A stretch of 64,000 bases of DNA. Source: Gillisia sp. Lineage in GTDB: Bacteria; Bacteroidota; Bacteroidia; Flavobacteriales; Flavobacteriaceae. Under the pieces are notes generated by a model. That model was not told where the DNA came from. It searched no databases and worked only from the letters and a program-made list of their open reading frames with translations. The DNA is taken from assembly GCA_041743165.1 (NCBI GenBank), contig JBGTNH010000020.1:5157-69156 (forward strand), given 5' to 3'. Below, in pieces: positions 1 to 64,000 of this stretch. A program made the translations under genes and the position numbers. Position 1 is the first letter of the stretch. Each line of letters begins with the position of its first letter.

Positions 1-648
1 TTCAGATTCCCTGGCCGAGTTCAAACTGAAGCCATTGTCATTACCGCTTACTTTTGAGGCAATGATCTTTTCTTTAAAATCATCCGGAGCCCGGTAGGTG
101 ATCTCCGAAATAGTTTCGCTTAGGTAAACTATTCCGCTGCGGGTAGAATCCAGCCCGCCCCCCAGATCTCCTATTTCCTGACCAAGAATTTTTTCAGGGG
201 CATTCTTTATTCTCCACAATCCCCGGGAATAATAATCTGCAGTGTACTGCTCAAGCCGGGAAAGATTCCTTTTTCGGTTATTTATAGCATTCCTGATGAT
301 CTTATTGGCAGGATTTTCATTTGAATTCACTATTACTTCATCAAGGCTTGTAGTGGCGGGTGTAAGTTGAACGTCTAATGGATATGGGAAATTTTGAATG
401 CTCACATCTTTCCTCAGGGTTTCAAAACCCAGATATTGATAAATCAGCGTGTAATTCCCGGTCCCGGAAAGTTTTAAAATGTAATTTCCATCCTCATTTG
501 TGGTGGTTCCTGATTTTCCATCTTCTGTATATATGTTTACATAGGGAAGAGGTTGTCCCTGGAGATCACGAACTATACCGGTGACCTGGGAGAACATAAG
601 GTTGGTAAAAAAAATAAAAAGGATTACAAACTTGAGGTGTTGTTGCAT
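1..648 (-). CDS. DUF5686 / carboxypeptidase-regulatory-like domain outer-membrane protein (5' part; runs off window)
   Basis: Not in ORF track. Manual translation from ATG at 648 gives MQQHLKFVILFIFFTNLMFSQVTGIVRDLQGQPLPYVNIY...YLGF...LDEVIV...ENPANKIIRNAI...YLSETISE: signal peptide, CarboxypepD_reg-like domain, start of DUF5686-type region; open to base 1. Confidence 0.8.
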   Translation of the reverse strand, partial: MQQHLKFVILFIFFTNLMFSQVTGIVRDLQGQPLPYVNIYTEDGKSGTTTNEDGNYILKLSGTGNYTLIYQYLGFETLRKDVSIQNFPYPLDVQLTPATTSLDEVIVNSNENPANKIIRNAINNRKRNLSRLEQYTADYYSRGLWRIKNAPEKILGQEIGDLGGGLDSTRSGIVYLSETISEITYRAPDDFKEKIIASKVSGNDNGFSLNSARESE

Positions 649-682
649 TTACAGAGGTTGAAAATATGAGAACGTAAAAGGA

Positions 683-1141
683 TTAATTATATTCTTTTTT
701 AATTCGGTCAAGCTTGCGTTTACTATCCCTATCCTTTATGGTTTCTCTCTTATCATAAAGCTTTTTTCCCCGGGCAAGGGCGATTTGTAATTTTGCCAGT
801 CCGCGATCGTTTATAAACAAACGCAAAGGCACAATTGTAAGTCCGGAACTTTTAACTTCTTTATGAAGTTTATTGAGTTCCCGGCGCTTCATAAGGAGTT
901 TCCTGGCACTTTTTGGATCGTGGTTAAAATGAGTAGCATGAGAGTATTCTTCCACGGTCATATTAATAACAAATAATTCCTCATTCTGAAATTCACAAAA
1001 ACTTTCAGCAATTGAAGCTTTACCCTGCCTTATAGCCTTTATCTCTGTTCCGGCAAGTTTGATTCCGGCTATGAACTTATCAATGATCTCATATTCAAAT
1101 TTGGCTTTCCGGTTCTTTATGTTGATCGTATTTGCTGTCAT
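683..1141 (-). CDS. smpB: SsrA-binding protein SmpB
   Basis: NRKAKFEY, GIKLAGTEIKAIR, RKLLM, GKKLYDKRETIK motifs; start moved to MTANTINIK (ATG 1141) rather than the track's upstream extension. Confidence 0.97.
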   Translation of the reverse strand: MTANTINIKNRKAKFEYEIIDKFIAGIKLAGTEIKAIRQGKASIAESFCEFQNEELFVINMTVEEYSHATHFNHDPKSARKLLMKRRELNKLHKEVKSSGLTIVPLRLFINDRGLAKLQIALARGKKLYDKRETIKDRDSKRKLDRIKKEYN

Positions 1142-1356
1142 TTTGTTTTTTTGAAGAATAACATTCAGAAAATAGAATGCAAAGCCTGATTTTTGATGTC
1201 GTTTAATTACCAATTCACAAAAATAGGAAGGATTACCCAGATAAAGGTACAATGAAAATGTAATTTTGAAATATGACAATAAGGGTGGGAATATATTCCC
1301 TACAAACAGAAAGCAGTTATTTTAACATTCTTTATCTTTACAACTTTGAAAAAATT

Positions 1357-2100
1357 ATGAGGACCATTTTTTTATTGTTGATCGTTGTTTTAATATCATC
1401 CTGTAAAAAGGAGAACACAGAAATCAGTGCACAGGAAATAATTGATAAAACTATTGAAACGGCAGGGGGAGAAAAATATAAAAGAGCAACCATTACATTC
1501 AGGTTCCGGGAACATTTATATAAGAGCAGGCGAAGAGGTGGGGAATTTCAACTGGAAAGAATTAAAGCAGATTCCCTGGGCACTACCAGGGATGTATTGA
1601 ATAATACCGGTTTTCGCAGATATGTTAATGACAGCCTGGTCACAGTACCCGATTCTATGGCGGTAAGATATACCCACAGTGTAAATTCGGTACATTATTT
1701 CGCACACCTTCCTTATGCCTTAAATAACCGTGCTGTAAATAAAGAAAAAGCAGGGGAAATTATAATTCTAAGCGAACCCTATTATAAAATAAAGGTTACC
1801 TTCCAGCAGGAGGGCGGTGGAGCAGATCATCATGACGAATTTATGTACTGGATACACAAAGAAAATTATACAATAGATTATCTGGCATATAAATTTCAGG
1901 TAAATGAAGGCGGTATAAGATTTAGGGTAGCATATAACCCCCGGTATGTTGGAGGAATAAGGTTTGTAGATTATGAAAATTATACCACTGAAGATTACAC
2001 CACAGATCTCAGTGACCTGGTTGATCTATATTTAAAGGGAAAATTGGAAAAACTTTCAACTATTGAAACCGAGGTGATTGAAGTGGACGTGAGAAATTAA
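1357..2100 (+). CDS. DUF6503-like lipoprotein, hypothetical
   Basis: Start MRTIFLLL (ATG 1357), lipobox ISSC; resembles the Flavobacterial family commonly found beside smpB (recognition, not searched). Confidence 0.65.
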   Translation: MRTIFLLLIVVLISSCKKENTEISAQEIIDKTIETAGGEKYKRATITFRFREHLYKSRRRGGEFQLERIKADSLGTTRDVLNNTGFRRYVNDSLVTVPDSMAVRYTHSVNSVHYFAHLPYALNNRAVNKEKAGEIIILSEPYYKIKVTFQQEGGGADHHDEFMYWIHKENYTIDYLAYKFQVNEGGIRFRVAYNPRYVGGIRFVDYENYTTEDYTTDLSDLVDLYLKGKLEKLSTIETEVIEVDVRN

Positions 2101-2271
2101 TTTTTTCTTTTACAATAATACTTATATCTCCATTACGCTCAAGTCGTGGCCCCTTGACTTTCTTTACATCTTCAATCCGGGCATTTAACCTTAAATTCTG
2201 CATAAGATCCTGCCGGCTCAGGATCTTTTGCGCATTGCTTCCCAGAGGATTTTACCATCTTTTAAGTATGA
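2101..2271 (-). pseudogene. DUF421/YetF C-terminal remnant, frameshifted
   Basis: Minus strand reads LKDGKILWEAMRK, then after a frameshift ILSRQDLMQNLRLNARIEDVKKVKGPRLERNGDISII; ERNGDIS is the YetF C-terminal motif; no start or TM region. Confidence 0.65.
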
Positions 2272-2279
2272 CCCTTTGT

Positions 2280-2310
2280 AGATGTACCCCGGAAGGGCCG
2301 GGGTGCATCT
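2280..2310 (-). terminator. Hairpin directly after the alpha/beta-hydrolase stop
   Basis: AGATGTACCCCGG-AAGGG-CCGGGGTGCATCT, 13-bp stem; no long U-tract. Confidence 0.6.
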
Positions 2311-3216
2311 TTAAAAATTGTTGTTTTTGAAGACAAGAATAGCCTTTTCCAGGTCATCTTTATTTTCCATAAATGGCATATGACCTACTTTACTTTCCCA
2401 CATTAAACCTTTTTGAAAGTTTATCCCTTTATAATGATCAGGCCCCACCATCCAGTCTTCGCTGCCATAAAAGAATAACACCGGAACTTCTACATTACCA
2501 GTTTTAACCTTATAATCTTCCCAATAATCTAAAATTGTAAATCCAAGGTTGCTGAAACTACCGTTCCAGTTAGTAATATCTGCATAAGTATCGTCAATAA
2601 GCCTTTCATTTTGTTGATCTTTATAGCCCATTTTCCAAAATGCATTTTGCTCCCTGAGATTATTTATATGAGCCCCTAACATTTCCCTCACCTTTGCAGG
2701 ATCCCCGGAGCAGGGTTTGTTAGCCTTCCCAGTAAACTCGGCAGCTTTGGGACCCCAGCTTTCACAAAAACTTTCCATTATATTAAGAGTACAATTGATC
2801 ATGATCATGCCTTTAATTGAATTGGGAAATCTTTTGTAATACCCCATTTGCAGGATACCTCCAAAAGAGTGTCCAAGGGTTATCCATGATTCATATCCAA
2901 GTTCCTCTCTTAATTCTTCAAAATCCAGCCCCATGCGATCCATGGAATAATCATTGTCGTGATTGCCGGAGGAGCGGCCCACCCCTCTTTGATCCAGATA
3001 GATCATGGTATAATGCTGCTCCAGGAATTCCCCGAAGAATTTTTCAAACCAATAACTGCCAGATCCGGGACCTCCATGAAGGTATAGAACGGGGCTACCG
3101 GAACCTTTAATATTTACAAATAATTGCACCCCGTCTGAGGTTATAATCATTTTTTCTTCAGCCTGCAACCGCAAACCAAAACAGAACATAATTGTTATAA
3201 GAATAAATGTTTTCAT
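2311..3216 (-). CDS. Secreted alpha/beta hydrolase (proline iminopeptidase-like)
   Basis: LHGGPG, DQRGVGRS, GHSFGG nucleophile elbow, GHMPF; signal-peptide start MKTFILIT (ATG 3216). Confidence 0.85.
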   Translation of the reverse strand: MKTFILITIMFCFGLRLQAEEKMIITSDGVQLFVNIKGSGSPVLYLHGGPGSGSYWFEKFFGEFLEQHYTMIYLDQRGVGRSSGNHDNDYSMDRMGLDFEELREELGYESWITLGHSFGGILQMGYYKRFPNSIKGMIMINCTLNIMESFCESWGPKAAEFTGKANKPCSGDPAKVREMLGAHINNLREQNAFWKMGYKDQQNERLIDDTYADITNWNGSFSNLGFTILDYWEDYKVKTGNVEVPVLFFYGSEDWMVGPDHYKGINFQKGLMWESKVGHMPFMENKDDLEKAILVFKNNNF

Positions 3217-3295
3217 CACTTTATGTATTTTTATTATAGAAGAAAAAGAAACCAAAATGTTACAGGTGATTGTAATTTTTTTGGTGCGCATAATG

Positions 3296-3805
3296 TTAAT
3301 TTTGGATTTGACAGCTGCTGAGTCCACAGCTTGAAACGGGTTTTTCCTTTATAATTTCTACTTCAGAATTCTTGCTGTCGCTTCCTGACCATTGTTCCAT
3401 AACTTCAGGTGAAGGCCGGGAATTTATTCCTTCGCCATACACGGTAGCGGTACCATGGGTGTAAAAGGCTTCCCAGTCTACTCCCTGGGGGTCTGTGATC
3501 CAGCTTTTTTGAGATTTGGAATAGCAGCAGGTACATTCGCCCTCCACCCTTATACTGCCTTTGGCCTGTTCCATATTTTGATATACTTCCCGGAGTTCGG
3601 TTTCAGATTCTACCTGCAGACCCAGGTGTTCTATTCCGTTTTCAGCATGACCGGTGGAGATAGCATAATTTATGCGGGGATCTTCAAGCATCCATTTTGC
3701 ATAATCTGGTTTTAAAACGGTTGGCGGCTGGTTAAACAGGGCATTATAAAATGCAAGGCTTTCATTTAGATCCTTAACCCTTACATGTACGTGAAATCTT
3801 TTCAT
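3296..3805 (-). CDS. ArsI/CadI-family VOC metalloenzyme
   Basis: MKRFHVH...DYAKWMLEDPRIN...GIEHLGLQV...TCCYSKSQKSWITDPQGVDWE: family signature with vicinal Cys pair. Confidence 0.88.
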   Translation of the reverse strand: MKRFHVHVRVKDLNESLAFYNALFNQPPTVLKPDYAKWMLEDPRINYAISTGHAENGIEHLGLQVESETELREVYQNMEQAKGSIRVEGECTCCYSKSQKSWITDPQGVDWEAFYTHGTATVYGEGINSRPSPEVMEQWSGSDSKNSEVEIIKEKPVSSCGLSSCQIQN

Positions 3806-3836
3806 TTTGAATATGTTTTTAAGTTTACATATTCAG

Positions 3837-3862
3837 GACGTATGGGGTTCAAAAAAGATGCA
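3837..3862 (-). promoter_or_regulatory. ECF-sigma-type promoter upstream of the arsI-like gene
   Basis: Minus strand TGCATC-TTTTTTGAACCCCATA(16 nt)-CGTC in the 64-bp gap after the ECF gene. Confidence 0.6.
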
Positions 3863-3869
3863 TAATTTT

Positions 3870-4454
3870 TTAAAAAATTTCTTTTTTAATTTTTTGAAGG
3901 GGGGCACAACTTTCTTTTATTTCAAAAGAGAGAAGATTTCCCGTAGAGTCTTTTTCAAAATGACAACATGTAATAAATTCTTCCATAAGAAGCTGTCTGC
4001 CTCTCTGTATACGTGATTTGGTTGCCGGGAGGCTTAGCCCCAGCCGATTTGCAATATCTGCCTGTTTCATTCCTTCTAAATCAGATAATTTCAAAGGGAG
4101 TGAATAAGTCTCGGGAAGAAATTCCAGCATGGGAGTTATGTATTTCACGGCATCATTAAAGGCCAGATTTTCATCTTCTACCGCTTGTTCAGGAACATCC
4201 CTTACAGTGAATTTTGCCTGTTTTCTAAAATGATCAGTTATTGTGTTTTGAGCGATCTGAAACAGCCAGCTGCGCACATTCCTTACGCCGGATTTTGCCT
4301 GGCAGAAATTATAAACCTTGAGCAATACCTCCTGGGAAATATCATTGGCAATATCCTTGTCTTTTACTCTTTTATAAATAAAATTCTTTAGTCCTTTTTG
4401 ATGTTCCAGCCAAAGCCCGGGTACATCACAATTAACATGAGTTTTAAGTTCCAT
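3870..4454 (-). CDS. ECF RNA polymerase sigma factor (SigZ-like) with Cys-rich C-terminus
   Basis: Region 2 (DISQEVLLKV, SWLFQIAQNTITDHFRK), region 4 (GMKQADIANRLGLSLPATKSRIQRGR), tail ITCCHFE...ESC. Confidence 0.88.
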   Translation of the reverse strand: MELKTHVNCDVPGLWLEHQKGLKNFIYKRVKDKDIANDISQEVLLKVYNFCQAKSGVRNVRSWLFQIAQNTITDHFRKQAKFTVRDVPEQAVEDENLAFNDAVKYITPMLEFLPETYSLPLKLSDLEGMKQADIANRLGLSLPATKSRIQRGRQLLMEEFITCCHFEKDSTGNLLSFEIKESCAPLQKIKKEIF

Positions 4455-4547
4455 AATTTTTGATTCAGATAATCATCGGCTATTTCGAAATTACAAATTT
4501 TCAAGATCTGTCATGCAGCAAACAAAAATATATTGGGAGAATATTAC

Positions 4548-5033
4548 TCAGGTAAGTTCAAGTAATTTTTCAAGATCCAGGGGCCGGGTATACATGCCCA
4601 GTGAACCATCTGGTTTTTTAGGCCATTCCTTTTGTGGTCTGTCCCAGTACAATTCTACCCCATTCCCATCTGGATCATTGAGGTAAATGGCTTCAGAGAC
4701 ACCATGGTCGGCTGCGCCGGTTAAGGGATATGTTTCAGCAAGAATTCGTTTTAATATCCTGGCCAGATCTTTTTTTTCGGGATAAAGTATTGCAGTATGA
4801 AACAGGCCCGGCAAATTTGCAGGCGCTGGGGAAGAGCCTTTACTATTCCAGGTATTAAGGCCAATATGGTGATGATAACCGCCTGCAGAGAGAAAAGCTG
4901 CCTGGTCACCATAAAACTGTGTCACCTCAAAACCCAGTAAGTCCCGGTAAAATTTCAGCGCACGCTCAAGGTCTGAAACTTTGAGATGTATATGTCCAAT
5001 GCGGGTTTGAGCCGGGATCTGATATTTTTCCAT
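4548..5033 (-). CDS. VOC family protein (CatE-like N-terminal domain)
   Basis: IGHIHLKV, GGYHHHIGLNTW, GLFHTAIL, DHGVSEAIYLNDPDGNGVELYWDRP. Confidence 0.85.
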   Translation of the reverse strand: MEKYQIPAQTRIGHIHLKVSDLERALKFYRDLLGFEVTQFYGDQAAFLSAGGYHHHIGLNTWNSKGSSPAPANLPGLFHTAILYPEKKDLARILKRILAETYPLTGAADHGVSEAIYLNDPDGNGVELYWDRPQKEWPKKPDGSLGMYTRPLDLEKLLELT

Positions 5034-5071
5034 TGAATTGAATAATTATAATTCATCCAGGTCCATGACCC

Positions 5072-5689
5072 TTAATTAAAGATCAGGGAATTTGCCTGGT
5101 CAATTTCGTCCCTGGAAACGCTATGAGTTTTATTCTTATAGACTTCGACCCTCACCGCAGCATTGAGACTGTTCATAATTGCAGCAGTTTGGTTCACCCG
5201 TTCTAAAGGTACATGATCATCGGGATCTCCTGTTCCTATAAACACCCGTGTTCCTTCCAAATCCCCCGCATAATCATTTTCATCTATTATTTTCCCCGGT
5301 AAACCTCCCGTAAAAGCTGCTACACCTCCATATCTACGTGGGTTTTTTGTGACATATTCCAGAACCAGGCACGCCCCCTGGGAGAATCCAAGAAAATAAA
5401 TATTTTCATATTCTATTCCCTGTTTTCTTATATCCTGAACAGTTTCTTCTATCAAGGCCAAAGCCGAGGACAGCCAGGGCTCATTTTGTTCTTTGGGAAG
5501 CAGGAAGGAACCCGGATACCACGTGTTATTTGTGGCCTGGGGTGCAAATATTGCATACTCCCCGACATTCAATTGTGATGCCAGCACTAAAATATCATTT
5601 GCACCTGCACCCCGTCCATGAACCATGATAAGTGCCTTTCTTGCCTCGGTTGCAGGTTTTCCTGTGGTGATTATATTTTTTATATGCAT
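5072..5689 (-). CDS. Phospholipase/carboxylesterase (MhqD-like)
   Basis: HGRG, GFSQGA, DDHVP, H near C-terminus; next to ring-cleaving dioxygenase. Confidence 0.85.
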   Translation of the reverse strand: MHIKNIITTGKPATEARKALIMVHGRGAGANDILVLASQLNVGEYAIFAPQATNNTWYPGSFLLPKEQNEPWLSSALALIEETVQDIRKQGIEYENIYFLGFSQGACLVLEYVTKNPRRYGGVAAFTGGLPGKIIDENDYAGDLEGTRVFIGTGDPDDHVPLERVNQTAAIMNSLNAAVRVEVYKNKTHSVSRDEIDQANSLIFN

Positions 5690-5752
5690 ATCCTGATTTT
5701 TAAATTATATTGATTTTTTACAAATTCTTTAAAATAGAGAGGAAGATCATTT

Positions 5753-6691
5753 TTAAATTTTCAACTCCGGCAAAGAATTTTCAATTTGTGCACGTTGTCC
5801 CTTATATCTATCGGGTAACTGCAATCTGCTACCCAGCTCGTCTACACTCTCATCTGTTGCAAAACCCGGATTATCTGTTGCAATTTCAAAAAGGACCCCA
5901 CCCGGTTCCCTAAAATACAGGGAGAAAAAATAGTCCCTGTTGATCTTCTCTGTGATCTGAAGTCCGCTTTTAAGGACTTTCTCTCTAAAAAACATCAGGG
6001 TTTCTTCATCTTTAACCCTGAATGCCACATGGTGGTTTGTTCCTCCTGCATTTACTCCCCGTTCACCGTCAGGTTTTTCCAAAAGATCAACTATTGCTGC
6101 GGTAGAAACTGCATCTGTCTTAAAACGATAGAGATTGCCCTCCTGACCGGTAAATTTGTATCCGAATATATCCGTGAGGATCGCGGCAGTTGGCTGGATA
6201 TTCCAAAGGCTCAGGGTCACATTATGGAATCCTTTTATAGCAGAATTTTGATCTACCTCACTGGTTTCAAATCCCTCCCGGTCATCCTGGGAATCTGAAA
6301 CTATCAATTCCAGGTTAAGGCCGTCGGGATCGCGGAAGGGTATAAAATCTTCACCAAATTTTCTGTTGATATTTCCATAGTCAACACCAAATTTTTCAAA
6401 CCTTTCCCTCCAGAATTCCAAACTCCCGGGCGGAACAGAATAACCTACTTCAGTTGCCATTCCCACCCCGGCCTTACCCTGTTTTACGCGTGGCCAGGGA
6501 AAAAAAGTGAGTATTGTTCCCGGGCTTCCCACCCGGTCTCCAAAATAGAAATGATAAGTATTGGGATCATCAAAATTCACAGTTCTCTTCACCATTCTCA
6601 ATCCCAGGACCGCGGTGTAAAAATCATAATTGCGCTGGGCATCGCCGGCGATTGCCGTTATATGGTGAAGGCCGAGTATCTGGTTATTCAT
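5753..6691 (-). CDS. Ring-cleaving dioxygenase (MhqA/MhqO-like)
   Basis: GLHHITAI, KRTVNFDDPNTYHFYFG, HHVAFR, DRDYFFSLYFREPGGVLFEIATDNPGF. Confidence 0.92.
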   Translation of the reverse strand: MNNQILGLHHITAIAGDAQRNYDFYTAVLGLRMVKRTVNFDDPNTYHFYFGDRVGSPGTILTFFPWPRVKQGKAGVGMATEVGYSVPPGSLEFWRERFEKFGVDYGNINRKFGEDFIPFRDPDGLNLELIVSDSQDDREGFETSEVDQNSAIKGFHNVTLSLWNIQPTAAILTDIFGYKFTGQEGNLYRFKTDAVSTAAIVDLLEKPDGERGVNAGGTNHHVAFRVKDEETLMFFREKVLKSGLQITEKINRDYFFSLYFREPGGVLFEIATDNPGFATDESVDELGSRLQLPDRYKGQRAQIENSLPELKI

Positions 6692-6860
6692 GAAATTCCT
6701 GTATATAATTGAGTTTTTTAAAAGTATATAAGTTAAGAAAATTAATTTGAAACAGATGTTTTGAAACAGAGAGAATGAAGCTAATAATACCCTTTACAAC
6801 CCAAGGAAAAATGTGACGGTTTTTTAGTTACATTAGTAATTAATTAACAAAACCAATTAT

Positions 6861-8777
6861 ATGAAGAACCAAATTTTATTATTGGCAGTTTTGTTCTCGT
6901 TTTTTTCCTGTAAAAAAGAAGAAAAAAAAGAAGAGAATAAAGAGATCGCAACTTATAGCATTGAGCAGTTCATGGACAATGAATCTGTGTTTGGAGGCAG
7001 CTTTTCCCCGGATAACACCAAACTTCTTGTTACAAGCAATCGTTCAGGAATTTTCAATATGTATACAGTGCCAACTTCGGGAGGAGAATTCACGCCGCTA
7101 TCCACATCAGACAGTTCATCAGTTTACGCTATTTCATACTTTCCTGATGATGAAAGAATTCTCTTTAGAATGGACGATAACGGCGATGAGATTTTCAAGA
7201 TTTTTGTCATGGATGGCGATAATGTTACCCGCCTAACCCCCGAAAAAAATGCCCGGGCTATTTTTTACGGATGGGCAAAGGATGGGAAAAGCTTTTATTA
7301 TGGCAGCAATGAAAAAGATGCTCGGTTTATGGATGTATATCAGATGAATACTGCCGATTTTTCCCCTGAACTCATTTACAATAATTCTGAAGGATATAAT
7401 TTCGGTGGAATATCTCCGGACGGAAATTATATGGCAGTTTCTAAATCTATCAATACCAATGATTCAGACCTGTTTATATATAATTTAAAGGATAGGTCAT
7501 TAACTAAGATCAATGACTCCCAAAGCGGAAATTCTTCTCAGGATTTCTCAAAAGACAATAAATATCTCTACTATACTACAGATGAAGGAGAAGAATTTGC
7601 ACGGCTTATGAGATTTAATTTAGAAGATAAATCTTCAGAAGAAGTAATGAAAAAGGATTGGGATATCATGGGAATGGGCTTTAGTGAAAATGGCACTTAC
7701 CGGGTAACTTATATCAACGAAGATGCAGCCAATTCAGTAGAACTTATAAATACTTCAACAGGAAATGAAGTTGATCTTCCTGAATTTGAAAACGCTTTTA
7801 TCACAGGAATCAGTATTTCAAGAGATGAAAAAATGGCGATTCTGAATGTGGGGGGATCTCATACTCCTACCAATTTATATTCATATAATTTCGACACAAA
7901 AGAACAAAAGAAACTTACCCAGGTTTTAAATAATGATATTGATCCTGAAGATCTTGTTGCTGCTGAGGTTATAAGATATGAATCTTTTGATGGCACCGTG
8001 ATACCTGCTATTTATTATAAACCACATAATGCTTCGGCAGACAATAAAGTACCCGCGCTGGTATGGGTTCACGGCGGGCCAGGGGGGCAGTCCCGGCAGA
8101 ATTTTAATTCGGTAATCCAATATTTGGTGAATAATGGTTATGCTGTGCTGGCTGTTAATAACAGAGGTAGTAGCGGTTATGGTAAAACATTCTACCAAAT
8201 GGATGATCAAAACCATGGGGAGAAAGACCTGCAGGATTGTGTAGAAGGTAAAAACTGGCTTGCAGAACAACCCGAGATAGATCCCGAAAAAATCGGCATA
8301 ATCGGAGGTTCCTATGGCGGATTTATGACAATGGCTGCTCTTGCTTTTGCTCCGGAAGAATTTGATGTTGGAGTGAATATTTTTGGGGTAACAAACTGGA
8401 TAAGAACTCTCCAAAGCATCCCGCCCTGGTGGGAAGCTCAAAAAGAAGCTCTTTACCTGGAAATGGGAGATCCTAATACCCAAGACAGTATTCGTTTAAG
8501 GAAAATATCCCCTTTATTTCACACTGAAAATGTTACCAAACCTTTACTGGTATTACAAGGCGCACAGGATCCCAGGGTGTTACAGATAGAATCTGATGAG
8601 ATTGTTGAAAATGTAAGGAAAAACGGAGTCCCGGTGGAGTATGTATTATTTGAAGATGAAGGACATGGATTTGTAAAAAAGGAAAACCAGATCGAGGCAT
8701 ATGAAAAAACCCTTCAGTTCCTGGATACTTATTTAAAAGGAAAGCCTGAAGGCGAAGTGAAAAAAATTAAGACTTAA
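6861..8777 (+). CDS. S9 family peptidase lipoprotein (beta-propeller + catalytic domain)
   Basis: Lipobox FFSC; VHGGPGG, GGSYGG, DPRV, EGHGF. Confidence 0.92.
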   Translation: MKNQILLLAVLFSFFSCKKEEKKEENKEIATYSIEQFMDNESVFGGSFSPDNTKLLVTSNRSGIFNMYTVPTSGGEFTPLSTSDSSSVYAISYFPDDERILFRMDDNGDEIFKIFVMDGDNVTRLTPEKNARAIFYGWAKDGKSFYYGSNEKDARFMDVYQMNTADFSPELIYNNSEGYNFGGISPDGNYMAVSKSINTNDSDLFIYNLKDRSLTKINDSQSGNSSQDFSKDNKYLYYTTDEGEEFARLMRFNLEDKSSEEVMKKDWDIMGMGFSENGTYRVTYINEDAANSVELINTSTGNEVDLPEFENAFITGISISRDEKMAILNVGGSHTPTNLYSYNFDTKEQKKLTQVLNNDIDPEDLVAAEVIRYESFDGTVIPAIYYKPHNASADNKVPALVWVHGGPGGQSRQNFNSVIQYLVNNGYAVLAVNNRGSSGYGKTFYQMDDQNHGEKDLQDCVEGKNWLAEQPEIDPEKIGIIGGSYGGFMTMAALAFAPEEFDVGVNIFGVTNWIRTLQSIPPWWEAQKEALYLEMGDPNTQDSIRLRKISPLFHTENVTKPLLVLQGAQDPRVLQIESDEIVENVRKNGVPVEYVLFEDEGHGFVKKENQIEAYEKTLQFLDTYLKGKPEGEVKKIKT

Positions 8778-8796
8778 AAGAAGTCATTTAACTGAA

Positions 8797-8860
8797 GCTT
8801 TCTGTACAGGATACCGGGTTAAAAATTGTCTGGTCTTAGTTCTGGTACAGAAGGCTTTTT
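8797..8860. terminator. Long bidirectional hairpin between convergent genes
   Basis: AGCTTTCTGTAC...GTACAGAAGGCT followed by T-run. Confidence 0.55.
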
Positions 8861-9699
8861 TAATTAGTTTTTTCCATTTTTTGATCATTATTTTCGGTAT
8901 CATAGGTAGCGCCAAGGGAGAACATAAATAATCCGTAACAAATGGTACCTATAGCCACTAAAATAAAAGGAAGATGACCAATATTCTCTCCTATAAAGTT
9001 AAATGCTTTATCTGTATTTACCACAAATTGGGGATTCTCAACTATCCCGGCTTTAATGAAAAAGAACCCAATGATCCCTATAATTATTCCCCGGGCTGTA
9101 TACCCAACCCAGGCGAAAAAATGAATTAGTTTCTTGATCTCTTTACTAAACTGCTTAATATTCAGCCTTTCCCTGTACCCTCTTGTAACTCCATAATAGA
9201 ACTGGATAATTGCTGTGATCGCAATGATTGATCCCAGGGTAATAATGGCAATATCACCCCAGCTTTCTCTTAACATGGAACCCACCATTTCCCGTTGTTC
9301 CTCGGGTCGCCCGTCTTCCTGGATTTCACTAATTCCAAGGATCACCATTATTGCAGAATAAGCAATAAATATATCTGCGATAGAGCTCAGGCCAATTCCT
9401 GTTCTTCGGAAAATTCCTTTCCAGCTGTTGCCGTAATTGTACGGATCCCTGAATGCCTCAAAGATGCGCCATGCAATGTAACTCAATGTTCCTAAAAGGA
9501 TAACCCAAACAAATATCTTTCCTGCCAGGTAATCGTACATGAATGCCAGAAGACTACCTTCATCTGCTCCTCCATCTTTTATTTTTAAAAAAGATAAGAT
9601 CGCTATCACTCCTATCGCAGTATAGATCAACCCGGTTGAAATACACCCATAAATAGGCAGATAATGGATAAAAAATCTCTTCTCTTTACTGTCTTTCAC
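8860..9699 (-). CDS. DUF1206-family membrane protein
   Basis: Repeated TM units, GVVYTAIG/ARGIIIG...A pattern, about 6 TM. Confidence 0.75.
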   Translation of the reverse strand: MKDSKEKRFFIHYLPIYGCISTGLIYTAIGVIAILSFLKIKDGGADEGSLLAFMYDYLAGKIFVWVILLGTLSYIAWRIFEAFRDPYNYGNSWKGIFRRTGIGLSSIADIFIAYSAIMVILGISEIQEDGRPEEQREMVGSMLRESWGDIAIITLGSIIAITAIIQFYYGVTRGYRERLNIKQFSKEIKKLIHFFAWVGYTARGIIIGIIGFFFIKAGIVENPQFVVNTDKAFNFIGENIGHLPFILVAIGTICYGLFMFSLGATYDTENNDQKMEKTN

Positions 9700-9727
9700 A
9701 ATAAAAGCATTTTATATAGGCGATTTC

Positions 9728-11614
9728 TTAGAATTCGATGGCCGAGACCACTTCAAGAGTGATTTCCTTATCTATTTTATCTTCAATTTGTTTTTTGATG
9801 ATCTGCATATCCTTGGCATCAATTGCTTCAGAACTAACTAATTTCACTGAAACTACCAGCCTTTTTCCGAATCTCACCTTAACATCCTTTAATATAACTT
9901 CTTCAAATTGAGATCCTTCAAGTTCCCTGGTAATGCTGGCTTCCTCCTTGATCCGGTTGAAGGAAAGGGAAAGAGGAACCATCACGAGGATTATGATGAT
10001 CAAAGTGTAGATAAGGCCCATTCTGGCACGACGAAAGGGGGCAAAACCAAGGATAAGAAAAGTAATACCTGCAAACATAATAATGCCTGCAAGATTTGTA
10101 AGATAAAGCAGGAATGCCCCTGAAAATACTTCCCAGTCCCACCATCCAATACCAATTCCTGCCACAGATAGTGGAGGAACAAGTGCTACAGCGATCGCAA
10201 CACCGGCAAGGCTTTTGGCAATACCTTTTTCAGCATGGGCATATGCGGCCGCAACACCTGAAGCAACTGCTATTCCCATATCGAGTAAGGTGGGGGAGAG
10301 ACGGGCATCAATTTCAGGAGTCAGGATCTGCAGGGGTATTATTATGCTTACTCCTGCAGCAAAAATAAGCGATACCACGGTTCCCATGATTATCGTCGTA
10401 ATACCCGTTTTTAGCATATTAACGTCATACCTCACCATACCCATGGCAAAGGAGACTATAGGAGTGATGATGGGAGCAAGGATCATAGCTCCAATGATTA
10501 CCGGCGAGGAATTCCCAAACAACCCAAAAGTAGCAATGAGTGTTGAAAGAATCATCATGATAATGTATGGAGCTGTGATCTTTCCGTTGGTACGAAGAAC
10601 TTTAAACAGATCTTCAAATTCCTCGGTAGTGGCTCTTGGGAAAAGCGGGAGTTTTCTTTTGGTGAGTTCCTCACGTTTTTCCCCGGTGGGCAATCTCCCT
10701 ATTTTATAGCTATTTTTAACTTTTTTCACCCCCGGGGAAGTATGTAAACTTTTTTGGTGTAGCAACAAAGCCCCTATTTCTACTTTTAATTCAATTTCCT
10801 TTGCCCTATGTTTTTCACCGTCAATTATATATTCAATTTCTTCTTCATTTTTTATATTGATCTGGGATGTTTTGATCTGGCCAATAAAATCGGGGAGATT
10901 TTCAATAGGTTTCTTCCTGGGTATAAGGCTTCGGAATAAAAACCAGAGCAATTCAATTACATTGTGTGGCGAAATAATAAGTAAATGGAACTTGCCATCG
11001 TCAATAGAGGTTGTTGTCAACAGCCGTTTTGAGATCACAGAATTAAGTGGGTGCTCTACTGCGATCATTCCCAATGCCGAGGTATGGATGATCTTCTCAC
11101 CTTCTGAACTAAACAAAAAAGAGCGGTGTGATAAAGAAGGGATCTTTCTTAAATTCCGTAAAAAAGTATATACTTCAGTAGTAAAATTATTCTTTACGGG
11201 ATTTTTGGTAAGGGCAAATACATCCCCAATATTCACCGCCTGAAATACCAGAAGCCCGTTACAAAAAAGCAAATCCAGTTTTTCACATTCCTTTTGCTCC
11301 AGGATCTCTTCAATTACTTCTCTTATCTTGCCGGAAATCCCCAGGCCTTTGGCCGTATATTTATTGTCTGGATTAGGTAAAACACCCAGCTGAATTTTTT
11401 TCTTTAAGGCCGTCAAAATGAATTCCCTTAAGGAATCATCACATAAATAGGTAAGGGCCAAATCTTTTTCCTCAAGTTCAGTATCCTTCACCGGATATTG
11501 GAGAAGCTTATAATTTTGATCCTGAAGGAGGGGTACAATATCTAATGCTACTTTCTCAACATCTTGCTTTTCATGTAATATATATAGCATAGGCGATCCC
11601 GGATTTTCCTGCAA
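9728..11614 (-). CDS. DUF389/TIGR00341 membrane protein with N-terminal diacylglycerol-kinase-like domain
   Basis: C-terminal SSPVIIGAMILAP, GVAIAVALVPPL, LYLTNL; N-terminal LGVLP...AKGLGI and KLDLLFCNG resemble the YegS/DAGK fold. Confidence 0.75.
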   Translation of the reverse strand: MQENPGSPMLYILHEKQDVEKVALDIVPLLQDQNYKLLQYPVKDTELEEKDLALTYLCDDSLREFILTALKKKIQLGVLPNPDNKYTAKGLGISGKIREVIEEILEQKECEKLDLLFCNGLLVFQAVNIGDVFALTKNPVKNNFTTEVYTFLRNLRKIPSLSHRSFLFSSEGEKIIHTSALGMIAVEHPLNSVISKRLLTTTSIDDGKFHLLIISPHNVIELLWFLFRSLIPRKKPIENLPDFIGQIKTSQINIKNEEEIEYIIDGEKHRAKEIELKVEIGALLLHQKSLHTSPGVKKVKNSYKIGRLPTGEKREELTKRKLPLFPRATTEEFEDLFKVLRTNGKITAPYIIMMILSTLIATFGLFGNSSPVIIGAMILAPIITPIVSFAMGMVRYDVNMLKTGITTIIMGTVVSLIFAAGVSIIIPLQILTPEIDARLSPTLLDMGIAVASGVAAAYAHAEKGIAKSLAGVAIAVALVPPLSVAGIGIGWWDWEVFSGAFLLYLTNLAGIIMFAGITFLILGFAPFRRARMGLIYTLIIIILVMVPLSLSFNRIKEEASITRELEGSQFEEVILKDVKVRFGKRLVVSVKLVSSEAIDAKDMQIIKKQIEDKIDKEITLEVVSAIEF

Positions 11615-11714
11615 GTTAATATTTTTAAAAACCCGAATGTTGGTTTTAACCTTAACTTTACATCCCTGAAATAAAGATCCTATACTACCCTGATCTTATT
11701 AAATAAATTCCGGA

Positions 11715-13400
11715 TTAACTAAGGCCGAATATTACTCCGTCGTTATCAATTGTTATATTTTCTGAAGCGGGATGTGCGGGTAATCCCGGCATCCTCATCA
11801 TATCTCCCAGTATTGGCACCACAAATCCTGCGCCGGCGGCTATCTCGATCTCCCTTACCGTTACGGTGAAATTGCGAGGCCTTCCTATAATCGCAGGATC
11901 ATCTGAAAGTGATTTCTGGGTTTTGGCCATACATACGGGCAGGTTTTGCAAACCCAGGTTGGTTATTGTTTTTAGATCCTTTTTTGCCTGTGGTGAAAAT
12001 TCCACATTTCCGGCTCCATATATTTTTTTGGCAATGGTTTCAATTTTAGTCACCACATCTGTATTCCAGTTGTAAAGCGGAGTGAAATTACTGGTGTTTT
12101 CGTCAACTACTTCTATCACTTTTCTCGCAAGTTCTATAGCACCTTCACCGCCGCTGCCCCACACATCTGCCACAGCAACTTTGACTCCTTTTTCCTTTGC
12201 AAAAGCCTTAATTATTGCTATTTCCTCTTCACTGTCTGAGGAAAATAAATTTATTGCTATAACAGGGGTAACGGTAAACAGCATTGCGCTTTCCAGATGT
12301 TTTTCAAGGTTTGGTAATCCTTTTTCAAGCGCCTCTGGATTAGGTATTTTTAAGGAATCCAGAGGTGCACCTCCATGATATTTAAGTGCCCTTATGGTTG
12401 CGGTGATAACCACGGCTTTAGGGGCAAGATTGGCACTCTGGCATTTTATATTGAAGAACTTTTCTGCACCCAGATCAAAACCAAAGCCTGCTTCGGTAAC
12501 AGTATAATCTCCAAGTGTAAGCCCCATTTTTGTGGCTATCACAGAATTTGTTCCCTGAGCTATGTTTGCAAAGGGCCCAAGGTGGATGATAGCCGGGTTA
12601 CCATTAATTGTTTGTACAAGGTTGGGCTTAATAGCATCTTTAAGAAGACTGGCCATTGCTCCTTCTGCTTTAAGATCCCGGGCATAAATTGGTTTCTTGT
12701 CAAAGGTGTAGCCTATAAAAATATTTCCCAGACGTTTTTTTAAGTCTTCCCTGTCTTCAGCAAGACAAAGAATAGCCATTACTTCAGAAGCAGCTGTAAT
12801 ATCAAATCCGGTCTCACGGGGTATACCATTGGCAGTTCCTCCAAGACCAATCACAATATTACGCAAAGCACGATCATTCATATCCATTACCCTTTTTAGG
12901 GAAACCGTACGGGGATCTATATTCAGGCTGGTATTTTTATTCTGAATATTATTATCAACAAGTGCCGCAAGTAAATTATGAGCTTTTTCAACGGCCGAAA
13001 AATCTCCCGTGAAATGCAGGTTGATATCTTCCATTGGAAGGACCTGTGAATATCCACCACCTGTAGCACCTCCCTTAATTCCAAAAACCGGCCCCAGGGA
13101 GGGTTCCCTTATCACAACTATGGATTTTTTCCCTAGCATGTTCAGGCCTTCAGAAAGCCCTATGGAAACTGTGGTTTTTCCCTCGCCTGCGGGAGTAGGT
13201 GAAATTGCGCTTACAAGTATGAGATTTCCCTTAGCAACTTTTTCTTCGTTGATAATGGAGAGTAGAAGTTTTGCTTTGTACTTGCCATACATTTCTATAT
13301 CATCCTGGTCCAGGCCAAGTTTATTGGCAATTAGGGTAATGTGTTTTAAAACTGCATTTTGAGCTATTTCAAGGTCTGAAGGTACTGATAGAATTTCCAT
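11715..13400 (-). CDS. fhs: Formate--tetrahydrofolate ligase
   Basis: PTPAGEGKTT, REPSLGPVFGIKGGATGGG, GPFANIA, TEAGFG, CMAKTQ, MPGLP. Confidence 0.97.
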   Translation of the reverse strand: MEILSVPSDLEIAQNAVLKHITLIANKLGLDQDDIEMYGKYKAKLLLSIINEEKVAKGNLILVSAISPTPAGEGKTTVSIGLSEGLNMLGKKSIVVIREPSLGPVFGIKGGATGGGYSQVLPMEDINLHFTGDFSAVEKAHNLLAALVDNNIQNKNTSLNIDPRTVSLKRVMDMNDRALRNIVIGLGGTANGIPRETGFDITAASEVMAILCLAEDREDLKKRLGNIFIGYTFDKKPIYARDLKAEGAMASLLKDAIKPNLVQTINGNPAIIHLGPFANIAQGTNSVIATKMGLTLGDYTVTEAGFGFDLGAEKFFNIKCQSANLAPKAVVITATIRALKYHGGAPLDSLKIPNPEALEKGLPNLEKHLESAMLFTVTPVIAINLFSSDSEEEIAIIKAFAKEKGVKVAVADVWGSGGEGAIELARKVIEVVDENTSNFTPLYNWNTDVVTKIETIAKKIYGAGNVEFSPQAKKDLKTITNLGLQNLPVCMAKTQKSLSDDPAIIGRPRNFTVTVREIEIAAGAGFVVPILGDMMRMPGLPAHPASENITIDNDGVIFGLS

Positions 13401-13477
13401 AAGATCAAATATTTTAGGGCTTAAAAGTATCTGAACTCAGGAAGATAAAAAATGATAAAAGTCAGTATTTGAATGAT

Positions 13478-14059
13478 TTATTCTATGAAGCCTTCAAGTT
13501 TCAGGTGCTGCAAAAGTATAATGGTTTTGGCATCCTTGATTTCTCCGGTTCTCATCATACTCCATGCCTCATTAAAATCCATTTGAAGCACTTTAATATC
13601 TTCCTGCTCCTCCTCCAGCCCTCCACCTTCGCTTACTTTCATATTTTCATTATATTCTGCTATAAAAAGATGCATGATCTCTGTCATAGAGCCGGGAGAC
13701 ATATATGTTTCAGCTACTTTCAAGGGATTATTGATCCTGTATCCGGTTTCTTCTTCGGCTTCCTTCAGCACACACTCTTCGGGTGAATCCTTATCGAGCA
13801 GTCCCGCGCAAACTTCGGTAAGCATTCCGCCAGGGTTGCCGTTAAGGTAAGTGGGAAGGCGAAATTGTCTTGTAAGTATAATCTTTTTGGTTTTTGGATT
13901 ATATAAAAGCACGGCGGCACCATCGCCGGTGTCATAACTTTCCCTTTTCAGGTCCAGCCATTCTCCCCGGGAACTTTTTAGTTTAAATTTTATTTCATTT
14001 AGGATTCCCCATTTTTCTGAAAGGATTTTTGTCTTAATAAGCTTTACTTTTTCTACCAT
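13478..14059 (-). CDS. nudK: GDP-mannose pyrophosphatase-like NUDIX hydrolase
   Basis: RESYDTGDGA, RQFRLP, Nudix box AGLLD...KEAEEETG, GGGLEEEQEDI, DAKTI. Confidence 0.8.
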   Translation of the reverse strand: MVEKVKLIKTKILSEKWGILNEIKFKLKSSRGEWLDLKRESYDTGDGAAVLLYNPKTKKIILTRQFRLPTYLNGNPGGMLTEVCAGLLDKDSPEECVLKEAEEETGYRINNPLKVAETYMSPGSMTEIMHLFIAEYNENMKVSEGGGLEEEQEDIKVLQMDFNEAWSMMRTGEIKDAKTIILLQHLKLEGFIE

Positions 14060-14085
14060 TAATAATTTAATTCTTCTGATTCATT

Positions 14086-15357
14086 TTAAAGACATTCAAA
14101 ACATTCGAGCTGCCGTGGACTAAATTTAATATCTTCAGAGCCCTTTAAGGGGGTTGTTATTGGCTCCCTTTCTTCTATAATTTTTCTAAAGCCAATAGCA
14201 TAATCCACAAGATCATTTTTTCTGTGTAAAATTTTTGTTATTATTTCTTCCCCGTCAAGATCGTAAAGGGCAGGAGGCCATGCCTTTTTCAGGGCTTCGC
14301 TGATATTTTTGGAGGTTAAGACCTGTTGAAGGCTTTGGGCCTCCTTAATATAAATTTCTTCAGGAGTGCCCCGAAGAAAATAAACATCAAAGGGATAAAC
14401 CAGCCCGGGCAGGTAATCAATATCTTTCTCAAATGGTCTTACCAGGGGTTCCACATTTTTATTTGAAATGATAGTGGGAATTATTCCATCTATCTTAAAA
14501 AACGCATTATCCCTGTCACCGGGCAGGGGTATTGCTTTATAGCCCTTTTCTGATTCCTGCAGGACCCACCCCCATTGTTTGGAATGCCTGTCCCAGTCTC
14601 CAATGAGCAGGTCAAACAGTCTTGCACGAACCAGTGCAGACTGGTCGACGTAAAGGGAGTCTCCCATTTTTATTTTAAGTTCCTGAAGGTCATCTGTCTC
14701 TAAAATTCTTACTACATTTTCATAAGAAGTCCAGTTAACCTCACTTTGGGTTTCATATTCAAGAAGAAAAAGCCGATCCCCGTATTTTTCATTATAACCC
14801 TTTAAAACCTCCTGTTCCGGAATGAACATGGGTATGGGATGTGTGTGGAGCACTCCGGCCAATTCTGATATAGCGGCCGCAGCTACAGCTCCATAAGGGT
14901 GCTGGGCAGAAATTCCGTCTATTACTATATTTTCCAGCCCAAGGGTTTTGGCAAATTCAGGAACATGGGAGTGGGGATCTTTATTAATGCTGCGCAGACT
15001 GTATAGTATCCCTTCCTTACTTTGAAGACGCAGGGAATGAGTTTGAGTTCCTCCACCTTCCTTAACTATTTTCATACCCCCTTTAAGGGTGTCCAAATAT
15101 ACCACCGGAACAGTTACTGGCGTTGTCCATGCCCGCCGATAATTTGTCCCTTGCATGGTTTCCTTCAAAAAATTTCCTTTATATAATGTGCTGGCAGCAA
15201 CACGTACAGAATCATGGTCGCGAAAATCTATATTTTCAACATCATCAAAATCTATGATAAGGGCAGTCTCAAATTCCTTATTTCCTAAAACAGAGATATA
15301 TACCAATATCAGAAATATCAGGAATAGAATTACAACCAGCCAGGCGATCTTTTTCAT
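14086..15357 (-). CDS. Membrane-anchored hypothetical protein with atypical-kinase-like motifs
   Basis: N-terminal TM helix; GGGTQTHSLRL...LRSINK, LFDLLIGDWDRH and DRDNAF motifs. Confidence 0.55.
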   Translation of the reverse strand: MKKIAWLVVILFLIFLILVYISVLGNKEFETALIIDFDDVENIDFRDHDSVRVAASTLYKGNFLKETMQGTNYRRAWTTPVTVPVVYLDTLKGGMKIVKEGGGTQTHSLRLQSKEGILYSLRSINKDPHSHVPEFAKTLGLENIVIDGISAQHPYGAVAAAAISELAGVLHTHPIPMFIPEQEVLKGYNEKYGDRLFLLEYETQSEVNWTSYENVVRILETDDLQELKIKMGDSLYVDQSALVRARLFDLLIGDWDRHSKQWGWVLQESEKGYKAIPLPGDRDNAFFKIDGIIPTIISNKNVEPLVRPFEKDIDYLPGLVYPFDVYFLRGTPEEIYIKEAQSLQQVLTSKNISEALKKAWPPALYDLDGEEIITKILHRKNDLVDYAIGFRKIIEEREPITTPLKGSEDIKFSPRQLECFECL

Positions 15358-15445
15358 TTTAGTTTTAGATAGGATGCAGGTCTTAATTTATAGCTTAACC
15401 AAGATAAATAGAATCTTTGGGCGGGGAAAACGCTTTATAAAGACA

Positions 15446-15979
15446 TTAGCTTTTTTTGAAACTGAAATCCATAAAGTTCTCCCATTCCTGGTTGTTATGT
15501 TTGAGAAGTGCCAGGTTATCCACCTCAAACCTTGTTTCGTAATCCTTCGCTTCAAGAAATTTCCGGGCAGCTGGAAAGAGGGCTTCTTCGAGGTCACGTG
15601 TGGCAAGAGTTACATGTGGATGATATTCTTTTTCTTCGGAAATTTCAGGAATGGAAGAAAGATTTTTAAGAAGGTCGTGGTGTAAATCCTTTATTTTTTC
15701 TTTCTCTACAACATCTACAAAGAGCACCCGTGGGGGGAAGTTCCCAAATCCTGAAAGCCGGAGATGAAATGGCTTTCGGGTTGCGGCAAAAACTTCCAGA
15801 GATTGCAACAACTGCAATTCCCGGTCTTCTTTAATCTTGAATGGGGGTATTAAAGTGATATGAGCCGGAAGTTTTAAAGCATGCTCTGCACCAAATCTGG
15901 CCCTTATTTCTTCTTTCAGATATTTTATTTCTTCCCCGATATGCTCCGGAGGAATAATGGCTAAAAAGTAAGGGTTCAT
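15446..15979 (-). CDS. 2'-5' RNA ligase-family 2H phosphoesterase
   Basis: Two HxT motifs (PAHITL, HPHVTL). Confidence 0.85.
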   Translation of the reverse strand: MNPYFLAIIPPEHIGEEIKYLKEEIRARFGAEHALKLPAHITLIPPFKIKEDRELQLLQSLEVFAATRKPFHLRLSGFGNFPPRVLFVDVVEKEKIKDLHHDLLKNLSSIPEISEEKEYHPHVTLATRDLEEALFPAARKFLEAKDYETRFEVDNLALLKHNNQEWENFMDFSFKKS

Positions 15980-16075
15980 CTCCTGTTAATTTTATTCCCA
16001 TTAAGTTAATGAAAATAAATAAAAGAACTCATTTTTGGAATTTCCAAAAATGAGCAGTTATATTTTATTTAGAAC

Positions 16076-17296
16076 CTAAGCTTCTACCCGGTCAAAATTC
16101 ATAATAACCTGACCTTTTATAAGGTCTTCCATGGTTTCCCTCTCCCTTATGAGATGTGCTTTGCCATTATACCACATTACTTCTGCAGGCCTGTACCTTG
16201 AATTGTAATTGCTGGACATTGAGAAACTGTAGGCGCCGGCATTGCTGAATGCCAGAATATCCCCTTCAGTGATCTCTGAAATTCTAATGTTGCTTGCAAA
16301 AGTATCTGTTTCACAAATATATCCTACTACAGAATAAAAACGCTGTTTCCCATTGGGGTTGGAGATATTGTGTATGTCATGGTGAGAACCGTAAAACATG
16401 GGTCGTACAAAATGGTTAAAACCACTGTCCACTCCTGCAAAAACCGTTGAAGTTGTTTGTTTGATCACATTTACCCGCACCAGAAATTTACCGGCTTCGC
16501 TCACAAGGAATTTGCCGGGTTCAAAAACCAGGCGTAGCTCCCGACCATAATCTTTACAAAAATCATTGAAACGTTTGGTGAGCTTTTCACCCAATTCTTC
16601 AATATCTGTTTCGATATCTCCGGGAGTATATGGTACTTTGAAACCACTTCCAAAATCCAGAAATTCAAGATTTTTAAAGTTTTTGGCGGCATCAAATAAG
16701 ATTTCTGAAGCTCTCAGGAAAACTTCAATATCGAGGATATCACTTCCGGTATGCATATGCACCCCGTTGATATTCATTTTTGTGTTTTCCACTATTCGTA
16801 ACAGGTGAGGTATCTGGTGAATTGATATCCCGAATTTGGAATCTACATGACCTACCTGGATCTTGGAGTTCCCCCCGGCAAGAATGTGCGGGTTTATCCT
16901 TATACAAACCGGAACTTTAGGGTGCCTGGTTCCAAATTGCTCAAGAATGGAAAGATTATCAATATTTATCTGAACGCCCATCTCAGCAATCTCTTCAATT
17001 TCTTCCAGAGAAACTCCATTAGGGGTGTAAAGAATCTCAGATGGTTCAAAACCTGCTTCAACGCCCAACATCACTTCCTGAAAGGAAACGGTGTCGAGTC
17101 CTGCTCCCTGCATTTTCATCAGTTTTAAGACAGAAATGTTGGAAAGTGCTTTTACTGCGTAATTTATTCGCAAATCCTTAATCTTTCCAAAAGCTTTTTG
17201 TAACCGGTTATATTGTGAAATGATCTTTTCGGCATCATAAACATACACGGGGCTTCCAAATTCTTCAGCAACTTTAAGGAGGTCTTGATTATTCAT
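16076..17296 (-). CDS. lysA: Diaminopimelate decarboxylase
   Basis: YAVKA (PLP Lys), SKFG, HMHTGS, FGSG, EPGKFLV, GYICETD, GAYS..MSSNYN. Confidence 0.96.
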   Translation of the reverse strand: MNNQDLLKVAEEFGSPVYVYDAEKIISQYNRLQKAFGKIKDLRINYAVKALSNISVLKLMKMQGAGLDTVSFQEVMLGVEAGFEPSEILYTPNGVSLEEIEEIAEMGVQINIDNLSILEQFGTRHPKVPVCIRINPHILAGGNSKIQVGHVDSKFGISIHQIPHLLRIVENTKMNINGVHMHTGSDILDIEVFLRASEILFDAAKNFKNLEFLDFGSGFKVPYTPGDIETDIEELGEKLTKRFNDFCKDYGRELRLVFEPGKFLVSEAGKFLVRVNVIKQTTSTVFAGVDSGFNHFVRPMFYGSHHDIHNISNPNGKQRFYSVVGYICETDTFASNIRISEITEGDILAFSNAGAYSFSMSSNYNSRYRPAEVMWYNGKAHLIRERETMEDLIKGQVIMNFDRVEA

Positions 17297-17569
17297 ACAG
17301 GTAAAAAATTAAGCTCCAAAAATACAGAGAAAATGCTATTCCACTAAGGCAACCCGTAAAAAATAACCAAATACTTAAATTTGTTATTAAGGGGTACTTT
17401 GATTAGCTGTTATAAGGCAATCCCATTGCCTTCAGGTTCATTTTTAAAGAGATTTTCTTGTAAAGAACCCAGGAAAGACGTATCAATCTTAATCCTAAAA
17501 AAGATTGGTACATCTTGTATCATTTGCTACTTTTGTAACCCGTAATAAATACTGAAGAAAAAGCAGATT

Positions 17570-18763
17570 ATGAACATACATGAATTTCAGGGTAAAGAAA
17601 TCTTAAGCAGCTTTGGCGTACGCATACAGCGTGGAATTGTTGCTCAAAATGCTAACGAAGCTGTTGAAGCGGCAAAAAAATTAACCGAAGAAACCGGTAC
17701 AGGCTGGCATGTTATTAAAGCCCAGGTTCACGCTGGTGGCCGCGGAAAAGGTGGCGGGGTGAAACTTGCTAAAAACCTTAAAGAAGTTGAAGAAATTGCA
17801 GGACAAATCATAGGCATGGACCTTGTAACTCCACAAACTTCAGCCCAGGGCAAACGTGTACACCAGGTTTTGGTAGCTGAAGATGTTTACTATCCCGGAG
17901 ACAATGAGCCGGAAGAATACTACATGTCTGTGCTCTTAAACCGGGGAACAGGGCGTAATATGATCATGTATTCTACAGAAGGCGGAATGGACATTGAATC
18001 TGTTGCTGAAAACACCCCTGAATTGATCTTTACTGAAGAAATTGACCCTACTGTAGGATTAAGAGCTTTTCAGGCAAGAAGGATTGCCTTTAATCTTGGA
18101 TTAAGCGGAAATGCATTTAAGGAAATGACAAAATTTGTGGAAGCACTGTATGAGGCATTTGAAAAATCTGATTCCTCACTTTTTGAAATAAATCCGGTTC
18201 TTAAAACCAGCGATGACAAGATCATGGCGGTTGATGCCAAAGTAACTTTGGATGATAATGCATTATACCGCCATAAGGATTATGCCGACATGCGCGATAT
18301 TCGTGAGGAAAGTCCTGTTGAAGTGGAAGCCAGAAAAGTTGGTCTTAACTATGTTGATCTTGATGGAAACGTGGGATGTATGGTAAACGGTGCCGGTCTT
18401 GCCATGGCAACAATGGACCTTATCAAGCAGGCAGGTGGAGAACCTGCAAATTTTCTTGATGTGGGAGGTACAGCAGATGCTAAAAGAGTAGAAGAGGCTT
18501 TGAGACTTATCTTAAAAGACGATAAGGTTAAAGCTATCCTAATCAATATATTTGGAGGTATTGTACGTTGTGACCGTGTGGCCCAGGGTATTGTTGATGC
18601 CTGCCGAAATATGGGAGATGCAGTACGAGTGCCAATCATTGTGAGACTGCAGGGAACTAATGCCGATATCGCTAAGGAAATAATTGAGAATAGCGGATTC
18701 GATTTCCACAGTGCTACCGAATTCCAGGAGGCAGCAGATAAAGTACAGGCTGTATTAGCATAA
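17570..18763 (+). CDS. sucC: Succinyl-CoA ligase (ADP-forming) beta subunit
   Basis: MNIHEFQGK, KAQVHAGGRGKGGG, NGAGLAMATMD, ANFLDVGG, NIFGGIVRCD. Confidence 0.97.
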   Translation: MNIHEFQGKEILSSFGVRIQRGIVAQNANEAVEAAKKLTEETGTGWHVIKAQVHAGGRGKGGGVKLAKNLKEVEEIAGQIIGMDLVTPQTSAQGKRVHQVLVAEDVYYPGDNEPEEYYMSVLLNRGTGRNMIMYSTEGGMDIESVAENTPELIFTEEIDPTVGLRAFQARRIAFNLGLSGNAFKEMTKFVEALYEAFEKSDSSLFEINPVLKTSDDKIMAVDAKVTLDDNALYRHKDYADMRDIREESPVEVEARKVGLNYVDLDGNVGCMVNGAGLAMATMDLIKQAGGEPANFLDVGGTADAKRVEEALRLILKDDKVKAILINIFGGIVRCDRVAQGIVDACRNMGDAVRVPIIVRLQGTNADIAKEIIENSGFDFHSATEFQEAADKVQAVLA

Positions 18764-18788
18764 AGTATTTAAATAAAATAAACTTATA

Positions 18789-18816
18789 AAACCCCTGGAT
18801 TTTTTTTCAGGGGTTT
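18789..18816 (+). terminator. Intrinsic terminator after sucC
   Basis: AAACCCCTG/CAGGGGTTT stem followed by T-rich tail. Confidence 0.7.
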
Positions 18817-18866
18817 CTCTTTTTTGTAGCTAATTGGCTACTAAAATGTTAAACTTTCTCATTTAC

Positions 18867-18894
18867 TGTAACATAAGGTGGTGATACCACGTCT
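18867..18894 (+). promoter_or_regulatory. ECF-type promoter candidate
   Basis: TGTAAC-N17-CGTCT upstream of the 18933 gene. Confidence 0.45.
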
Positions 18895-18932
18895 TTAAAG
18901 TATCAATCAATCATCATTTAAAACGAACAGTT

Positions 18933-19271
18933 ATGAAAAATTTAAAAACATTTGCCATTGCTTTGGCGATCATGATCAGCAGCAACACTTTTGCTTCCAA
19001 AGACAAACCGGTAACAGACAAAAATTCCAAATCCTACGAACTAAGCAAGTTGCTGGAAGACCGTTATCTTGAAATTGAAAAGGACTATTATGGAAATGTA
19101 TTATTTTCTGTAAATGAAGAAAATCAAATTGTACTTCATTCCGTTCTAAGCAAAGATGAATTTGTCAGGAATTACATCAATGAAAAATTAACTGATAAGT
19201 TCCTTACTGGCACCAGGTGGGAGGTGGGAAAAATATACAATCTCCCGGTAAAAATGAAAATGAAAAAGTAA
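18933..19271 (+). CDS. Secreted hypothetical protein
   Basis: Signal peptide MKNLKTFAIALAIMISSNTFA; typical AT-rich start context; own terminator. Confidence 0.7.
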   Translation: MKNLKTFAIALAIMISSNTFASKDKPVTDKNSKSYELSKLLEDRYLEIEKDYYGNVLFSVNEENQIVLHSVLSKDEFVRNYINEKLTDKFLTGTRWEVGKIYNLPVKMKMKK

Positions 19272-19277
19272 AATGAG

Positions 19278-19303
19278 AAATCCCGGTTTTGCCGGGATTT
19301 TTT
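19278..19303. terminator. Bidirectional intrinsic terminator
   Basis: AAATCCCGG-TTTTG-CCGGGATTT + T-run between convergent genes. Confidence 0.75.
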
Positions 19304-19345
19304 ATGATATTTTCAGAAGAACCAGGGGTTTAAATGAATCATATA

Positions 19346-19597
19346 CTATTGTGGTTCTACTTTCTTTTTTGGAGGCATTGGACCCCGTTTGTAAATTACC
19401 AGGCCGTTCAGAAAATTTCTTAAAAACTGATCTCCGCATTCCATATATTTTGGATGGTCTTCTGCGCGAAAGATCGCTCCAAGTTCGCTTTTGGTCACTT
19501 TGAAATCCACAAGACCACATATCTCCACGATATCATCGTCGCGAAGTTTTAGTGCAACTCTTAATTTTTTAAATATGTCGTTGTTTGATAATGCCAT
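19346..19597 (-). CDS. DUF1456 family protein
   Basis: NNDIFKKLRVALKL, CGDQFLRNFLNGLVIYKRG. Confidence 0.85.
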   Translation of the reverse strand: MALSNNDIFKKLRVALKLRDDDIVEICGLVDFKVTKSELGAIFRAEDHPKYMECGDQFLRNFLNGLVIYKRGPMPPKKKVEPQ

Positions 19598-19684
19598 AAA
19601 ACAAAAATAAGGATTTAAATGAATAAGAGCTATTCCTATCTTTTTCTTTTCATAATCTTGCTGGTTGCATTGACAAAAAATTAC

Positions 19685-19703
19685 AAATGTATCCCTTACA
19701 TTT
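19685..19703. promoter_or_regulatory. NrtR-type operator upstream of the sugar symporter
   Basis: AAATGTA-TCCCT-TACATTT palindrome with GT-N7-AC core; second copy at 24372. Confidence 0.7.
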
Positions 19704-19808
19704 ATATCATTTTTAATTTTATATTTATCCCCGAGGTTTTTAAATAATATCCTGAAAGCCTCATATAAACAAATATTTTAATAAGATTAAAACATACAAA
19801 CGCATAGT

Positions 19809-21461
19809 ATGACAACTACTTTTGAATTCTGGGATTATATAATTTTTATTGGGTATGCGGTAATTATTCTTGGTGTGGGCCTCTGGGTATCCAGAGAAAA
19901 GAAAGGGCATCAAAAAAATGCCGAAGATTATTTTCTGGCCAGTAAATCCTTACCATGGTGGGCAATTGGAACCTCCCTTATTGCAGCAAATATCTCGGCA
20001 GAGCAATTTATAGGTATGTCAGGATCAGGATTTGCCCTTGGTCTCGCTATTGCGTCTTATGAATGGATGGCGGCAATAACCCTTATCATTGTTGGAAAAT
20101 ATTTTCTACCCATTTTTATAGAAAAAGGGCTTTACACAATTCCTGAATTTGTTGAAAAACGCTATTCAACTAATCTCAAAACCATATTGGCGGTTTTTTG
20201 GATCGCACTTTATATTTTTGTTAACCTTACCTCGGTTCTTTATTTGGGTTCGCTTGCATTAGAAACTATAATGGGAATTCCGCTGGTATACGGAATATTG
20301 AGTCTCGCATTATTTGCTGCAGCATATTCCCTTTATGGCGGACTCAAAGCCGTGGCATGGACAGATGTGATCCAGGTTGTATTTCTTGTTTTGGGTGGTT
20401 TTGCCACTGCCTATTTTGCGCTTAATATGGTTTCGGAAGGGGAAGGTTTCATAGCCGGTCTGGGAACAATTTACGAAGCCGCACCAGATCGTTTTGCGAT
20501 GATCCTCGATAAATCCAATCCTGAATATAAGAATCTTCCCGGATTGGGAGTATTATTGGGGGGTATGTGGGTGGCCAACCTTTATTACTGGGGATTCAAT
20601 CAATATATCATTCAGCGAACCCTTGCGGCTAAATCCCTTAAGGAGGCTCAAAAAGGTATTCTTCTGGCGGCAGGATTAAAATTGATCATTCCTCTAATCG
20701 TTGTTATACCAGGAATTGCCGCCTACGTAATTGTAAATGATCCGGGTATCCTTGGACGGCTTGGTGAAGCAGGATTGGTGAATTTACCATCAGATGGGCA
20801 GGCAGACAGAGCATATCCCTGGCTGTTGCAGTTCCTGCCTACAGGTTTGAAAGGAGTGGCTTTTGCCGCCCTGGCGGCAGCAATAGTTTCCTCCCTTGCT
20901 TCTATGCTTAATTCTACTTCTACCATATTCACAATGGATATCTATAAGCAGTATTTTAATAAGAATGCCAGCGATAGGGCAACAGTGAATACAGGCCGAA
21001 TCTCTGCAACGGTAGCATTGATCATTGCATGCATCATGGCACCTTTATTGGGAGGAATTGACCAGGCTTTCCAATTTATTCAGGAGTATACCGGAGTAGT
21101 GAGTCCGGGTATTCTGGCAGTCTTCGTCCTTGGACTCTTCTGGAAAAAAACCACTAATAAAGCGGCTATAATTGGCGCCCTCTCCTCTATTCCTATAGCT
21201 ATGTATTTCAAAGTGGGTCCCAAAGGCTGGTCTTCCAGTCCAATATTTTTGGATGTTCCTTTCCTGGATCAAATGGGATATACGGCGGTGCTCACCATGA
21301 TTATTATAGCAATAGTTTCCCTGGTTGAAAATAAAGGGAAAGATGATGCGAAGGGAATTTTTATATCCAAAAAATTATTTGATACCAGTCCGGCTTTTAA
21401 TATTGGAGCCTTTGCACTTATGATCATTCTGGTGGTATTGTATGCACTTTTCTGGAAATAG
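19809..21461 (+). CDS. Sodium/sugar (galactose/glucose) symporter, SSS family
   Basis: EDYFLASKSLPWWAIG.SLIAANISAEQFIGMSG, GGLKAVAWTD, NQYIIQRTLAAK. Confidence 0.93.
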   Translation: MTTTFEFWDYIIFIGYAVIILGVGLWVSREKKGHQKNAEDYFLASKSLPWWAIGTSLIAANISAEQFIGMSGSGFALGLAIASYEWMAAITLIIVGKYFLPIFIEKGLYTIPEFVEKRYSTNLKTILAVFWIALYIFVNLTSVLYLGSLALETIMGIPLVYGILSLALFAAAYSLYGGLKAVAWTDVIQVVFLVLGGFATAYFALNMVSEGEGFIAGLGTIYEAAPDRFAMILDKSNPEYKNLPGLGVLLGGMWVANLYYWGFNQYIIQRTLAAKSLKEAQKGILLAAGLKLIIPLIVVIPGIAAYVIVNDPGILGRLGEAGLVNLPSDGQADRAYPWLLQFLPTGLKGVAFAALAAAIVSSLASMLNSTSTIFTMDIYKQYFNKNASDRATVNTGRISATVALIIACIMAPLLGGIDQAFQFIQEYTGVVSPGILAVFVLGLFWKKTTNKAAIIGALSSIPIAMYFKVGPKGWSSSPIFLDVPFLDQMGYTAVLTMIIIAIVSLVENKGKDDAKGIFISKKLFDTSPAFNIGAFALMIILVVLYALFWK

Positions 21462-21848
21462 GATTCAAAGTTTAAAATTTAAAATTCAAGATTCAAGATT
21501 CCAGGTTTCGGCTTCCAGATAACAGATTCAAAGTTTCCCGCAGATAAACGCAAAAAAATAGCAGATCTTCGCAGAATTCTTTAGAATCAAGATTAAAGAG
21601 AAGAACCAAGAACCAAGAACCAAGAACCAAGAGTCAAGAGTCAAGAATCAAAATTCAAAATTCAAGATTCCAGGTTCCAGGTTTCATGTTTCACCGAGAC
21701 TATAAAACTCATGGTTTCCCGCAGATTTACGCAGATGAATATCATATTTCGCAGAATTCTTTAGAATCCCGATTAAAGAGAAGAGAGAAGAGAGAAGAGA
21801 CCTTATAGTGAATAGTGAATAGTGAATAGGAAATAGGAAATAGGAAAT
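21462..21848 (+). repeat. Heptamer tandem arrays with a duplicated ~180-bp unit containing CGCAGA repeats
   Basis: AGAACCA x4, AGAGTCA x2, AGATTCA/AGGTTCC, TAGTGAA x3, TAGGAAA x3; GCAGAATTCTTTAGAATC..GATTAAAGAGAAGA at 21571 and 21751. Confidence 0.9.
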
Positions 21849-21965
21849 TAATCTTAAAGAAAATTCTGGGAAATTTATGCTCCTAACTCAACAACGAATT
21901 TATGTTACCAGAGGAAAGACACCTAATTTTAAGGCTTCACTCAAACGGTCAATCGTATTCAGGAC

Positions 21966-22062
21966 TCCACAAACCCACAACCCACAACTGTCAGTATACA
22001 TCCTACAATATACATTATACAGAAAAAACTACTCACCATTTACTATTCCCTATTCCCTAAAA
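21966..22062 (-). repeat. Drifting heptamer array abutting the galT stop
   Basis: Minus strand TAGGGAA TAGGGAA TAGTAAA TGGTGAG ... TATAATG TATATTG TAGGATG TATACTG ACAGTTG TGGGTTG TGGGTTT. Confidence 0.8.
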
Positions 22063-23093
22063 GAATAATGCACCGGTGAAAGATTCCTCAATGTCTCTGC
22101 CGCCTGCTCTGCTGTGATATCACGTTGGGGGCTTGCAAAAAGTTCATAGCCTACCATGAATTTTTTCACAGTGGCAGATCGTAAAAGGGGAGGGTAGAAG
22201 GACATATGGAAATGCCATTCAGGATGTTCTTCCACGGTAGTAGGTCTTTGGTGGATCCCGGCGGAATATGGAAAAGACGTTCCAAATAGATTGTCATACC
22301 TGATGCAAAGTTCTTTAATGATCTCTGCAAAGGATATCTCTTCTTTTGCATTCAACTGGCTGATATCAGAAAAGTGGGTACGCGGAATAATCATTACCTC
22401 ATAAGGCCATACTGCCCAATAGGGCACCAGGGCGACAAAATGATCGTTGCTTATCACCCATCTTTCCCCCGAAGCCAGTTCCTGTTCCAGATATGCACTT
22501 AGCAGGCTTTGGTTATTTGCAATCCAGTATTCCTGAAGTTTAGCTGTTTTCTTTACTACCTCATTGGGAATAGACCGTTGAGCCCATATTTGTCCGTGGG
22601 GATGCGGATTGCTGCAGCCCATAACATCTCCCTTATTTTCAAAGATCTGTACATAATTGATCCCTTCCTGTTCCCCCAATTTCCGGAATTCCTTTTTCCA
22701 TGTCTGAACCACCCGGGTAATATCTTCAATCTTCATTAGGGGTAAGGTGAGGGAATGGTCAGGTGAAAAGCATATCACTTTGCAAATACCTGTTTCAGAC
22801 TCGGCTTTTAATAGTCCGTTGGATATATTTTCTTCCGGGCCCTCAGGCATTAATGCAGGAAAATCGTTGTAAAAACTAAAAGGTTCTTTATAATCGGGGT
22901 TCACCTGGCCGCTGCTTCGTGTATTCCCCGGGCACAGATAACAGTGTGGATCGTATAGAGGTCTTTGGACGTTAGTCTGGTTTTCGGTTTTGCCCTGCCA
23001 GGGTCTGTTGGTTCTGTGTGGAGAAACCAATACCCACTCCCCGGTTAGAATATTATATCTTCTATGTGGAGCCGTATTCAGTTTTTTAGTCAT
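22050..23093 (-). CDS. galT: UDP-glucose--hexose-1-phosphate uridylyltransferase
   Basis: HRRYNILTGEWVLVSPHR, CYLCPGN, GCSNPHPHGQ, PPLLRSATVKKF. Confidence 0.96.
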   Translation of the reverse strand: MTKKLNTAPHRRYNILTGEWVLVSPHRTNRPWQGKTENQTNVQRPLYDPHCYLCPGNTRSSGQVNPDYKEPFSFYNDFPALMPEGPEENISNGLLKAESETGICKVICFSPDHSLTLPLMKIEDITRVVQTWKKEFRKLGEQEGINYVQIFENKGDVMGCSNPHPHGQIWAQRSIPNEVVKKTAKLQEYWIANNQSLLSAYLEQELASGERWVISNDHFVALVPYWAVWPYEVMIIPRTHFSDISQLNAKEEISFAEIIKELCIRYDNLFGTSFPYSAGIHQRPTTVEEHPEWHFHMSFYPPLLRSATVKKFMVGYELFASPQRDITAEQAAETLRNLSPVHYSFRE

Positions 23094-23168
23094 ATCATTT
23101 AATATTACGGGAGGTATTTTATGAAGGCATCTTAATCCTCAATATCAGAATATCGCAATTCCAATATT

Positions 23169-24332
23169 TTAAACATAACTTACTATGGTTCCCTCATCGG
23201 GGATAACGGTAATAAGGTCTGGTTTTATCGCAAATTTTTCAAAATAAGCCTCACTCACTTCTTTTCCGATTTCTTCTATCTTATCTGATTCAATAATATT
23301 TATGGTACATCCTCCAAAGCCACCACCCATCATGCGGGCACCATAGATATAGGGCTTATCTTTTACAAATTCAACCAGGTAATCAAGTTCGGGACAACTT
23401 ACTTCGTAAAGCTCCCTTAAACCTTTATGGGACCCAAACATTAGTTTTCCAAATTCTTTAAGCTCTCCTGTTTTCAGAAATTCTGCTGCCTTTAAAACAC
23501 GCATATTTTCCTGGAGCACAAATAGGACCCTATTATATTGCTTTACGCTAAGATGTTGAAGCACTCCTTTAAGCATCTCCTCATCCACATCGCGAAGGGT
23601 TTTCACATTGCGGTAGTCCTCGCTTATAATTTGCAGCGTGGTTTCACACTCCCTTCTGCGAGTATTGTATTCGCTGCTTGCAATGCTGTGAGAAACTTTT
23701 GAATTAATCAGAAGTACTTTGCAGGTGCCAAAATCTGCCGGGATATAATTAGCTTCCAGTGAGAGGCAATCCAACATAATAAGGTGGCCCTTTTTACTCA
23801 TTACAGATGCATACTGGTCCATGATCCCGCAATTGGATCCTACAAAGTTATTTTCTGCGGCCTGGGAGAGGTAAACTATTTGTTCCTTGCTCAATTCAAG
23901 ATCAAATAATGAATTAAGACCGGCTGCCAATCCGCATTCCAGGGCGGCAGAAGAGCTTATTCCTGCCCCAATGGGTACCTCACTTTTGATAATACAATCA
24001 AAACCCCGAAGCTTTTTCCCCAATTTTTGTATTTCGCTCATTACCCCAAGAATATAATTTTCCCAGGTCTCCTCCCTTTTGGTGTAGTTGTTAAGCTCAA
24101 ATTTAAGTACCGAATCAAAAGTTGCGCTATAAATAGTGCAGGAAGAGGGTGACCCATTCTTCCGCAATGCAAAAAATATCTTTTTATCAATGGCGGTGGG
24201 CATTACAAAACCCATATTATAATCTGTATGTTCCCCGATGAGATTAATCCTTCCCGGGGATGCTACCTTCACTTCCGCTAAAAATTCTCCATTAAAAGCT
24301 TGCCTGCCATTTTTGGTTCCGGGGATTTTCAC
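23169..24332 (-). CDS. galK: Galactokinase
   Basis: PGRINLIGEHTDYN, PIGAGISSSAA, CGIMDQ, GARMMGGGFGG; GTG start. Confidence 0.96.
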   Translation of the reverse strand: MKIPGTKNGRQAFNGEFLAEVKVASPGRINLIGEHTDYNMGFVMPTAIDKKIFFALRKNGSPSSCTIYSATFDSVLKFELNNYTKREETWENYILGVMSEIQKLGKKLRGFDCIIKSEVPIGAGISSSAALECGLAAGLNSLFDLELSKEQIVYLSQAAENNFVGSNCGIMDQYASVMSKKGHLIMLDCLSLEANYIPADFGTCKVLLINSKVSHSIASSEYNTRRRECETTLQIISEDYRNVKTLRDVDEEMLKGVLQHLSVKQYNRVLFVLQENMRVLKAAEFLKTGELKEFGKLMFGSHKGLRELYEVSCPELDYLVEFVKDKPYIYGARMMGGGFGGCTINIIESDKIEEIGKEVSEAYFEKFAIKPDLITVIPDEGTIVSYV

Positions 24333-24371
24333 AAGGTATAATTTAAAGAATTGTTGTTTTGTAAAGTTAAT

Positions 24372-24390
24372 AAATGTAATTTATACATTA
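24372..24390. promoter_or_regulatory. NrtR-type operator between divergent galK and the regulator
   Basis: AAATGTA-ATTTA-TACATTA, GT-N7-AC core. Confidence 0.7.
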
Positions 24391-24435
24391 ATTTCATAAC
24401 TTATAAAATTATCTGCAAAAAGTAAATGCATTAGT

Positions 24436-25137
24436 ATGGCTGAAGATGTAAAAGATTTTTATTCCCGGGAGGACAAGATGTATGTCGCAACAGACTGTAT
24501 CATTTTTGGGTTTGATGAAGCTAAAATAAAATTATTGATTTTCAAAAGAAGGGTCGAACCCCTGAAAGGTCAATGGTCACTCATAGGGAGCTTTGTAAGA
24601 ATCGATGAAGATGTTGACTCTGCGGCCCAGCGTGTTCTTATGGAAATCACGGGGCTGGAGAATGTTTTTATGGAAGAGTTGAAGACATACGGGTCTGCAA
24701 ACAGGGATCCCGGATACAGATGTGTGAGCATAGGCCAATATGCATTGATAAGAATTAATGATTATGACCGGGAATTGGTGGAAAAGCATGGAGCTCACTG
24801 GTATGATCTTGAGGATGTACCGGACCTTGTCCTGGATCACGGGCAAATGGTAAATGATGCCCTTGAGAGACTAAAAAGGAAAGCCCGGTTCCAGCCAATA
24901 GGTTTTGAATTACTTCCTGAAAAATTTACCCTTCCGCAGTTACAAAAACTTTATGAAGCCATATATCAGACAAAACTTGACGCGAGGAATTTTAGAAAAA
25001 AAGTGCTCTCCCATAATGTTCTGGAAAAATTAGATGAAAAGGATAAAACCAGTTCAAGAAGAGGAGCGTTCTTATACAAATTTGATCATAAGAATTACAG
25101 GCGTTTACTTAAATCCGGGTTCAATTTTGAGATATGA
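24436..25137 (+). CDS. NrtR-family NUDIX-wHTH transcriptional regulator
   Basis: VATDCIIFGF, WSLIGSFV, RDP, FELLPEKFTLPQLQKLYEAI, DARNFRKK, RRGAFLYKF. Confidence 0.9.
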   Translation: MAEDVKDFYSREDKMYVATDCIIFGFDEAKIKLLIFKRRVEPLKGQWSLIGSFVRIDEDVDSAAQRVLMEITGLENVFMEELKTYGSANRDPGYRCVSIGQYALIRINDYDRELVEKHGAHWYDLEDVPDLVLDHGQMVNDALERLKRKARFQPIGFELLPEKFTLPQLQKLYEAIYQTKLDARNFRKKVLSHNVLEKLDEKDKTSSRRGAFLYKFDHKNYRRLLKSGFNFEI

Positions 25138-25427
25138 TTTCAAATTGGAAAGGAACCCGGTTATATTTAAGCAATATAAATTATTGTATTTTAATAGAAA
25201 GAACATGAGTTCCTGCCATTACCGGTAGACGCCTTACTAAACCTCAAGCCAAACTTTTCACACCCAGGACTTGGGGAACAGGAGCAACCTCCACATTGTT
25301 CTTTTATACTAATTTTTTCACAGATTAATTAGTTTAACTATGTTTTAACCTTATATTCTCACTTCCTGCGGTTAAATGTAGGTAAAAAGAAGGCGCTTAT
25401 TACGGCGGTATCTCCCGGTAACAGGAC

Positions 25428-25441
25428 CGAAAACGTTTTCG
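25428..25441. promoter_or_regulatory. LacI-family operator
   Basis: Perfect palindrome CGAAAACGTTTTCG 93 bp upstream of the lacI-family gene. Confidence 0.75.
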
Positions 25442-25533
25442 TGTTGAAAACTTTTTTAAATTAGGTAATCCTTAAAATATTTATAATATTTTTACGGAAG
25501 TGCCAATTATCGATTGGTTGTTTTTATTGCCCA

Positions 25534-26556
25534 ATGAAAAAGAAACTAACTTTAAAACAAATTGCCAGGGAATTGGATGTTTCCGTTTCCACGGTTTCAA
25601 AAGCCTTGAGGGACAGCGTTGAAATTAGCGAGGATACCCGGCATAAAATAAAGGCTTTTGCCAAACTTTATAACTACAAGCCCAATAATATTGCATTAAG
25701 TCTAAAGAACAGGAGAACCAAAACAATAGGAGTATTAATTCCCGAAATAATCCATCATTTTTTCACAACGGTAATTAGTGGAATAGAGCAGGTGGCCAAT
25801 GAAAAGGGATATCATGTTATTATTTGTGTGTCTAACAATTCATTTGACAAGGAAGTTGTAAATATGGAAATTCTCGCTAATGGTAGTACAGATGGTTTTA
25901 TTATTTCTGTTGCAAAAGAAACCCAGCAAAAAGGAGATTACCATCACCTGCAGGAAGTAATAGAGCAAGGGATGCCTCTGGTTATGTTTGACCGGGTTAT
26001 AGATGAGATTAACTGTGATAAAGTGATCATTGATGATGTTATTGGTGCAAGGAAGGCTGTACAACATCTTATTAATGCTAATTGTAAAAATATAGCTCTT
26101 TTATCAACGATTGATTATGTAAGCGTGGGAAAGTTAAGAACACAGGGATATCTCGAGGCTTTAAATGAGAATAATATTGTGATCAATGAGAACCTTATAC
26201 TTAAGATAGAGGATTATGATAATAGTGAGCATGAGATCAAAGAGTTTCTTAAGGGCAAAAAAATTGACGGGTTGTTTGCCGTAAATGAACATTTTGCCAT
26301 TTATGCCATAAATGCATTTACAGCTCAGGGTCTTAAGGTGCCTGATGATGTGTCTGTAGTGGGCTTTACAAACGGGGAATTGTCAAAATTGTTTATACCC
26401 AGTCTAACCACTGTAAATCAACATGGAGCAGAGATTGGTGCCCAGGCGGCCCGTCTGCTTATTAAAAAACTTGAAAGTAAGGAAGGGGAGGAAGATGCTT
26501 TTGAGACTATTATTGTTGAAACCGGACTTATTCAACGAAATTCTACAAAAAATTGA
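25534..26556 (+). CDS. LacI-family regulator (MalR-like)
   Basis: TLKQIARELDVSVSTVSKAL, YKPNNIALSLK, PSLTTVNQ. Confidence 0.93.
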   Translation: MKKKLTLKQIARELDVSVSTVSKALRDSVEISEDTRHKIKAFAKLYNYKPNNIALSLKNRRTKTIGVLIPEIIHHFFTTVISGIEQVANEKGYHVIICVSNNSFDKEVVNMEILANGSTDGFIISVAKETQQKGDYHHLQEVIEQGMPLVMFDRVIDEINCDKVIIDDVIGARKAVQHLINANCKNIALLSTIDYVSVGKLRTQGYLEALNENNIVINENLILKIEDYDNSEHEIKEFLKGKKIDGLFAVNEHFAIYAINAFTAQGLKVPDDVSVVGFTNGELSKLFIPSLTTVNQHGAEIGAQAARLLIKKLESKEGEEDAFETIIVETGLIQRNSTKN

Positions 26557-26691
26557 AATAATTTAAACCTGATAAAAAAAATTATATCTTTATCGGCGTA
26601 AATAATATTGTCAAAACTTATATTTTCACTTCCGCTAATAATGTTTTGACAAGACTTAGTGCTTGTCGGAGTAATAAAATCAGCTCACGAT

Positions 26692-28212
26692 ATGCAAAAA
26701 CGCAATCTCAGTTTTTGGGAAATATGGAACATGAGTTTCGGTTTCCTGGGAATACAATTTGGTTTTGCCTTACAAAACGCAAACACCTCCCGAATTTTTG
26801 AAACCCTTGGTGCAAATGTTGAAGATATCCCCATTTTATGGATAGCTGCTCCTGTCACAGGGTTAATTGTTCAGCCAATAATAGGTTATTTTAGTGACAG
26901 GACCTGGACAAGGCTTGGACGCCGAAGGCCTTATTTTCTTATTGGCGCAATTCTTTCCTCAATCGCATTATTTATAATGCCGAATTCCCCCACGTTATGG
27001 ATTGCTGCCGGTACTTTGTGGATCATGGATGCATCCATAAATATTTCCATGGAACCCTTTCGGGCTTTTGTAGGAGATAATTTGCCGGAACGGCAAAGAA
27101 CTCTTGGATTTGCCATGCAAAGTTTTTTTATTGGAATAGGTGCAGTTGTAGGATCTGCCTTGCCCTGGATATTTACAAACCTCATAGGTTTGAGCAATAC
27201 TGCCCCGGAGGGAGTCATACCAGACTCGGTAAAATGGTCTTTTTATGTGGGAGGTGTAGTTTTCTTCCTCGCCGTACTCTGGACGGTAATAAAATCAAGG
27301 GAATATACTCCCGCTCAACTGGCGGCTTTTGAAGAAGCTAAGCAAAAAGTGAATCCCGCCGTAGTTGAAGTTGTTGACAAGATAAAGAATATAAGAAATC
27401 AATTCATTTCAGGCTTGATCATGTTTATCACCGGGCTTGCGGTCTCTGCAGTAATTTATTATAATGATCTTACCCAGGAATTATATATACTCTTCATTGG
27501 CTTGATAATTATAGGTCTGCTATTTATGGTTGTGTCCCAGTTACGCTCTAAAGAGGTCAGGAATGGATTCACAATAATAATGACAGATATGTTGAATATG
27601 CCTCCTACCATGAAACAACTGGCGTGGGTACAATTTTTCTCCTGGTTTGCATTATTCTCCATGTGGATCTATACTACCCAGGCGGTAACCGGTCATGTCT
27701 TTGGAACCACAGATCCTACCAGTGTTCTTTATAATGACGCGGCAGACTGGGTAACCATAATGTTTGGAGTTTACAATGGAGTGGCAGCTGCTGTTGCATT
27801 CCTGTTGCCGGTACTGGCCAGAAGGACCAGTAATAAATTTACACATATGCTGGCACTTATTGCAGGAGGTTTGGGCTTGCTATCTATTTATTTTGTGTCA
27901 GATAAAATAGGTTTAATAATGGCCATGGTGGGTGTGGGAATCGCATGGGCGAGTATACTTTCAATTCCCTACGCGATGCTGTCGGGTTCATTACCGGCAG
28001 ACAAAATGGGGTATTATATGGGTGTGTTTAACTTCTTTATTGTAATCCCCCAAATAGTGGCAGCCACCATTCTTGGATTTCTGGTCAAGGAATATTTTAA
28101 CAGTGAACCAATTTATGCGCTTATGATAGGTGGATTTGCTTTTATTCTGTCAGGCCTTCTCACATTAAGAGTAAAAACACAACGTAAAATAGATATAAGT
28201 GTACAGCACTAA
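26692..28212 (+). CDS. MFS maltose/sugar transporter
   Basis: WNMSFGFLGIQFGFALQ, QPIIGYFSDRTW..GRRRPYF, GYYMGVFNFFIVIPQ; start at ATG 26692 preferred. Confidence 0.9.
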   Translation: MQKRNLSFWEIWNMSFGFLGIQFGFALQNANTSRIFETLGANVEDIPILWIAAPVTGLIVQPIIGYFSDRTWTRLGRRRPYFLIGAILSSIALFIMPNSPTLWIAAGTLWIMDASINISMEPFRAFVGDNLPERQRTLGFAMQSFFIGIGAVVGSALPWIFTNLIGLSNTAPEGVIPDSVKWSFYVGGVVFFLAVLWTVIKSREYTPAQLAAFEEAKQKVNPAVVEVVDKIKNIRNQFISGLIMFITGLAVSAVIYYNDLTQELYILFIGLIIIGLLFMVVSQLRSKEVRNGFTIIMTDMLNMPPTMKQLAWVQFFSWFALFSMWIYTTQAVTGHVFGTTDPTSVLYNDAADWVTIMFGVYNGVAAAVAFLLPVLARRTSNKFTHMLALIAGGLGLLSIYFVSDKIGLIMAMVGVGIAWASILSIPYAMLSGSLPADKMGYYMGVFNFFIVIPQIVAATILGFLVKEYFNSEPIYALMIGGFAFILSGLLTLRVKTQRKIDISVQH

Positions 28213-28855
28213 AGGAGTAATATTTGATCTGGACGGCGTTATCGTTGATACCGCAAAATTCCATTATCTGGCCTGGAGAAAACTGGCGAACGATCTTGGT
28301 TTTGACATTACTGAAGCTCAAAATGAACAATTAAAGGGTGTAAGCAGGGTACGATCTCTGGAAAAGATATTGGAATGGGGTAAAAAAACCCTTACAGAAG
28401 ACCAGTTCATGGAACAAATGGCGATCAAGAATGATAATTATCTGTCTTATATCTCTACCATGACAGCAAAGGATATTTTACCCGGAGTAAATAAGGTCAT
28501 CGATTTTCTACTTGAAAAACAGGTTCCCATTGCTCTTGGATCTGCCAGTAAAAATGCCAGATCCATTCTTGAGAAAACCGGTTTATATCAAAGTTTTGAT
28601 GCGGTAGTAGATGGTAATGATGTGAGTAAAGCCAAACCAGACCCGGAAGTTTTCTTGAGAGCCGCTTCCAAATTGGGAGTGGAATCCCACGATTGTATAG
28701 TATTTGAAGATTCCCAGGCGGGGATTGAAGCCGCAAAAAATGCCGGAATGTTGAGCATAGGAATTGGAGATAAGGAAGTTTTAAAAAGTGGTGATCATGT
28801 TTTTGAGGATTTCACCAAAATAGAAATAGATTTTATAAAAGCAATATTGAAATAG
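28199..28855 (+). CDS. pgmB: Beta-phosphoglucomutase (HAD)
   Basis: FDLDGVIVDTA, SASKNA, KPDPEVF, FEDSQAG; precedes GH65. Confidence 0.92.
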   Translation: MYSTKGVIFDLDGVIVDTAKFHYLAWRKLANDLGFDITEAQNEQLKGVSRVRSLEKILEWGKKTLTEDQFMEQMAIKNDNYLSYISTMTAKDILPGVNKVIDFLLEKQVPIALGSASKNARSILEKTGLYQSFDAVVDGNDVSKAKPDPEVFLRAASKLGVESHDCIVFEDSQAGIEAAKNAGMLSIGIGDKEVLKSGDHVFEDFTKIEIDFIKAILK

Positions 28856-28858
28856 ATT

Positions 28859-31165
28859 ATGAATCAGGATTATATTATACCAGATAACTGGTCAATTATT
28901 GAAGAAGGATTTGAAAAAGACCGGGTCAAATCTTCTGAAAGTTTGTTTAGTATTGGTAATGGTGCCATGGGCCAAAGAGCCAATTTTGAAGAAACGTACA
29001 GCGGGCCCTCCTTCCAGGGAAGCTATATAGGAGGGATCTACTACCCCGACAAGACAAAAGTGGGCTGGTGGAAGAATGGTTATCCCGAATATTTCGCCAA
29101 GGTTCTTAATGCCCCAAATTGGATTGGGATTGAAGTTTTAATAAATGGGGAGCAACTCGATCTTAATACATGTAAGGAAGTCAAAGACTTCAGGCGCGAA
29201 TTAAATATGAAAGAAGGCTGGTATCAACGGAGTTTCACGGCCACCCTTCAGAATGACATTAGCATCAGGATAATGTCTACCCGTTTCCTTTCAATGGAAA
29301 TAGATGAACTTGGAGTTATTGATTATTCCGTAGAGCTTCTTAGTGGACCTGCCGAGGTGATCTTCCGGCCTTACCTGGACAGCGGAATATCAAATACCGA
29401 TGCCAATTGGGAAGAAAAGTTCTGGGAAACCACAAATGTAAAGACAGACGGTCACCAGGGTTTTATAACCGCAAAAACATTGAAAACCGAATTTCATGTT
29501 TGTACTTATATGCAATCAAAAGTTCTGCTTGATCATACAGAAACAGAAGCCGAGTTCAGCAAAGAAGTTTTGAATGAAAAGGTGATCTTTTCTTATAGCC
29601 TTAAAGGACAAAAAGACCAAATTATCAGCATTCAGAAAATGGCTGGTTATGTGACCGGTCTCAATCACTCTCATGATAATCTATTGGGAGCTGCTAAAAA
29701 TGTTCTTGCAAAAGGATCTTCCCTTGGCTTTGAAGAATTGATGAACATGCAAACGAAGGCCTGGGCCCGAATATGGGATATGGCCGATATTTCTATAAAA
29801 GGTGATACAAAGGCACAGCAGGGAATAAGATTCAATATTTTTCAGCTTAACCAAACATATTCCGGTAAAGATGCAAGACTGAACATAGGCCCAAAAGGTT
29901 TTACCGGGGAGAAATACGGCGGAAGCACCTACTGGGATACAGAGGCTTATTGTATACCTTTTTACATGGCTACCAAAGATCAGGAGGTTGCCCGTAATCT
30001 ATTGACCTATCGTTATAATCACCTCGAAAAGGCGATTGAAAACGCGACCAAATTAGGATTTTCCAATGGAGCGGCACTATATCCCATGGTAACTATGAAT
30101 GGAGAAGAAAGCCATAATGAGTGGGAGATAACTTTTGAAGAGATACACCGTAACGGGGCCATAGTTTTTGCTATTTATAATTATGTGAGATTTACGGGAG
30201 ATTTTGACTACATCCCCGAAAAAGGCCTGGAAGTGATCATTGCGGTTGCCAGATTCTGGAAACAACGCGCTACTTACAGTACTCCAAAGAACAAATATGT
30301 TATTTTAGGAGTGACAGGCCCAAATGAATATGAAAACAACGTAAATAATAACTGGTATACCAATTATACCGCTCAATGGTGTCTTAACTATTGTCTCTCC
30401 ATGGTAGAGAAAGTTAAAGAAGGACACAAAGAGGAATATGAAAGGATCATAGGTCATACCAGTCTAACCGAAGGAGAGTTGCTTGCAATGAAAGAGGTGG
30501 CAGATAACCTGTATTTCCCTTATTCAGAGGAATACGGAGTTTTTCTGCAACAGGACAATTTTCTGGATAAGGAGGTCATCCCGGTATCAAAACTGGACAA
30601 AGCTCAAAGGCCTATCAATCAAAAATGGAGCTGGGACAGGATCCTCAGGTCCTGTTACATAAAACAGGCAGATGTACTCCAGGGATTTTACTTTTTTGAA
30701 GATCACTTCAGCAGGGAAGCACTCGAGAAACATTTTGAATTCTATGAACCTTTGACCGTGCATGAATCCTCATTGTCACCATGTGTTCACAGCATTCAGG
30801 CTGCCAAACTGGGTAGAATGGAACAGGCTTATAATTTCTACCTTCGCACCTCCAGGCTTGATCTTGATGACTATAACAATGAGGTGAAAGAAGGTTGCCA
30901 CATTACAAGTATGGCCGGTACCTGGATGAGCATAGTAGAAGGATTTGGAGGAATGCGTATTGTTAACGATCAATTATGCTTTACCCCACAAATCCCTGAA
31001 CAATGGCAAGCTTACTCCTTTAAAGTCAATTTCAGGAATAAAATTGTAAAGATTGAAGTAACTGCTGGAAAAACAAATTTTAGCCTTGAAGGTGATGGCC
31101 CCATCGAAATTTTAGTGAATGGTAAAAAAGTTACTGTTGGGTTAAATGAGCCGGTGGCAGTTTAG
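28859..31165 (+). CDS. GH65 maltose phosphorylase
   Basis: ESLFSIGNG, GPKGFTGEKYGG, YWDTE, GPNEYENNV, IKQADVL, HESSLS. Confidence 0.92.
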   Translation: MNQDYIIPDNWSIIEEGFEKDRVKSSESLFSIGNGAMGQRANFEETYSGPSFQGSYIGGIYYPDKTKVGWWKNGYPEYFAKVLNAPNWIGIEVLINGEQLDLNTCKEVKDFRRELNMKEGWYQRSFTATLQNDISIRIMSTRFLSMEIDELGVIDYSVELLSGPAEVIFRPYLDSGISNTDANWEEKFWETTNVKTDGHQGFITAKTLKTEFHVCTYMQSKVLLDHTETEAEFSKEVLNEKVIFSYSLKGQKDQIISIQKMAGYVTGLNHSHDNLLGAAKNVLAKGSSLGFEELMNMQTKAWARIWDMADISIKGDTKAQQGIRFNIFQLNQTYSGKDARLNIGPKGFTGEKYGGSTYWDTEAYCIPFYMATKDQEVARNLLTYRYNHLEKAIENATKLGFSNGAALYPMVTMNGEESHNEWEITFEEIHRNGAIVFAIYNYVRFTGDFDYIPEKGLEVIIAVARFWKQRATYSTPKNKYVILGVTGPNEYENNVNNNWYTNYTAQWCLNYCLSMVEKVKEGHKEEYERIIGHTSLTEGELLAMKEVADNLYFPYSEEYGVFLQQDNFLDKEVIPVSKLDKAQRPINQKWSWDRILRSCYIKQADVLQGFYFFEDHFSREALEKHFEFYEPLTVHESSLSPCVHSIQAAKLGRMEQAYNFYLRTSRLDLDDYNNEVKEGCHITSMAGTWMSIVEGFGGMRIVNDQLCFTPQIPEQWQAYSFKVNFRNKIVKIEVTAGKTNFSLEGDGPIEILVNGKKVTVGLNEPVAV

Positions 31166-31178
31166 GGATTTTTAATAC

Positions 31179-31559
31179 ATTAAGGAAAGGGATTTTCCCG
31201 GAGGCTGGCAGGGCGATAAAAACAATGTCTTTACCCGGGCGGAAAGAAGCGATTTTCAGGAAAACTATCAATCGTTTACAAAGACCTTAGTGAGCTATCG
31301 TAAGAATAAAGAAGTGTTGCTTTTCGGAAAATAGCTGCATTATCTTCACGAAGAGAATGTTTATGTGTATTTTAGATATATTGATTATGACAGAGTGATG
31401 GTGGTACTTACCAATCCCAAAGAAAAGCAGATTGACCTTAGCTGGTATAAAGAAGGTTTGGCCGGGGCAATTGCCGGGAAAAGCATTCTTGATTCTCAAG
31501 CGGTACCCCATGCCAATACATTGGCCATCACGGGAAAGACCCCATGGTTATTGAATTAA
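31179..31559 (+). pseudogene. C-terminal remnant of a GH13 cyclomaltodextrinase/neopullulanase (SusA-like)
   Basis: RDFPGGWQGD...YRKNKEVLLFGK*LHYLHEENVYVYFRY...VMVV; in-frame TAG at 31332; catalytic domain absent. Confidence 0.8.
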
Positions 31560-31563
31560 ACTT

Positions 31564-33981
31564 ATGATTTTGAAAAAGAGTATTTATTTGGAAATATATA
31601 GGATCGCGGTTTCATACTTGATCTTCCTGGTGTTTTCCTCAGGATTTTCTCAGAATAACAACAGGACTTTCGAAAGCTATAATTTTAATAATGACACCCT
31701 CACTATTAAGGTAAATGACGGGGAGTATAAAATCTTGTATTATTCACCCGAAATTGTGGAAACATCCTTTATTCCTTCTGCAGAAAGTTTTATAAAGGAA
31801 TCCTTTGCAGTTGTAATGAAGCCGGAAGGTGTTGATTTGGCTGTAAAGGATGCAGATAATATACTTACCATTGATTCTGAAGGAGTGGATATTTCTATTA
31901 CCAAAAAGCCTTTTCAGATAAAGTATTTTTATAAAGATGAGGAGGTTATTTCGGAAAGATCCGGATTTATCAAAGGGAAAGAGCATCATAAGATCGAATT
32001 TAATATCACTCCCGAGGAAATGTTGTTTGGTGGTGGCGCCAGGGCCCTTGGAATGAACCGAAGGGGAAACAGGCTGGAATTGTATAACAGGGCACATTAT
32101 GGCTATGAGGAAAAGTCAGAATTGATGAATTACACTTTACCTGTATTTTTTTCTTCAAAGAAATATCTGGTCCATTTTGATAATGCCCCCATTGGTTTTC
32201 TGGATCTTGACAGCCAGGAGAACAACACTTTAGCATACGAAACCATAGGTGGCCGCAAAACCTATCAATTGGTGGTAGGGGAGACATGGGAAAGGATCAT
32301 AGAGAATTATACCGGACTTACCGGGCGGCAGCCTATGCCTCCAAGATGGGCTTTGGGTAATTTTTCCAGCAGATTTGGATACCATTCTCAGAAGGAAGTT
32401 CTTGAAACTATTCAGAAATTTAAGGAAGATGCTATACCTGTTGATGCTGTGATCATTGACCTTTACTGGTTTGGAAAGGAGATGAAAGGAACTATGGGAA
32501 ACCTGGAATTTTACAGAGATTCTTTTCCGGAACCTGAAAAAATGATCGCCCAACTCGAAGAGCAGGGGGTGAAAACTATTCTTGTTACAGAGCCGTTCAT
32601 ACTTTCCACCTCAAAACGGTGGGACGAGGCTGTAGAACAAAAAGTTCTGACCACAGATGCTAAAGGCAAGCCATTCACTTTTGATTTTTACTTTGGGAAC
32701 ACAGGTTTGATAGATATCTTTAAACCTGAAGCAAAAAACTGGTTCTGGAATATTTATAAGGAGCTTACCGAAATGGGAATTGGCGGCTGGTGGGGAGATC
32801 TTGGGGAGCCCGAGTTTCATCCTTCAGAATTAAGGCATTTTTCAGGAAGTGCAGATGAGTTGCATAATGTTTACGGGCATGAATGGGCGAAAATGGTTTA
32901 CGAAGGTTACAGGCAGGATTTTCCCGGACAACGACCTTTTATTTTAATGAGAGCAGGAGCGGCAGGATCCCAGAGATATGGCCTGATCCCATGGACCGGA
33001 GATGTGAACCGAACCTGGGGCGGATTAAGATCTCAGCCTGAGATATCCCTTCAAATGGGTATACAGGGATTGGGATATATGCATTCAGATCTGGGAGGAT
33101 TTGCCGGGGATAACCTGGATGATGAACTCTATGTGAGATGGTTGCAATATGGAGTTTTTCAGCCCATATACAGGCCTCATGCCCAGGAAGAAGTTCCATC
33201 AGAGCCTGTTTTTCGGGCAGCAGCGGCCAAAGCACTTTCAAAAAAAGCAATCGAATTAAGATATCAGTTACTGCCATATAATTATACCCTGGCATATGAG
33301 AATAGCAGATCAGGAATTCCTTTGATGCGACCCCTTTTCTTTGAACAACCAGACAGTCTTGATCTTTTCGAAATTGCAAATACTTATTTGTGGGGAAATG
33401 ATATTTTGGTCTCTCCGGTAATGGCAAGCGGCCTGAAAGAAAAGTCGGTAGTTTTCCCTTCGGGTTCCAACTGGTTTGATGCATACACGGGAAGGAAATA
33501 TACAGGAGGCGTTACACGAAACATTCCTGTTGTAGAAGCACATATACCCACTTTTGTAAGAGGCGGTGCATTTATACCTATGGCCAAACCTATGCTAACG
33601 ACTGCCAATTATACAGGTGAAACCCTGGAGGTACATTATTATTTTGATGAGGATATAAAAGAAAGCAGCGGAATACTATATCATGATGATGGTAAAACAC
33701 CTGAAGCATTTGAGGAAAAGAAATATGAAATTATACATTTTTCAAGCAGCCTGGAGCCCAAAATTTTGAATATTAAAGTGGAAAAAGAAGAGGGTGGTGC
33801 GGCTACAGATAAGATCCAATTGATAGAAGTTATAATTGAAAACCTCAAAAAACCTGTAGATGTGGTATGGGTCAATACACTTAGATTCACTGCCAAAAAT
33901 TACATGCACCAGGGAAAACTGGTGATCCCTGTAAGATTTGATGTCAATAACATCACTACTATAAAACTTGAATTCCTTTAG
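31564..33981 (+). CDS. GH31 alpha-glucosidase/transglucosylase
   Basis: QPMPPRWALG, DLYWFG, GWWGDLGEP nucleophile, WTGDV, HSDLGGF. Confidence 0.9.
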   Translation: MILKKSIYLEIYRIAVSYLIFLVFSSGFSQNNNRTFESYNFNNDTLTIKVNDGEYKILYYSPEIVETSFIPSAESFIKESFAVVMKPEGVDLAVKDADNILTIDSEGVDISITKKPFQIKYFYKDEEVISERSGFIKGKEHHKIEFNITPEEMLFGGGARALGMNRRGNRLELYNRAHYGYEEKSELMNYTLPVFFSSKKYLVHFDNAPIGFLDLDSQENNTLAYETIGGRKTYQLVVGETWERIIENYTGLTGRQPMPPRWALGNFSSRFGYHSQKEVLETIQKFKEDAIPVDAVIIDLYWFGKEMKGTMGNLEFYRDSFPEPEKMIAQLEEQGVKTILVTEPFILSTSKRWDEAVEQKVLTTDAKGKPFTFDFYFGNTGLIDIFKPEAKNWFWNIYKELTEMGIGGWWGDLGEPEFHPSELRHFSGSADELHNVYGHEWAKMVYEGYRQDFPGQRPFILMRAGAAGSQRYGLIPWTGDVNRTWGGLRSQPEISLQMGIQGLGYMHSDLGGFAGDNLDDELYVRWLQYGVFQPIYRPHAQEEVPSEPVFRAAAAKALSKKAIELRYQLLPYNYTLAYENSRSGIPLMRPLFFEQPDSLDLFEIANTYLWGNDILVSPVMASGLKEKSVVFPSGSNWFDAYTGRKYTGGVTRNIPVVEAHIPTFVRGGAFIPMAKPMLTTANYTGETLEVHYYFDEDIKESSGILYHDDGKTPEAFEEKKYEIIHFSSSLEPKILNIKVEKEEGGAATDKIQLIEVIIENLKKPVDVVWVNTLRFTAKNYMHQGKLVIPVRFDVNNITTIKLEFL

Positions 33982-34035
33982 ATTATATCCTGAATCTAAG
34001 ATGAAATTATAATCTATATATCAAAGAAGTACGAC

Positions 34036-35928
34036 ATGAAATTAAACAGAATTAAGTACAATATTTTCCTTGTTTCCTTTCTCCTTTTATCCTCATGTAG
34101 ATATGATGCACATCCGGTGGTACAAGCCGCCCCGGAAAATATGGAGGTTCACGGGAAGGCTGTAATTTACCAGGTCTTTACGCGTTTGTATGGAAATACA
34201 AACACCACCAATAAATCCTGGGGTACAATTGAAGAAAACGGGGTAGGGAAATTCAGTGATTTTTCTGAAAAGGCGCTGCAGGAAATCAAAGATTTGGGGG
34301 TTACTCATATTTGGTATACCGGGGTGCCACAGCATGCGGTGATACGGGATTATACCGAATATGGAATTTCCAATGATGATCCTGATGTAATAAAAGGTCG
34401 TGCCGGATCACCATACGCGGTAAAGAATTACTATAGCGTAAATTCTGACCTGGCAGAGGATCCTTCACGGAGAGTAGGGGAATTTGAAGAGTTAATAGCC
34501 CGAACCCATAGGGCGGGAATGAAGGTTCTTATTGACATTGTCCCCAATCATGTTGCAAGGATATACGAAGAAATGGAAAAACCTGAAGGGATTCAAACCC
34601 TCGGAGTTAAGGACGATCAATCTGTCACCTATACCGTAAATAATAATTTTTATTATAATCCCGGGGAAGCCTTCCGGGTTCCTGAATGGAGGGATGGATA
34701 TAAACCGCTGGGGGGGGAGGATCACCCATTGGCCGATGGAAAATTTGATGAATTTCCTGCTAAATGGACAGGTAACGGCTCACGTGAATCCCGGCCCGAT
34801 ATGCACGACTGGTACGAAACGGTTAAGATCAATTATGGAGTTACTCCAGATGGGAAAAAAGAATTTCCTGAATTACCGGCCGGTTTTGATGACAGGGATT
34901 ATACAGAGCATTTTAATTTCTGGAAGGATAAAACAGTTCCCGATTCCTGGGGTAAATTCAAGGACATTACATTATTCTGGATTGATAAGGGGGTAGATGG
35001 TTTCAGGTTTGATATGGCTGAGATGGTTCCTGTGGAATTCTGGAGTTACCTGAATTCGGCTATTAAAATGAAAAATCCGGATGCTTTCCTTCTGGCCGAA
35101 GTCTATCAACCTCATTTGTACAGGGACTATATCAAAAAAGGAAAAATGGACTATCTGTATGATAAAGTTCAACTGTATGACACAATAAGGAAAATTATGC
35201 AGGGAAGGGGAAGCACAGATAATATTCCGCCCATCAGGGAGGAGTTAAAAGATATCGAACATCACATGCTTCACTTTTTGGAAAATCACGACGAGCAGCG
35301 CATTGCAAGTCCGGAGTTTGCGGGCAACGCTGCTAAAGGTAAACCAGCGATGGTAGTATCAGCCACGATCAGTACCTCCCCCACATTGATCTATTTTGGA
35401 CAGGAAGTTGGTGAACCGGGAGCAGAAGACGCAGGTTTTGGAAAACCTTCAAGAACCTCAATTTTCGATTATATAGGAGTTCCGGCACACCAGCGATGGA
35501 TGAACAATAAAAAATTTGACGGGGGTCAATCCACCGCACAGGAAAAGGAACTTCGTGATTTCTACAGGCGTCTGTTGAATTTTACATTGAACAGCCGCGC
35601 CCTGATGGGAAATTATGGCGATCTCCATGCATATAACCGTCAAAATACTTCAAACTATTCAGATAAAATCCTTTCCTATGCCCGTTATAATGAGCAGGAA
35701 AAGTTGGTCATTGTGTCAAATTTTGAAGACCGCAGCCATGAATTTGAATTGAAAATTCCCCAGGAATTTATAAAAGACATGGAACTTCAGGATGGTAATT
35801 ATACGCTCATTGATCAGCTTTACGAGGAACATTCAGCTCAACTAATTGTAGAAGGGGACCATGGCAGGCTAAGGATCAGCCTGGAGCCATTACAATCTTT
35901 CATTTTCAAAATAAATTTACCCAAATGA
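34036..35928 (+). CDS. GH13 alpha-amylase lipoprotein
   Basis: Lipobox LSSC; DIVPNH, GFRFDMA, AEVY, FLENHD. Confidence 0.9.
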   Translation: MKLNRIKYNIFLVSFLLLSSCRYDAHPVVQAAPENMEVHGKAVIYQVFTRLYGNTNTTNKSWGTIEENGVGKFSDFSEKALQEIKDLGVTHIWYTGVPQHAVIRDYTEYGISNDDPDVIKGRAGSPYAVKNYYSVNSDLAEDPSRRVGEFEELIARTHRAGMKVLIDIVPNHVARIYEEMEKPEGIQTLGVKDDQSVTYTVNNNFYYNPGEAFRVPEWRDGYKPLGGEDHPLADGKFDEFPAKWTGNGSRESRPDMHDWYETVKINYGVTPDGKKEFPELPAGFDDRDYTEHFNFWKDKTVPDSWGKFKDITLFWIDKGVDGFRFDMAEMVPVEFWSYLNSAIKMKNPDAFLLAEVYQPHLYRDYIKKGKMDYLYDKVQLYDTIRKIMQGRGSTDNIPPIREELKDIEHHMLHFLENHDEQRIASPEFAGNAAKGKPAMVVSATISTSPTLIYFGQEVGEPGAEDAGFGKPSRTSIFDYIGVPAHQRWMNNKKFDGGQSTAQEKELRDFYRRLLNFTLNSRALMGNYGDLHAYNRQNTSNYSDKILSYARYNEQEKLVIVSNFEDRSHEFELKIPQEFIKDMELQDGNYTLIDQLYEEHSAQLIVEGDHGRLRISLEPLQSFIFKINLPK

Positions 35929-37601
35929 GAAAGTTTATAGGTTTAGTATTAATATTGGCAGCTTTTAGTTGTAACACACTGGTTTCAAAAGATGAAGCCC
36001 GGGAAGATTCAGGGGAAATAGCAGATAACTATACCCCGTTTGTGTGGGAAGCTGCAAATGTATATTTCTTACTCACAGACAGATTCAATAATGCAGACCC
36101 AGCCAATGATGTAAATTTTGGAAGAACAGAAGAAACTGCAATCCTGCGGGGTTTTGAGGGTGGGGATCTTAAAGGAATTACTCAAAAGATCAATGAAGGC
36201 TATTTTACAGATCTGGGAATAAATGCTATCTGGATGACACCGGTAGTAGAGCAAATTCATAGTTTTACAGATGAGGGAACGGGGAAAACCTATGGCTATC
36301 ACGGTTACTGGACCAAAGACTGGACAGCAATAGATCCAAATTTTGGTACCAGAGAAGATTTGAAGGAACTGGTAGATGCAGCGCATAGCAAAGGCATAAG
36401 GATACTGCTGGACGCAGTGATAAATCATACGGGTCCCGTTACAGAGAAAGATCCTGTTTGGCCAGATGGGTGGGTAAGAAATCATACTCCATGCACCTAC
36501 CAGGATTATGAAACTACTATAACCTGTACCCTGGTGAAGAATTTACCTGATATAAGGACAGAGAGCAATGAAGCCGTGGATTTACCTCCACAGCTGGTGG
36601 AAAAATGGAAAGCTGAAGGCAGGTATGAGCAGGAAATAGCAGAGCTTGATGAATTTTTTGAACGTACAGGCCACCCTCGTGCCCCGAGGTTTTATATCAT
36701 GAAATGGCTTGCAGATTACATTACAGATTTTGGAATTGACGGGTATCGGGTAGACACGGTAAAACATACCGAAGAATACGTGTGGAGCGAATTCAGGGAA
36801 ATAGCAGATTATGCCTTTGCCGAATATAAGCGACAGAATCCAGAAAAGGTTTTGGATGACAACGAGTTTTACATGGTTGGGGAGGTATACAATTACAGCA
36901 TAAGCCACGGCCGCGATTTTGACTTTGGAGACAGGAAGGTTGACTATTTTGATCATGGATTCCAGAGCCTGATCAATTTTGAACTTAAATGGAACGCCCG
37001 GCAACAGGACCTTCAATCAATATTCAGTCGGTATGATGGAATCCTGAATGCAGATCAGGATGAATTTTGGGTGATGAATTATCTCACTTCTCATGATGAT
37101 AGCGATCCTTTTGATAAAGAGAGGGAAAAACCATTTGAAACCGCCACCATTCTTTTGCTCAGCCCCGGCACTTCCCAGGTTTATTATGGAGATGAATCTT
37201 CCCGTTCCTTAATAATAGAAGGAACTGCGGGAGACGCTACCCTGCGATCCAATATGAATTGGGATCAAATATCTACAAATAAACAACTACAGGAGATCCT
37301 GGAACATTGGCAAAAACTGGGACAGTTCAGAGCCGCACATCCCGCTGTTGGTGCCGGGAAACATAAATTGATTTTAGAAGAGCCTTATTATTTCTCCCGC
37401 TCCTATACTTCTGAAAATTTTGAAGATCAAGTTATAATAGGGATAGATCTTCCCGAAGGCAAGAAAGTGGTTGATGTTTCTTCAATCTTTAAAAATGGAG
37501 ACAGGATCATTGACAAATACTCAAATACCCTAACTGAAGTAAAAGAGGGGAAGGTTGAAATAGATTCAGAATATCCCATCATATTATTGGAAAAAAATTA
37601 A
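35925..37601 (+). CDS. GH13 alpha-amylase lipoprotein
   Basis: Lipobox AFSC; DAVINH, GYRVDTVKH, GEVY, YLTSHD. Confidence 0.9.
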   Translation: MRKFIGLVLILAAFSCNTLVSKDEAREDSGEIADNYTPFVWEAANVYFLLTDRFNNADPANDVNFGRTEETAILRGFEGGDLKGITQKINEGYFTDLGINAIWMTPVVEQIHSFTDEGTGKTYGYHGYWTKDWTAIDPNFGTREDLKELVDAAHSKGIRILLDAVINHTGPVTEKDPVWPDGWVRNHTPCTYQDYETTITCTLVKNLPDIRTESNEAVDLPPQLVEKWKAEGRYEQEIAELDEFFERTGHPRAPRFYIMKWLADYITDFGIDGYRVDTVKHTEEYVWSEFREIADYAFAEYKRQNPEKVLDDNEFYMVGEVYNYSISHGRDFDFGDRKVDYFDHGFQSLINFELKWNARQQDLQSIFSRYDGILNADQDEFWVMNYLTSHDDSDPFDKEREKPFETATILLLSPGTSQVYYGDESSRSLIIEGTAGDATLRSNMNWDQISTNKQLQEILEHWQKLGQFRAAHPAVGAGKHKLILEEPYYFSRSYTSENFEDQVIIGIDLPEGKKVVDVSSIFKNGDRIIDKYSNTLTEVKEGKVEIDSEYPIILLEKN

Positions 37602-37779
37602 ATATCATGAATGCTGCTTCGGCTGAAGATAAACAGGAAAATCAGATCATTTAAATCTTATGTCATGAAAAAATATATTTTCAGGTTCAATTAGTGGAAA
37701 ATATTGAAATGGAAATTTGGCCCATGGGAATACAAAGTTTTCACAAAAAGATAGTTTTATTCTTAATGGACTAAAAAGC

Positions 37780-37802
37780 GCCTCTGAAAAGAGGCTTTTT
37801 TT
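37780..37802 (+). terminator. Intrinsic terminator before pfkA
   Basis: GCCTCT-GAAA-AGAGGC + T7. Confidence 0.75.
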
Positions 37803-37815
37803 ATGAGTTATTAAC

Positions 37816-37829
37816 CGAAATCGTTTGAG
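37816..37829. promoter_or_regulatory. Degenerate LacI-type operator upstream of pfkA
   Basis: CGAAATCGTTTGAG, 11/14 identical to the 25428 palindrome. Confidence 0.45.
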
Positions 37830-37878
37830 TTATAAGGAAAATTAGGTTTTAATCCAAATTTCAAATAGTTTTACAGTA

Positions 37879-38865
37879 ATGCAAGTCAATATTAAGAAAA
37901 TCGGGGTATTAACCTCTGGTGGGGATGCTCCGGGAATGAATGCCGCTATAAGAGCGGTAGTAAGAAGTTGTTCATATCACGGGATTGCCTGTGCAGGTGT
38001 CTTCAGAGGATATCAGGGCCTTATAGAAAATGATATAGAAGATCTTGGACCAAGATCTGTCCAGAATATAATAAATAAAGGCGGTACATTTCTTAAATCT
38101 GCACGCTGTATGGCTTTTCATACCCCGGAAGGTCGTGAGACAGCATATAATAATCTTAAAAATGCAGGCATAGATGCCTTAATCGTGATAGGAGGGGATG
38201 GGACCTTTACAGGGGGGCTTGTTTTTGCTTCAGAATTTAAATTTCCCGTTGTAGGTATACCTGCTACCATAGATAATGATATAAGCGGTACAGATTTTAC
38301 TATTGGTTACGATACAGCACTTAATACAGTTGTGGAGGCCATTGATAAGATCAGAGATACGGCCAGCTCTCATAACAGGCTTTTCCTGGTGGAAGTGATG
38401 GGGCGTGATGCAGGAGCCATCGCTTTAAACAGTGGAATAGGAGCAGGGGCAGAAGAAATACTTGTTCCGGAGGAAGATAAGGGAATAGAGAGATTGATTG
38501 AATCTTTAAAGCGCAGTAGAAAATCGGGAAAGACTTCGAGTATTATTGTGGTTGCTGAAGGCGATAAAAGTGGAAAGAACGTGTTTGAGCTCGCAGATTA
38601 TATAGGAGAGACCCTGGAAAATTACGATATAAGAGTATCTGTGCTCGGGCATATTCAAAGAGGTGGTTCTCCCAGCTGTTTTGACAGGGTGCTTGGCAGT
38701 AAGTTGGGTGTGGGGGCCGTTGATGCTATTTTAAGAGGAGAAAAAGATATTATGGTAGGAATATACCATCAAAAGGTAATAACAGTATCCCTGAAGACAG
38801 GAATCAAAGGAGAAAACAAATTTGATAAGGATCTTAGAAGGGTTGCAGATATTACTTCAGTTTAA
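37879..38865 (+). CDS. pfkA: 6-phosphofructokinase
   Basis: TSGGDAPGMN, GGDGT, PATIDND, VEVMGRD, LGHIQRGG. Confidence 0.97.
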   Translation: MQVNIKKIGVLTSGGDAPGMNAAIRAVVRSCSYHGIACAGVFRGYQGLIENDIEDLGPRSVQNIINKGGTFLKSARCMAFHTPEGRETAYNNLKNAGIDALIVIGGDGTFTGGLVFASEFKFPVVGIPATIDNDISGTDFTIGYDTALNTVVEAIDKIRDTASSHNRLFLVEVMGRDAGAIALNSGIGAGAEEILVPEEDKGIERLIESLKRSRKSGKTSSIIVVAEGDKSGKNVFELADYIGETLENYDIRVSVLGHIQRGGSPSCFDRVLGSKLGVGAVDAILRGEKDIMVGIYHQKVITVSLKTGIKGENKFDKDLRRVADITSV

Positions 38866-38868
38866 TAA

Positions 38869-39882
<1,014 letters not shown>

Positions 39883-39974
39883 AAATGTCATGCCATAAAA
39901 AGATATTGAAAGGCTGATTTTCAGTAATGTAAAAATCTGAATAATCGGCTTTTTTACCACCTAAAGAAATTCAA

Positions 39975-40835
39975 ATGATATTAATTGCCGATGGCGGTTC
40001 AACCAAATGTGACTGGATTCTACTTAATTATTCCGGTGAACAGATCTTCCAAACAAGGACAAAAGGATTAAATCCTGCAGTTTTTCCGGAATTGATGCTT
40101 GAGCAAAGACTTGAAGAAAATCCTGAACTTCAGGGTGTAAGAGATAAGGTTGAAAGAATTCATTTTTATGGCGCTGGCTGCGGTACAGAGTCTCCCAGAT
40201 TGTTGCTGCAGGGTATTATTGCCAATTTTTTCACCAATGCTTCTGAAGTTTTAGTGAAAGAAGATATGGTGGCTGCAGCCCTGGCTGCAACGACCGAGCC
40301 GGGGATAGTTTGCATCCTGGGAACAGGGTCCAATAGTTGCTATTTTGACGGTGAAAACGTAGAAATGGTCGTTGCCTCCCTTGGTTTTATGCTTATGGAT
40401 GAAGCCAGCGGAAACTATTTTGGAAAAAGGCTTCTTAGGGATTATTATTATAAAAGAATGCCCCCTGATCTGGCCTTGAAATTTTCTGCTGCTTACAATC
40501 TGGATTCAGATGAGATAAAAAGGAATCTCTACAAAAAAGAAAATCCAAATACCTATCTCGCATCTTTTGCAGAATTCATCTTTACCAATGAACGTAATGG
40601 GTATTTCTATAAATTGGTTCATGAGGGAGTACATGAATTTATCAATACCAGAGTATTGTGTTTTAAACAATCCCAGAATGTGCCCATACATTTTATTGGG
40701 AGTATAGCGTATTTTAGTGAAGATATAATACGGGCGGTGGCACAGCCTTATAATCTCGAAATTGGACAGATCATAAGAAGACCCATTGATGCCCTTATAA
40801 AGCATTATCGTAAAAATGTACTGGTAACTTATTAA
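39975..40835 (+). CDS. BadF/BadG-type N-acetylglucosamine kinase-like protein
   Basis: IADGGSTK, FYGAGC, ILGTGSNS, DEASG. Confidence 0.8.
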   Translation: MILIADGGSTKCDWILLNYSGEQIFQTRTKGLNPAVFPELMLEQRLEENPELQGVRDKVERIHFYGAGCGTESPRLLLQGIIANFFTNASEVLVKEDMVAAALAATTEPGIVCILGTGSNSCYFDGENVEMVVASLGFMLMDEASGNYFGKRLLRDYYYKRMPPDLALKFSAAYNLDSDEIKRNLYKKENPNTYLASFAEFIFTNERNGYFYKLVHEGVHEFINTRVLCFKQSQNVPIHFIGSIAYFSEDIIRAVAQPYNLEIGQIIRRPIDALIKHYRKNVLVTY

Positions 40836-40881
40836 ATCTCTTAAATAAAATTTTACTAACTTTAAGTAAATCGAGATTTAC

Positions 40882-42420
40882 ATGTTGGTAAAAGTTTATG
40901 GAAGCGCCGTATTTGGGGTAGAAGCTACCACGATAACGGTAGAGGTCAATATGGCCAAAGGTATAGGTTATAATCTGGTTGGACTACCTGATAATGCTAT
41001 TAAAGAAAGCAGTTTCAGGATAGCGGCCGCTCTTCAGAATAATTCATATAAATTCCCGGGATTTAAGATCACAATCAATATGGCCCCGGCAGATCTTCGG
41101 AAGGAGGGCTCTGCTTATGATCTTACGCTTGCTTTAGGGATCCTGGCCGCTTCACGACAGATCAAAGCACCAAATATTTCAGAATATATTATTATGGGAG
41201 AGCTTTCCCTGGATGGAAGCCTGCAACCCATTAAAGGAGCCCTTCCTATTGCAATCAAAGCCAAGCAGGAAGGCTTTAAGGGTTTTATTCTTCCAAGGCA
41301 GAATGTCAAGGAAGCAGCTATTGTAAGCGATCTGGAAGTATATGGGGTAGATAATATCGGGCAGGTTATAAAGTTCTTCGATAAAGGAGAACCACTTGAA
41401 AGAACGGTCATTAATACAAGAGAAGAGTTTTATAACAATCTCGATCATCTTGAACACGATTTTGCCGATGTAAAAGGGCAGGAATCCATTAAACGCTGTA
41501 TGGAAATAGCCGCAGCTGGTGGCCATAATATTATATTGATAGGTCCTCCCGGAGCCGGGAAAACTATGTTGGCCAAAAGATTGCCCAGCATCCTTCCTCC
41601 AATGACCCTACACGAAGCTTTGGAAACTACCAAGATCCATAGTGTAGTTGGAAAGGTGAAGGAGAATGTGGGGTTGATGTCCCAACGGCCTTTCCGAAGC
41701 CCTCATCATACGATTTCAGATGTGGCTTTAGTCGGCGGCGGAGCATATCCGCAGCCGGGGGAGATCTCCTTATCTCATAACGGGGTGTTATTTCTTGACG
41801 AACTTCCTGAATTCAAGCGGGGAGTCCTGGAGGTGATGAGACAACCCCTGGAAGACAGGGAAGTGACTATTTCCCGTGCAAAATTCACCGTGACCTATCC
41901 TTCCAGCTTTATGCTGGTTGCGAGTATGAATCCCAGTCCCAGCGGATTCTTTAACGATCCAGGAGCCCCCATGACCTCTTCCCCGGCAGAGATGCAGAGA
42001 TATATGGGAAAGATAAGCGGACCATTGCTGGACCGTATTGATATACATATTGAAGTGACCCCCGTTCCATTTGAAAAGCTGAGTGAGGAAAGAAAGGGTG
42101 AAAGCAGTGTTGAAATAAGAAAACGGGTTACTGCTGCAAGACAATTGCAAACCGAGCGGTTCAGGGAATTGGAGAACGTTCATTATAATGCTCAAATGAG
42201 TGTAAAGCACATCAGTAAATTCTGCCAGCTCGACGAAGGATCAAAACAATTATTAAAAACAGCGATGGAAAGACTCAATCTTTCAGCGCGGGCCTATGAC
42301 AGGATCCTGAAAGTCTCCCGCACTATTGCCGACCTGGAAGGGTCTGAAGATATACGTGGAGCCCATATTAGTGAAGCTATTCAGTACAGGAGCCTCGACC
42401 GGGAGGGATGGTTAGGTTAA
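40882..42420 (+). CDS. comM: YifB/ComM Mg-chelatase-like AAA ATPase
   Basis: VGLPD, NMAPADLRKEGS, GPPGAGKT, FRSPHH, LFLDELPEF, SGPLLDRID, SARAYDRILK. Confidence 0.9.
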   Translation: MLVKVYGSAVFGVEATTITVEVNMAKGIGYNLVGLPDNAIKESSFRIAAALQNNSYKFPGFKITINMAPADLRKEGSAYDLTLALGILAASRQIKAPNISEYIIMGELSLDGSLQPIKGALPIAIKAKQEGFKGFILPRQNVKEAAIVSDLEVYGVDNIGQVIKFFDKGEPLERTVINTREEFYNNLDHLEHDFADVKGQESIKRCMEIAAAGGHNIILIGPPGAGKTMLAKRLPSILPPMTLHEALETTKIHSVVGKVKENVGLMSQRPFRSPHHTISDVALVGGGAYPQPGEISLSHNGVLFLDELPEFKRGVLEVMRQPLEDREVTISRAKFTVTYPSSFMLVASMNPSPSGFFNDPGAPMTSSPAEMQRYMGKISGPLLDRIDIHIEVTPVPFEKLSEERKGESSVEIRKRVTAARQLQTERFRELENVHYNAQMSVKHISKFCQLDEGSKQLLKTAMERLNLSARAYDRILKVSRTIADLEGSEDIRGAHISEAIQYRSLDREGWLG

Positions 42421-42493
42421 AAATTCCTTACATTGTAAATCCTTCACATAGATTTTAATACATTTGAAGAAATAACGCCTTCAACCCCTTAGC

Positions 42494-43639
42494 ATGAAAA
42501 ATTTTCTTTCTCTCTTCTTAATAATATTTATCCTGGGTTGTAAGGGTGAAGATCGATTAAAGTCTGAAAATAATACTACAGATACTACAAATGCTGTTTC
42601 CCTGGATGAAGTAATCGCAACAGAAAGAGTGGAAATGAACCTGGAACAGGCCAATAAACTAGCTGAGTTACCTCTGGCGTGTATCAATAAACAATATCCC
42701 AATAAATTGGGCCAGACATTGGGCAGTGAAAAAGATTTGCAATCACCCCAGGCCCTGCACCCCGCATTCTATGGATGTTTTGACTGGCATTCCAGCGTTC
42801 ATGCCCATTGGTCACTGGTACGTCTGCTTAAGAAATTCCCCAAGCTGGAGCGGGCCAATGAGATCAAGGAGGTATTGGAAACCTCTCTATCAAAAGAAAA
42901 TATCAGCAAGGAGATCGAATATTTCAGACAGGAGCATAATAAGGATTATGAGCGTACTTACGGCTGGGCCTGGCTCTTAAAATTATCTCAGGAACTCTAT
43001 ACCTGGGAGACAGATATTGGAGAGGAACTCTCTGCCAACATTCAACCTCTGGCAGATCTGATAGTGGAAAGGTATAGGGATTTTCTTCCAAAACTCAATT
43101 ATCCTATTAGAGTTGGTGAACATACAAATACCGCCTTTGCTTTAAGTTTTGGATATGATTTTGCAGTTGCTACAGAAAATGCTGAATTCCGCTCTCTGAT
43201 AGAAAAACGGGCCCGGGATTTTTATCTCAGTGATAAAAATTGCCCTATTTCATGGGAGCCCAGTGGTTTTGATTTTTTCTCTCCCTGTCTTGAAGAGGTG
43301 GATGTAATGAGAAAAATCATGCCCCGAGCCGCATTTTCTATGTGGATTGATAATTTTATGCCACAGTTAAAAAATAACGACTTCACATTGGAGGTGGGAG
43401 AGGTTTCAGACAGGCAGGATGGTAAACTGGTTCATCTTGACGGATTGAACTTTAGCAGAGCGAGGATACTTTATGGCCTTGCAAATCAATATCCTGAAGA
43501 TTTTGCACATTTGAGATTGGTTGCACACAGACACGTGAATCATTCATTTCCCAATCTTGTAGGTGATAGTTATGAAGGGGGACATTGGCTGGGGAGTTTT
43601 GCTATCTACGCCCTCGAGGAATCCAGAAAAGGACGGTGA
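42494..43639 (+). CDS. DUF2891 lipoprotein
   Basis: Lipobox ILGC; HPAFYGCFDWHSSVH, YERTYGWAW, HLDGLNFSR, YEGGHWLGSFA. Confidence 0.85.
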   Translation: MKNFLSLFLIIFILGCKGEDRLKSENNTTDTTNAVSLDEVIATERVEMNLEQANKLAELPLACINKQYPNKLGQTLGSEKDLQSPQALHPAFYGCFDWHSSVHAHWSLVRLLKKFPKLERANEIKEVLETSLSKENISKEIEYFRQEHNKDYERTYGWAWLLKLSQELYTWETDIGEELSANIQPLADLIVERYRDFLPKLNYPIRVGEHTNTAFALSFGYDFAVATENAEFRSLIEKRARDFYLSDKNCPISWEPSGFDFFSPCLEEVDVMRKIMPRAAFSMWIDNFMPQLKNNDFTLEVGEVSDRQDGKLVHLDGLNFSRARILYGLANQYPEDFAHLRLVAHRHVNHSFPNLVGDSYEGGHWLGSFAIYALEESRKGR

Positions 43640-44859
43640 AAACCTTCTTAAAGAATATTGGCCCGGGAGTTTTAGTATCAGCAGCTTTTATTGGCCCCGG
43701 AACAGTTACGGTCTGTACCCTGGCAGGAGTTAACTTTCAATATTCCTTATTATGGGCTTTACTGCTATCAATAATCGCCTGTATCATTTTACAGGAAATG
43801 GCCGCCCGTCTCGGGATTATCGCTCAAAAGGGATTGAGTGAATGTATAAGGGAAGAAATCAAACATCCCGTTACAAGAACTTTAGCGATCATTCTTATAT
43901 TCTCTGCTATTGTAATTGGAAATGCTGCTTATGAAGCAGGTAATATAACCGGTGCTGTATTAGGTATTACAGCTATAGCTCCTTCTCTTAATATTGAAAT
44001 TCAGGGATTTTCTTTGAATTTATGGAGCATTATAATAGGTGCGTTGGCATTTATGTTACTTGCTATTGGAAATTACATAATTCTTGAAAAGGTCTTCATT
44101 GCCCTGGTTTGCCTAATGGGTATTTCTTTTCTGATCACTGCTTTTCTGGTTAAACCAGACTTTGGTGAAGTTTTAAAAGGGCTTTTTATACCTTCTGCCG
44201 GATCGGCTGGTTTGCTTACGGTAATGGCTCTTATAGGCACCACAGTAGTGCCTTACAATCTCTTTCTCCATGCTTCTCTTGTAGGAGAGAAGTGGAAGGA
44301 CCCGGGAGACCTGAGAATAGCCAGAAAAGAGCTTTTAATTACTATTTTATTGGGAGGTCTTATTTCTATGGCTATAGTTATCTCAGCCGCTGTTCCCAAT
44401 TTGTTGAATGTAACTTCTGCAGCAGATCTTGCAGTAGGCCTGGAACCACTGTTTGGGAAATATGCCACCTGGTTCATTGCCCTGGGATTACTTGCTGCCG
44501 GGATCACATCTTCTATTACCGCTCCACTGGCTGCTGCATATGTGGTCAAAGGCTGTATGGGCTGGAAGGGGAGTATGGAATCTTATAAGTTCAAAAGTGT
44601 ATGGGCGGGAATCATTTTATTGGGGGTATTCTTTTCTTCATTAAAACTAAACCCGATTGAATTAATAAAATTTGCTCAGGTAGCAAATGGAATTTTATTG
44701 CCGGTGATAGCTATATTTCTTCTTTGGATCGTTAATAAAAGTTCGGTTCTTGGAGAATACAAAAATACGGTATTACAGAATTCCCTGGGTTTCATAATTG
44801 TCGCCATAACTATCCTGCTTGGTGCCCGTTCTATTTATACGGTGGTTCAAACATTTTAA
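43636..44859 (+). CDS. Nramp-family transporter (YcsG-like)
   Basis: GPGVLVSAAFIGPGT, GNAAYEAGN, GTTVVPYNLFLH; GTG start overlapping the previous stop. Confidence 0.85.
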   Translation: MKTFLKNIGPGVLVSAAFIGPGTVTVCTLAGVNFQYSLLWALLLSIIACIILQEMAARLGIIAQKGLSECIREEIKHPVTRTLAIILIFSAIVIGNAAYEAGNITGAVLGITAIAPSLNIEIQGFSLNLWSIIIGALAFMLLAIGNYIILEKVFIALVCLMGISFLITAFLVKPDFGEVLKGLFIPSAGSAGLLTVMALIGTTVVPYNLFLHASLVGEKWKDPGDLRIARKELLITILLGGLISMAIVISAAVPNLLNVTSAADLAVGLEPLFGKYATWFIALGLLAAGITSSITAPLAAAYVVKGCMGWKGSMESYKFKSVWAGIILLGVFFSSLKLNPIELIKFAQVANGILLPVIAIFLLWIVNKSSVLGEYKNTVLQNSLGFIIVAITILLGARSIYTVVQTF

Positions 44860-44869
44860 AATTTTCATC

Positions 44870-45607
44870 ATGAAGTATATTCACATCAATTGCGATCTTG
44901 GAGAAGGGGGTAACAATGATGCAGAACTTATGGCTTTGGTTTCTGCATGCAATATTGCATGTGGAGGTCATGCCGGAACTTTAGATACTATGAGAGAAAC
45001 TGTGGCCCTTGCTTTGAAACATCATGTTCAGATTGGTGCTCATCCCTCATATCCCGATAAGGAGAATTTTGGCAGGTCATCATTGAAAATGACTCCTGAA
45101 GATCTTAAGAGATCATTGGTTGCACAAATCCTTAGCCTTAAACAAATAACCGAATCTGAAGGTGGAAAACTAAGTCATATTAAACCACATGGTGCACTTT
45201 ATAATGATGCTGCCGCCGATGAAAAAACTGCAGAAATAGTGATTCAGGCTGTAGAGGAATTTGGGGAAGATCTTCATCTTTATGCCCCTCAAAATTCTGT
45301 GATTTCCCGTCTCGCCCAAGGACGAATTAAGGTAGTTTTTGAGGCCTTTGCAGACCGCAGATATGAGACAAATTACCTACTTGTTTCAAGGCAAAAAAAG
45401 GATGCTTTAATTACTCAAAAAGAGGAGGTTTTTAACCATCTTTCTGAGATGTTTTTTAAGGGCGAAATCACCAGTATTAATGGCGAAAAATTAGCCTGCA
45501 ATGCTGCTACTTTTTGTATCCATAGCGATACTCCAAATGCTGTTGAGATATTGCAATTTTTAGAGGAAAAATTGAAAGGAAATAATATTGAAATTTTAAA
45601 GAATTGA
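44870..45607 (+). CDS. pxpA: 5-oxoprolinase subunit A (LamB/YcsF)
   Basis: INCDLGEG, CGGHAG, GAHPSYPD, HIKPHGALYN, CIHSD. Confidence 0.93.
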   Translation: MKYIHINCDLGEGGNNDAELMALVSACNIACGGHAGTLDTMRETVALALKHHVQIGAHPSYPDKENFGRSSLKMTPEDLKRSLVAQILSLKQITESEGGKLSHIKPHGALYNDAAADEKTAEIVIQAVEEFGEDLHLYAPQNSVISRLAQGRIKVVFEAFADRRYETNYLLVSRQKKDALITQKEEVFNHLSEMFFKGEITSINGEKLACNAATFCIHSDTPNAVEILQFLEEKLKGNNIEILKN

Positions 45608-46338
45608 TGGAGAATTTTCCGCATATAAAAGTGATGGGGGAGAGGGCAATTCTCGTTGAATTTTCTCCGGAAATAAGTGAAACTCTGCTTAAAAAGCTTC
45701 TTTTTTATAAAAATTTACTGCAAAAAAATTTTTTTAAACAAAAGGTTGAGGTTATTAACGCATATTCCTCGTTATTAATATATTATCATTATGATATAGA
45801 TAATATCTATAGTGAGGTTTCAAAGGTAAATCGACTTTTTTACAGGGCTAATGTAGACAAAAAATTTAACTCTCATTTATTTTATATACCAGTGTGCTAT
45901 GATCGGGAATTTGGTCTTGATCTGGATTATATTTCCAAAGAGAAAAAGCTTACGAATGAGGAAATTATCAGGCTGCATTCCAACCCAATTTACACGGTTT
46001 ATTTTATTGGTTTTTTACCCGGATTTTTATACCTGGGAGGTCTCGATAAAAAGCTTCATATCTCGCGGAAAAATACACCCAGATCGAGGGTTGAAAAAGG
46101 GGCAGTGGGGATAGGTGAAAATCAGACCGGAATTTATCCAAAATCCAGCCCGGGAGGATGGCAGATAATCGGGAATTCTCCGGTGGAAATGTTTGATAAA
46201 AACAGTGATCCTCCCTGCCCCATAAATGCCGGGGATAAAATAAAATTTCAACCGGTTTCCCGGGATGAATATGAGGTCATAAAAACCCGGGTTAGTCAGG
46301 GTACATTTCAATTAAGAAGGGAGGAATATGAGGGCTGA
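45607..46338 (+). CDS. pxpB: 5-oxoprolinase subunit B
   Basis: IPVCYD, GFLPGFLY, GIYP..SPGGWQIIG. Confidence 0.93.
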   Translation: MENFPHIKVMGERAILVEFSPEISETLLKKLLFYKNLLQKNFFKQKVEVINAYSSLLIYYHYDIDNIYSEVSKVNRLFYRANVDKKFNSHLFYIPVCYDREFGLDLDYISKEKKLTNEEIIRLHSNPIYTVYFIGFLPGFLYLGGLDKKLHISRKNTPRSRVEKGAVGIGENQTGIYPKSSPGGWQIIGNSPVEMFDKNSDPPCPINAGDKIKFQPVSRDEYEVIKTRVSQGTFQLRREEYEG

Positions 46339-47212
46339 AATCGAAGTGCTGAAACCGGGATTGTTTTCCACCATTCAGGATAAGGGCAGGTTTGGATTTA
46401 TGGATTCTGGAGTTCCAACCAGTGGACCTATGGATATGTATGCTTCCCGACTTGGAAATTTGCTTCTCAATAATTCACCGGATAGACCTGTATTGGAAAT
46501 TACCCAAACAGGTCCAACATTAAAATTCTGGTCCCCGGCAAATATTGTGATCACCGGCGGTAATTTATCGCCAATGATTAATGATTCCGAAATTAAAAAT
46601 GGCAGGATCTCCATCTTAAAAAAAGGGGATGTTTTAAGTTTTGGTAAAAGGATTCTTGGTAGCCGGGCTTATGTTTGTATTCAGGGTGGATTTACGGGCA
46701 ATAAAGTTTTGGGTAGTTACAGTTGGTATGATGGATTGACCGAGCATTTTCGGTTGGAAAAAGGCATGAATCTTTATTTGGATTCTGAATTACAAGGGGA
46801 AATTAATACCACCTCCCTGGTAAAGTATAGTGAAAATTATCTCTCTGAGTGTATAGTTACAGTTTATCCGGGACCGGAGTTTTATTCTCTTCCTGGTGTT
46901 ATGCAACAGGAAATTTTGAAGAGGAATTTTACCGTTGATTCAAAAAGTAATCGTATGGCAATTCTGTTTAAAGAAATATTTAAGAATTATATGGAACCTA
47001 TAATTTCGGGACCTGTGATCCCCGGGACTGTTCAATTGACCCCTTCCGGAAAGATGATTATTCTTATGAGGGACTGTCAGACAACAGGCGGATATCCCCG
47101 GGTCTTACAGATAAGTACCAAGGGTCTTAATGTGCTCGCTCAAAAAATGACAGGAGATAAAATAAAATTTCAGTTGGTTGATCCTATTAAAAAAGAAGTG
47201 TCGCCGATATAA
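46328..47212 (+). CDS. pxpC: 5-oxoprolinase subunit C
   Basis: TIQDKGRFG, GPMD, PGTVQL, DCQTTGGYP. Confidence 0.93.
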   Translation: MRAEIEVLKPGLFSTIQDKGRFGFMDSGVPTSGPMDMYASRLGNLLLNNSPDRPVLEITQTGPTLKFWSPANIVITGGNLSPMINDSEIKNGRISILKKGDVLSFGKRILGSRAYVCIQGGFTGNKVLGSYSWYDGLTEHFRLEKGMNLYLDSELQGEINTTSLVKYSENYLSECIVTVYPGPEFYSLPGVMQQEILKRNFTVDSKSNRMAILFKEIFKNYMEPIISGPVIPGTVQLTPSGKMIILMRDCQTTGGYPRVLQISTKGLNVLAQKMTGDKIKFQLVDPIKKEVSPI

Positions 47213-47288
47213 ACGATAGCAGCCCTACCTACTATGTCAACATCTTTGCGACACTTTTTTACCCCTGAAAGGAGTTTATCCAACTTTA
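47189..47288 (-). ncRNA. Predicted ~100-nt small RNA, copy 1
   Basis: Minus-strand promoter (TTG 47323-47321, TAAATTTG 47300-47293); long hairpin AAGUGUCGC/GCGACACUU with apex UAGGUAGGGCUG, then UUCUUUUUU; ends approximate. Confidence 0.5.
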
Positions 47289-47292
47289 AAAC

Positions 47293-47340
47293 CAAATTTA
47301 AGTCTAAATTCACCTCCGGGCAAGGGGATTTTTCCCCTTT
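47293..47340. promoter_or_regulatory. Palindromic operator copy 1 plus divergent sigma70 promoter
   Basis: CAAGGGGATTTTTCCCCTTT at 47321-47340, identical to 48862-48881. Confidence 0.8.
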
Positions 47341-47416
47341 TATTCTATAAATGAATATTTCATTCTGAATTTGTTTATTTTTATTTTATTTAACAAAAAT
47401 TTTAAAATCATAAAAT

Positions 47417-47806
47417 ATGGCGAAACCAGAAAAGTGTATAACAGTTGAAGAAGCCAGAGACCTTCAGAATAATTGGAAAAGGACCCGCGGTAAGGAAATA
47501 GAGAGAGGACAGGGTTATGTAGATACACCTGAATTTTGGTACAGCATTGCTGAACTGGAAGAGTATATAGAGTATGTAAAACTTAAGTCTGGGGAACAAG
47601 GGGTGAATAATCCCGGGTTGCGCATTTATCTTGGAGCCTACCCTTCCCTGGGACAGAAGAAAAGCTTCACTACAATTTTCATAACTCCTACCATGCCGAT
47701 GGGTGATGAGAAAAGCCTGAATGAAAATGAAGGGGAACAAGTAAATAATTATGAGATCGATCCTATTAACGAGAGCCAACAGGGATATCCTCCAATCGAT
47801 TATTAA
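47417..47806 (+). CDS. Small soluble hypothetical protein (129 aa), first gene of the signalling cassette
   Basis: No signal peptide; FWYSIAELEEYI, GLRIYLGAY, TIFITPT, C-terminal N..QQGYPPIDY. Confidence 0.8.
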   Translation: MAKPEKCITVEEARDLQNNWKRTRGKEIERGQGYVDTPEFWYSIAELEEYIEYVKLKSGEQGVNNPGLRIYLGAYPSLGQKKSFTTIFITPTMPMGDEKSLNENEGEQVNNYEIDPINESQQGYPPIDY

Positions 47807-47812
47807 GAAGTT

Positions 47813-48559
47813 TTGTTGCTGGAATATTTTATAAAGAACTCGCTCCTGATGTATCTTCTGGAGATTGGGGCAGCTGTGGCAGGGACGATTTATCTCAACC
47901 GCGCAAAATATCCTGTGCCCTACTCAAAACTTTTTGTGGGATATCTGTGGTTAGTAGTACTTGTAGAAATAATAGGGTATTACCCCACATTTAATTTTTT
48001 CACCCATTTTTCCTACATGCCTTTTGTCGAAGGAACTGTATTCGAAAGAAACTTCTGGCTATATAATTCCTACAACATTGTCAAATTCGCTATTTATTTC
48101 ATCTTTTTTATAGCACAATTACGTAGTAAGAGCAGCATACAGGTTTTCAAGTTGGTCCTGGCAGGCTTTGTAATTACGGCTATTTTAAATCTTATATTTA
48201 CCGATGTTTTTTATACCCGGAGCTCTACATATACCTATATAACCGGTTCCCTTACACTTATGATTTTAATCTTTGTTTATTATATGGAGTTGCTTAGGAG
48301 TGACAGGATATTATTCTTTTATAAAAGTCTTCCCTTTTACATTTCGGTAGGCCTGCTGCTATGGAACGTGACTATAACGCCGCTTTTTATATATAATAAA
48401 TATTTTACCAGTGCGAGTCCGGAATTTGTTAGTTTGCATTCTACTATCCTTAGAGTTTCCAATTTCTTCCTTTACGGAATCTATATAACGGCTTTCATTA
48501 TATGTTCATCGAAGAGTAAAAGTAATTTACTCCCTAGTAATCCATCCGTAAAGGTTTGA
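47813..48559 (+). CDS. Seven-transmembrane protein of unknown function
   Basis: Seven hydrophobic segments counted by eye; TTG start 6 nt after the previous stop; no soluble enzymatic domain. Confidence 0.75.
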   Translation: MLLEYFIKNSLLMYLLEIGAAVAGTIYLNRAKYPVPYSKLFVGYLWLVVLVEIIGYYPTFNFFTHFSYMPFVEGTVFERNFWLYNSYNIVKFAIYFIFFIAQLRSKSSIQVFKLVLAGFVITAILNLIFTDVFYTRSSTYTYITGSLTLMILIFVYYMELLRSDRILFFYKSLPFYISVGLLLWNVTITPLFIYNKYFTSASPEFVSLHSTILRVSNFFLYGIYITAFIICSSKSKSNLLPSNPSVKV

Positions 48560-48728
48560 ATCTTCTAGTAACAGGTAATCCACATAACAAGTCTATTTTG
48601 CTTGACTGTCTTTTATAAAATGATAAAGGATATTAGATAAAAAATATTGGAATATAGATGAGCCGTGATGAGGGTAAAAAGTAAGGATCCTGGCTATAAA
48701 ATAGGGAGTTAGTAAAAGAGCCTGAAAT

Positions 48729-48829
48729 AAAAAAAAGTGCCATTCAGATGTATCTTGTTAACAGCCCTACCTATTATCAATTACCTAAAATGACACTTTT
48801 ACTATAATACTTTATAAAGAAAAATTGAC
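48729..48829 (-). ncRNA. Predicted ~100-nt small RNA, copy 2
   Basis: Minus-strand TTG 48864-48862 and TACTTTTA 48841-48834; hairpin AAAAGUGUCAUU/AAUGGCACUUUU (U.G only on this strand), same apex UAGGUAGGGCUG, U8 tail; ends approximate. Confidence 0.5.
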
Positions 48830-48833
48830 CTGG

Positions 48834-48881
48834 TAAAAGTAGGTTTGAGGTTAATACCAAACAAGGGGATTTTTCCCCTTT
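48834..48881. promoter_or_regulatory. Palindromic operator copy 2 plus divergent promoter
   Basis: CAAGGGGATTTTTCCCCTTT at 48862-48881. Confidence 0.8.
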
Positions 48882-48957
48882 ATTTTTGGGAAAATTGTTC
48901 TGTTTAAGCAAATGCCCATAAAATTTTATGTATACTTGTTTAAAGAATTGATTTTCT

Positions 48958-49743
48958 ATGCTTGCCAAAGAGGAAATGCTCTTAATTGTTTATTTTACAG
49001 TTGTCATACTCCTTTTGACCGCCTTCGCCATCGTTTTCTTTATTACTTTCCAAAGAAGAAAGAATAAACTGTTAATGGAAAAATTTGAGACCGAAAAAAG
49101 ATTTGAAGAAGAACTTACCCAATCCCGGCTCGAAATTCAGGAACAAACTTTAAAAAATGTTGCGTGGGAGTTGCATGATAATATTGGACAGTTACTTTCT
49201 GTAGCCAATATGCAGCTTAACATGCTTAGCGGTAAAGTGGAGGAATCATCACAGGGCCCGGTACTGGAGATCAGAAACATTGTAGCCAGTTCCCTTCAGG
49301 AAGTCAGGTCCCTTTCAAAATCTCTAAATAATGAAGTCATCGATTATTCCGGTCTTGAAGCTTCAGTTAAAAATGAACTTGATAGATTTACACGACTTAA
49401 TATCCTTGATGCCAGAATGGAAGTGACAGGCGAAAGTTTTGAGATCCACCAAAAAGATGCCATCATTTTATTCAGGATACTTCAGGAATTTTTCAGCAAT
49501 GTCATCAAACATTCCAGGGCCAGCTTACTTAGCGTGAATTTTAAATTTGAAGCGGAACATTTAATTATTAATGCCAGGGATAATGGGGTGGGTTTTGAGG
49601 TGGAGGATGTTCAGAAGAATTCGGGTTTACTCAATATGAAAAGTAGAGCAGAGGTCATAAATACTCAATTTGATCTAACCTCTTCCAAAGATGTAGGAAC
49701 TTCCTTATCTTTATCCTATCCTTTAACTACATGTAAAGAATGA
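48958..49743 (+). CDS. HisKA_3-type histidine kinase, single TM, no sensor domain
   Basis: N-terminal TM, WELHDNIGQ H-box, RILQEFFSNVIKH, DNGVGF, GLLNM. Confidence 0.92.
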   Translation: MLAKEEMLLIVYFTVVILLLTAFAIVFFITFQRRKNKLLMEKFETEKRFEEELTQSRLEIQEQTLKNVAWELHDNIGQLLSVANMQLNMLSGKVEESSQGPVLEIRNIVASSLQEVRSLSKSLNNEVIDYSGLEASVKNELDRFTRLNILDARMEVTGESFEIHQKDAIILFRILQEFFSNVIKHSRASLLSVNFKFEAEHLIINARDNGVGFEVEDVQKNSGLLNMKSRAEVINTQFDLTSSKDVGTSLSLSYPLTTCKE

Positions 49744-50372
49744 GTAAATCTGTCATAATAGTTGATGATCACAATCTTTTTGGCCAATCCCTTAAGGGCT
49801 TGATTGGATCCTTTCCAAATTTTGAAGTCCTGGAAGTCTTCAAAAATGGCGGGGAATTGGTGGATTACTTATCTGCGAATAAAAAACTACCCGATATCAT
49901 TTTATTGGATGTGAGAATGCCTGTGATGAATGGGTTTGAAACCATGGATTGGGTTAGGAAAAATCTGCCGGATCAAAAGGTTCTGGCATTAACGATGGAA
50001 CATGATGAGGAAACCATTATTAAAATGATCAAGGCGGGTTGCAGGGGATATTTGTTAAAGGATATTGAGCCCAACGAATTTTTACTTGCGCTTAATTGTG
50101 TGACCGAGAGTGGATTTTACCTTAATGAAGAATCTTCCATTGCTTCATGTTCTTCTAATAAAGATAAAGTTGAAGAAAAACTTTCCCAAAGAGAATTAGA
50201 ATTCCTCAATTTGGCTTGTAGTGAACTTACCTATAAGCAGGTGGCAGATGAAATGAACCTTAGCCCGAAAACCATAGATGGATATCGGGAAAGTCTTTTC
50301 AATAAACTCCGGGTTCGTAGCAGGGTGGGCCTGGTATTGTATGCTGTAAAAAACAATATGGTAGAAGTTTAA
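49740..50372 (+). CDS. NarL/LuxR-family response regulator
   Basis: IVDDH, LLDVRMPVMNG, LTM, GYLLK, LSQRELEFL...TIDGYRESLFNKL. Confidence 0.95.
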   Translation: MSKSVIIVDDHNLFGQSLKGLIGSFPNFEVLEVFKNGGELVDYLSANKKLPDIILLDVRMPVMNGFETMDWVRKNLPDQKVLALTMEHDEETIIKMIKAGCRGYLLKDIEPNEFLLALNCVTESGFYLNEESSIASCSSNKDKVEEKLSQRELEFLNLACSELTYKQVADEMNLSPKTIDGYRESLFNKLRVRSRVGLVLYAVKNNMVEV

Positions 50373-50527
50373 AACCTTACCTTAAATAGAATTTCAGATT
50401 TGAATGGGTATTATTGCCACACGATATGATTAACTCCCACCCGTGCTTTAATTTTATTTTAACCTCATTCCCTTTAGATTCAGTGATTTCCTGAGTATCT
50501 TCGCAGACTACTAAATTAAGAACATAC

Positions 50528-52051
50528 GTGATCGATTCGGCCAAAATAGAATTAAGGAATTTAAGATTAAAAGATTACCAGGAGTTAAAAATTTCCATGA
50601 TCAAGAGTTATGGAACAATGGGCGATGAGTACTGGAGTAAGGCTGAAATCAAAACCCTCATCAACAAATTCCCTGACGGGCAGTTCTGTATTGAAATAGA
50701 TGGAAAGATTGCTGGCTGCGCCCTTTCTATTATTGTAGACTACGATAAGTTTGATGCTAACCACAAGTACGAAGATATCATTGGAGGAGAGAATTTCTCT
50801 ACCCACACCAATAATGGAGATGTGCTTTATGGAATTGATGTTTTTATTCACCCCGATTATCGCGGGATGCGCCTGGGAAGAAGATTATATGAAGCCAGAA
50901 AGGAACTTTGCGAGCAGCTCAATTTAAAATCCATAATATTTGGAGGCCGAATTCCAAACTTTGCCGCTTATGCAGATGAATTAACTCCCAAAAAATATAT
51001 TGATAAGGTAAAACTCAAAGAGATCCACGATCCTGTGCTTTCCTTCCAGCTTTCCAATGATTTCCACGTAAAAAAGGTGATCAAAGGTTATTTGCCGGGA
51101 GATGAGGACAGTATGGAATTTGCCACCCTAATGGAGTGGAACAATATTTACTACACCAAGGAGAAGAAGCTTATTGACACCAAAAAAACGGTTGTGCGGC
51201 TGGGATTGGTGCAATGGCAAATGAGGTTGTTTAAGGACTATGACGCCCTGGTGGCCCAGATAGAATTTTTTGTGGATGCGGTGAGCGATTATCAAAGCGA
51301 TTTTATTCTTTTTCCTGAATTGTTCAACGCCCCGTTAATGGCGCAATTTAACCATTTGAATGAAGCTGAAGCCATTCGTGGCCTGTCATCATATACTGAA
51401 AGATTGCTGGAAACATTCAGGGAATTTGCGATAAATTATAATATCAATATCATCACCGGAAGTATGCCCCAGGTTCAGGGAGAGCATATGCATAACGTAG
51501 GATTTTTATGCCGAAGGGATGGTAGCTATGAAAAATATGAGAAACTGCATATCACCCCGGCTGAAGAATCGGCCTGGGGGATGAAAGGCGGATCAATTCT
51601 TCAAACTTATGATACAGATTGCGGTAAGGTAGGTGTCCTGATATGTTATGACGTTGAATTCCCCGAATTACCAAGGCTTCTAGCTGAAGAGGGTATGAAC
51701 ATACTTTTTGTGCCATTTATGACAGATACTCAGAACGGTTATTCCAGGGTGAAGATCTGTGCTCAATCCCGTGCAGTAGAAAATGAATGTTACGTTGCTA
51801 TCGCCGGATCTGTGGGGAATCTTCCAAAGGTGAATAATATGGATATACAATATGCTCAAAGCGCTGTATTCACCCCATCAGATTTTGCTTTTCCTGTAAA
51901 TGGCATCAAGGCCGAAGCTACCCCAAACACAGAAAGTACCCTGCTGGTAGATGTGGATCTTGATTTGTTGAAAGAATTACACGCTTTTGGAAGTGTGAGG
52001 AATATGAAGGACAGGAGAAAAGATCTGTATTCCCTGAAACGGAAAAAATAA
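50528..52051 (+). CDS. Bifunctional GNAT acetyltransferase / carbon-nitrogen hydrolase
   Basis: GNAT: VFIHPDYRGMRLGRRL; nitrilase triad FPE, YEKLH, ICYDVEF; GTG start. Confidence 0.9.
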   Translation: MIDSAKIELRNLRLKDYQELKISMIKSYGTMGDEYWSKAEIKTLINKFPDGQFCIEIDGKIAGCALSIIVDYDKFDANHKYEDIIGGENFSTHTNNGDVLYGIDVFIHPDYRGMRLGRRLYEARKELCEQLNLKSIIFGGRIPNFAAYADELTPKKYIDKVKLKEIHDPVLSFQLSNDFHVKKVIKGYLPGDEDSMEFATLMEWNNIYYTKEKKLIDTKKTVVRLGLVQWQMRLFKDYDALVAQIEFFVDAVSDYQSDFILFPELFNAPLMAQFNHLNEAEAIRGLSSYTERLLETFREFAINYNINIITGSMPQVQGEHMHNVGFLCRRDGSYEKYEKLHITPAEESAWGMKGGSILQTYDTDCGKVGVLICYDVEFPELPRLLAEEGMNILFVPFMTDTQNGYSRVKICAQSRAVENECYVAIAGSVGNLPKVNNMDIQYAQSAVFTPSDFAFPVNGIKAEATPNTESTLLVDVDLDLLKELHAFGSVRNMKDRRKDLYSLKRKK

Positions 52052-52074
52052 TCATTTGCATAAATTTCTATAAG

Positions 52075-52104
52075 ATCGCAGGGCCCATAATTCCTGCGAT
52101 TTTT
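52075..52104 (+). terminator. Intrinsic terminator
   Basis: ATCGCAGG/CCTGCGAT + TTTT. Confidence 0.75.
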
Positions 52105-52120
52105 GATTTTATATAAAAAT

Positions 52121-52153
52121 TTTGTTGAGACTATTGATATTTTTTTACATTTA
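52121..52153 (+). promoter_or_regulatory. Bacteroidota sigma70 promoter of the arg leader
   Basis: TTTG (52121) - 21 nt - TACATTTA (52146); implies a start site near GTG 52158. Confidence 0.55.
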
Positions 52154-52157
52154 CACC

Positions 52158-52220
52158 GTGATTTCAGCATCTCAAATATTAAGACGCATTTCCCTCCGCC
52201 GCACCTACATCCGCCGGTAA
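52158..52220 (+). CDS. Arg-rich leader peptide 1 (MISASQILRRISLRRTYIRR)
   Basis: GTG...TAA; 6 Arg codons in three pairs; below ORF-track size cutoff; 5' of arg operon. Confidence 0.7.
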   Translation: MISASQILRRISLRRTYIRR

Positions 52221-52270
52221 GGATATCTTACGCTCCTATTTGTCTTAATTAATTTGAACTTTTTAAAATT

Positions 52271-52360
52271 TTGAAACACATTACCTCCATATTTAATAAA
52301 CTATATTTCAGTATAATTACTGATATATCTCCAATGCGCAGGCATTACCGTCGCACGTAA
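52271..52360 (+). CDS. Arg-rich leader peptide 2 (MKHITSIFNKLYFSIITDISPMRRHYRRT, or MRRHYRRT from ATG 52334)
   Basis: Open frame from TTG 52271 or ATG 52334 to TAA 52360; 4 Arg in the last 7 codons; stop lies in a CGCAC-GTAA-GTGCG hairpin. Confidence 0.65.
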   Translation: MKHITSIFNKLYFSIITDISPMRRHYRRT

Positions 52361-52448
52361 GTGCGCGCTATCTCTATGGAACTTAGGTGAGTCCGGTTCT
52401 TCTCTCGAAAACATAAATTCATTTTTTTAACCTTAATTTTTTTAGCAG

Positions 52449-53081
52449 ATGAAAATTGTCATTGCTAACAAAACACATGCGAGTTACGCCGATGTAATTT
52501 GCGATACTATTGAAGAATCTGCAAGGGTTCGCGGTACAGGTATTGCCCGAAGGACACCTGAATATATTCTTACAAAAATGGAGAACGGAAACGCCATTAT
52601 TGCGCTGGATGGTGAAAGGTTTGCAGGTTTCTGTTATATCGAGGTGTGGAGCCATGAAAAATTTGTAGCCAATTCGGGCCTTATCGTGCACCCCGATTAC
52701 AGGAATCGAGGTCTGGCTAAGGATATTAAAAAAGCCGTTTTTGAACACTCCCGGAAAAAATATCCCAATGCTAAAATATTTGGAATTACCACCGGCCTGG
52801 CGGTCATGAAGATCAATTACCAACTCGGCTACCAGCCTGTCACTTTTTCTGAACTCACAGATGATGAAAGCTTCTGGGAAGGTTGCCAGACCTGTAAGAA
52901 CTACGATATCCTCACCCGCACCGAGCGCAAAATGTGCCTGTGTACAGGAATGCTTTATGATCCCGTAAAAAGGGAAAAGCCAAAAGAGAAGTCCAAACTC
53001 AATGATAAAGCCTTTACCAGGTTAAAAAGTATCAAGCAAACCCTTTTCTTTAAAAAGGATAAGGAAAAGGAGAAAAACTGA
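52449..53081 (+). CDS. GNAT N-acylglutamate synthase (Bacteroidota ArgA-type)
   Basis: GNAT motif LIVHPDYRNRGLAK; C..C...C.C tail; first gene of the arg operon. Confidence 0.7.
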   Translation: MKIVIANKTHASYADVICDTIEESARVRGTGIARRTPEYILTKMENGNAIIALDGERFAGFCYIEVWSHEKFVANSGLIVHPDYRNRGLAKDIKKAVFEHSRKKYPNAKIFGITTGLAVMKINYQLGYQPVTFSELTDDESFWEGCQTCKNYDILTRTERKMCLCTGMLYDPVKREKPKEKSKLNDKAFTRLKSIKQTLFFKKDKEKEKN

Positions 53082-53134
53082 ATAAAAATGAATCTCAGAT
53101 CCTTATAAAAGGCTGAAGTTTAAAATATTTAAAA

Positions 53135-54322
53135 ATGAAAAAATTAGTATTAGCATATAGTGGCGGCCTCGACACCTCATATTGCGCCAAATATTTATCC
53201 AAAGAAGAAAATTTTGAAGTCCATGCGGTAAGTGTGAATACCGGCGGATTTTCTGCGGAAGAGATACAAAAAATCGGAAATAACGCAAAAATGATTGGCG
53301 CCGCATCATACAGGAACATTAATGCTGTTCCTTCCTTTTATCAAAAAGTGGTGAAATATCTCGTTTTTGGTAATGTTCTGAAAAATGATACATATCCCTT
53401 ATCTGTAAGTGCAGAAAGGATCATACAGGCCATTGAGATCATAAATTATGCAAAGGAAATCAACGCGGAATATATTGCCCACGGAAGTACCGGTGCAGGC
53501 AACGACCAGGTGCGATTTGATATGATCTTCCAGACCCTCGCTCCTTCAATTAAGATCATAACTCCCATAAGAGATAAAAAACTGAGCAGGCAAGAGGAGA
53601 TAGATTATCTCAAGGCAAACGGAGTGGAAATGAACTGGGAAAAGGCCAAATATTCGGTGAACAAAGGACTTTGGGGTACAAGCGTGGGTGGAGCCGAAAC
53701 CCTGACCTCCCACCAGGCTTTGCCAAACGAAGCTTATCCTTCTCAATTGCAGGAAAAACAACCAAAACAAATAAGTCTTGGCTTTTCAAAAGGAGAGCTT
53801 ACAGCTGTAAACGGAGAAGAAAATACGCCGGAAAAAAACATAGAGATCCTTGAGAACATAGCTTCAAAATATGCAATTGGAAGAGATATTCACGTAGGCG
53901 ATACCATCATCGGGATCAAAGGCAGGGTAGGGTTTGAAGCCGCTGCTGCCCTGATCACGATCAAATCCCATCATCTCCTTGAAAAACATACGCTTAGCAA
54001 ATGGCAGCTTCAGCATAAAGATTATTTAGCCAACTGGTATGGAACCCATTTACACGAAGGCCAGTACCTGGATCCCGTGATGCGCGATCTTGAAGCATTT
54101 CTTGATAGCTCGCAGGAGAATGTTAGCGGGACTGTCTACGTAACCCTTCACCCTTATCGCTTTCAGCTGGATGGAATAGAATCTCCCAATGACCTGATGA
54201 ATTCAGGATTTGGAAAATACGGGGAGGAGAATAACGCCTGGACCGCAGAAGATGCCAAAGGATTCATTAAAATCATGTCAAATGCCGGAAAGATCTACCA
54301 ACACGTAAATAATCCATCATGA
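53135..54322 (+). CDS. argG: Argininosuccinate synthase
   Basis: LAYSGGLDTS, AHGSTGAGNDQVRF, KGRVGFEA. Confidence 0.96.
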   Translation: MKKLVLAYSGGLDTSYCAKYLSKEENFEVHAVSVNTGGFSAEEIQKIGNNAKMIGAASYRNINAVPSFYQKVVKYLVFGNVLKNDTYPLSVSAERIIQAIEIINYAKEINAEYIAHGSTGAGNDQVRFDMIFQTLAPSIKIITPIRDKKLSRQEEIDYLKANGVEMNWEKAKYSVNKGLWGTSVGGAETLTSHQALPNEAYPSQLQEKQPKQISLGFSKGELTAVNGEENTPEKNIEILENIASKYAIGRDIHVGDTIIGIKGRVGFEAAAALITIKSHHLLEKHTLSKWQLQHKDYLANWYGTHLHEGQYLDPVMRDLEAFLDSSQENVSGTVYVTLHPYRFQLDGIESPNDLMNSGFGKYGEENNAWTAEDAKGFIKIMSNAGKIYQHVNNPS

Positions 54323-55281
54323 TAGAAGCAGGAATAATTGGCGGTGCCGGGTATACAGCAGGAGAACTTATAAGAATACTTATAAGACATCCCAGAGTAA
54401 AACTGAATTTCATTTACAGTACATCTCAGGTTGGAAAACCTGTCGCTTCCATCCATCAGGATCTTTTAGGAGATACCGATATCGAATTCACTGGGGCGAT
54501 AAACCCGGAGATAGATGTTGTTTTCCTTTGTCTGAGTCATGGGAATTCAAAGAAGTTCTTGCAGGAAAATCATTTTTCAGCAGAAACAAAGATCATTGAC
54601 TTAAGTACCGACTTCAGGATTTTGGATAAAGAACATTCATATGTTTACGGTTTACCGGAACTCAACAGGACGGATATTAGCTCCGCGCAATTTGTTGCCA
54701 ATCCGGGCTGTTTTGCCACCGCTATCAATCTCGCGCTATTGCCTTTGGCTTCTGCCGGATTGATCCGGGATGAGGTTCATGTCAATGCGGTTACGGGTTC
54801 AACCGGCGCGGGAACTTCTTTATCAGAAACTACACACTTCAGCTGGCGGGATAATAATTTTTCTGCCTATAAGGCCTTTGAACATCAGCACCTCGCGGAA
54901 ATCAATCAGAGTCTTAAGTCCCTTCAGGAGAATATTTCAGCAATAAATTTTATTCCCAACCGTGGGAATTTTTCAAGGGGTATTCATTGCACCGCATATA
55001 CAAGGTTTTCAGAAGGTATTGAAGTGGCTATTGAAATATTTGAGAATTACTACAAAGATGCAGCCTTCACATTTGTGGTTGACCAGGACCTTCATCTTAA
55101 ACAGGTGGTCAATACCAACAAATGTCTTATCAGACTTCAGAAGTTTAATGACAAACTGTTGATCACTAGTGTACTTGACAATCTGCTGAAGGGAGCCTCA
55201 GGTCAGGCAGTGCAGAACATGAACCTGATGTTTGGTTTTGAAGAAACCACGGGACTTAATTTGAAGGCCAGTTATTTTTAA
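54319..55281 (+). CDS. argC: N-acyl-gamma-glutamyl-phosphate reductase
   Basis: GGAGYTAGEL, DLSTDFR, YGLPE, ANPGCF, DNLLKGASGQAVQNMN. Confidence 0.95.
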   Translation: MIEAGIIGGAGYTAGELIRILIRHPRVKLNFIYSTSQVGKPVASIHQDLLGDTDIEFTGAINPEIDVVFLCLSHGNSKKFLQENHFSAETKIIDLSTDFRILDKEHSYVYGLPELNRTDISSAQFVANPGCFATAINLALLPLASAGLIRDEVHVNAVTGSTGAGTSLSETTHFSWRDNNFSAYKAFEHQHLAEINQSLKSLQENISAINFIPNRGNFSRGIHCTAYTRFSEGIEVAIEIFENYYKDAAFTFVVDQDLHLKQVVNTNKCLIRLQKFNDKLLITSVLDNLLKGASGQAVQNMNLMFGFEETTGLNLKASYF

Positions 55282-55316
55282 TCTGGGATTTGATTTAATT
55301 CCGAAAAAAGTAAAAT

Positions 55317-56486
55317 ATGAATCTATTTGATGTTTATCCTCTCTACAATATCACTCCGGTAAAAGGAGAAGGGCCTTACGTGTTTGACGAGTCCGGCACA
55401 AAATACCTTGATCTGTACGGAGGTCATGCGGTGATCTCCATTGGTCATTCTCATCCCGAATATGTCAGGGCGATTGGCGAGCAGGTTTCAAAACTGGGAT
55501 TTTACTCCAATTCCATTAAGAACCCGTTGCAGGAAGAACTGGCAGAAAAGCTCGAAAAGTTATCGGGTTGCAAGGATTACAGTCTGTTTTTATGCAATTC
55601 AGGCGCAGAGGCCAATGAGAATGCCTTGAAACTTGCCTCCTTTCACCACGGTAAAAGCAGGGTTATCTATTTTGAGAATGGGTTTCACGGTCGAACCTCC
55701 GGCGTAGTTGCGGTGACCGATAATGAATCGATAAAGGCCCCTTTCAATAAAGATCACAAGGTGACAAAACTCTCCTTTGAAGATGTAACAGGACTCGAGA
55801 AAGAGTTAAGTAAAGGAGATGTGGCTGCAGTTATCTTTGAAGTAATTCAGGGCGTTGGCGGACTCGATGAAGCATCTACTGAATTTTATAGATCTATTGC
55901 TACACTTTGTGAAAAACACAATGCTCTTATGATCGCAGACGAAGTCCAATCGGGTTATGGGAGGACAGGAGATTTCTTTGCCTTTCAAAAACACGGGATA
56001 AGGCCCGATATTATTTCAATCGCTAAAGGAATGGGAAATGGATTTCCTGTTGGCGGGATCCTGATCGATGAGAAGATCAAGGCAAAGCACGGGTTACTGG
56101 GTACAACCTTTGGCGGAAATCATCTGGCCTGTGCTGCGGGAATTGCTGTTTTAGATGTTATTGCTGACGAGAACCTTATGCAAAATGCCGCGAAAATTTC
56201 TGAATATGTAAAAGAAAAAGCAGCCGGGATTCCTGAGATCAAAAGATTGAAAGGACGCGGATTGATGATTGGGCTTGAGTTCGATTTTGAAGTGGCAGCC
56301 TTGAGAAAGGAATTGTTATTCAATCACCGGATCTTTACAGGAGCGGCTTCAAACAAAAAGTTGCTCAGGATCCTTCCACCGCTTAACATTAAAACTGAAA
56401 ATTTTGATGCTTTCTTTGAAGCACTAAAGATCATTTTAGCGCGTCATCCTGAACTTGATTCAGGATCTAACCCAAATAAAAGCTGA
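55317..56486 (+). CDS. argD: Acylornithine aminotransferase (class III)
   Basis: NSGAEANENA, FHGRT, DEVQSGYGRTG, AKGMGNG, TTFGG. Confidence 0.92.
   Translation: MNLFDVYPLYNITPVKGEGPYVFDESGTKYLDLYGGHAVISIGHSHPEYVRAIGEQVSKLGFYSNSIKNPLQEELAEKLEKLSGCKDYSLFLCNSGAEANENALKLASFHHGKSRVIYFENGFHGRTSGVVAVTDNESIKAPFNKDHKVTKLSFEDVTGLEKELSKGDVAAVIFEVIQGVGGLDEASTEFYRSIATLCEKHNALMIADEVQSGYGRTGDFFAFQKHGIRPDIISIAKGMGNGFPVGGILIDEKIKAKHGLLGTTFGGNHLACAAGIAVLDVIADENLMQNAAKISEYVKEKAAGIPEIKRLKGRGLMIGLEFDFEVAALRKELLFNHRIFTGAASNKKLLRILPPLNIKTENFDAFFEALKIILARHPELDSGSNPNKS
56443..56471 (+). repeat. REP-like palindrome
   Basis: GTCATCCTGAACTTGATTCAGGATCTAAC inside the argD 3' end; composite copy at 59444. Confidence 0.8.
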
Positions 56487-56525
56487 AAACATCCAGCTTG
56501 ATGTTAAATGTAAAAAGGTAAAAAA

Positions 56526-57470
56526 ATGAAAAACTACACCCAATTATCAGATATCGAAAACCTGGACCAATTGATTGGCGAAGCTCTGGAATTAAAGAAA
56601 CAGAATTCTGTAGCAAACCTTGGGAAGGGAAAAACATTAGGTATGCTGTTTTTCAACCCGAGCCTGAGAACCCGGTTGAGCACCGAAAAAGCAGCTAAAC
56701 TCCTGGGAATGGACGTGATGGTGATGAATGCCGATAAGGATGGCTGGGCACTGGAGTTTGAAGATGGGGCAGTAATGAATTCCAATAAAGCGGAGCATAT
56801 CAAAGAAGCAGCAGCTGTTCTTTCGCAGTACTGCGATATCATCGCGGTACGGGCATTTCCTGGTCTGGTGGACCGGGAAAAAGATGAACAGGATCTGGTG
56901 ATCAATAGTTTTAAGAAATATGCCAGCGTTCCCATAGTGAATCTCGAGGGGGCGACTAGTCATCCCTTACAGGCACTTACAGATGCGATCACGATAAAGG
57001 AACTCAGCACAAAGCAAAGACCCAATGTCGTCCTTACCTGGGCTCCACATCCCCGGGCGTTACCTCAGGCGGTTCCCAATTCTTTTGTAGAGGTGATGCA
57101 AAGAATGGATGTGGAACTTGTAATCACCAATCCGGAGGGCTATGATCTGGATCCAAGAATTACCAAAAATACGCCGGTAATCCATGATCAGAATGACGCT
57201 TTAAAAGATGCCGATTTTGTTTACATCAAAAACTGGAGCAGTTATGAGCAATACGGGCAGATCCTGAATGAAGACAGGTCGTGGACTTTTGATAAGGAAA
57301 AACTGGATTTGACCAATAATGCCAAAGTGATGCACTGTCTGCCCGTGAGGAGAAATGTTGTGATCTCAGATGAAGTGCTGGACAGCCCAAATTCGGTGGT
57401 CATCCACCAGGCAAATAACCGGACTTTTGCCGCACAGGCGGTGTTGTTGAGATTAGTGAATGGTGAATAG
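56526..57470 (+). CDS. argF: N-acyl(succinyl/acetyl)ornithine carbamoyltransferase ArgF'
   Basis: FNPSLRTRLS, EH..EA, HPLQAL, LTWAPHP, HCLPVRR. Confidence 0.92.
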   Translation: MKNYTQLSDIENLDQLIGEALELKKQNSVANLGKGKTLGMLFFNPSLRTRLSTEKAAKLLGMDVMVMNADKDGWALEFEDGAVMNSNKAEHIKEAAAVLSQYCDIIAVRAFPGLVDREKDEQDLVINSFKKYASVPIVNLEGATSHPLQALTDAITIKELSTKQRPNVVLTWAPHPRALPQAVPNSFVEVMQRMDVELVITNPEGYDLDPRITKNTPVIHDQNDALKDADFVYIKNWSSYEQYGQILNEDRSWTFDKEKLDLTNNAKVMHCLPVRRNVVISDEVLDSPNSVVIHQANNRTFAAQAVLLRLVNGE

Positions 57471-57567
57471 TGATTAGTGAATAGGAAGGATTCTGCGGAA
57501 TTCTGCGAATTCAGCGGGAAATAATCCCAGTGATCTGCGAAAAAAAATCTGCGGTATCAGCGGGAAA
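57454..57567. repeat. TAGTGAA heptamers plus inverted CGCAGA/TTTCCCGC repeat family
   Basis: TAGTGAA TGGTGAA TAGTGAT TAGTGAA TAGGAAG, then two units ending CAGCGGGAAA (reverse complement of the 21.5-kb element). Confidence 0.85.
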
Positions 57568-57587
57568 TCATTAAAATTTCAATTTAA

Positions 57588-58361
57588 ATGAAAGTGCTCA
57601 AAATAATTAAAACGGGAGGTAAGCTTATTGAAAACGAAGATAAGTTCAGGGAATTCCTGAAGGATTTTGCAGCATTGGAAGGTCCTAAGATCCTTGTTCA
57701 CGGAGGAGGAAATTTTGCTACTGAAATGGCTCAAAAACTCGGTTATGAAACCAAAATGGTCGATGGTCGTAGGATCACTGATGCCGATTCCCTCAAAGTA
57801 ATTATCATGACCTATGGCGGGCTGATTAATAAAACCATCGTCGCCCGTTTACAAGCTTTAGACTGTAATGCTATCGGACTTTGTGGTGCAGACGGATTGA
57901 GCATTATCTCAAAAAGAAGGGAACCAAAAGAGATCGATTTTGGATTTGTGGGAGATATTGAAGAAGTAAATGCAGATTTTATTTCATCGCTTTTATCGCA
58001 GGGAATTACGCCGGTATTTTCAGCAATATCCTGCACGAAAGAAGGGGAGCTTCTCAATACCAATGGAGATTCTGTAGCCGCAGAATTAGCTAAAGCAATG
58101 AGCTCAAAATTTGAGACTGAACTCTTCTACTGTTTTGAAAAAAAGGGGGTTCTTTCCGATCCCGCAGATGATAATTCTGTAATCGAACTGATCAACAGAA
58201 AATCCTACCAGAATCTGATGGAGAAAAAGGTTGTCACAGATGGAATGTTGCCAAAGCTTCACAATTGTTTTCAGGCGCTGGAACACGGAGTTTCGAAGAT
58301 CTATCTGGGGGATTCCGGGATGTTGAAGGAGAATGCAAATTATACTAAAATAGTAAACTAA
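57588..58361 (+). CDS. argB: Acylglutamate kinase
   Basis: IKTGG, LVHGGG, GRRITD, LNTNGD, GMLPKL. Confidence 0.93.
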   Translation: MKVLKIIKTGGKLIENEDKFREFLKDFAALEGPKILVHGGGNFATEMAQKLGYETKMVDGRRITDADSLKVIIMTYGGLINKTIVARLQALDCNAIGLCGADGLSIISKRREPKEIDFGFVGDIEEVNADFISSLLSQGITPVFSAISCTKEGELLNTNGDSVAAELAKAMSSKFETELFYCFEKKGVLSDPADDNSVIELINRKSYQNLMEKKVVTDGMLPKLHNCFQALEHGVSKIYLGDSGMLKENANYTKIVN

Positions 58362-59431
58362 TGGAAATCAACCGACTCCAAACAGAAGCCATAGAGCTAT
58401 TAAAAGGACTGATTGAAACCCCTTCTTTTTCCAGGGAAGAAGACCGGTCTGCAAACCTTCTGGAGGAATGGTTTAAGAGATTTGAGATTCCTTTTAACCG
58501 GCACCTGAACAATGTCTGGTCCATCAATAAACATTTTGATCCTTCTAAACCAACGTTGTTGCTCAATTCTCATCACGATACAGTAAAACCGAACTCGGCT
58601 TATACCAATGATCCTTTTGTAGCAGAGGTTAAAGATGGAAAATTATTTGGTCTGGGTAGTAATGATGCCGGGGGATGTCTGGTTTCGCTGTTGGCTACAT
58701 ACACCTGGTATTACAAGCAGGAAGATCTAAACTATAATCTTGTCTTTGCGGGAACGGCTGAAGAGGAAATTAACGGAAATAACGGAATCGCATCTTTGCT
58801 TGCGTTGCTTCCTGAAGTTGATCTGGCCATTGTAGGAGAACCAACTTTGATGCATTTGGCAATTGCCGAAAAAGGTCTGGTGGTTTTTGATGCTGTTGTT
58901 AAAGGTACCCCATCCCATGCCGCACATCCGAACAACAATAACTCGATATATAAGTCGGCTGAAGTTTTGAAATGGTTTGAAAATTTCAAATTTGACAAGG
59001 TCTCCGATGTTCTTGGAGAGGTAAAGCTTACCGTAACCCAGTTCAAAGCGGGGAGTCAGCATAATGTCGTTCCGGCACAGGTAGATATGGTCATTGATGT
59101 TCGGGTAAATGACAAGTATTCCAATGCTGAAGTTGAAAGCATTTTGAAGAAAAACGCCCCGGTAGATGAAATAAAAGCCCGATCCTTAAGACTGAATTCC
59201 TCTTCAATTCCTGCCGATCATGAGTTGGTAATAGCGGGAATCTCGCTTGGAATGAAAACCTACGGGTCCCCCACCTTATCCGATCAGGCGATGCTTAACT
59301 GCCCTTCGGTAAAACTGGGTCCGGGGGATTCAACCCGCTCGCATTCGGCAGACGAATTCATTTATGTGATGGAAGTAGAAGAAGGGATAGAGATGTATAT
59401 TAACCTGCTGGAAAAGGTTTTAAAGGATTAG
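58361..59431 (+). CDS. argE: M20 acylcitrulline/acylornithine deacylase
   Basis: NSHHDTV, GLGSNDAG, AEEE, VGEPT, HSADEF. Confidence 0.85.
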   Translation: MEINRLQTEAIELLKGLIETPSFSREEDRSANLLEEWFKRFEIPFNRHLNNVWSINKHFDPSKPTLLLNSHHDTVKPNSAYTNDPFVAEVKDGKLFGLGSNDAGGCLVSLLATYTWYYKQEDLNYNLVFAGTAEEEINGNNGIASLLALLPEVDLAIVGEPTLMHLAIAEKGLVVFDAVVKGTPSHAAHPNNNNSIYKSAEVLKWFENFKFDKVSDVLGEVKLTVTQFKAGSQHNVVPAQVDMVIDVRVNDKYSNAEVESILKKNAPVDEIKARSLRLNSSSIPADHELVIAGISLGMKTYGSPTLSDQAMLNCPSVKLGPGDSTRSHSADEFIYVMEVEEGIEMYINLLEKVLKD

Positions 59432-59443
59432 AATTATTAACAA

Positions 59444-59495
59444 GTTAGATCCTGAATCCCGCCTGTATATTTCGGGCAGGCAAGTTCAGGATGAC
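59444..59495 (-). repeat. REP-like palindrome with a nested 23-bp hairpin
   Basis: Minus strand GTCATCCTGAACTTG-[CCTGCCCGAAATATACAGGCGGG]-ATTCAGGATCTAAC. Confidence 0.8.
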
Positions 59496-59509
59496 ACATA
59501 ATTAAAAAT

Positions 59510-60796
59510 ATGAAACTCTGGGAAAAAGGAATATCGATAGATAAGAAAATTGAAAAATTTACGGTTGGGAACGATCGCGAACTGGATATGTTCATAGCTA
59601 AATATGATATTATTGCTTCAAAGGCACATGCTAAGATGCTTGAGAAAGTCGGGATCCTCACTTCAGCAGAACTTTCAGATATTTTACGTGAGCTTGATAA
59701 ACTTCAGGCCCAGATCTCTGAAGGAACTTTCAGTATTGGTGAAGAATTTGAGGATGTTCATTCAAAAATTGAATTTGAGCTCACACAGCAATTAGGAGAT
59801 GCAGGAAAAAAGATCCATACAGCCCGCTCCAGGAACGACCAGGTTTTGGTAGCCATGCAGTTATATTTTAAAGAAAATTTGAAAGAAATAATGGGTCAGA
59901 CCAATGCTTTGATCGATGTGCTTTTGAAATTGGCAAATGAACATAAGGAGAAGGTTCTTCCCGGGTATACTCATTTACAGGTGGCAATGCCTTCTTCCTT
60001 CGGACTTTGGTTTTCGGCTTATGGCGAACTATTGATCGATGATCTTTATTTGCTTAATGCAGCGGTGAAAGTTGTGGATCAGAATCCGCTTGGGTCTGCA
60101 GCCGGTTACGGATCCTCATTTCCCATTGACAGAGAATTTACCACCAAGGAACTGGGATTTTCTACATTGAAATACAACGTAGTTGCTGCTCAAATGAGCA
60201 GGGGAAAATCTGAAAGAACAGTTACTTCTGTTATCGCTTCCCTGGCTAATACACTGGCGCGATTTGCGATGGACATCTGTTTATATATGAGTCAGAATTT
60301 TGATTTCATCACTTTCCCTGATGAACTTACAACAGGTTCCAGTATCATGCCCCATAAAAAGAATCCCGATGTTTTCGAACTTATAAGAGGCAAATCAAAT
60401 AAGCTGCAGGCAATATCCAATGAGATCATTCTTATTACCAATAATCTGCCGAGCGGATACCACAGGGACTTTCAGCTAATCAAAGAGAATAGCATTTATT
60501 CCGTAGAAAGCATGAAGGAAATCCTGGATGTTTTCACCCATTCCATTTCCCGGGTTCAGGTAAAGGATGTCGATCTGGGTGATGAGAAATATAAATATCT
60601 GTTTACCGTGGACAGTATAAATGATCTTGTAATGCAGGGTAATTCTTTTCGGGAAGCTTATATGGAAATAGGAAAGCAGGTTCAGGACGATTCTTACCAA
60701 CCCGGAAATTCGATAAAGCACATACATATTGGAAGTAAGGACAATCTTGTGCTGGAAGAAATTGAAAGAAAGAGAAGGGAAGCAGGGGAGAAGTAA
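59510..60796 (+). CDS. argH: Argininosuccinate lyase
   Basis: MKLWEKG, HTARSRNDQ, PGYTHLQ, GSSIMPHKKNPD. Confidence 0.96.
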   Translation: MKLWEKGISIDKKIEKFTVGNDRELDMFIAKYDIIASKAHAKMLEKVGILTSAELSDILRELDKLQAQISEGTFSIGEEFEDVHSKIEFELTQQLGDAGKKIHTARSRNDQVLVAMQLYFKENLKEIMGQTNALIDVLLKLANEHKEKVLPGYTHLQVAMPSSFGLWFSAYGELLIDDLYLLNAAVKVVDQNPLGSAAGYGSSFPIDREFTTKELGFSTLKYNVVAAQMSRGKSERTVTSVIASLANTLARFAMDICLYMSQNFDFITFPDELTTGSSIMPHKKNPDVFELIRGKSNKLQAISNEIILITNNLPSGYHRDFQLIKENSIYSVESMKEILDVFTHSISRVQVKDVDLGDEKYKYLFTVDSINDLVMQGNSFREAYMEIGKQVQDDSYQPGNSIKHIHIGSKDNLVLEEIERKRREAGEK

Positions 60797-60811
60797 GGTT
60801 TAATTACTAAA

Positions 60812-60972
60812 TTCAGGTTTATGGTTTATGGTTTATGGTTTCAGGTTTCAGGTTCAGGTTGGGGGTTTCAAGTTTCAGGTTTCAGGTTTCAAGTTCCTTG
60901 TCTCTTTTCTCTGGTCTATGGTCTCTTCTCTTTGGCACAACTCCTAACTCATAACCCCTAACTCCTAACTCA
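60812..60972. repeat. Facing heptamer arrays between convergent argH and MATE genes
   Basis: GGTTTAT x3, GGTTTCA xN, GTCTCTT-like units; then AACTCCT/AACTCAT/AACCCCT/AACTCCT up to the MATE stop. Confidence 0.88.
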
Positions 60973-62340
60973 ATTCCGGTACTTAAAAACCCTCAACTTC
61001 CAATATCCCATTTTAAGATAAGTGAATGCCACAATCGCGGCGATTAGATTTGAAATGGGAAATGCCCACCATATCCCTTCATGACCAAGGTCTGTGTTAT
61101 AAGATAGAATATAAGCGAGGGGGAACCTAACGACCCACAAACTTAGAATCGAGATCAGCATTGATGCTTTGGTAAATCCCGCGCCGTTGAACACTCCGTT
61201 GGTTACCTGTTGGACACCAAGCAGACCAAAACTGGGTGCCATAATTTTAATAAAAAGAGAACCGTCCCTTATTACATCGGGATCATTGGGTATGAAAAAT
61301 GCCGTGAGAGGTTCTGCAAATATGAAAAGCAGAAGCCCCAGGCCGGTGAGCCCAAAAAATGCAATCTTGTTACTGAGATTTGCAACTTGTTCAGCACGTT
61401 TTATTTTTCTTGCGCCAATATTCTGCCCTATCAATGAGGTAGTAGCGATACCCAGACCAAGTGCCGGTATAACAATTAAGCTAAGGATCCTTGCTCCAAT
61501 CCCATAAGCTGCCACGATCTCACTACCAAAACCTGTTACCAGGATCACCATCATGGTCATACCTAAAGCCCTTGTCGACTGTTCCACACTTGCAGGAAAG
61601 CCGAGATTGAAAATGCGTTTAAGGTTTAAAACATCAAAATACATTTTTTTCAGATTGATCTTAATCCCGTTTTTTCCTCTAAAAAGTATGAAAAGTCCAA
61701 TAGCTGCCGAAAGTCCCTGTGTGATTACACTTGCCCAGGCCGCCCCTGCCACTCCGTAGCCCGGAAGAGGCCCATACCCATATATTAAAAGTGGGTCCAG
61801 AATTAAGTTGAGAAAAACGGTAAGCAGGATGATATATACGGGAAGCATGACGTTTCCTATTCCCCGCATTAAAGACTGGAAAATAAAGAAGAGGAAAAGA
61901 AATACAAATCCCAGGGAGGAAACTTTAAAATAGGCTACGGAATCCTCGTAAATCTCCGCGCCCGCGCCTATAATACTCATTAATGGTCCTGCGGCATAAT
62001 AGCTCATTATGGCCAGCAATATGGAAATTATAAAAATGAGAAAAACACTTTGAGAGGAGGAGAAATCAACCATTTTCTGGTTTTCTGCTCCTTTATATTG
62101 AGCTACCATTACGGTCCCAGCAAGTGTAAGTCCGGATCCTATTGAAAGCACAAGAAACAAGACCGGAAAACTTAAACTGACGGCTGCCACAGCATTAGCA
62201 CCAAGTCGGCCAAGCCAGAAAGTATCTATAAGTTGGTAAGTAGTTTGAAGGATATTGGCAAATATGATGGGAAGGGCAAGGCTGACAAGCGAAGTAAGAA
62301 TTTTGCCTTCTGTATATTTGTTTTTGGGTGCAGCCTTCAT
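60970..62340 (-). CDS. MATE family efflux transporter
   Basis: SLALPII..NILQTTY.LIDTFWLGRLG, ILDPLLIYG, GVAGAAWA; about 12 TM. Confidence 0.92.
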   Translation of the reverse strand: MKAAPKNKYTEGKILTSLVSLALPIIFANILQTTYQLIDTFWLGRLGANAVAAVSLSFPVLFLVLSIGSGLTLAGTVMVAQYKGAENQKMVDFSSSQSVFLIFIISILLAIMSYYAAGPLMSIIGAGAEIYEDSVAYFKVSSLGFVFLFLFFIFQSLMRGIGNVMLPVYIILLTVFLNLILDPLLIYGYGPLPGYGVAGAAWASVITQGLSAAIGLFILFRGKNGIKINLKKMYFDVLNLKRIFNLGFPASVEQSTRALGMTMMVILVTGFGSEIVAAYGIGARILSLIVIPALGLGIATTSLIGQNIGARKIKRAEQVANLSNKIAFFGLTGLGLLLFIFAEPLTAFFIPNDPDVIRDGSLFIKIMAPSFGLLGVQQVTNGVFNGAGFTKASMLISILSLWVVRFPLAYILSYNTDLGHEGIWWAFPISNLIAAIVAFTYLKMGYWKLRVFKYRN

Positions 62341-62451
62341 TAGGGCAAAATTAAGGCAAATGAAAACCCGGGGCTATTAATTATTACTTAATATATTTAA
62401 GGAATATTTTCCGAATTTCAGTGGAAACTTTCCCGGGTAGTGGCAGTTATT

Positions 62452-62886
62452 TTACGTTATAAAAATCGTGAAAGATTTATGTTCAGTTCTTTCAAATTCA
62501 TAGTTTAAGACGTTAAAGTTTTCCAATGTGGGGGAGGAACAACATGAGTCATCGGCCGGAGCTACCTGGAGAATTATTGTTATTTCCAATTCCGGAGAGA
62601 GCACTAACCTATACTCATTATTTCCAACAATTTCCCCTATTACAGATTCAAGATTATTATCATTATTCAGCCAAACCGGTAGCGTCTCATTATTCGCATT
62701 TAGCAATGTTACGTCGGCAATGGTGAATGTATTATTGATAAATAAATTTTCCCCGCTTTCAGCGCTCACAATATTTAAGGTCAGAGGAGGCATTGGGGAA
62801 GTACATTGCACATCGTCACAATCGTTTGTAGTTTGGCAGGAAACCAAAACAGAAATAGAGATCAAAAAAAAGTAAATTTTTTTCAT
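62452..62886 (-). CDS. Hypothetical lipoprotein
   Basis: Lipobox LVSC; C..C and CC motifs. Confidence 0.7.
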   Translation of the reverse strand: MKKIYFFLISISVLVSCQTTNDCDDVQCTSPMPPLTLNIVSAESGENLFINNTFTIADVTLLNANNETLPVWLNNDNNLESVIGEIVGNNEYRLVLSPELEITIILQVAPADDSCCSSPTLENFNVLNYEFERTEHKSFTIFIT

Positions 62887-63032
62887 ATTAAATAACGAAA
62901 TTATTGGAGGGAAATGCCTGGAACAAGATATGCCTTTTCTTTAAAAACTAACATACAATATAGGAATTGGTTTTGGGATTGTAAACCTTGAATTAAGAGG
63001 GAAGATCTTTTAGGAAGTTTTATTTGAACGTT

Positions 63033-63130
63033 TTAAACTTTAAAATGGTTTGAACGATTGTCAAAACTAGTTAAAACTATAAATTCTTTTTTCGTGTATC
63101 TATAAAACATACCGCTAAGTTTTGATAATT
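63033..63130 (-). pseudogene. RelE/ParE toxin C-terminal remnant
   Basis: SKLSGMFYRYTKKEFIVLTSFDNRSN resembles the ParE-type C-terminus (xYRx..I.I...FDNRQ); lies downstream of an antitoxin-like gene. Confidence 0.45.
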
Positions 63131-63132
63131 CT

Positions 63133-63335
63133 AAAGCTCCCTTTTCAGAAGAAGAGGGGAAAATTTCTCTTCCTAAAGGAAGGGGAATGGGGGAGTTTGA
63201 TAAACTATAGTTTTTATTAATTTTTGGATTATAAAAGGAACCCTCCGTCTTAATCAGCCACTAACTTTTCCCATTTAAATCAACTTTGAGGTGGCTGATT
63301 AATCCACCTCCCTTTGAAAAAAAGGGAGGAGCTTT
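63133..63335. repeat. Inverted doublet of REP-like GC-rich palindromes
   Basis: AAAGCTCC (63133) ... GGAGCTTT (63335); internal CTCCCTTT/AAAGGGAG hairpin and 12-bp TTAATCAGCCAC/GTGGCTGATTAA stem. Confidence 0.65.
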
Positions 63336-63345
63336 TGATATAAAC

Positions 63346-63585
63346 TTAAATCCTGAGCCATTTTGAGTATTCCTCCATGACAGAATCATGGCTAATAAGA
63401 TTCTCACTATTGTAACTTTCCTCATAAGAAAGCAGGAGTTCCTCTTTTTCTTCATGGGAAAGGGCATCATACAATTTACCGGAAGTGGTTTTCTGCAATT
63501 GGTCTATTAAGAGATAGTAGCTATGCAGATCCTTTTCATCATCGATGGAATCTATAAGTTTATGAAAACGATCCTTTATTTTCAT
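63346..63585 (-). CDS. Small antitoxin-like protein (addiction-module type)
   Basis: 79 aa, acidic, ends LISHDSVMEEYSKWL, a pattern typical of Bacteroidota antitoxins upstream of ParE. Confidence 0.55.
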   Translation of the reverse strand: MKIKDRFHKLIDSIDDEKDLHSYYLLIDQLQKTTSGKLYDALSHEEKEELLLSYEESYNSENLISHDSVMEEYSKWLRI

Positions 63586-63648
63586 AATGTAATATACTAT
63601 AAATAAAAATAAGGAATTTCTGGAGCAAAAATAAGAGATATCAAAAAT

Positions 63649-64000
63649 TTAAAAACAAGCATCCCAAACAGGATCTTTTGGCGGCGGGGCAATTACATTT
63701 ATCTCCTCTTTACTCACAGGATGTGTAAATACCAGTTTCCTCGCATGAAGATGGATGCTGGCATCTTTATTACTTCTGTCAAATCCATATTTAAGATCGC
63801 CTTTAATAGGACAGCCTATGAAGGATAACTGACTCCTGATCTGGTGATGCCGACCTGTGTGCAGATCTATTTCCAGAAGGTAATAATTATCCAGCTTTTT
63901 CAATACCCGGTAATCCAGGACAGCTTTTTTGCTTTCAGGAACTTCTTTGATATGAGATACAGATTTATTTTGCTTGGGATTCCTTTTTAAATAATGGATT
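63649..64000 (-). CDS. RluA-family pseudouridine synthase (3' part)
   Basis: HTGRHHQIR, PIKGDLKYG, IHLHA; frame stays open to the window edge. Confidence 0.92.
   Translation of the reverse strand, partial: IHYLKRNPKQNKSVSHIKEVPESKKAVLDYRVLKKLDNYYLLEIDLHTGRHHQIRSQLSFIGCPIKGDLKYGFDRSNKDASIHLHARKLVFTHPVSKEEINVIAPPPKDPVWDACF

Follow-up and report, generated by a model that had tools for sequence, protein, structure and literature searches.

Arginine biosynthesis in bacteria is, by the textbook, under repressor (ArgR) control, and the classical leader-peptide attenuators respond to Trp, His, Leu, Thr, Ile/Val and Phe. Another group of leader ORFs (tnaC, mgtL/mgtA, mgtP/mgtCBR and speFL) controls Rho-dependent termination. 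In fungi, the arginine attenuator peptide encoded by the arg-2/CPA1 uORF senses free arginine by its peptide sequence, has no run of Arg codons, and blocks scanning ribosomes. Leader-peptide attenuation has been documented in one flavobacterium, where it acts on ilv, his, trp, and aromatic operons (PMC9723704). Arginine limitation is sensed by slow decoding of Arg codons in the rbfL leader peptide of Staphylococcus aureus, which uses the rare AGA and AGG codons, adjoins the rbf start, occludes its ribosome binding site and represses translation of the biofilm regulator (PMC13009471). No description of an Arg-codon leader peptide before an arg operon was found in Rfam or in the searchable literature.

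The arg leader described here occupies 345 bases (52104-52448) of the window, i.e. of the whole 64,000-nucleotide stretch of Gillisia sp. DNA that was analysed, and follows the upstream gene's terminator, ahead of an eight-gene operon for arginine synthesis. It is best read as a ribosome-mediated arginine (Arg-tRNA) sensor built from leader peptides, with a non-canonical, possibly Rho-dependent output (probability of about 0.6). This supports the double Arg-tRNA-sensing attenuator proposed in the initial annotation, on the strength of comparative sequence alone. The region is organized as follows.

50528-52051: upstream GNAT/CN-hydrolase gene
52072-52103, + strand: intrinsic terminator of that gene, a 12-bp stem and then a T run
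52121-52153, + strand: Bacteroidetes sigma-A-type promoter read from the sequence, with a -33 TTTG (52121-52124) and the -7 box TACATTTA (52146-52153)
52158-52220, + strand: uORF1, GTG start, 20 codons, MISASQILRRISLRRTYIRR, TAA at 52218-52220
52271-52360, + strand: uORF2, probable TTG start, 29 codons, (M)KHITSIFNKLYFSIITDISPMRRHYRRT, TAA at 52358-52360
52401-52448, + strand: G-poor, A/U-rich tract up to the GNAT start, with U7 runs at 52422-28 and 52437-43
52449-60796, + strand: arg operon (the regulated unit in our reading), in the order GNAT-argG-argC-argD-argF'-argB-argE-argH
52449-53081, + strand: GNAT (argA-like), first gene of the operon
53135-54322, + strand: argG
54319-55281, + strand: argC
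55317-56486, + strand: argD
56526-57470, + strand: argF' (N-acetylornithine carbamoyltransferase)
57588-58361, + strand: argB
58361-59431, + strand: argE-like deacylase
59510-60796, + strand: argH

The terminator at 52072-52103 sets the 5' limit of the leader region. The transcription start is inferred from the promoter box and is unmapped. The consensus of the Bacteroidetes -7 box is TAnnTTTG (PMC9723704), and the box is also kept in the relatives (TACATTTG/A, TACTTTTG), at -300 to -313 in the double-uORF loci and at -176 to -205 in the single-uORF loci. A second promoter ahead of uORF2 was rejected, with only a decayed -7 box-like AACTTTTT at this place and no consistent box in the double-uORF loci. 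The window sequence was matched only in DNA metagenomes.

The GTG of uORF1 lies 4 nt past the -7 box, which makes this ORF leaderless or almost so, as had been supposed from the position of the promoter. Its six Arg codons form three pairs (AGA CGC, CGC CGC, and CGC CGG). In uORF2, the tail reads ATG (52334) CGC AGG CAT TAC CGT CGC ACG TAA (52358-52360), with 4 Arg residues among the last 7 codons (CGC AGG and CGT CGC). All coordinates of uORFs, hairpins and pairings in the initial annotation agree with the window sequence; for uORF2, given there from ATG 52334 onwards, the Arg tail and the stop at 52360 stand, but this ATG appears to be internal. Initiation is probably at TTG 52271, because uORF2 is homologous to the ORF of single-uORF lineages with their MK..HI.. 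N-termini and TTG/GTG is conserved there, while ATG 52334 aligns with V/L/I in the relatives. The homologue is the single leader ORF of other Flavobacteriaceae (MK..HI....P.R.F.P.RRRP-stop), and the uORF2 tail scores 65 bits against the covariance model R1. The window leader contains two ORFs that reach 15 or more codons and have 4 or more Arg among their final 8. In dinucleotide shuffles of the leader, one or more such ORFs occur in 0.4% of cases and two in 0 of 1000, and the presence of two is beyond chance. No further copy of the leader element was found elsewhere in the window.

The survey comprised 80 Flavobacteriaceae genomes, and 79 leaders were analysed (the window and those of 78 of the 80 genomes). 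An Arg-tailed uORF, usually ending with RRRP-stop, with its stop ~90 nt upstream of the GNAT start, is present in 78 of these 79 leaders, so that the check suggested initially (whether Arg-rich uORFs are conserved ahead of orthologous operons) had a positive outcome. At least 23 genomes of several genera additionally have a distal uORF. Tandem uORFs are kept in Gillisia, Salinimicrobium, Christiangramia, Salegentibacter, Winogradskyella, Gelidibacter, Lacinutrix, Psychroserpens, and others, but about half of the surveyed genomes have a single uORF; the double design is lineage-specific. In the single-uORF lineages, an ATG/GTG exactly 7 nt past the -7 box opens an Arg-tailed ORF of 25-28 codons, and in the double-uORF lineages an ATG/GTG exactly 4 nt past the box opens the Arg-tailed uORF1 of 17-24 codons. 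The TTG/GTG start of uORF2 is conserved, and its length is exactly 31 codons in 12 loci. The homologues of uORF1 in loci L001-L010 share the pattern (V/M)IS..QII.P.F.FRPR.RR-stop. In other genera the distal uORFs are unrelated to uORF1 yet Arg-tailed (..RRRR-stop, ..RRRCR-stop), i.e. the Arg runs are maintained without any shared nucleotide similarity.

Arginine makes up 39% of the last ten uORF codons (mean 3.9 in 78 leaders), compared with 3-3.8% of the codons in long ORFs and 3-4% in genes. Of 81 proximal regions, 56 on the + strand and 3 on the - strand carry 3 or more Arg among their final 6 codons (1.3% in shuffles). The CGU and CGC codons account for 94% of the Arg codons in the leaders and for 21-24% in genes. 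At these codons the entropy of the third position is 1.0-1.24 bits, against 0.11-0.94 bits for positions 1 and 2. An Arg-Pro-stop ending (CGC CCN stop) is found in 67 of the 79 leaders. The signs of coding are indirect (the fixed spacing between the start and the -7 box, the kept ORF length, and the variation at third positions) and are drawn purely from the sequence. One hallmark of a classical ribosome-mediated attenuator, a short leader ORF ahead of a biosynthetic operon in which codons for the cognate amino acid cluster, is present.

The following RNA structures are placed in the leader.

52173-52256, + strand: long-range helix P0, CAAATATTAAGAC (52173-85) paired with GTCTTAAT..TTTG (52242-56)
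52308-52323, + strand: hairpin H0 within uORF2, TCAGTA-TAAT-TACTGA
52352-52365, + strand: hairpin H1, CGCAC-GUAA-GUGCG, with the arms CGCAC (52352-56) and GTGCG (52361-65)
52378-52400, + strand: hairpin H2, GGAACU-(UA)-GG-UGAGU-CC-GGUUCU

The P0 helix, with its core pairing between ATTAAGAC (52178-85) and GTCTTAAT (52242-49), surrounds the Arg codons and the stop of uORF1, and is present in the minimum-free-energy folds. Its 3' arm ends 12 nt (RNAduplex) to 14 nt (TTTG at 52253-56) upstream of the uORF2 start. Compensatory variants are found in the relatives (AAGGC/GCCTT and ATTACC/GGTAAT), and in 17 double-uORF loci the duplex energies are between -9 and -16 kcal/mol, with a mean z of -2.5 against shuffles. 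A similar long-range A-rich:U-rich pairing occurs in L008, L020, L034, and L056. For H0, stem variants were noted by eye, without statistics (TCAGGA/TCCTGA in L006 and L007; TCAGAA/TTCTGA in L003 and L010).

The 5' arm of H1 consists of the last Arg codon of uORF2 and the following codon, and the uORF2 stop is in the loop. The arms are CGCCC/GGGUG in 51 loci and CGCAC/GUGCG in 8 (a compensatory C-G to A-U change), and the stem survives where the uORF stop is shifted 9 nt downstream (e.g. in L007). Two of the pairings pointed out in the initial annotation, P0 and the hairpin at the uORF2 stop (H1), are thus conserved and covary. The other two have no such generality: the hairpin at the uORF1 stop (GTAAG 52217-21/CTTAC 52227-31) is confined to the window and, in part, L001, and the alternative pairing of GCGCA (52336-40) with TGCGC (52362-66) is present in the window sequence but unconserved in the relatives. 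H0 and H2 were absent from that annotation.

The best-conserved element of the leader is H2, separated from H1 by an A/U-rich spacer of ~12 nt. Its stem covaries and its apical AGGUGAGUCC is invariant. The motif is found in 78 of the 80 genomes at a nearly fixed distance from the start codon (median 50 nt to the ATG, IQR 47-51). The covariance-model alignment shifts the left arm of GGAAC-type sequences by one base, and the pairs of H2 were therefore recounted by hand; in the corrected register the arms show 21 combinations, with pair 2 being C-G in 34 and A-U in 43. The covariation of H2 exceeds that of 500 out of 500 shuffles. In the joint alignment of H1 and H2, 91% of cells are paired and 7 pairs show double changes, which none of 500 shuffles matched, and on this evidence both are real RNA helices. 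The exceptions are L002, in which the loop sequence of H2 is lost and the stem and uORFs are kept, L072, in which neither hairpin was found, and L181 and L182, in which both hairpins are retained and the Arg run of the proximal uORF is lost.

In a metagenome scan, all 27 true H2 hairpins were ahead of GNAT-argG-argC (26 confirmed, one on a contig that was too short), and, as far as the scanned sequences tell, H2 was found only before arg operons. Matches to the motif before other operons were mostly coding sequences for the Walker A of ABC transporters and were dismissed as chance. No complement in cis to the H2 loop was found between -330 and +400. The GGACACCT in codons 35-37 of the window GNAT was discarded as a partner, being unconserved in the relatives, and a T-box-like pairing of the loop with a tRNA 3' end was rejected for sequence misfit (the window has no tRNA gene). 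The invariance of the loop points to an unidentified trans-acting partner.

The initial annotation had seen no canonical U-tailed terminator, and this absence holds. Between the leader ORF and GNAT no intrinsic terminator was found, the sole terminator-like site being that of the upstream gene, and from H2 to the ATG no terminator was found by RNAalifold, with H1 and H2 as the only conserved structures. H2 itself was rejected as an intrinsic terminator for most lineages, as U residues are scarce just past the stem (the 8 nt after H2 contain a mean of 1.3 or 3.0, and 5 or more in just 6 of 79 loci); in most loci the T runs sit 22-34 nt past H2. A search for an antiterminator gave no conserved alternative pairing with the H1 3' arm, the spacer or H2. 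A candidate composed of the uORF2 5' region and the H2 5' arm/loop exists only in the fold of the window, is unconserved in the relatives, and was set aside. Rfam 15, including T-box and amino-acid leaders, gave nothing relevant for 51500-53000 at E up to 10, only chance matches. The final 20 nt of the uORF consist of 41-56% C and 20-28% G, and at +40 to +80 past the uORF stop G is only 1-10% across the leaders.

With the sigma-A promoter 4 nt before uORF1, ribosome loading at the 5' end or close to it is possible. With poorly charged Arg-tRNA(ICG), a ribosome would stall on the CGY runs, hiding the 3' half of the uORF, which is C-rich, and holding H1 (and, for uORF1, also P0) open. With plentiful arginine, it would reach the stop and depart, H1 and P0 would fold, and the leader, now naked, would be open to premature termination. 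This would depend on a factor, most likely Rho, and take place in the U-run tract that separates H2 from the start codon. This tract (52401-52448) is proposed as the premature-termination zone and SD-less initiation region. H2 may be the element at which pausing or recognition occurs. A stalled ribosome would block premature termination and turn the operon on. In the double-uORF lineages, translation of or stalling on uORF1 may open the initiation region of uORF2, making a two-stage sensor; this is suggested because the 3' arm of P0 borders on the start of uORF2. Factor-dependent termination is proposed because neither a hairpin-plus-U-tract terminator nor an antiterminator exists. The C-rich end of the uORF and the nearly G-free tract past H2 would be compatible with Rho loading, but the involvement of Rho is no more than a guess, reached by exclusion; the C-rich part still contains 20-28% G, and a pure Rho model gives H1 and H2 no necessary role. 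The leading edge of a stalled ribosome would be ~12 nt short of H2, which leaves the step from stalling to output unexplained. Also counted against this reading are the GTG and TTG starts, unusual for leaderless or SD-less initiation, the invariant H2 loop, the lack of a proximal Arg run in L181 and L182, and the lack of H1 and H2 in L072. Translation and regulation of the uORFs are only inferred, since there are no transcript, ribosome-footprint, or termination data. As a tentative extension, possible at best, H1 and H2 may form a new output module, in which the ribosome on the Arg codons decides whether the two hairpins form and the loop UAGGUGAGUCC is read in trans. The reader could be an unknown RNA-binding protein of the arginine pathway, a termination factor, or the anti-Shine-Dalgarno tail of the flavobacterial ribosome, which is normally sequestered.

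A different and rather unlikely arrangement is that the two hairpins are the true regulator, binding an arginine-responsive protein, the ribosome (via the SD-like AGGUGA) or a small ligand, with the uORF as an accessory that, for example, delivers ribosomes or supplies a second input. The invariant apex on a covarying stem, the loop without a cis complement, the tight spacing to the ATG, the occurrence of H2 solely ahead of arg operons, and the two loci with both hairpins but without an Arg-rich proximal uORF all fit this arrangement, as does the shape of H2 (stem, bulged A, GG:CC, small loop), which we take to be similar to that of known protein-binding hairpins. However, a ligand pocket would hardly fit into two short hairpins, Rfam has no matching family, L002 retains the stem and the uORFs after the loss of the loop sequence, and a pure RNA-protein switch does not explain the Arg runs in 78 of 79 leaders or the distal uORFs without H1 and H2. 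We also think it improbable that the nascent peptide (...F.P.RRRP) senses free arginine and arrests the ribosome at the stop, lowering downstream expression in the manner of TnaC, the fungal peptide or SpeFL. Peptide residues other than Arg are conserved (P.R.F.P..RRRP-stop), the stop codon is in a conserved hairpin loop, and 67 of the 79 leaders finish with Arg-Pro-stop; this is also how TnaC ends, and termination at Pro-stop is poor. Against this, the window and its closest relatives end with RRT-stop, the stop is 9 nt further downstream (..RRTFVRV-stop) with H1 kept in at least five loci (L002, L003, L007, L010, and L019), the uORF1 tails vary (RR, RRRR, RCR or CAF before the stop), and the P/F/S/T residues possibly reflect no more than C-rich, G-poor RNA. 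A stall at the stop and one at Arg codons 3-12 nt upstream would give near-equal footprints, yet opposite outputs would be required. The fixed arrest codon in a conserved peptide that such a sensor calls for is lacking (RRT-stop in the window, displaced stops), but we cannot rule out peptide arrest for the lineages with RP-stop, given its presence in 67 of 79 leaders.

The uORFs may also be translated without sensing arginine, ribosome loading at the 5' end protecting the long leader or boosting downstream translation, and the Arg-rich tails would then be a by-product of the GC-rich H1 and the C-rich sequence. H1 does fix the CGC of the last Arg codon, and C-rich composition favours CGN and CCN codons, but the Arg runs reach 2-4 codons upstream of H1, where pairing imposes no constraint and third positions alone vary, the distal uORFs are Arg-rich though they lack H1, and an arginine biosynthesis operon lies downstream in every case, which makes this account very unlikely. 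Hardly credible is control at the DNA level, with ArgR or another repressor using the H2 inverted repeat or a promoter-near site as its operator. In DNA, H2 does form an inverted repeat, and one weak match to the 18-bp palindromic ARG box is found at 52102-52119. When up to 3 mismatches to the E. coli-type consensus are allowed, there are 45 matches against 55 expected, not more than chance gives. The promoter is ~220 nt upstream of H2, and the arms of H2 change in a compensatory manner (21 variants) around an asymmetric, strand-specific spacer that is invariant, which is the signature of an RNA helix.

If the Arg-tRNA-sensing leader is confirmed, arginine would join the amino acids sensed via tRNA charging at biosynthetic operons, and an annotation would be at hand for the arg leaders of many Flavobacteriaceae from sea and soil. 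Attenuation that works without an intrinsic terminator could also be studied in a tractable system, within a phylum whose translation initiation does without Shine-Dalgarno pairing. As its loop is invariant, H2 provides a handle toward the missing factor, and the near-exclusive use of CGU and CGC permits a direct test of isoacceptor-specific starvation sensing.

The Rho-type leader ORFs share with the arg leader a long untranslated spacer without an intrinsic terminator and C-rich RNA at or after the 3' end of the ORF; tnaC also shares the Arg-Pro-stop, and mgtL and mgtP the hungry-codon logic. In contrast, the H1/H2 pair has no counterpart in leaders of the tnaC/mgtL type, the Rho dependence of the arg leader is an inference, and, the arg operon being biosynthetic, stalling must activate it via codon starvation and not via the free amino acid. 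The fungal arginine attenuator peptide is likewise an arginine-responsive uORF on a gene of the arginine pathway, with arrest at or near the stop, but the fungal system is eukaryotic and there is no sequence similarity. In contrast to rbfL, the arg leader uses CGU and CGC, targets the arg biosynthesis operon, and has its uORF stop ~90 nt from the start codon. With the classical attenuators (trpL, hisL, leuL, thrL, ilvL, and pheL; the Rfam Trp, His, Leu, and Thr leaders; Bacteroid-trp), to which the ilvE and hisG leaders of Flavobacterium psychrophilum also belong (PMC9723704), it shares the short ORF with cognate codons clustered near its end, the overlap of the regulatory codons with an RNA helix, and a stop beside or inside the structure. 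It differs from them in responding, as proposed, to arginine, in having no hairpin-plus-U-tract terminator, no mutually exclusive antiterminator and no match to an Rfam model, in the start located 4-7 nt past the -7 box, in the tandem ORFs of many lineages, and in the additional hairpin with an invariant loop. Should the two hairpins prove to be an output module commanded by the ribosome, the arg control of Flavobacteriaceae would have no described mechanistic counterpart.

The eight-gene arginine operon is preceded by a leader of 345 nt, which separates its first gene from the terminator of the upstream gene. All sequence features listed in the initial annotation were found in their places. 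The main elements are (window positions):

52072-52103, canonical terminator ending the upstream GNAT/carbon-nitrogen-hydrolase gene
52146-52153, promoter -7 box, TACATTTA, with TTTG at 52121-52124
52158 (GTG) to 52218-52220 (TAA), uORF1, the distal Arg-rich ORF, with six Arg codons in three pairs
52173-85 with 52242-56, P0, a long-range helix enclosing the Arg codons and stop of uORF1
52334 to 52360, tail of uORF2, the proximal Arg-rich ORF (ATG CGC AGG CAT TAC CGT CGC ACG TAA, stop 52358-52360)
52352-52365, H1, hairpin at the uORF2 stop
52378-52400, H2, hairpin GGAACU-UA-GG-UGAGU-CC-GGUUCU
52449 to 60796, arg operon: GNAT (argA-like), argG, argC, argD, argF' (fifth gene, N-acetylornithine carbamoyltransferase), argB, ArgE/DapE-type deacylase and argH

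The GNAT protein places the organism in the Flavobacteriaceae near Salinimicrobium, Gillisia and Antarcticibacterium. The upstream gene (50528-52051) is a fusion of a GNAT acetyltransferase domain and a carbon-nitrogen hydrolase domain, the latter weakly similar to N-carbamoylputrescine amidase, with the canonical terminator at its end; its adjacency to the arg operon is not kept in other genomes (threonine dehydratase is the upstream neighbour in Christiangramia flava). A HisKA_3 histidine kinase and a LuxR/GerE-type response regulator form a two-component pair on the same strand, two genes upstream of the leader (48958-50372).

Comparison with related genomes gives good support to a model in which the uORFs are translated leader peptides and their Arg codons, placed in and just before H1 (inside P0 for uORF1), report Arg-tRNA charging to the arg operon via the ribosome. 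The model rests on sequence comparison alone: there were no RNA runs for a Tara locus, and the window itself occurs only in DNA metagenomes. The survey comprised 80 orthologous loci, one per species, from ~40 genera of Flavobacteriaceae (the best 80 of 597 GNAT candidates), and 79 leaders were analysed (the window and 78 of the 80 genomes). Conservation of Arg-rich uORFs upstream of orthologous operons, proposed earlier as a check, was confirmed, with an Arg-tailed ORF on the + strand in 78 of 79 leaders, ending 86-106 nt 5' of the GNAT start. The commonest tails are RRRP or RRRRP before the stop, while the closest relatives of the window end with RRT. The last ten leader codons contain on average 3.9 Arg, compared with 3.0-3.8% of codons in long ORFs. 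At least three Arg among the last six codons are found in 56 of 81 proximal regions (opposite strand 3 of 81, shuffles 1.3%). The window leader has two ORFs that are 15 or more codons long and carry four or more Arg in the last eight; dinucleotide-preserving shuffles gave one such ORF at a rate of 0.4% and never two (0 of 1000). An antisense ORF of 25 codons (52345-52422, - strand, MNLCFREKNRTHLSSIEIARTYVRR) also has an Arg-rich end; it was rejected as a mirror effect of the CGN-rich sequence, such ORFs occurring on the opposite strand in only 3 of 81 loci.

The tandem arrangement described initially is real in the window and in at least 23 genomes, but it is lineage-specific, as about half of the genomes (Maribacter, Flagellimonas, Zobellia, Pricia, Arenibacter and others) have a single uORF. 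The additional distal uORF ends 225-241 nt upstream, with RRRR, RRRCR, RRCAF or RR before the stop, in Gillisia, Salinimicrobium, Christiangramia, Salegentibacter, Winogradskyella, Gelidibacter, Lacinutrix, Psychroserpens, Mariniflexile and others. The double leader of the window recurs in Christiangramia flava JLT2011, a cultured relative.

A conserved Bacteroidetes -7 box (TAnnTTTG, as quoted in PMC9723704) stands in front of the leader uORFs. The spacing from this box to the ATG or GTG that follows is fixed, at 7 nt in single-uORF and 4 nt in double-uORF lineages, and this codon opens an ORF of 25-28 or 17-24 codons, respectively, which runs into the Arg tail. Transcription in Bacteroidetes starts a few bases 3' of the -7 box, thus the first uORF should be leaderless or have a leader of at most ~5 nt, in agreement with the initial guess for uORF1 (the start site is unmapped). 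The proximal uORF of double lineages starts with a conserved TTG or GTG (ATG once) and has exactly 31 codons in 12 loci of different genera. In the window, TTG 52271 (KHITSIF...) aligns with the MK..HI.. N-termini of single-uORF peptides, and ATG 52334 is internal to uORF2, since relatives have V/L/I at this position. The two Arg codons that precede the invariant CGC have an entropy of 0.11-0.94 bits at positions 1 and 2 and of 1.0-1.24 bits at position 3. CGT and CGC account for 94% of Arg codons in the leaders versus 21-24% in genes, where AGA/AGG dominate; the sensing codons can therefore all be assigned to the inosine-containing tRNA-Arg, which decodes CGT/CGC. The sequence before uORF2 (52257-52264, TTTGAACTTTTT) resembles a decayed form of the -7 region TTTGTACATTTG of single-uORF genera, which suggests, from sequence alone, that the tandem leader may have originated by duplication of a promoter-plus-uORF module.

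The pairing ATTAAGAC/GTCTTAAT over the uORF1 Arg codons, noticed initially, is part of the longer helix P0, which covaries in close relatives (AAGGC/GCCTT in L001, ATTACC/GGTAAT in L006). Similar A-rich:U-rich long-range pairing recurs in unrelated double-uORF leaders, with duplex energies of -9 to -16 kcal/mol in 17 loci (mean z of -2.5 versus shuffles) and the 3' arm ending 1-12 nt 5' of the proximal uORF start in 16 of them. Neither the short hairpin over the uORF1 stop nor the alternative pairing GCGCA/TGCGC is conserved in relatives. A hairpin within uORF2 (52308-52323) has compensatory variants, judged by eye only.

H1 and H2 were seen by aligning the region from the uORF tail to the GNAT start. 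H1, already recognized at the uORF2 stop, has the sequence CGCCC-GUAA-GGGUG in the majority of genomes; the window has CGCAC-GUAA-GUGCG, a compensatory C-G to A-U change (68 versus 9 in the model-based alignment; arm pairs 51 versus 8 by hand count). Its 5' arm consists of the last Arg codon and the next one, and the loop usually contains the stop codon. The helix survives displacement of the stop by 9 nt downstream (e.g. L007, tail RRTFVRV), so H1 is, on this comparative evidence, an independent RNA element.

H2, absent from the initial annotation, is the most conserved feature of the leader: a 6-bp stem with a bulged A (UA in the window), GG:CC and a 5-nt loop. The apex AGGUG(A/U/C)GUCC was found in 78 of 80 genomes, and its distance to the start codon hardly varies, while the arms occur in 21 combinations by hand count (34 sequences have C-G at pair 2, 43 have A-U). 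In the model-based alignment of the whole structure, 91% of cells are paired and both sides change in 7 pairs, values reached by none of 500 shuffles; kinship alone, without structure, can outscore such shuffles, and the alignment mis-registers one arm in GGAAC-type sequences, hence the hand count is the preferred basis. A covariance model found one match per genome locus (E 1e-6 to 1e-21) except L072, and a single one in the window (52324-52416, 65 bits). In L072 neither hairpin was found and two uORFs with some Arg remain; in Salinimicrobium sediminis (L002:2383-2471) the H2 stem is kept (GGAACT/AGTTCC) with the invariant loop replaced by TTTTTGA. Scanning metagenome contigs with the H2 pattern gave 27 true hairpins, 26 confirmed 5' of GNAT-argG(-argC) and the rest too short downstream. 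The many other matches to this 16-nt pattern (L082-L200) are chance hits in ABC-transporter Walker A coding sequence (..V/I-G-E-S-G-S-G-K-S, GTAGGTGAGTCCGGTTCCGGTAAATC).

Two metagenome arg leaders (L181, ~8000-8500, and L182, ~2800-3300, both - strand) have H1 and H2 intact and a proximal uORF without the Arg run (..FICFFRPLWAFYFRK); their distal uORF, MKN..LTPPPTT(Y/F)RMRRFVR, is kept ~170 nt upstream with its own CGC CGC ... GUGCG helix. These leaders suggest that the H1-H2 pair, retained despite the lost Arg run, may function with just the distal uORF or without depending on it. The apex UAGGUGA (52386-52392, same site in all loci) contains UAG and UGA in two different frames; with the uORF stop in H1, the H1-H2 region may block reading in every frame (frame conservation is unchecked).

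In accord with the initial reading, the stretch from the uORFs to the first gene lacks a G+C-rich hairpin followed by a U tract. H2 has only modest stability (mean -7 kcal/mol), and the 8 nt after it contain on average 1.3 (ATTTCC-type) or 3.0 (GGTTC-type) U, five or more being present at just 6 of 79 loci. In 30 single-uORF leaders, RNAalifold predicted no structure besides H1 and H2, and no conserved pairing competing with either was found in the leaders. The tract from H2 to the start codon (median 50 nt, IQR 47-51) is almost G-free, with one or two U runs, and the last 20 nt of the uORF contain 41-56% C.

We infer that a ribosome stalled on the CGY run would keep H1 and P0 open and cover the C-rich uORF end, and that a terminating, departing ribosome would let both fold, exposing the leader. 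Because the usual terminator/antiterminator pair is missing, premature factor-dependent termination, most likely by Rho, in the U-run tract 3' of H2 is proposed by exclusion, with H2 as a putative pause or recognition element. The P0 3' arm adjoins the uORF2 start, which suggests that uORF1 translation or stalling could unmask uORF2 initiation, making a two-stage sensor. The stalling model has a weak point, as a ribosome on the Arg codons falls short of H2; in a pure Rho model, H1 and H2 are both dispensable. Sensing of free arginine in the manner of TnaC or AAP would fit the Arg-Pro-stop ending of 67 leaders, but the window ends with RRT, stops are displaced in some loci and uORF1 tails are variable.

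The compensatory changes in the H2 arms and the strand-specific invariant spacer make a DNA operator improbable. E. coli-type ARG boxes are no commoner than chance. The invariant H2 loop implies a partner; none was identified, and no cis complement was found from -330 to +400. Its AGGUGA is complementary to the 16S 3' tail (the window has no rRNA), and the bulged-A, GG:CC shape resembles protein-binding hairpins. Binding of H1-H2 by a protein or the ribosome is still possible, perhaps alongside codon sensing.

No Rfam family matches the leader, and no paper or RNA family was found for a leader with Arg codons in front of an operon for arginine biosynthesis; subscription journals were mostly uncovered, and earlier comparative-genomics notes may exist. 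Leader-peptide attenuation is already described in Flavobacteria for the ilvE, hisG, trp and aromatic leaders of F. psychrophilum, each with ordinary features (PMC9723704 and supplement). The arg leaders share the logic of classical attenuators, whereas two defining features of the classical family, terminator and antiterminator, were looked for here without success. An arginine-sensing leader peptide, rbfL of S. aureus, was recently shown to act on a biofilm regulator by occluding its ribosome binding site (PMC13009471). It relies on rare AGA/AGG codons (PMC13009471), in contrast to the 94% CGT/CGC of the leaders studied here, and its target is a biofilm regulator instead of an arg biosynthesis operon.
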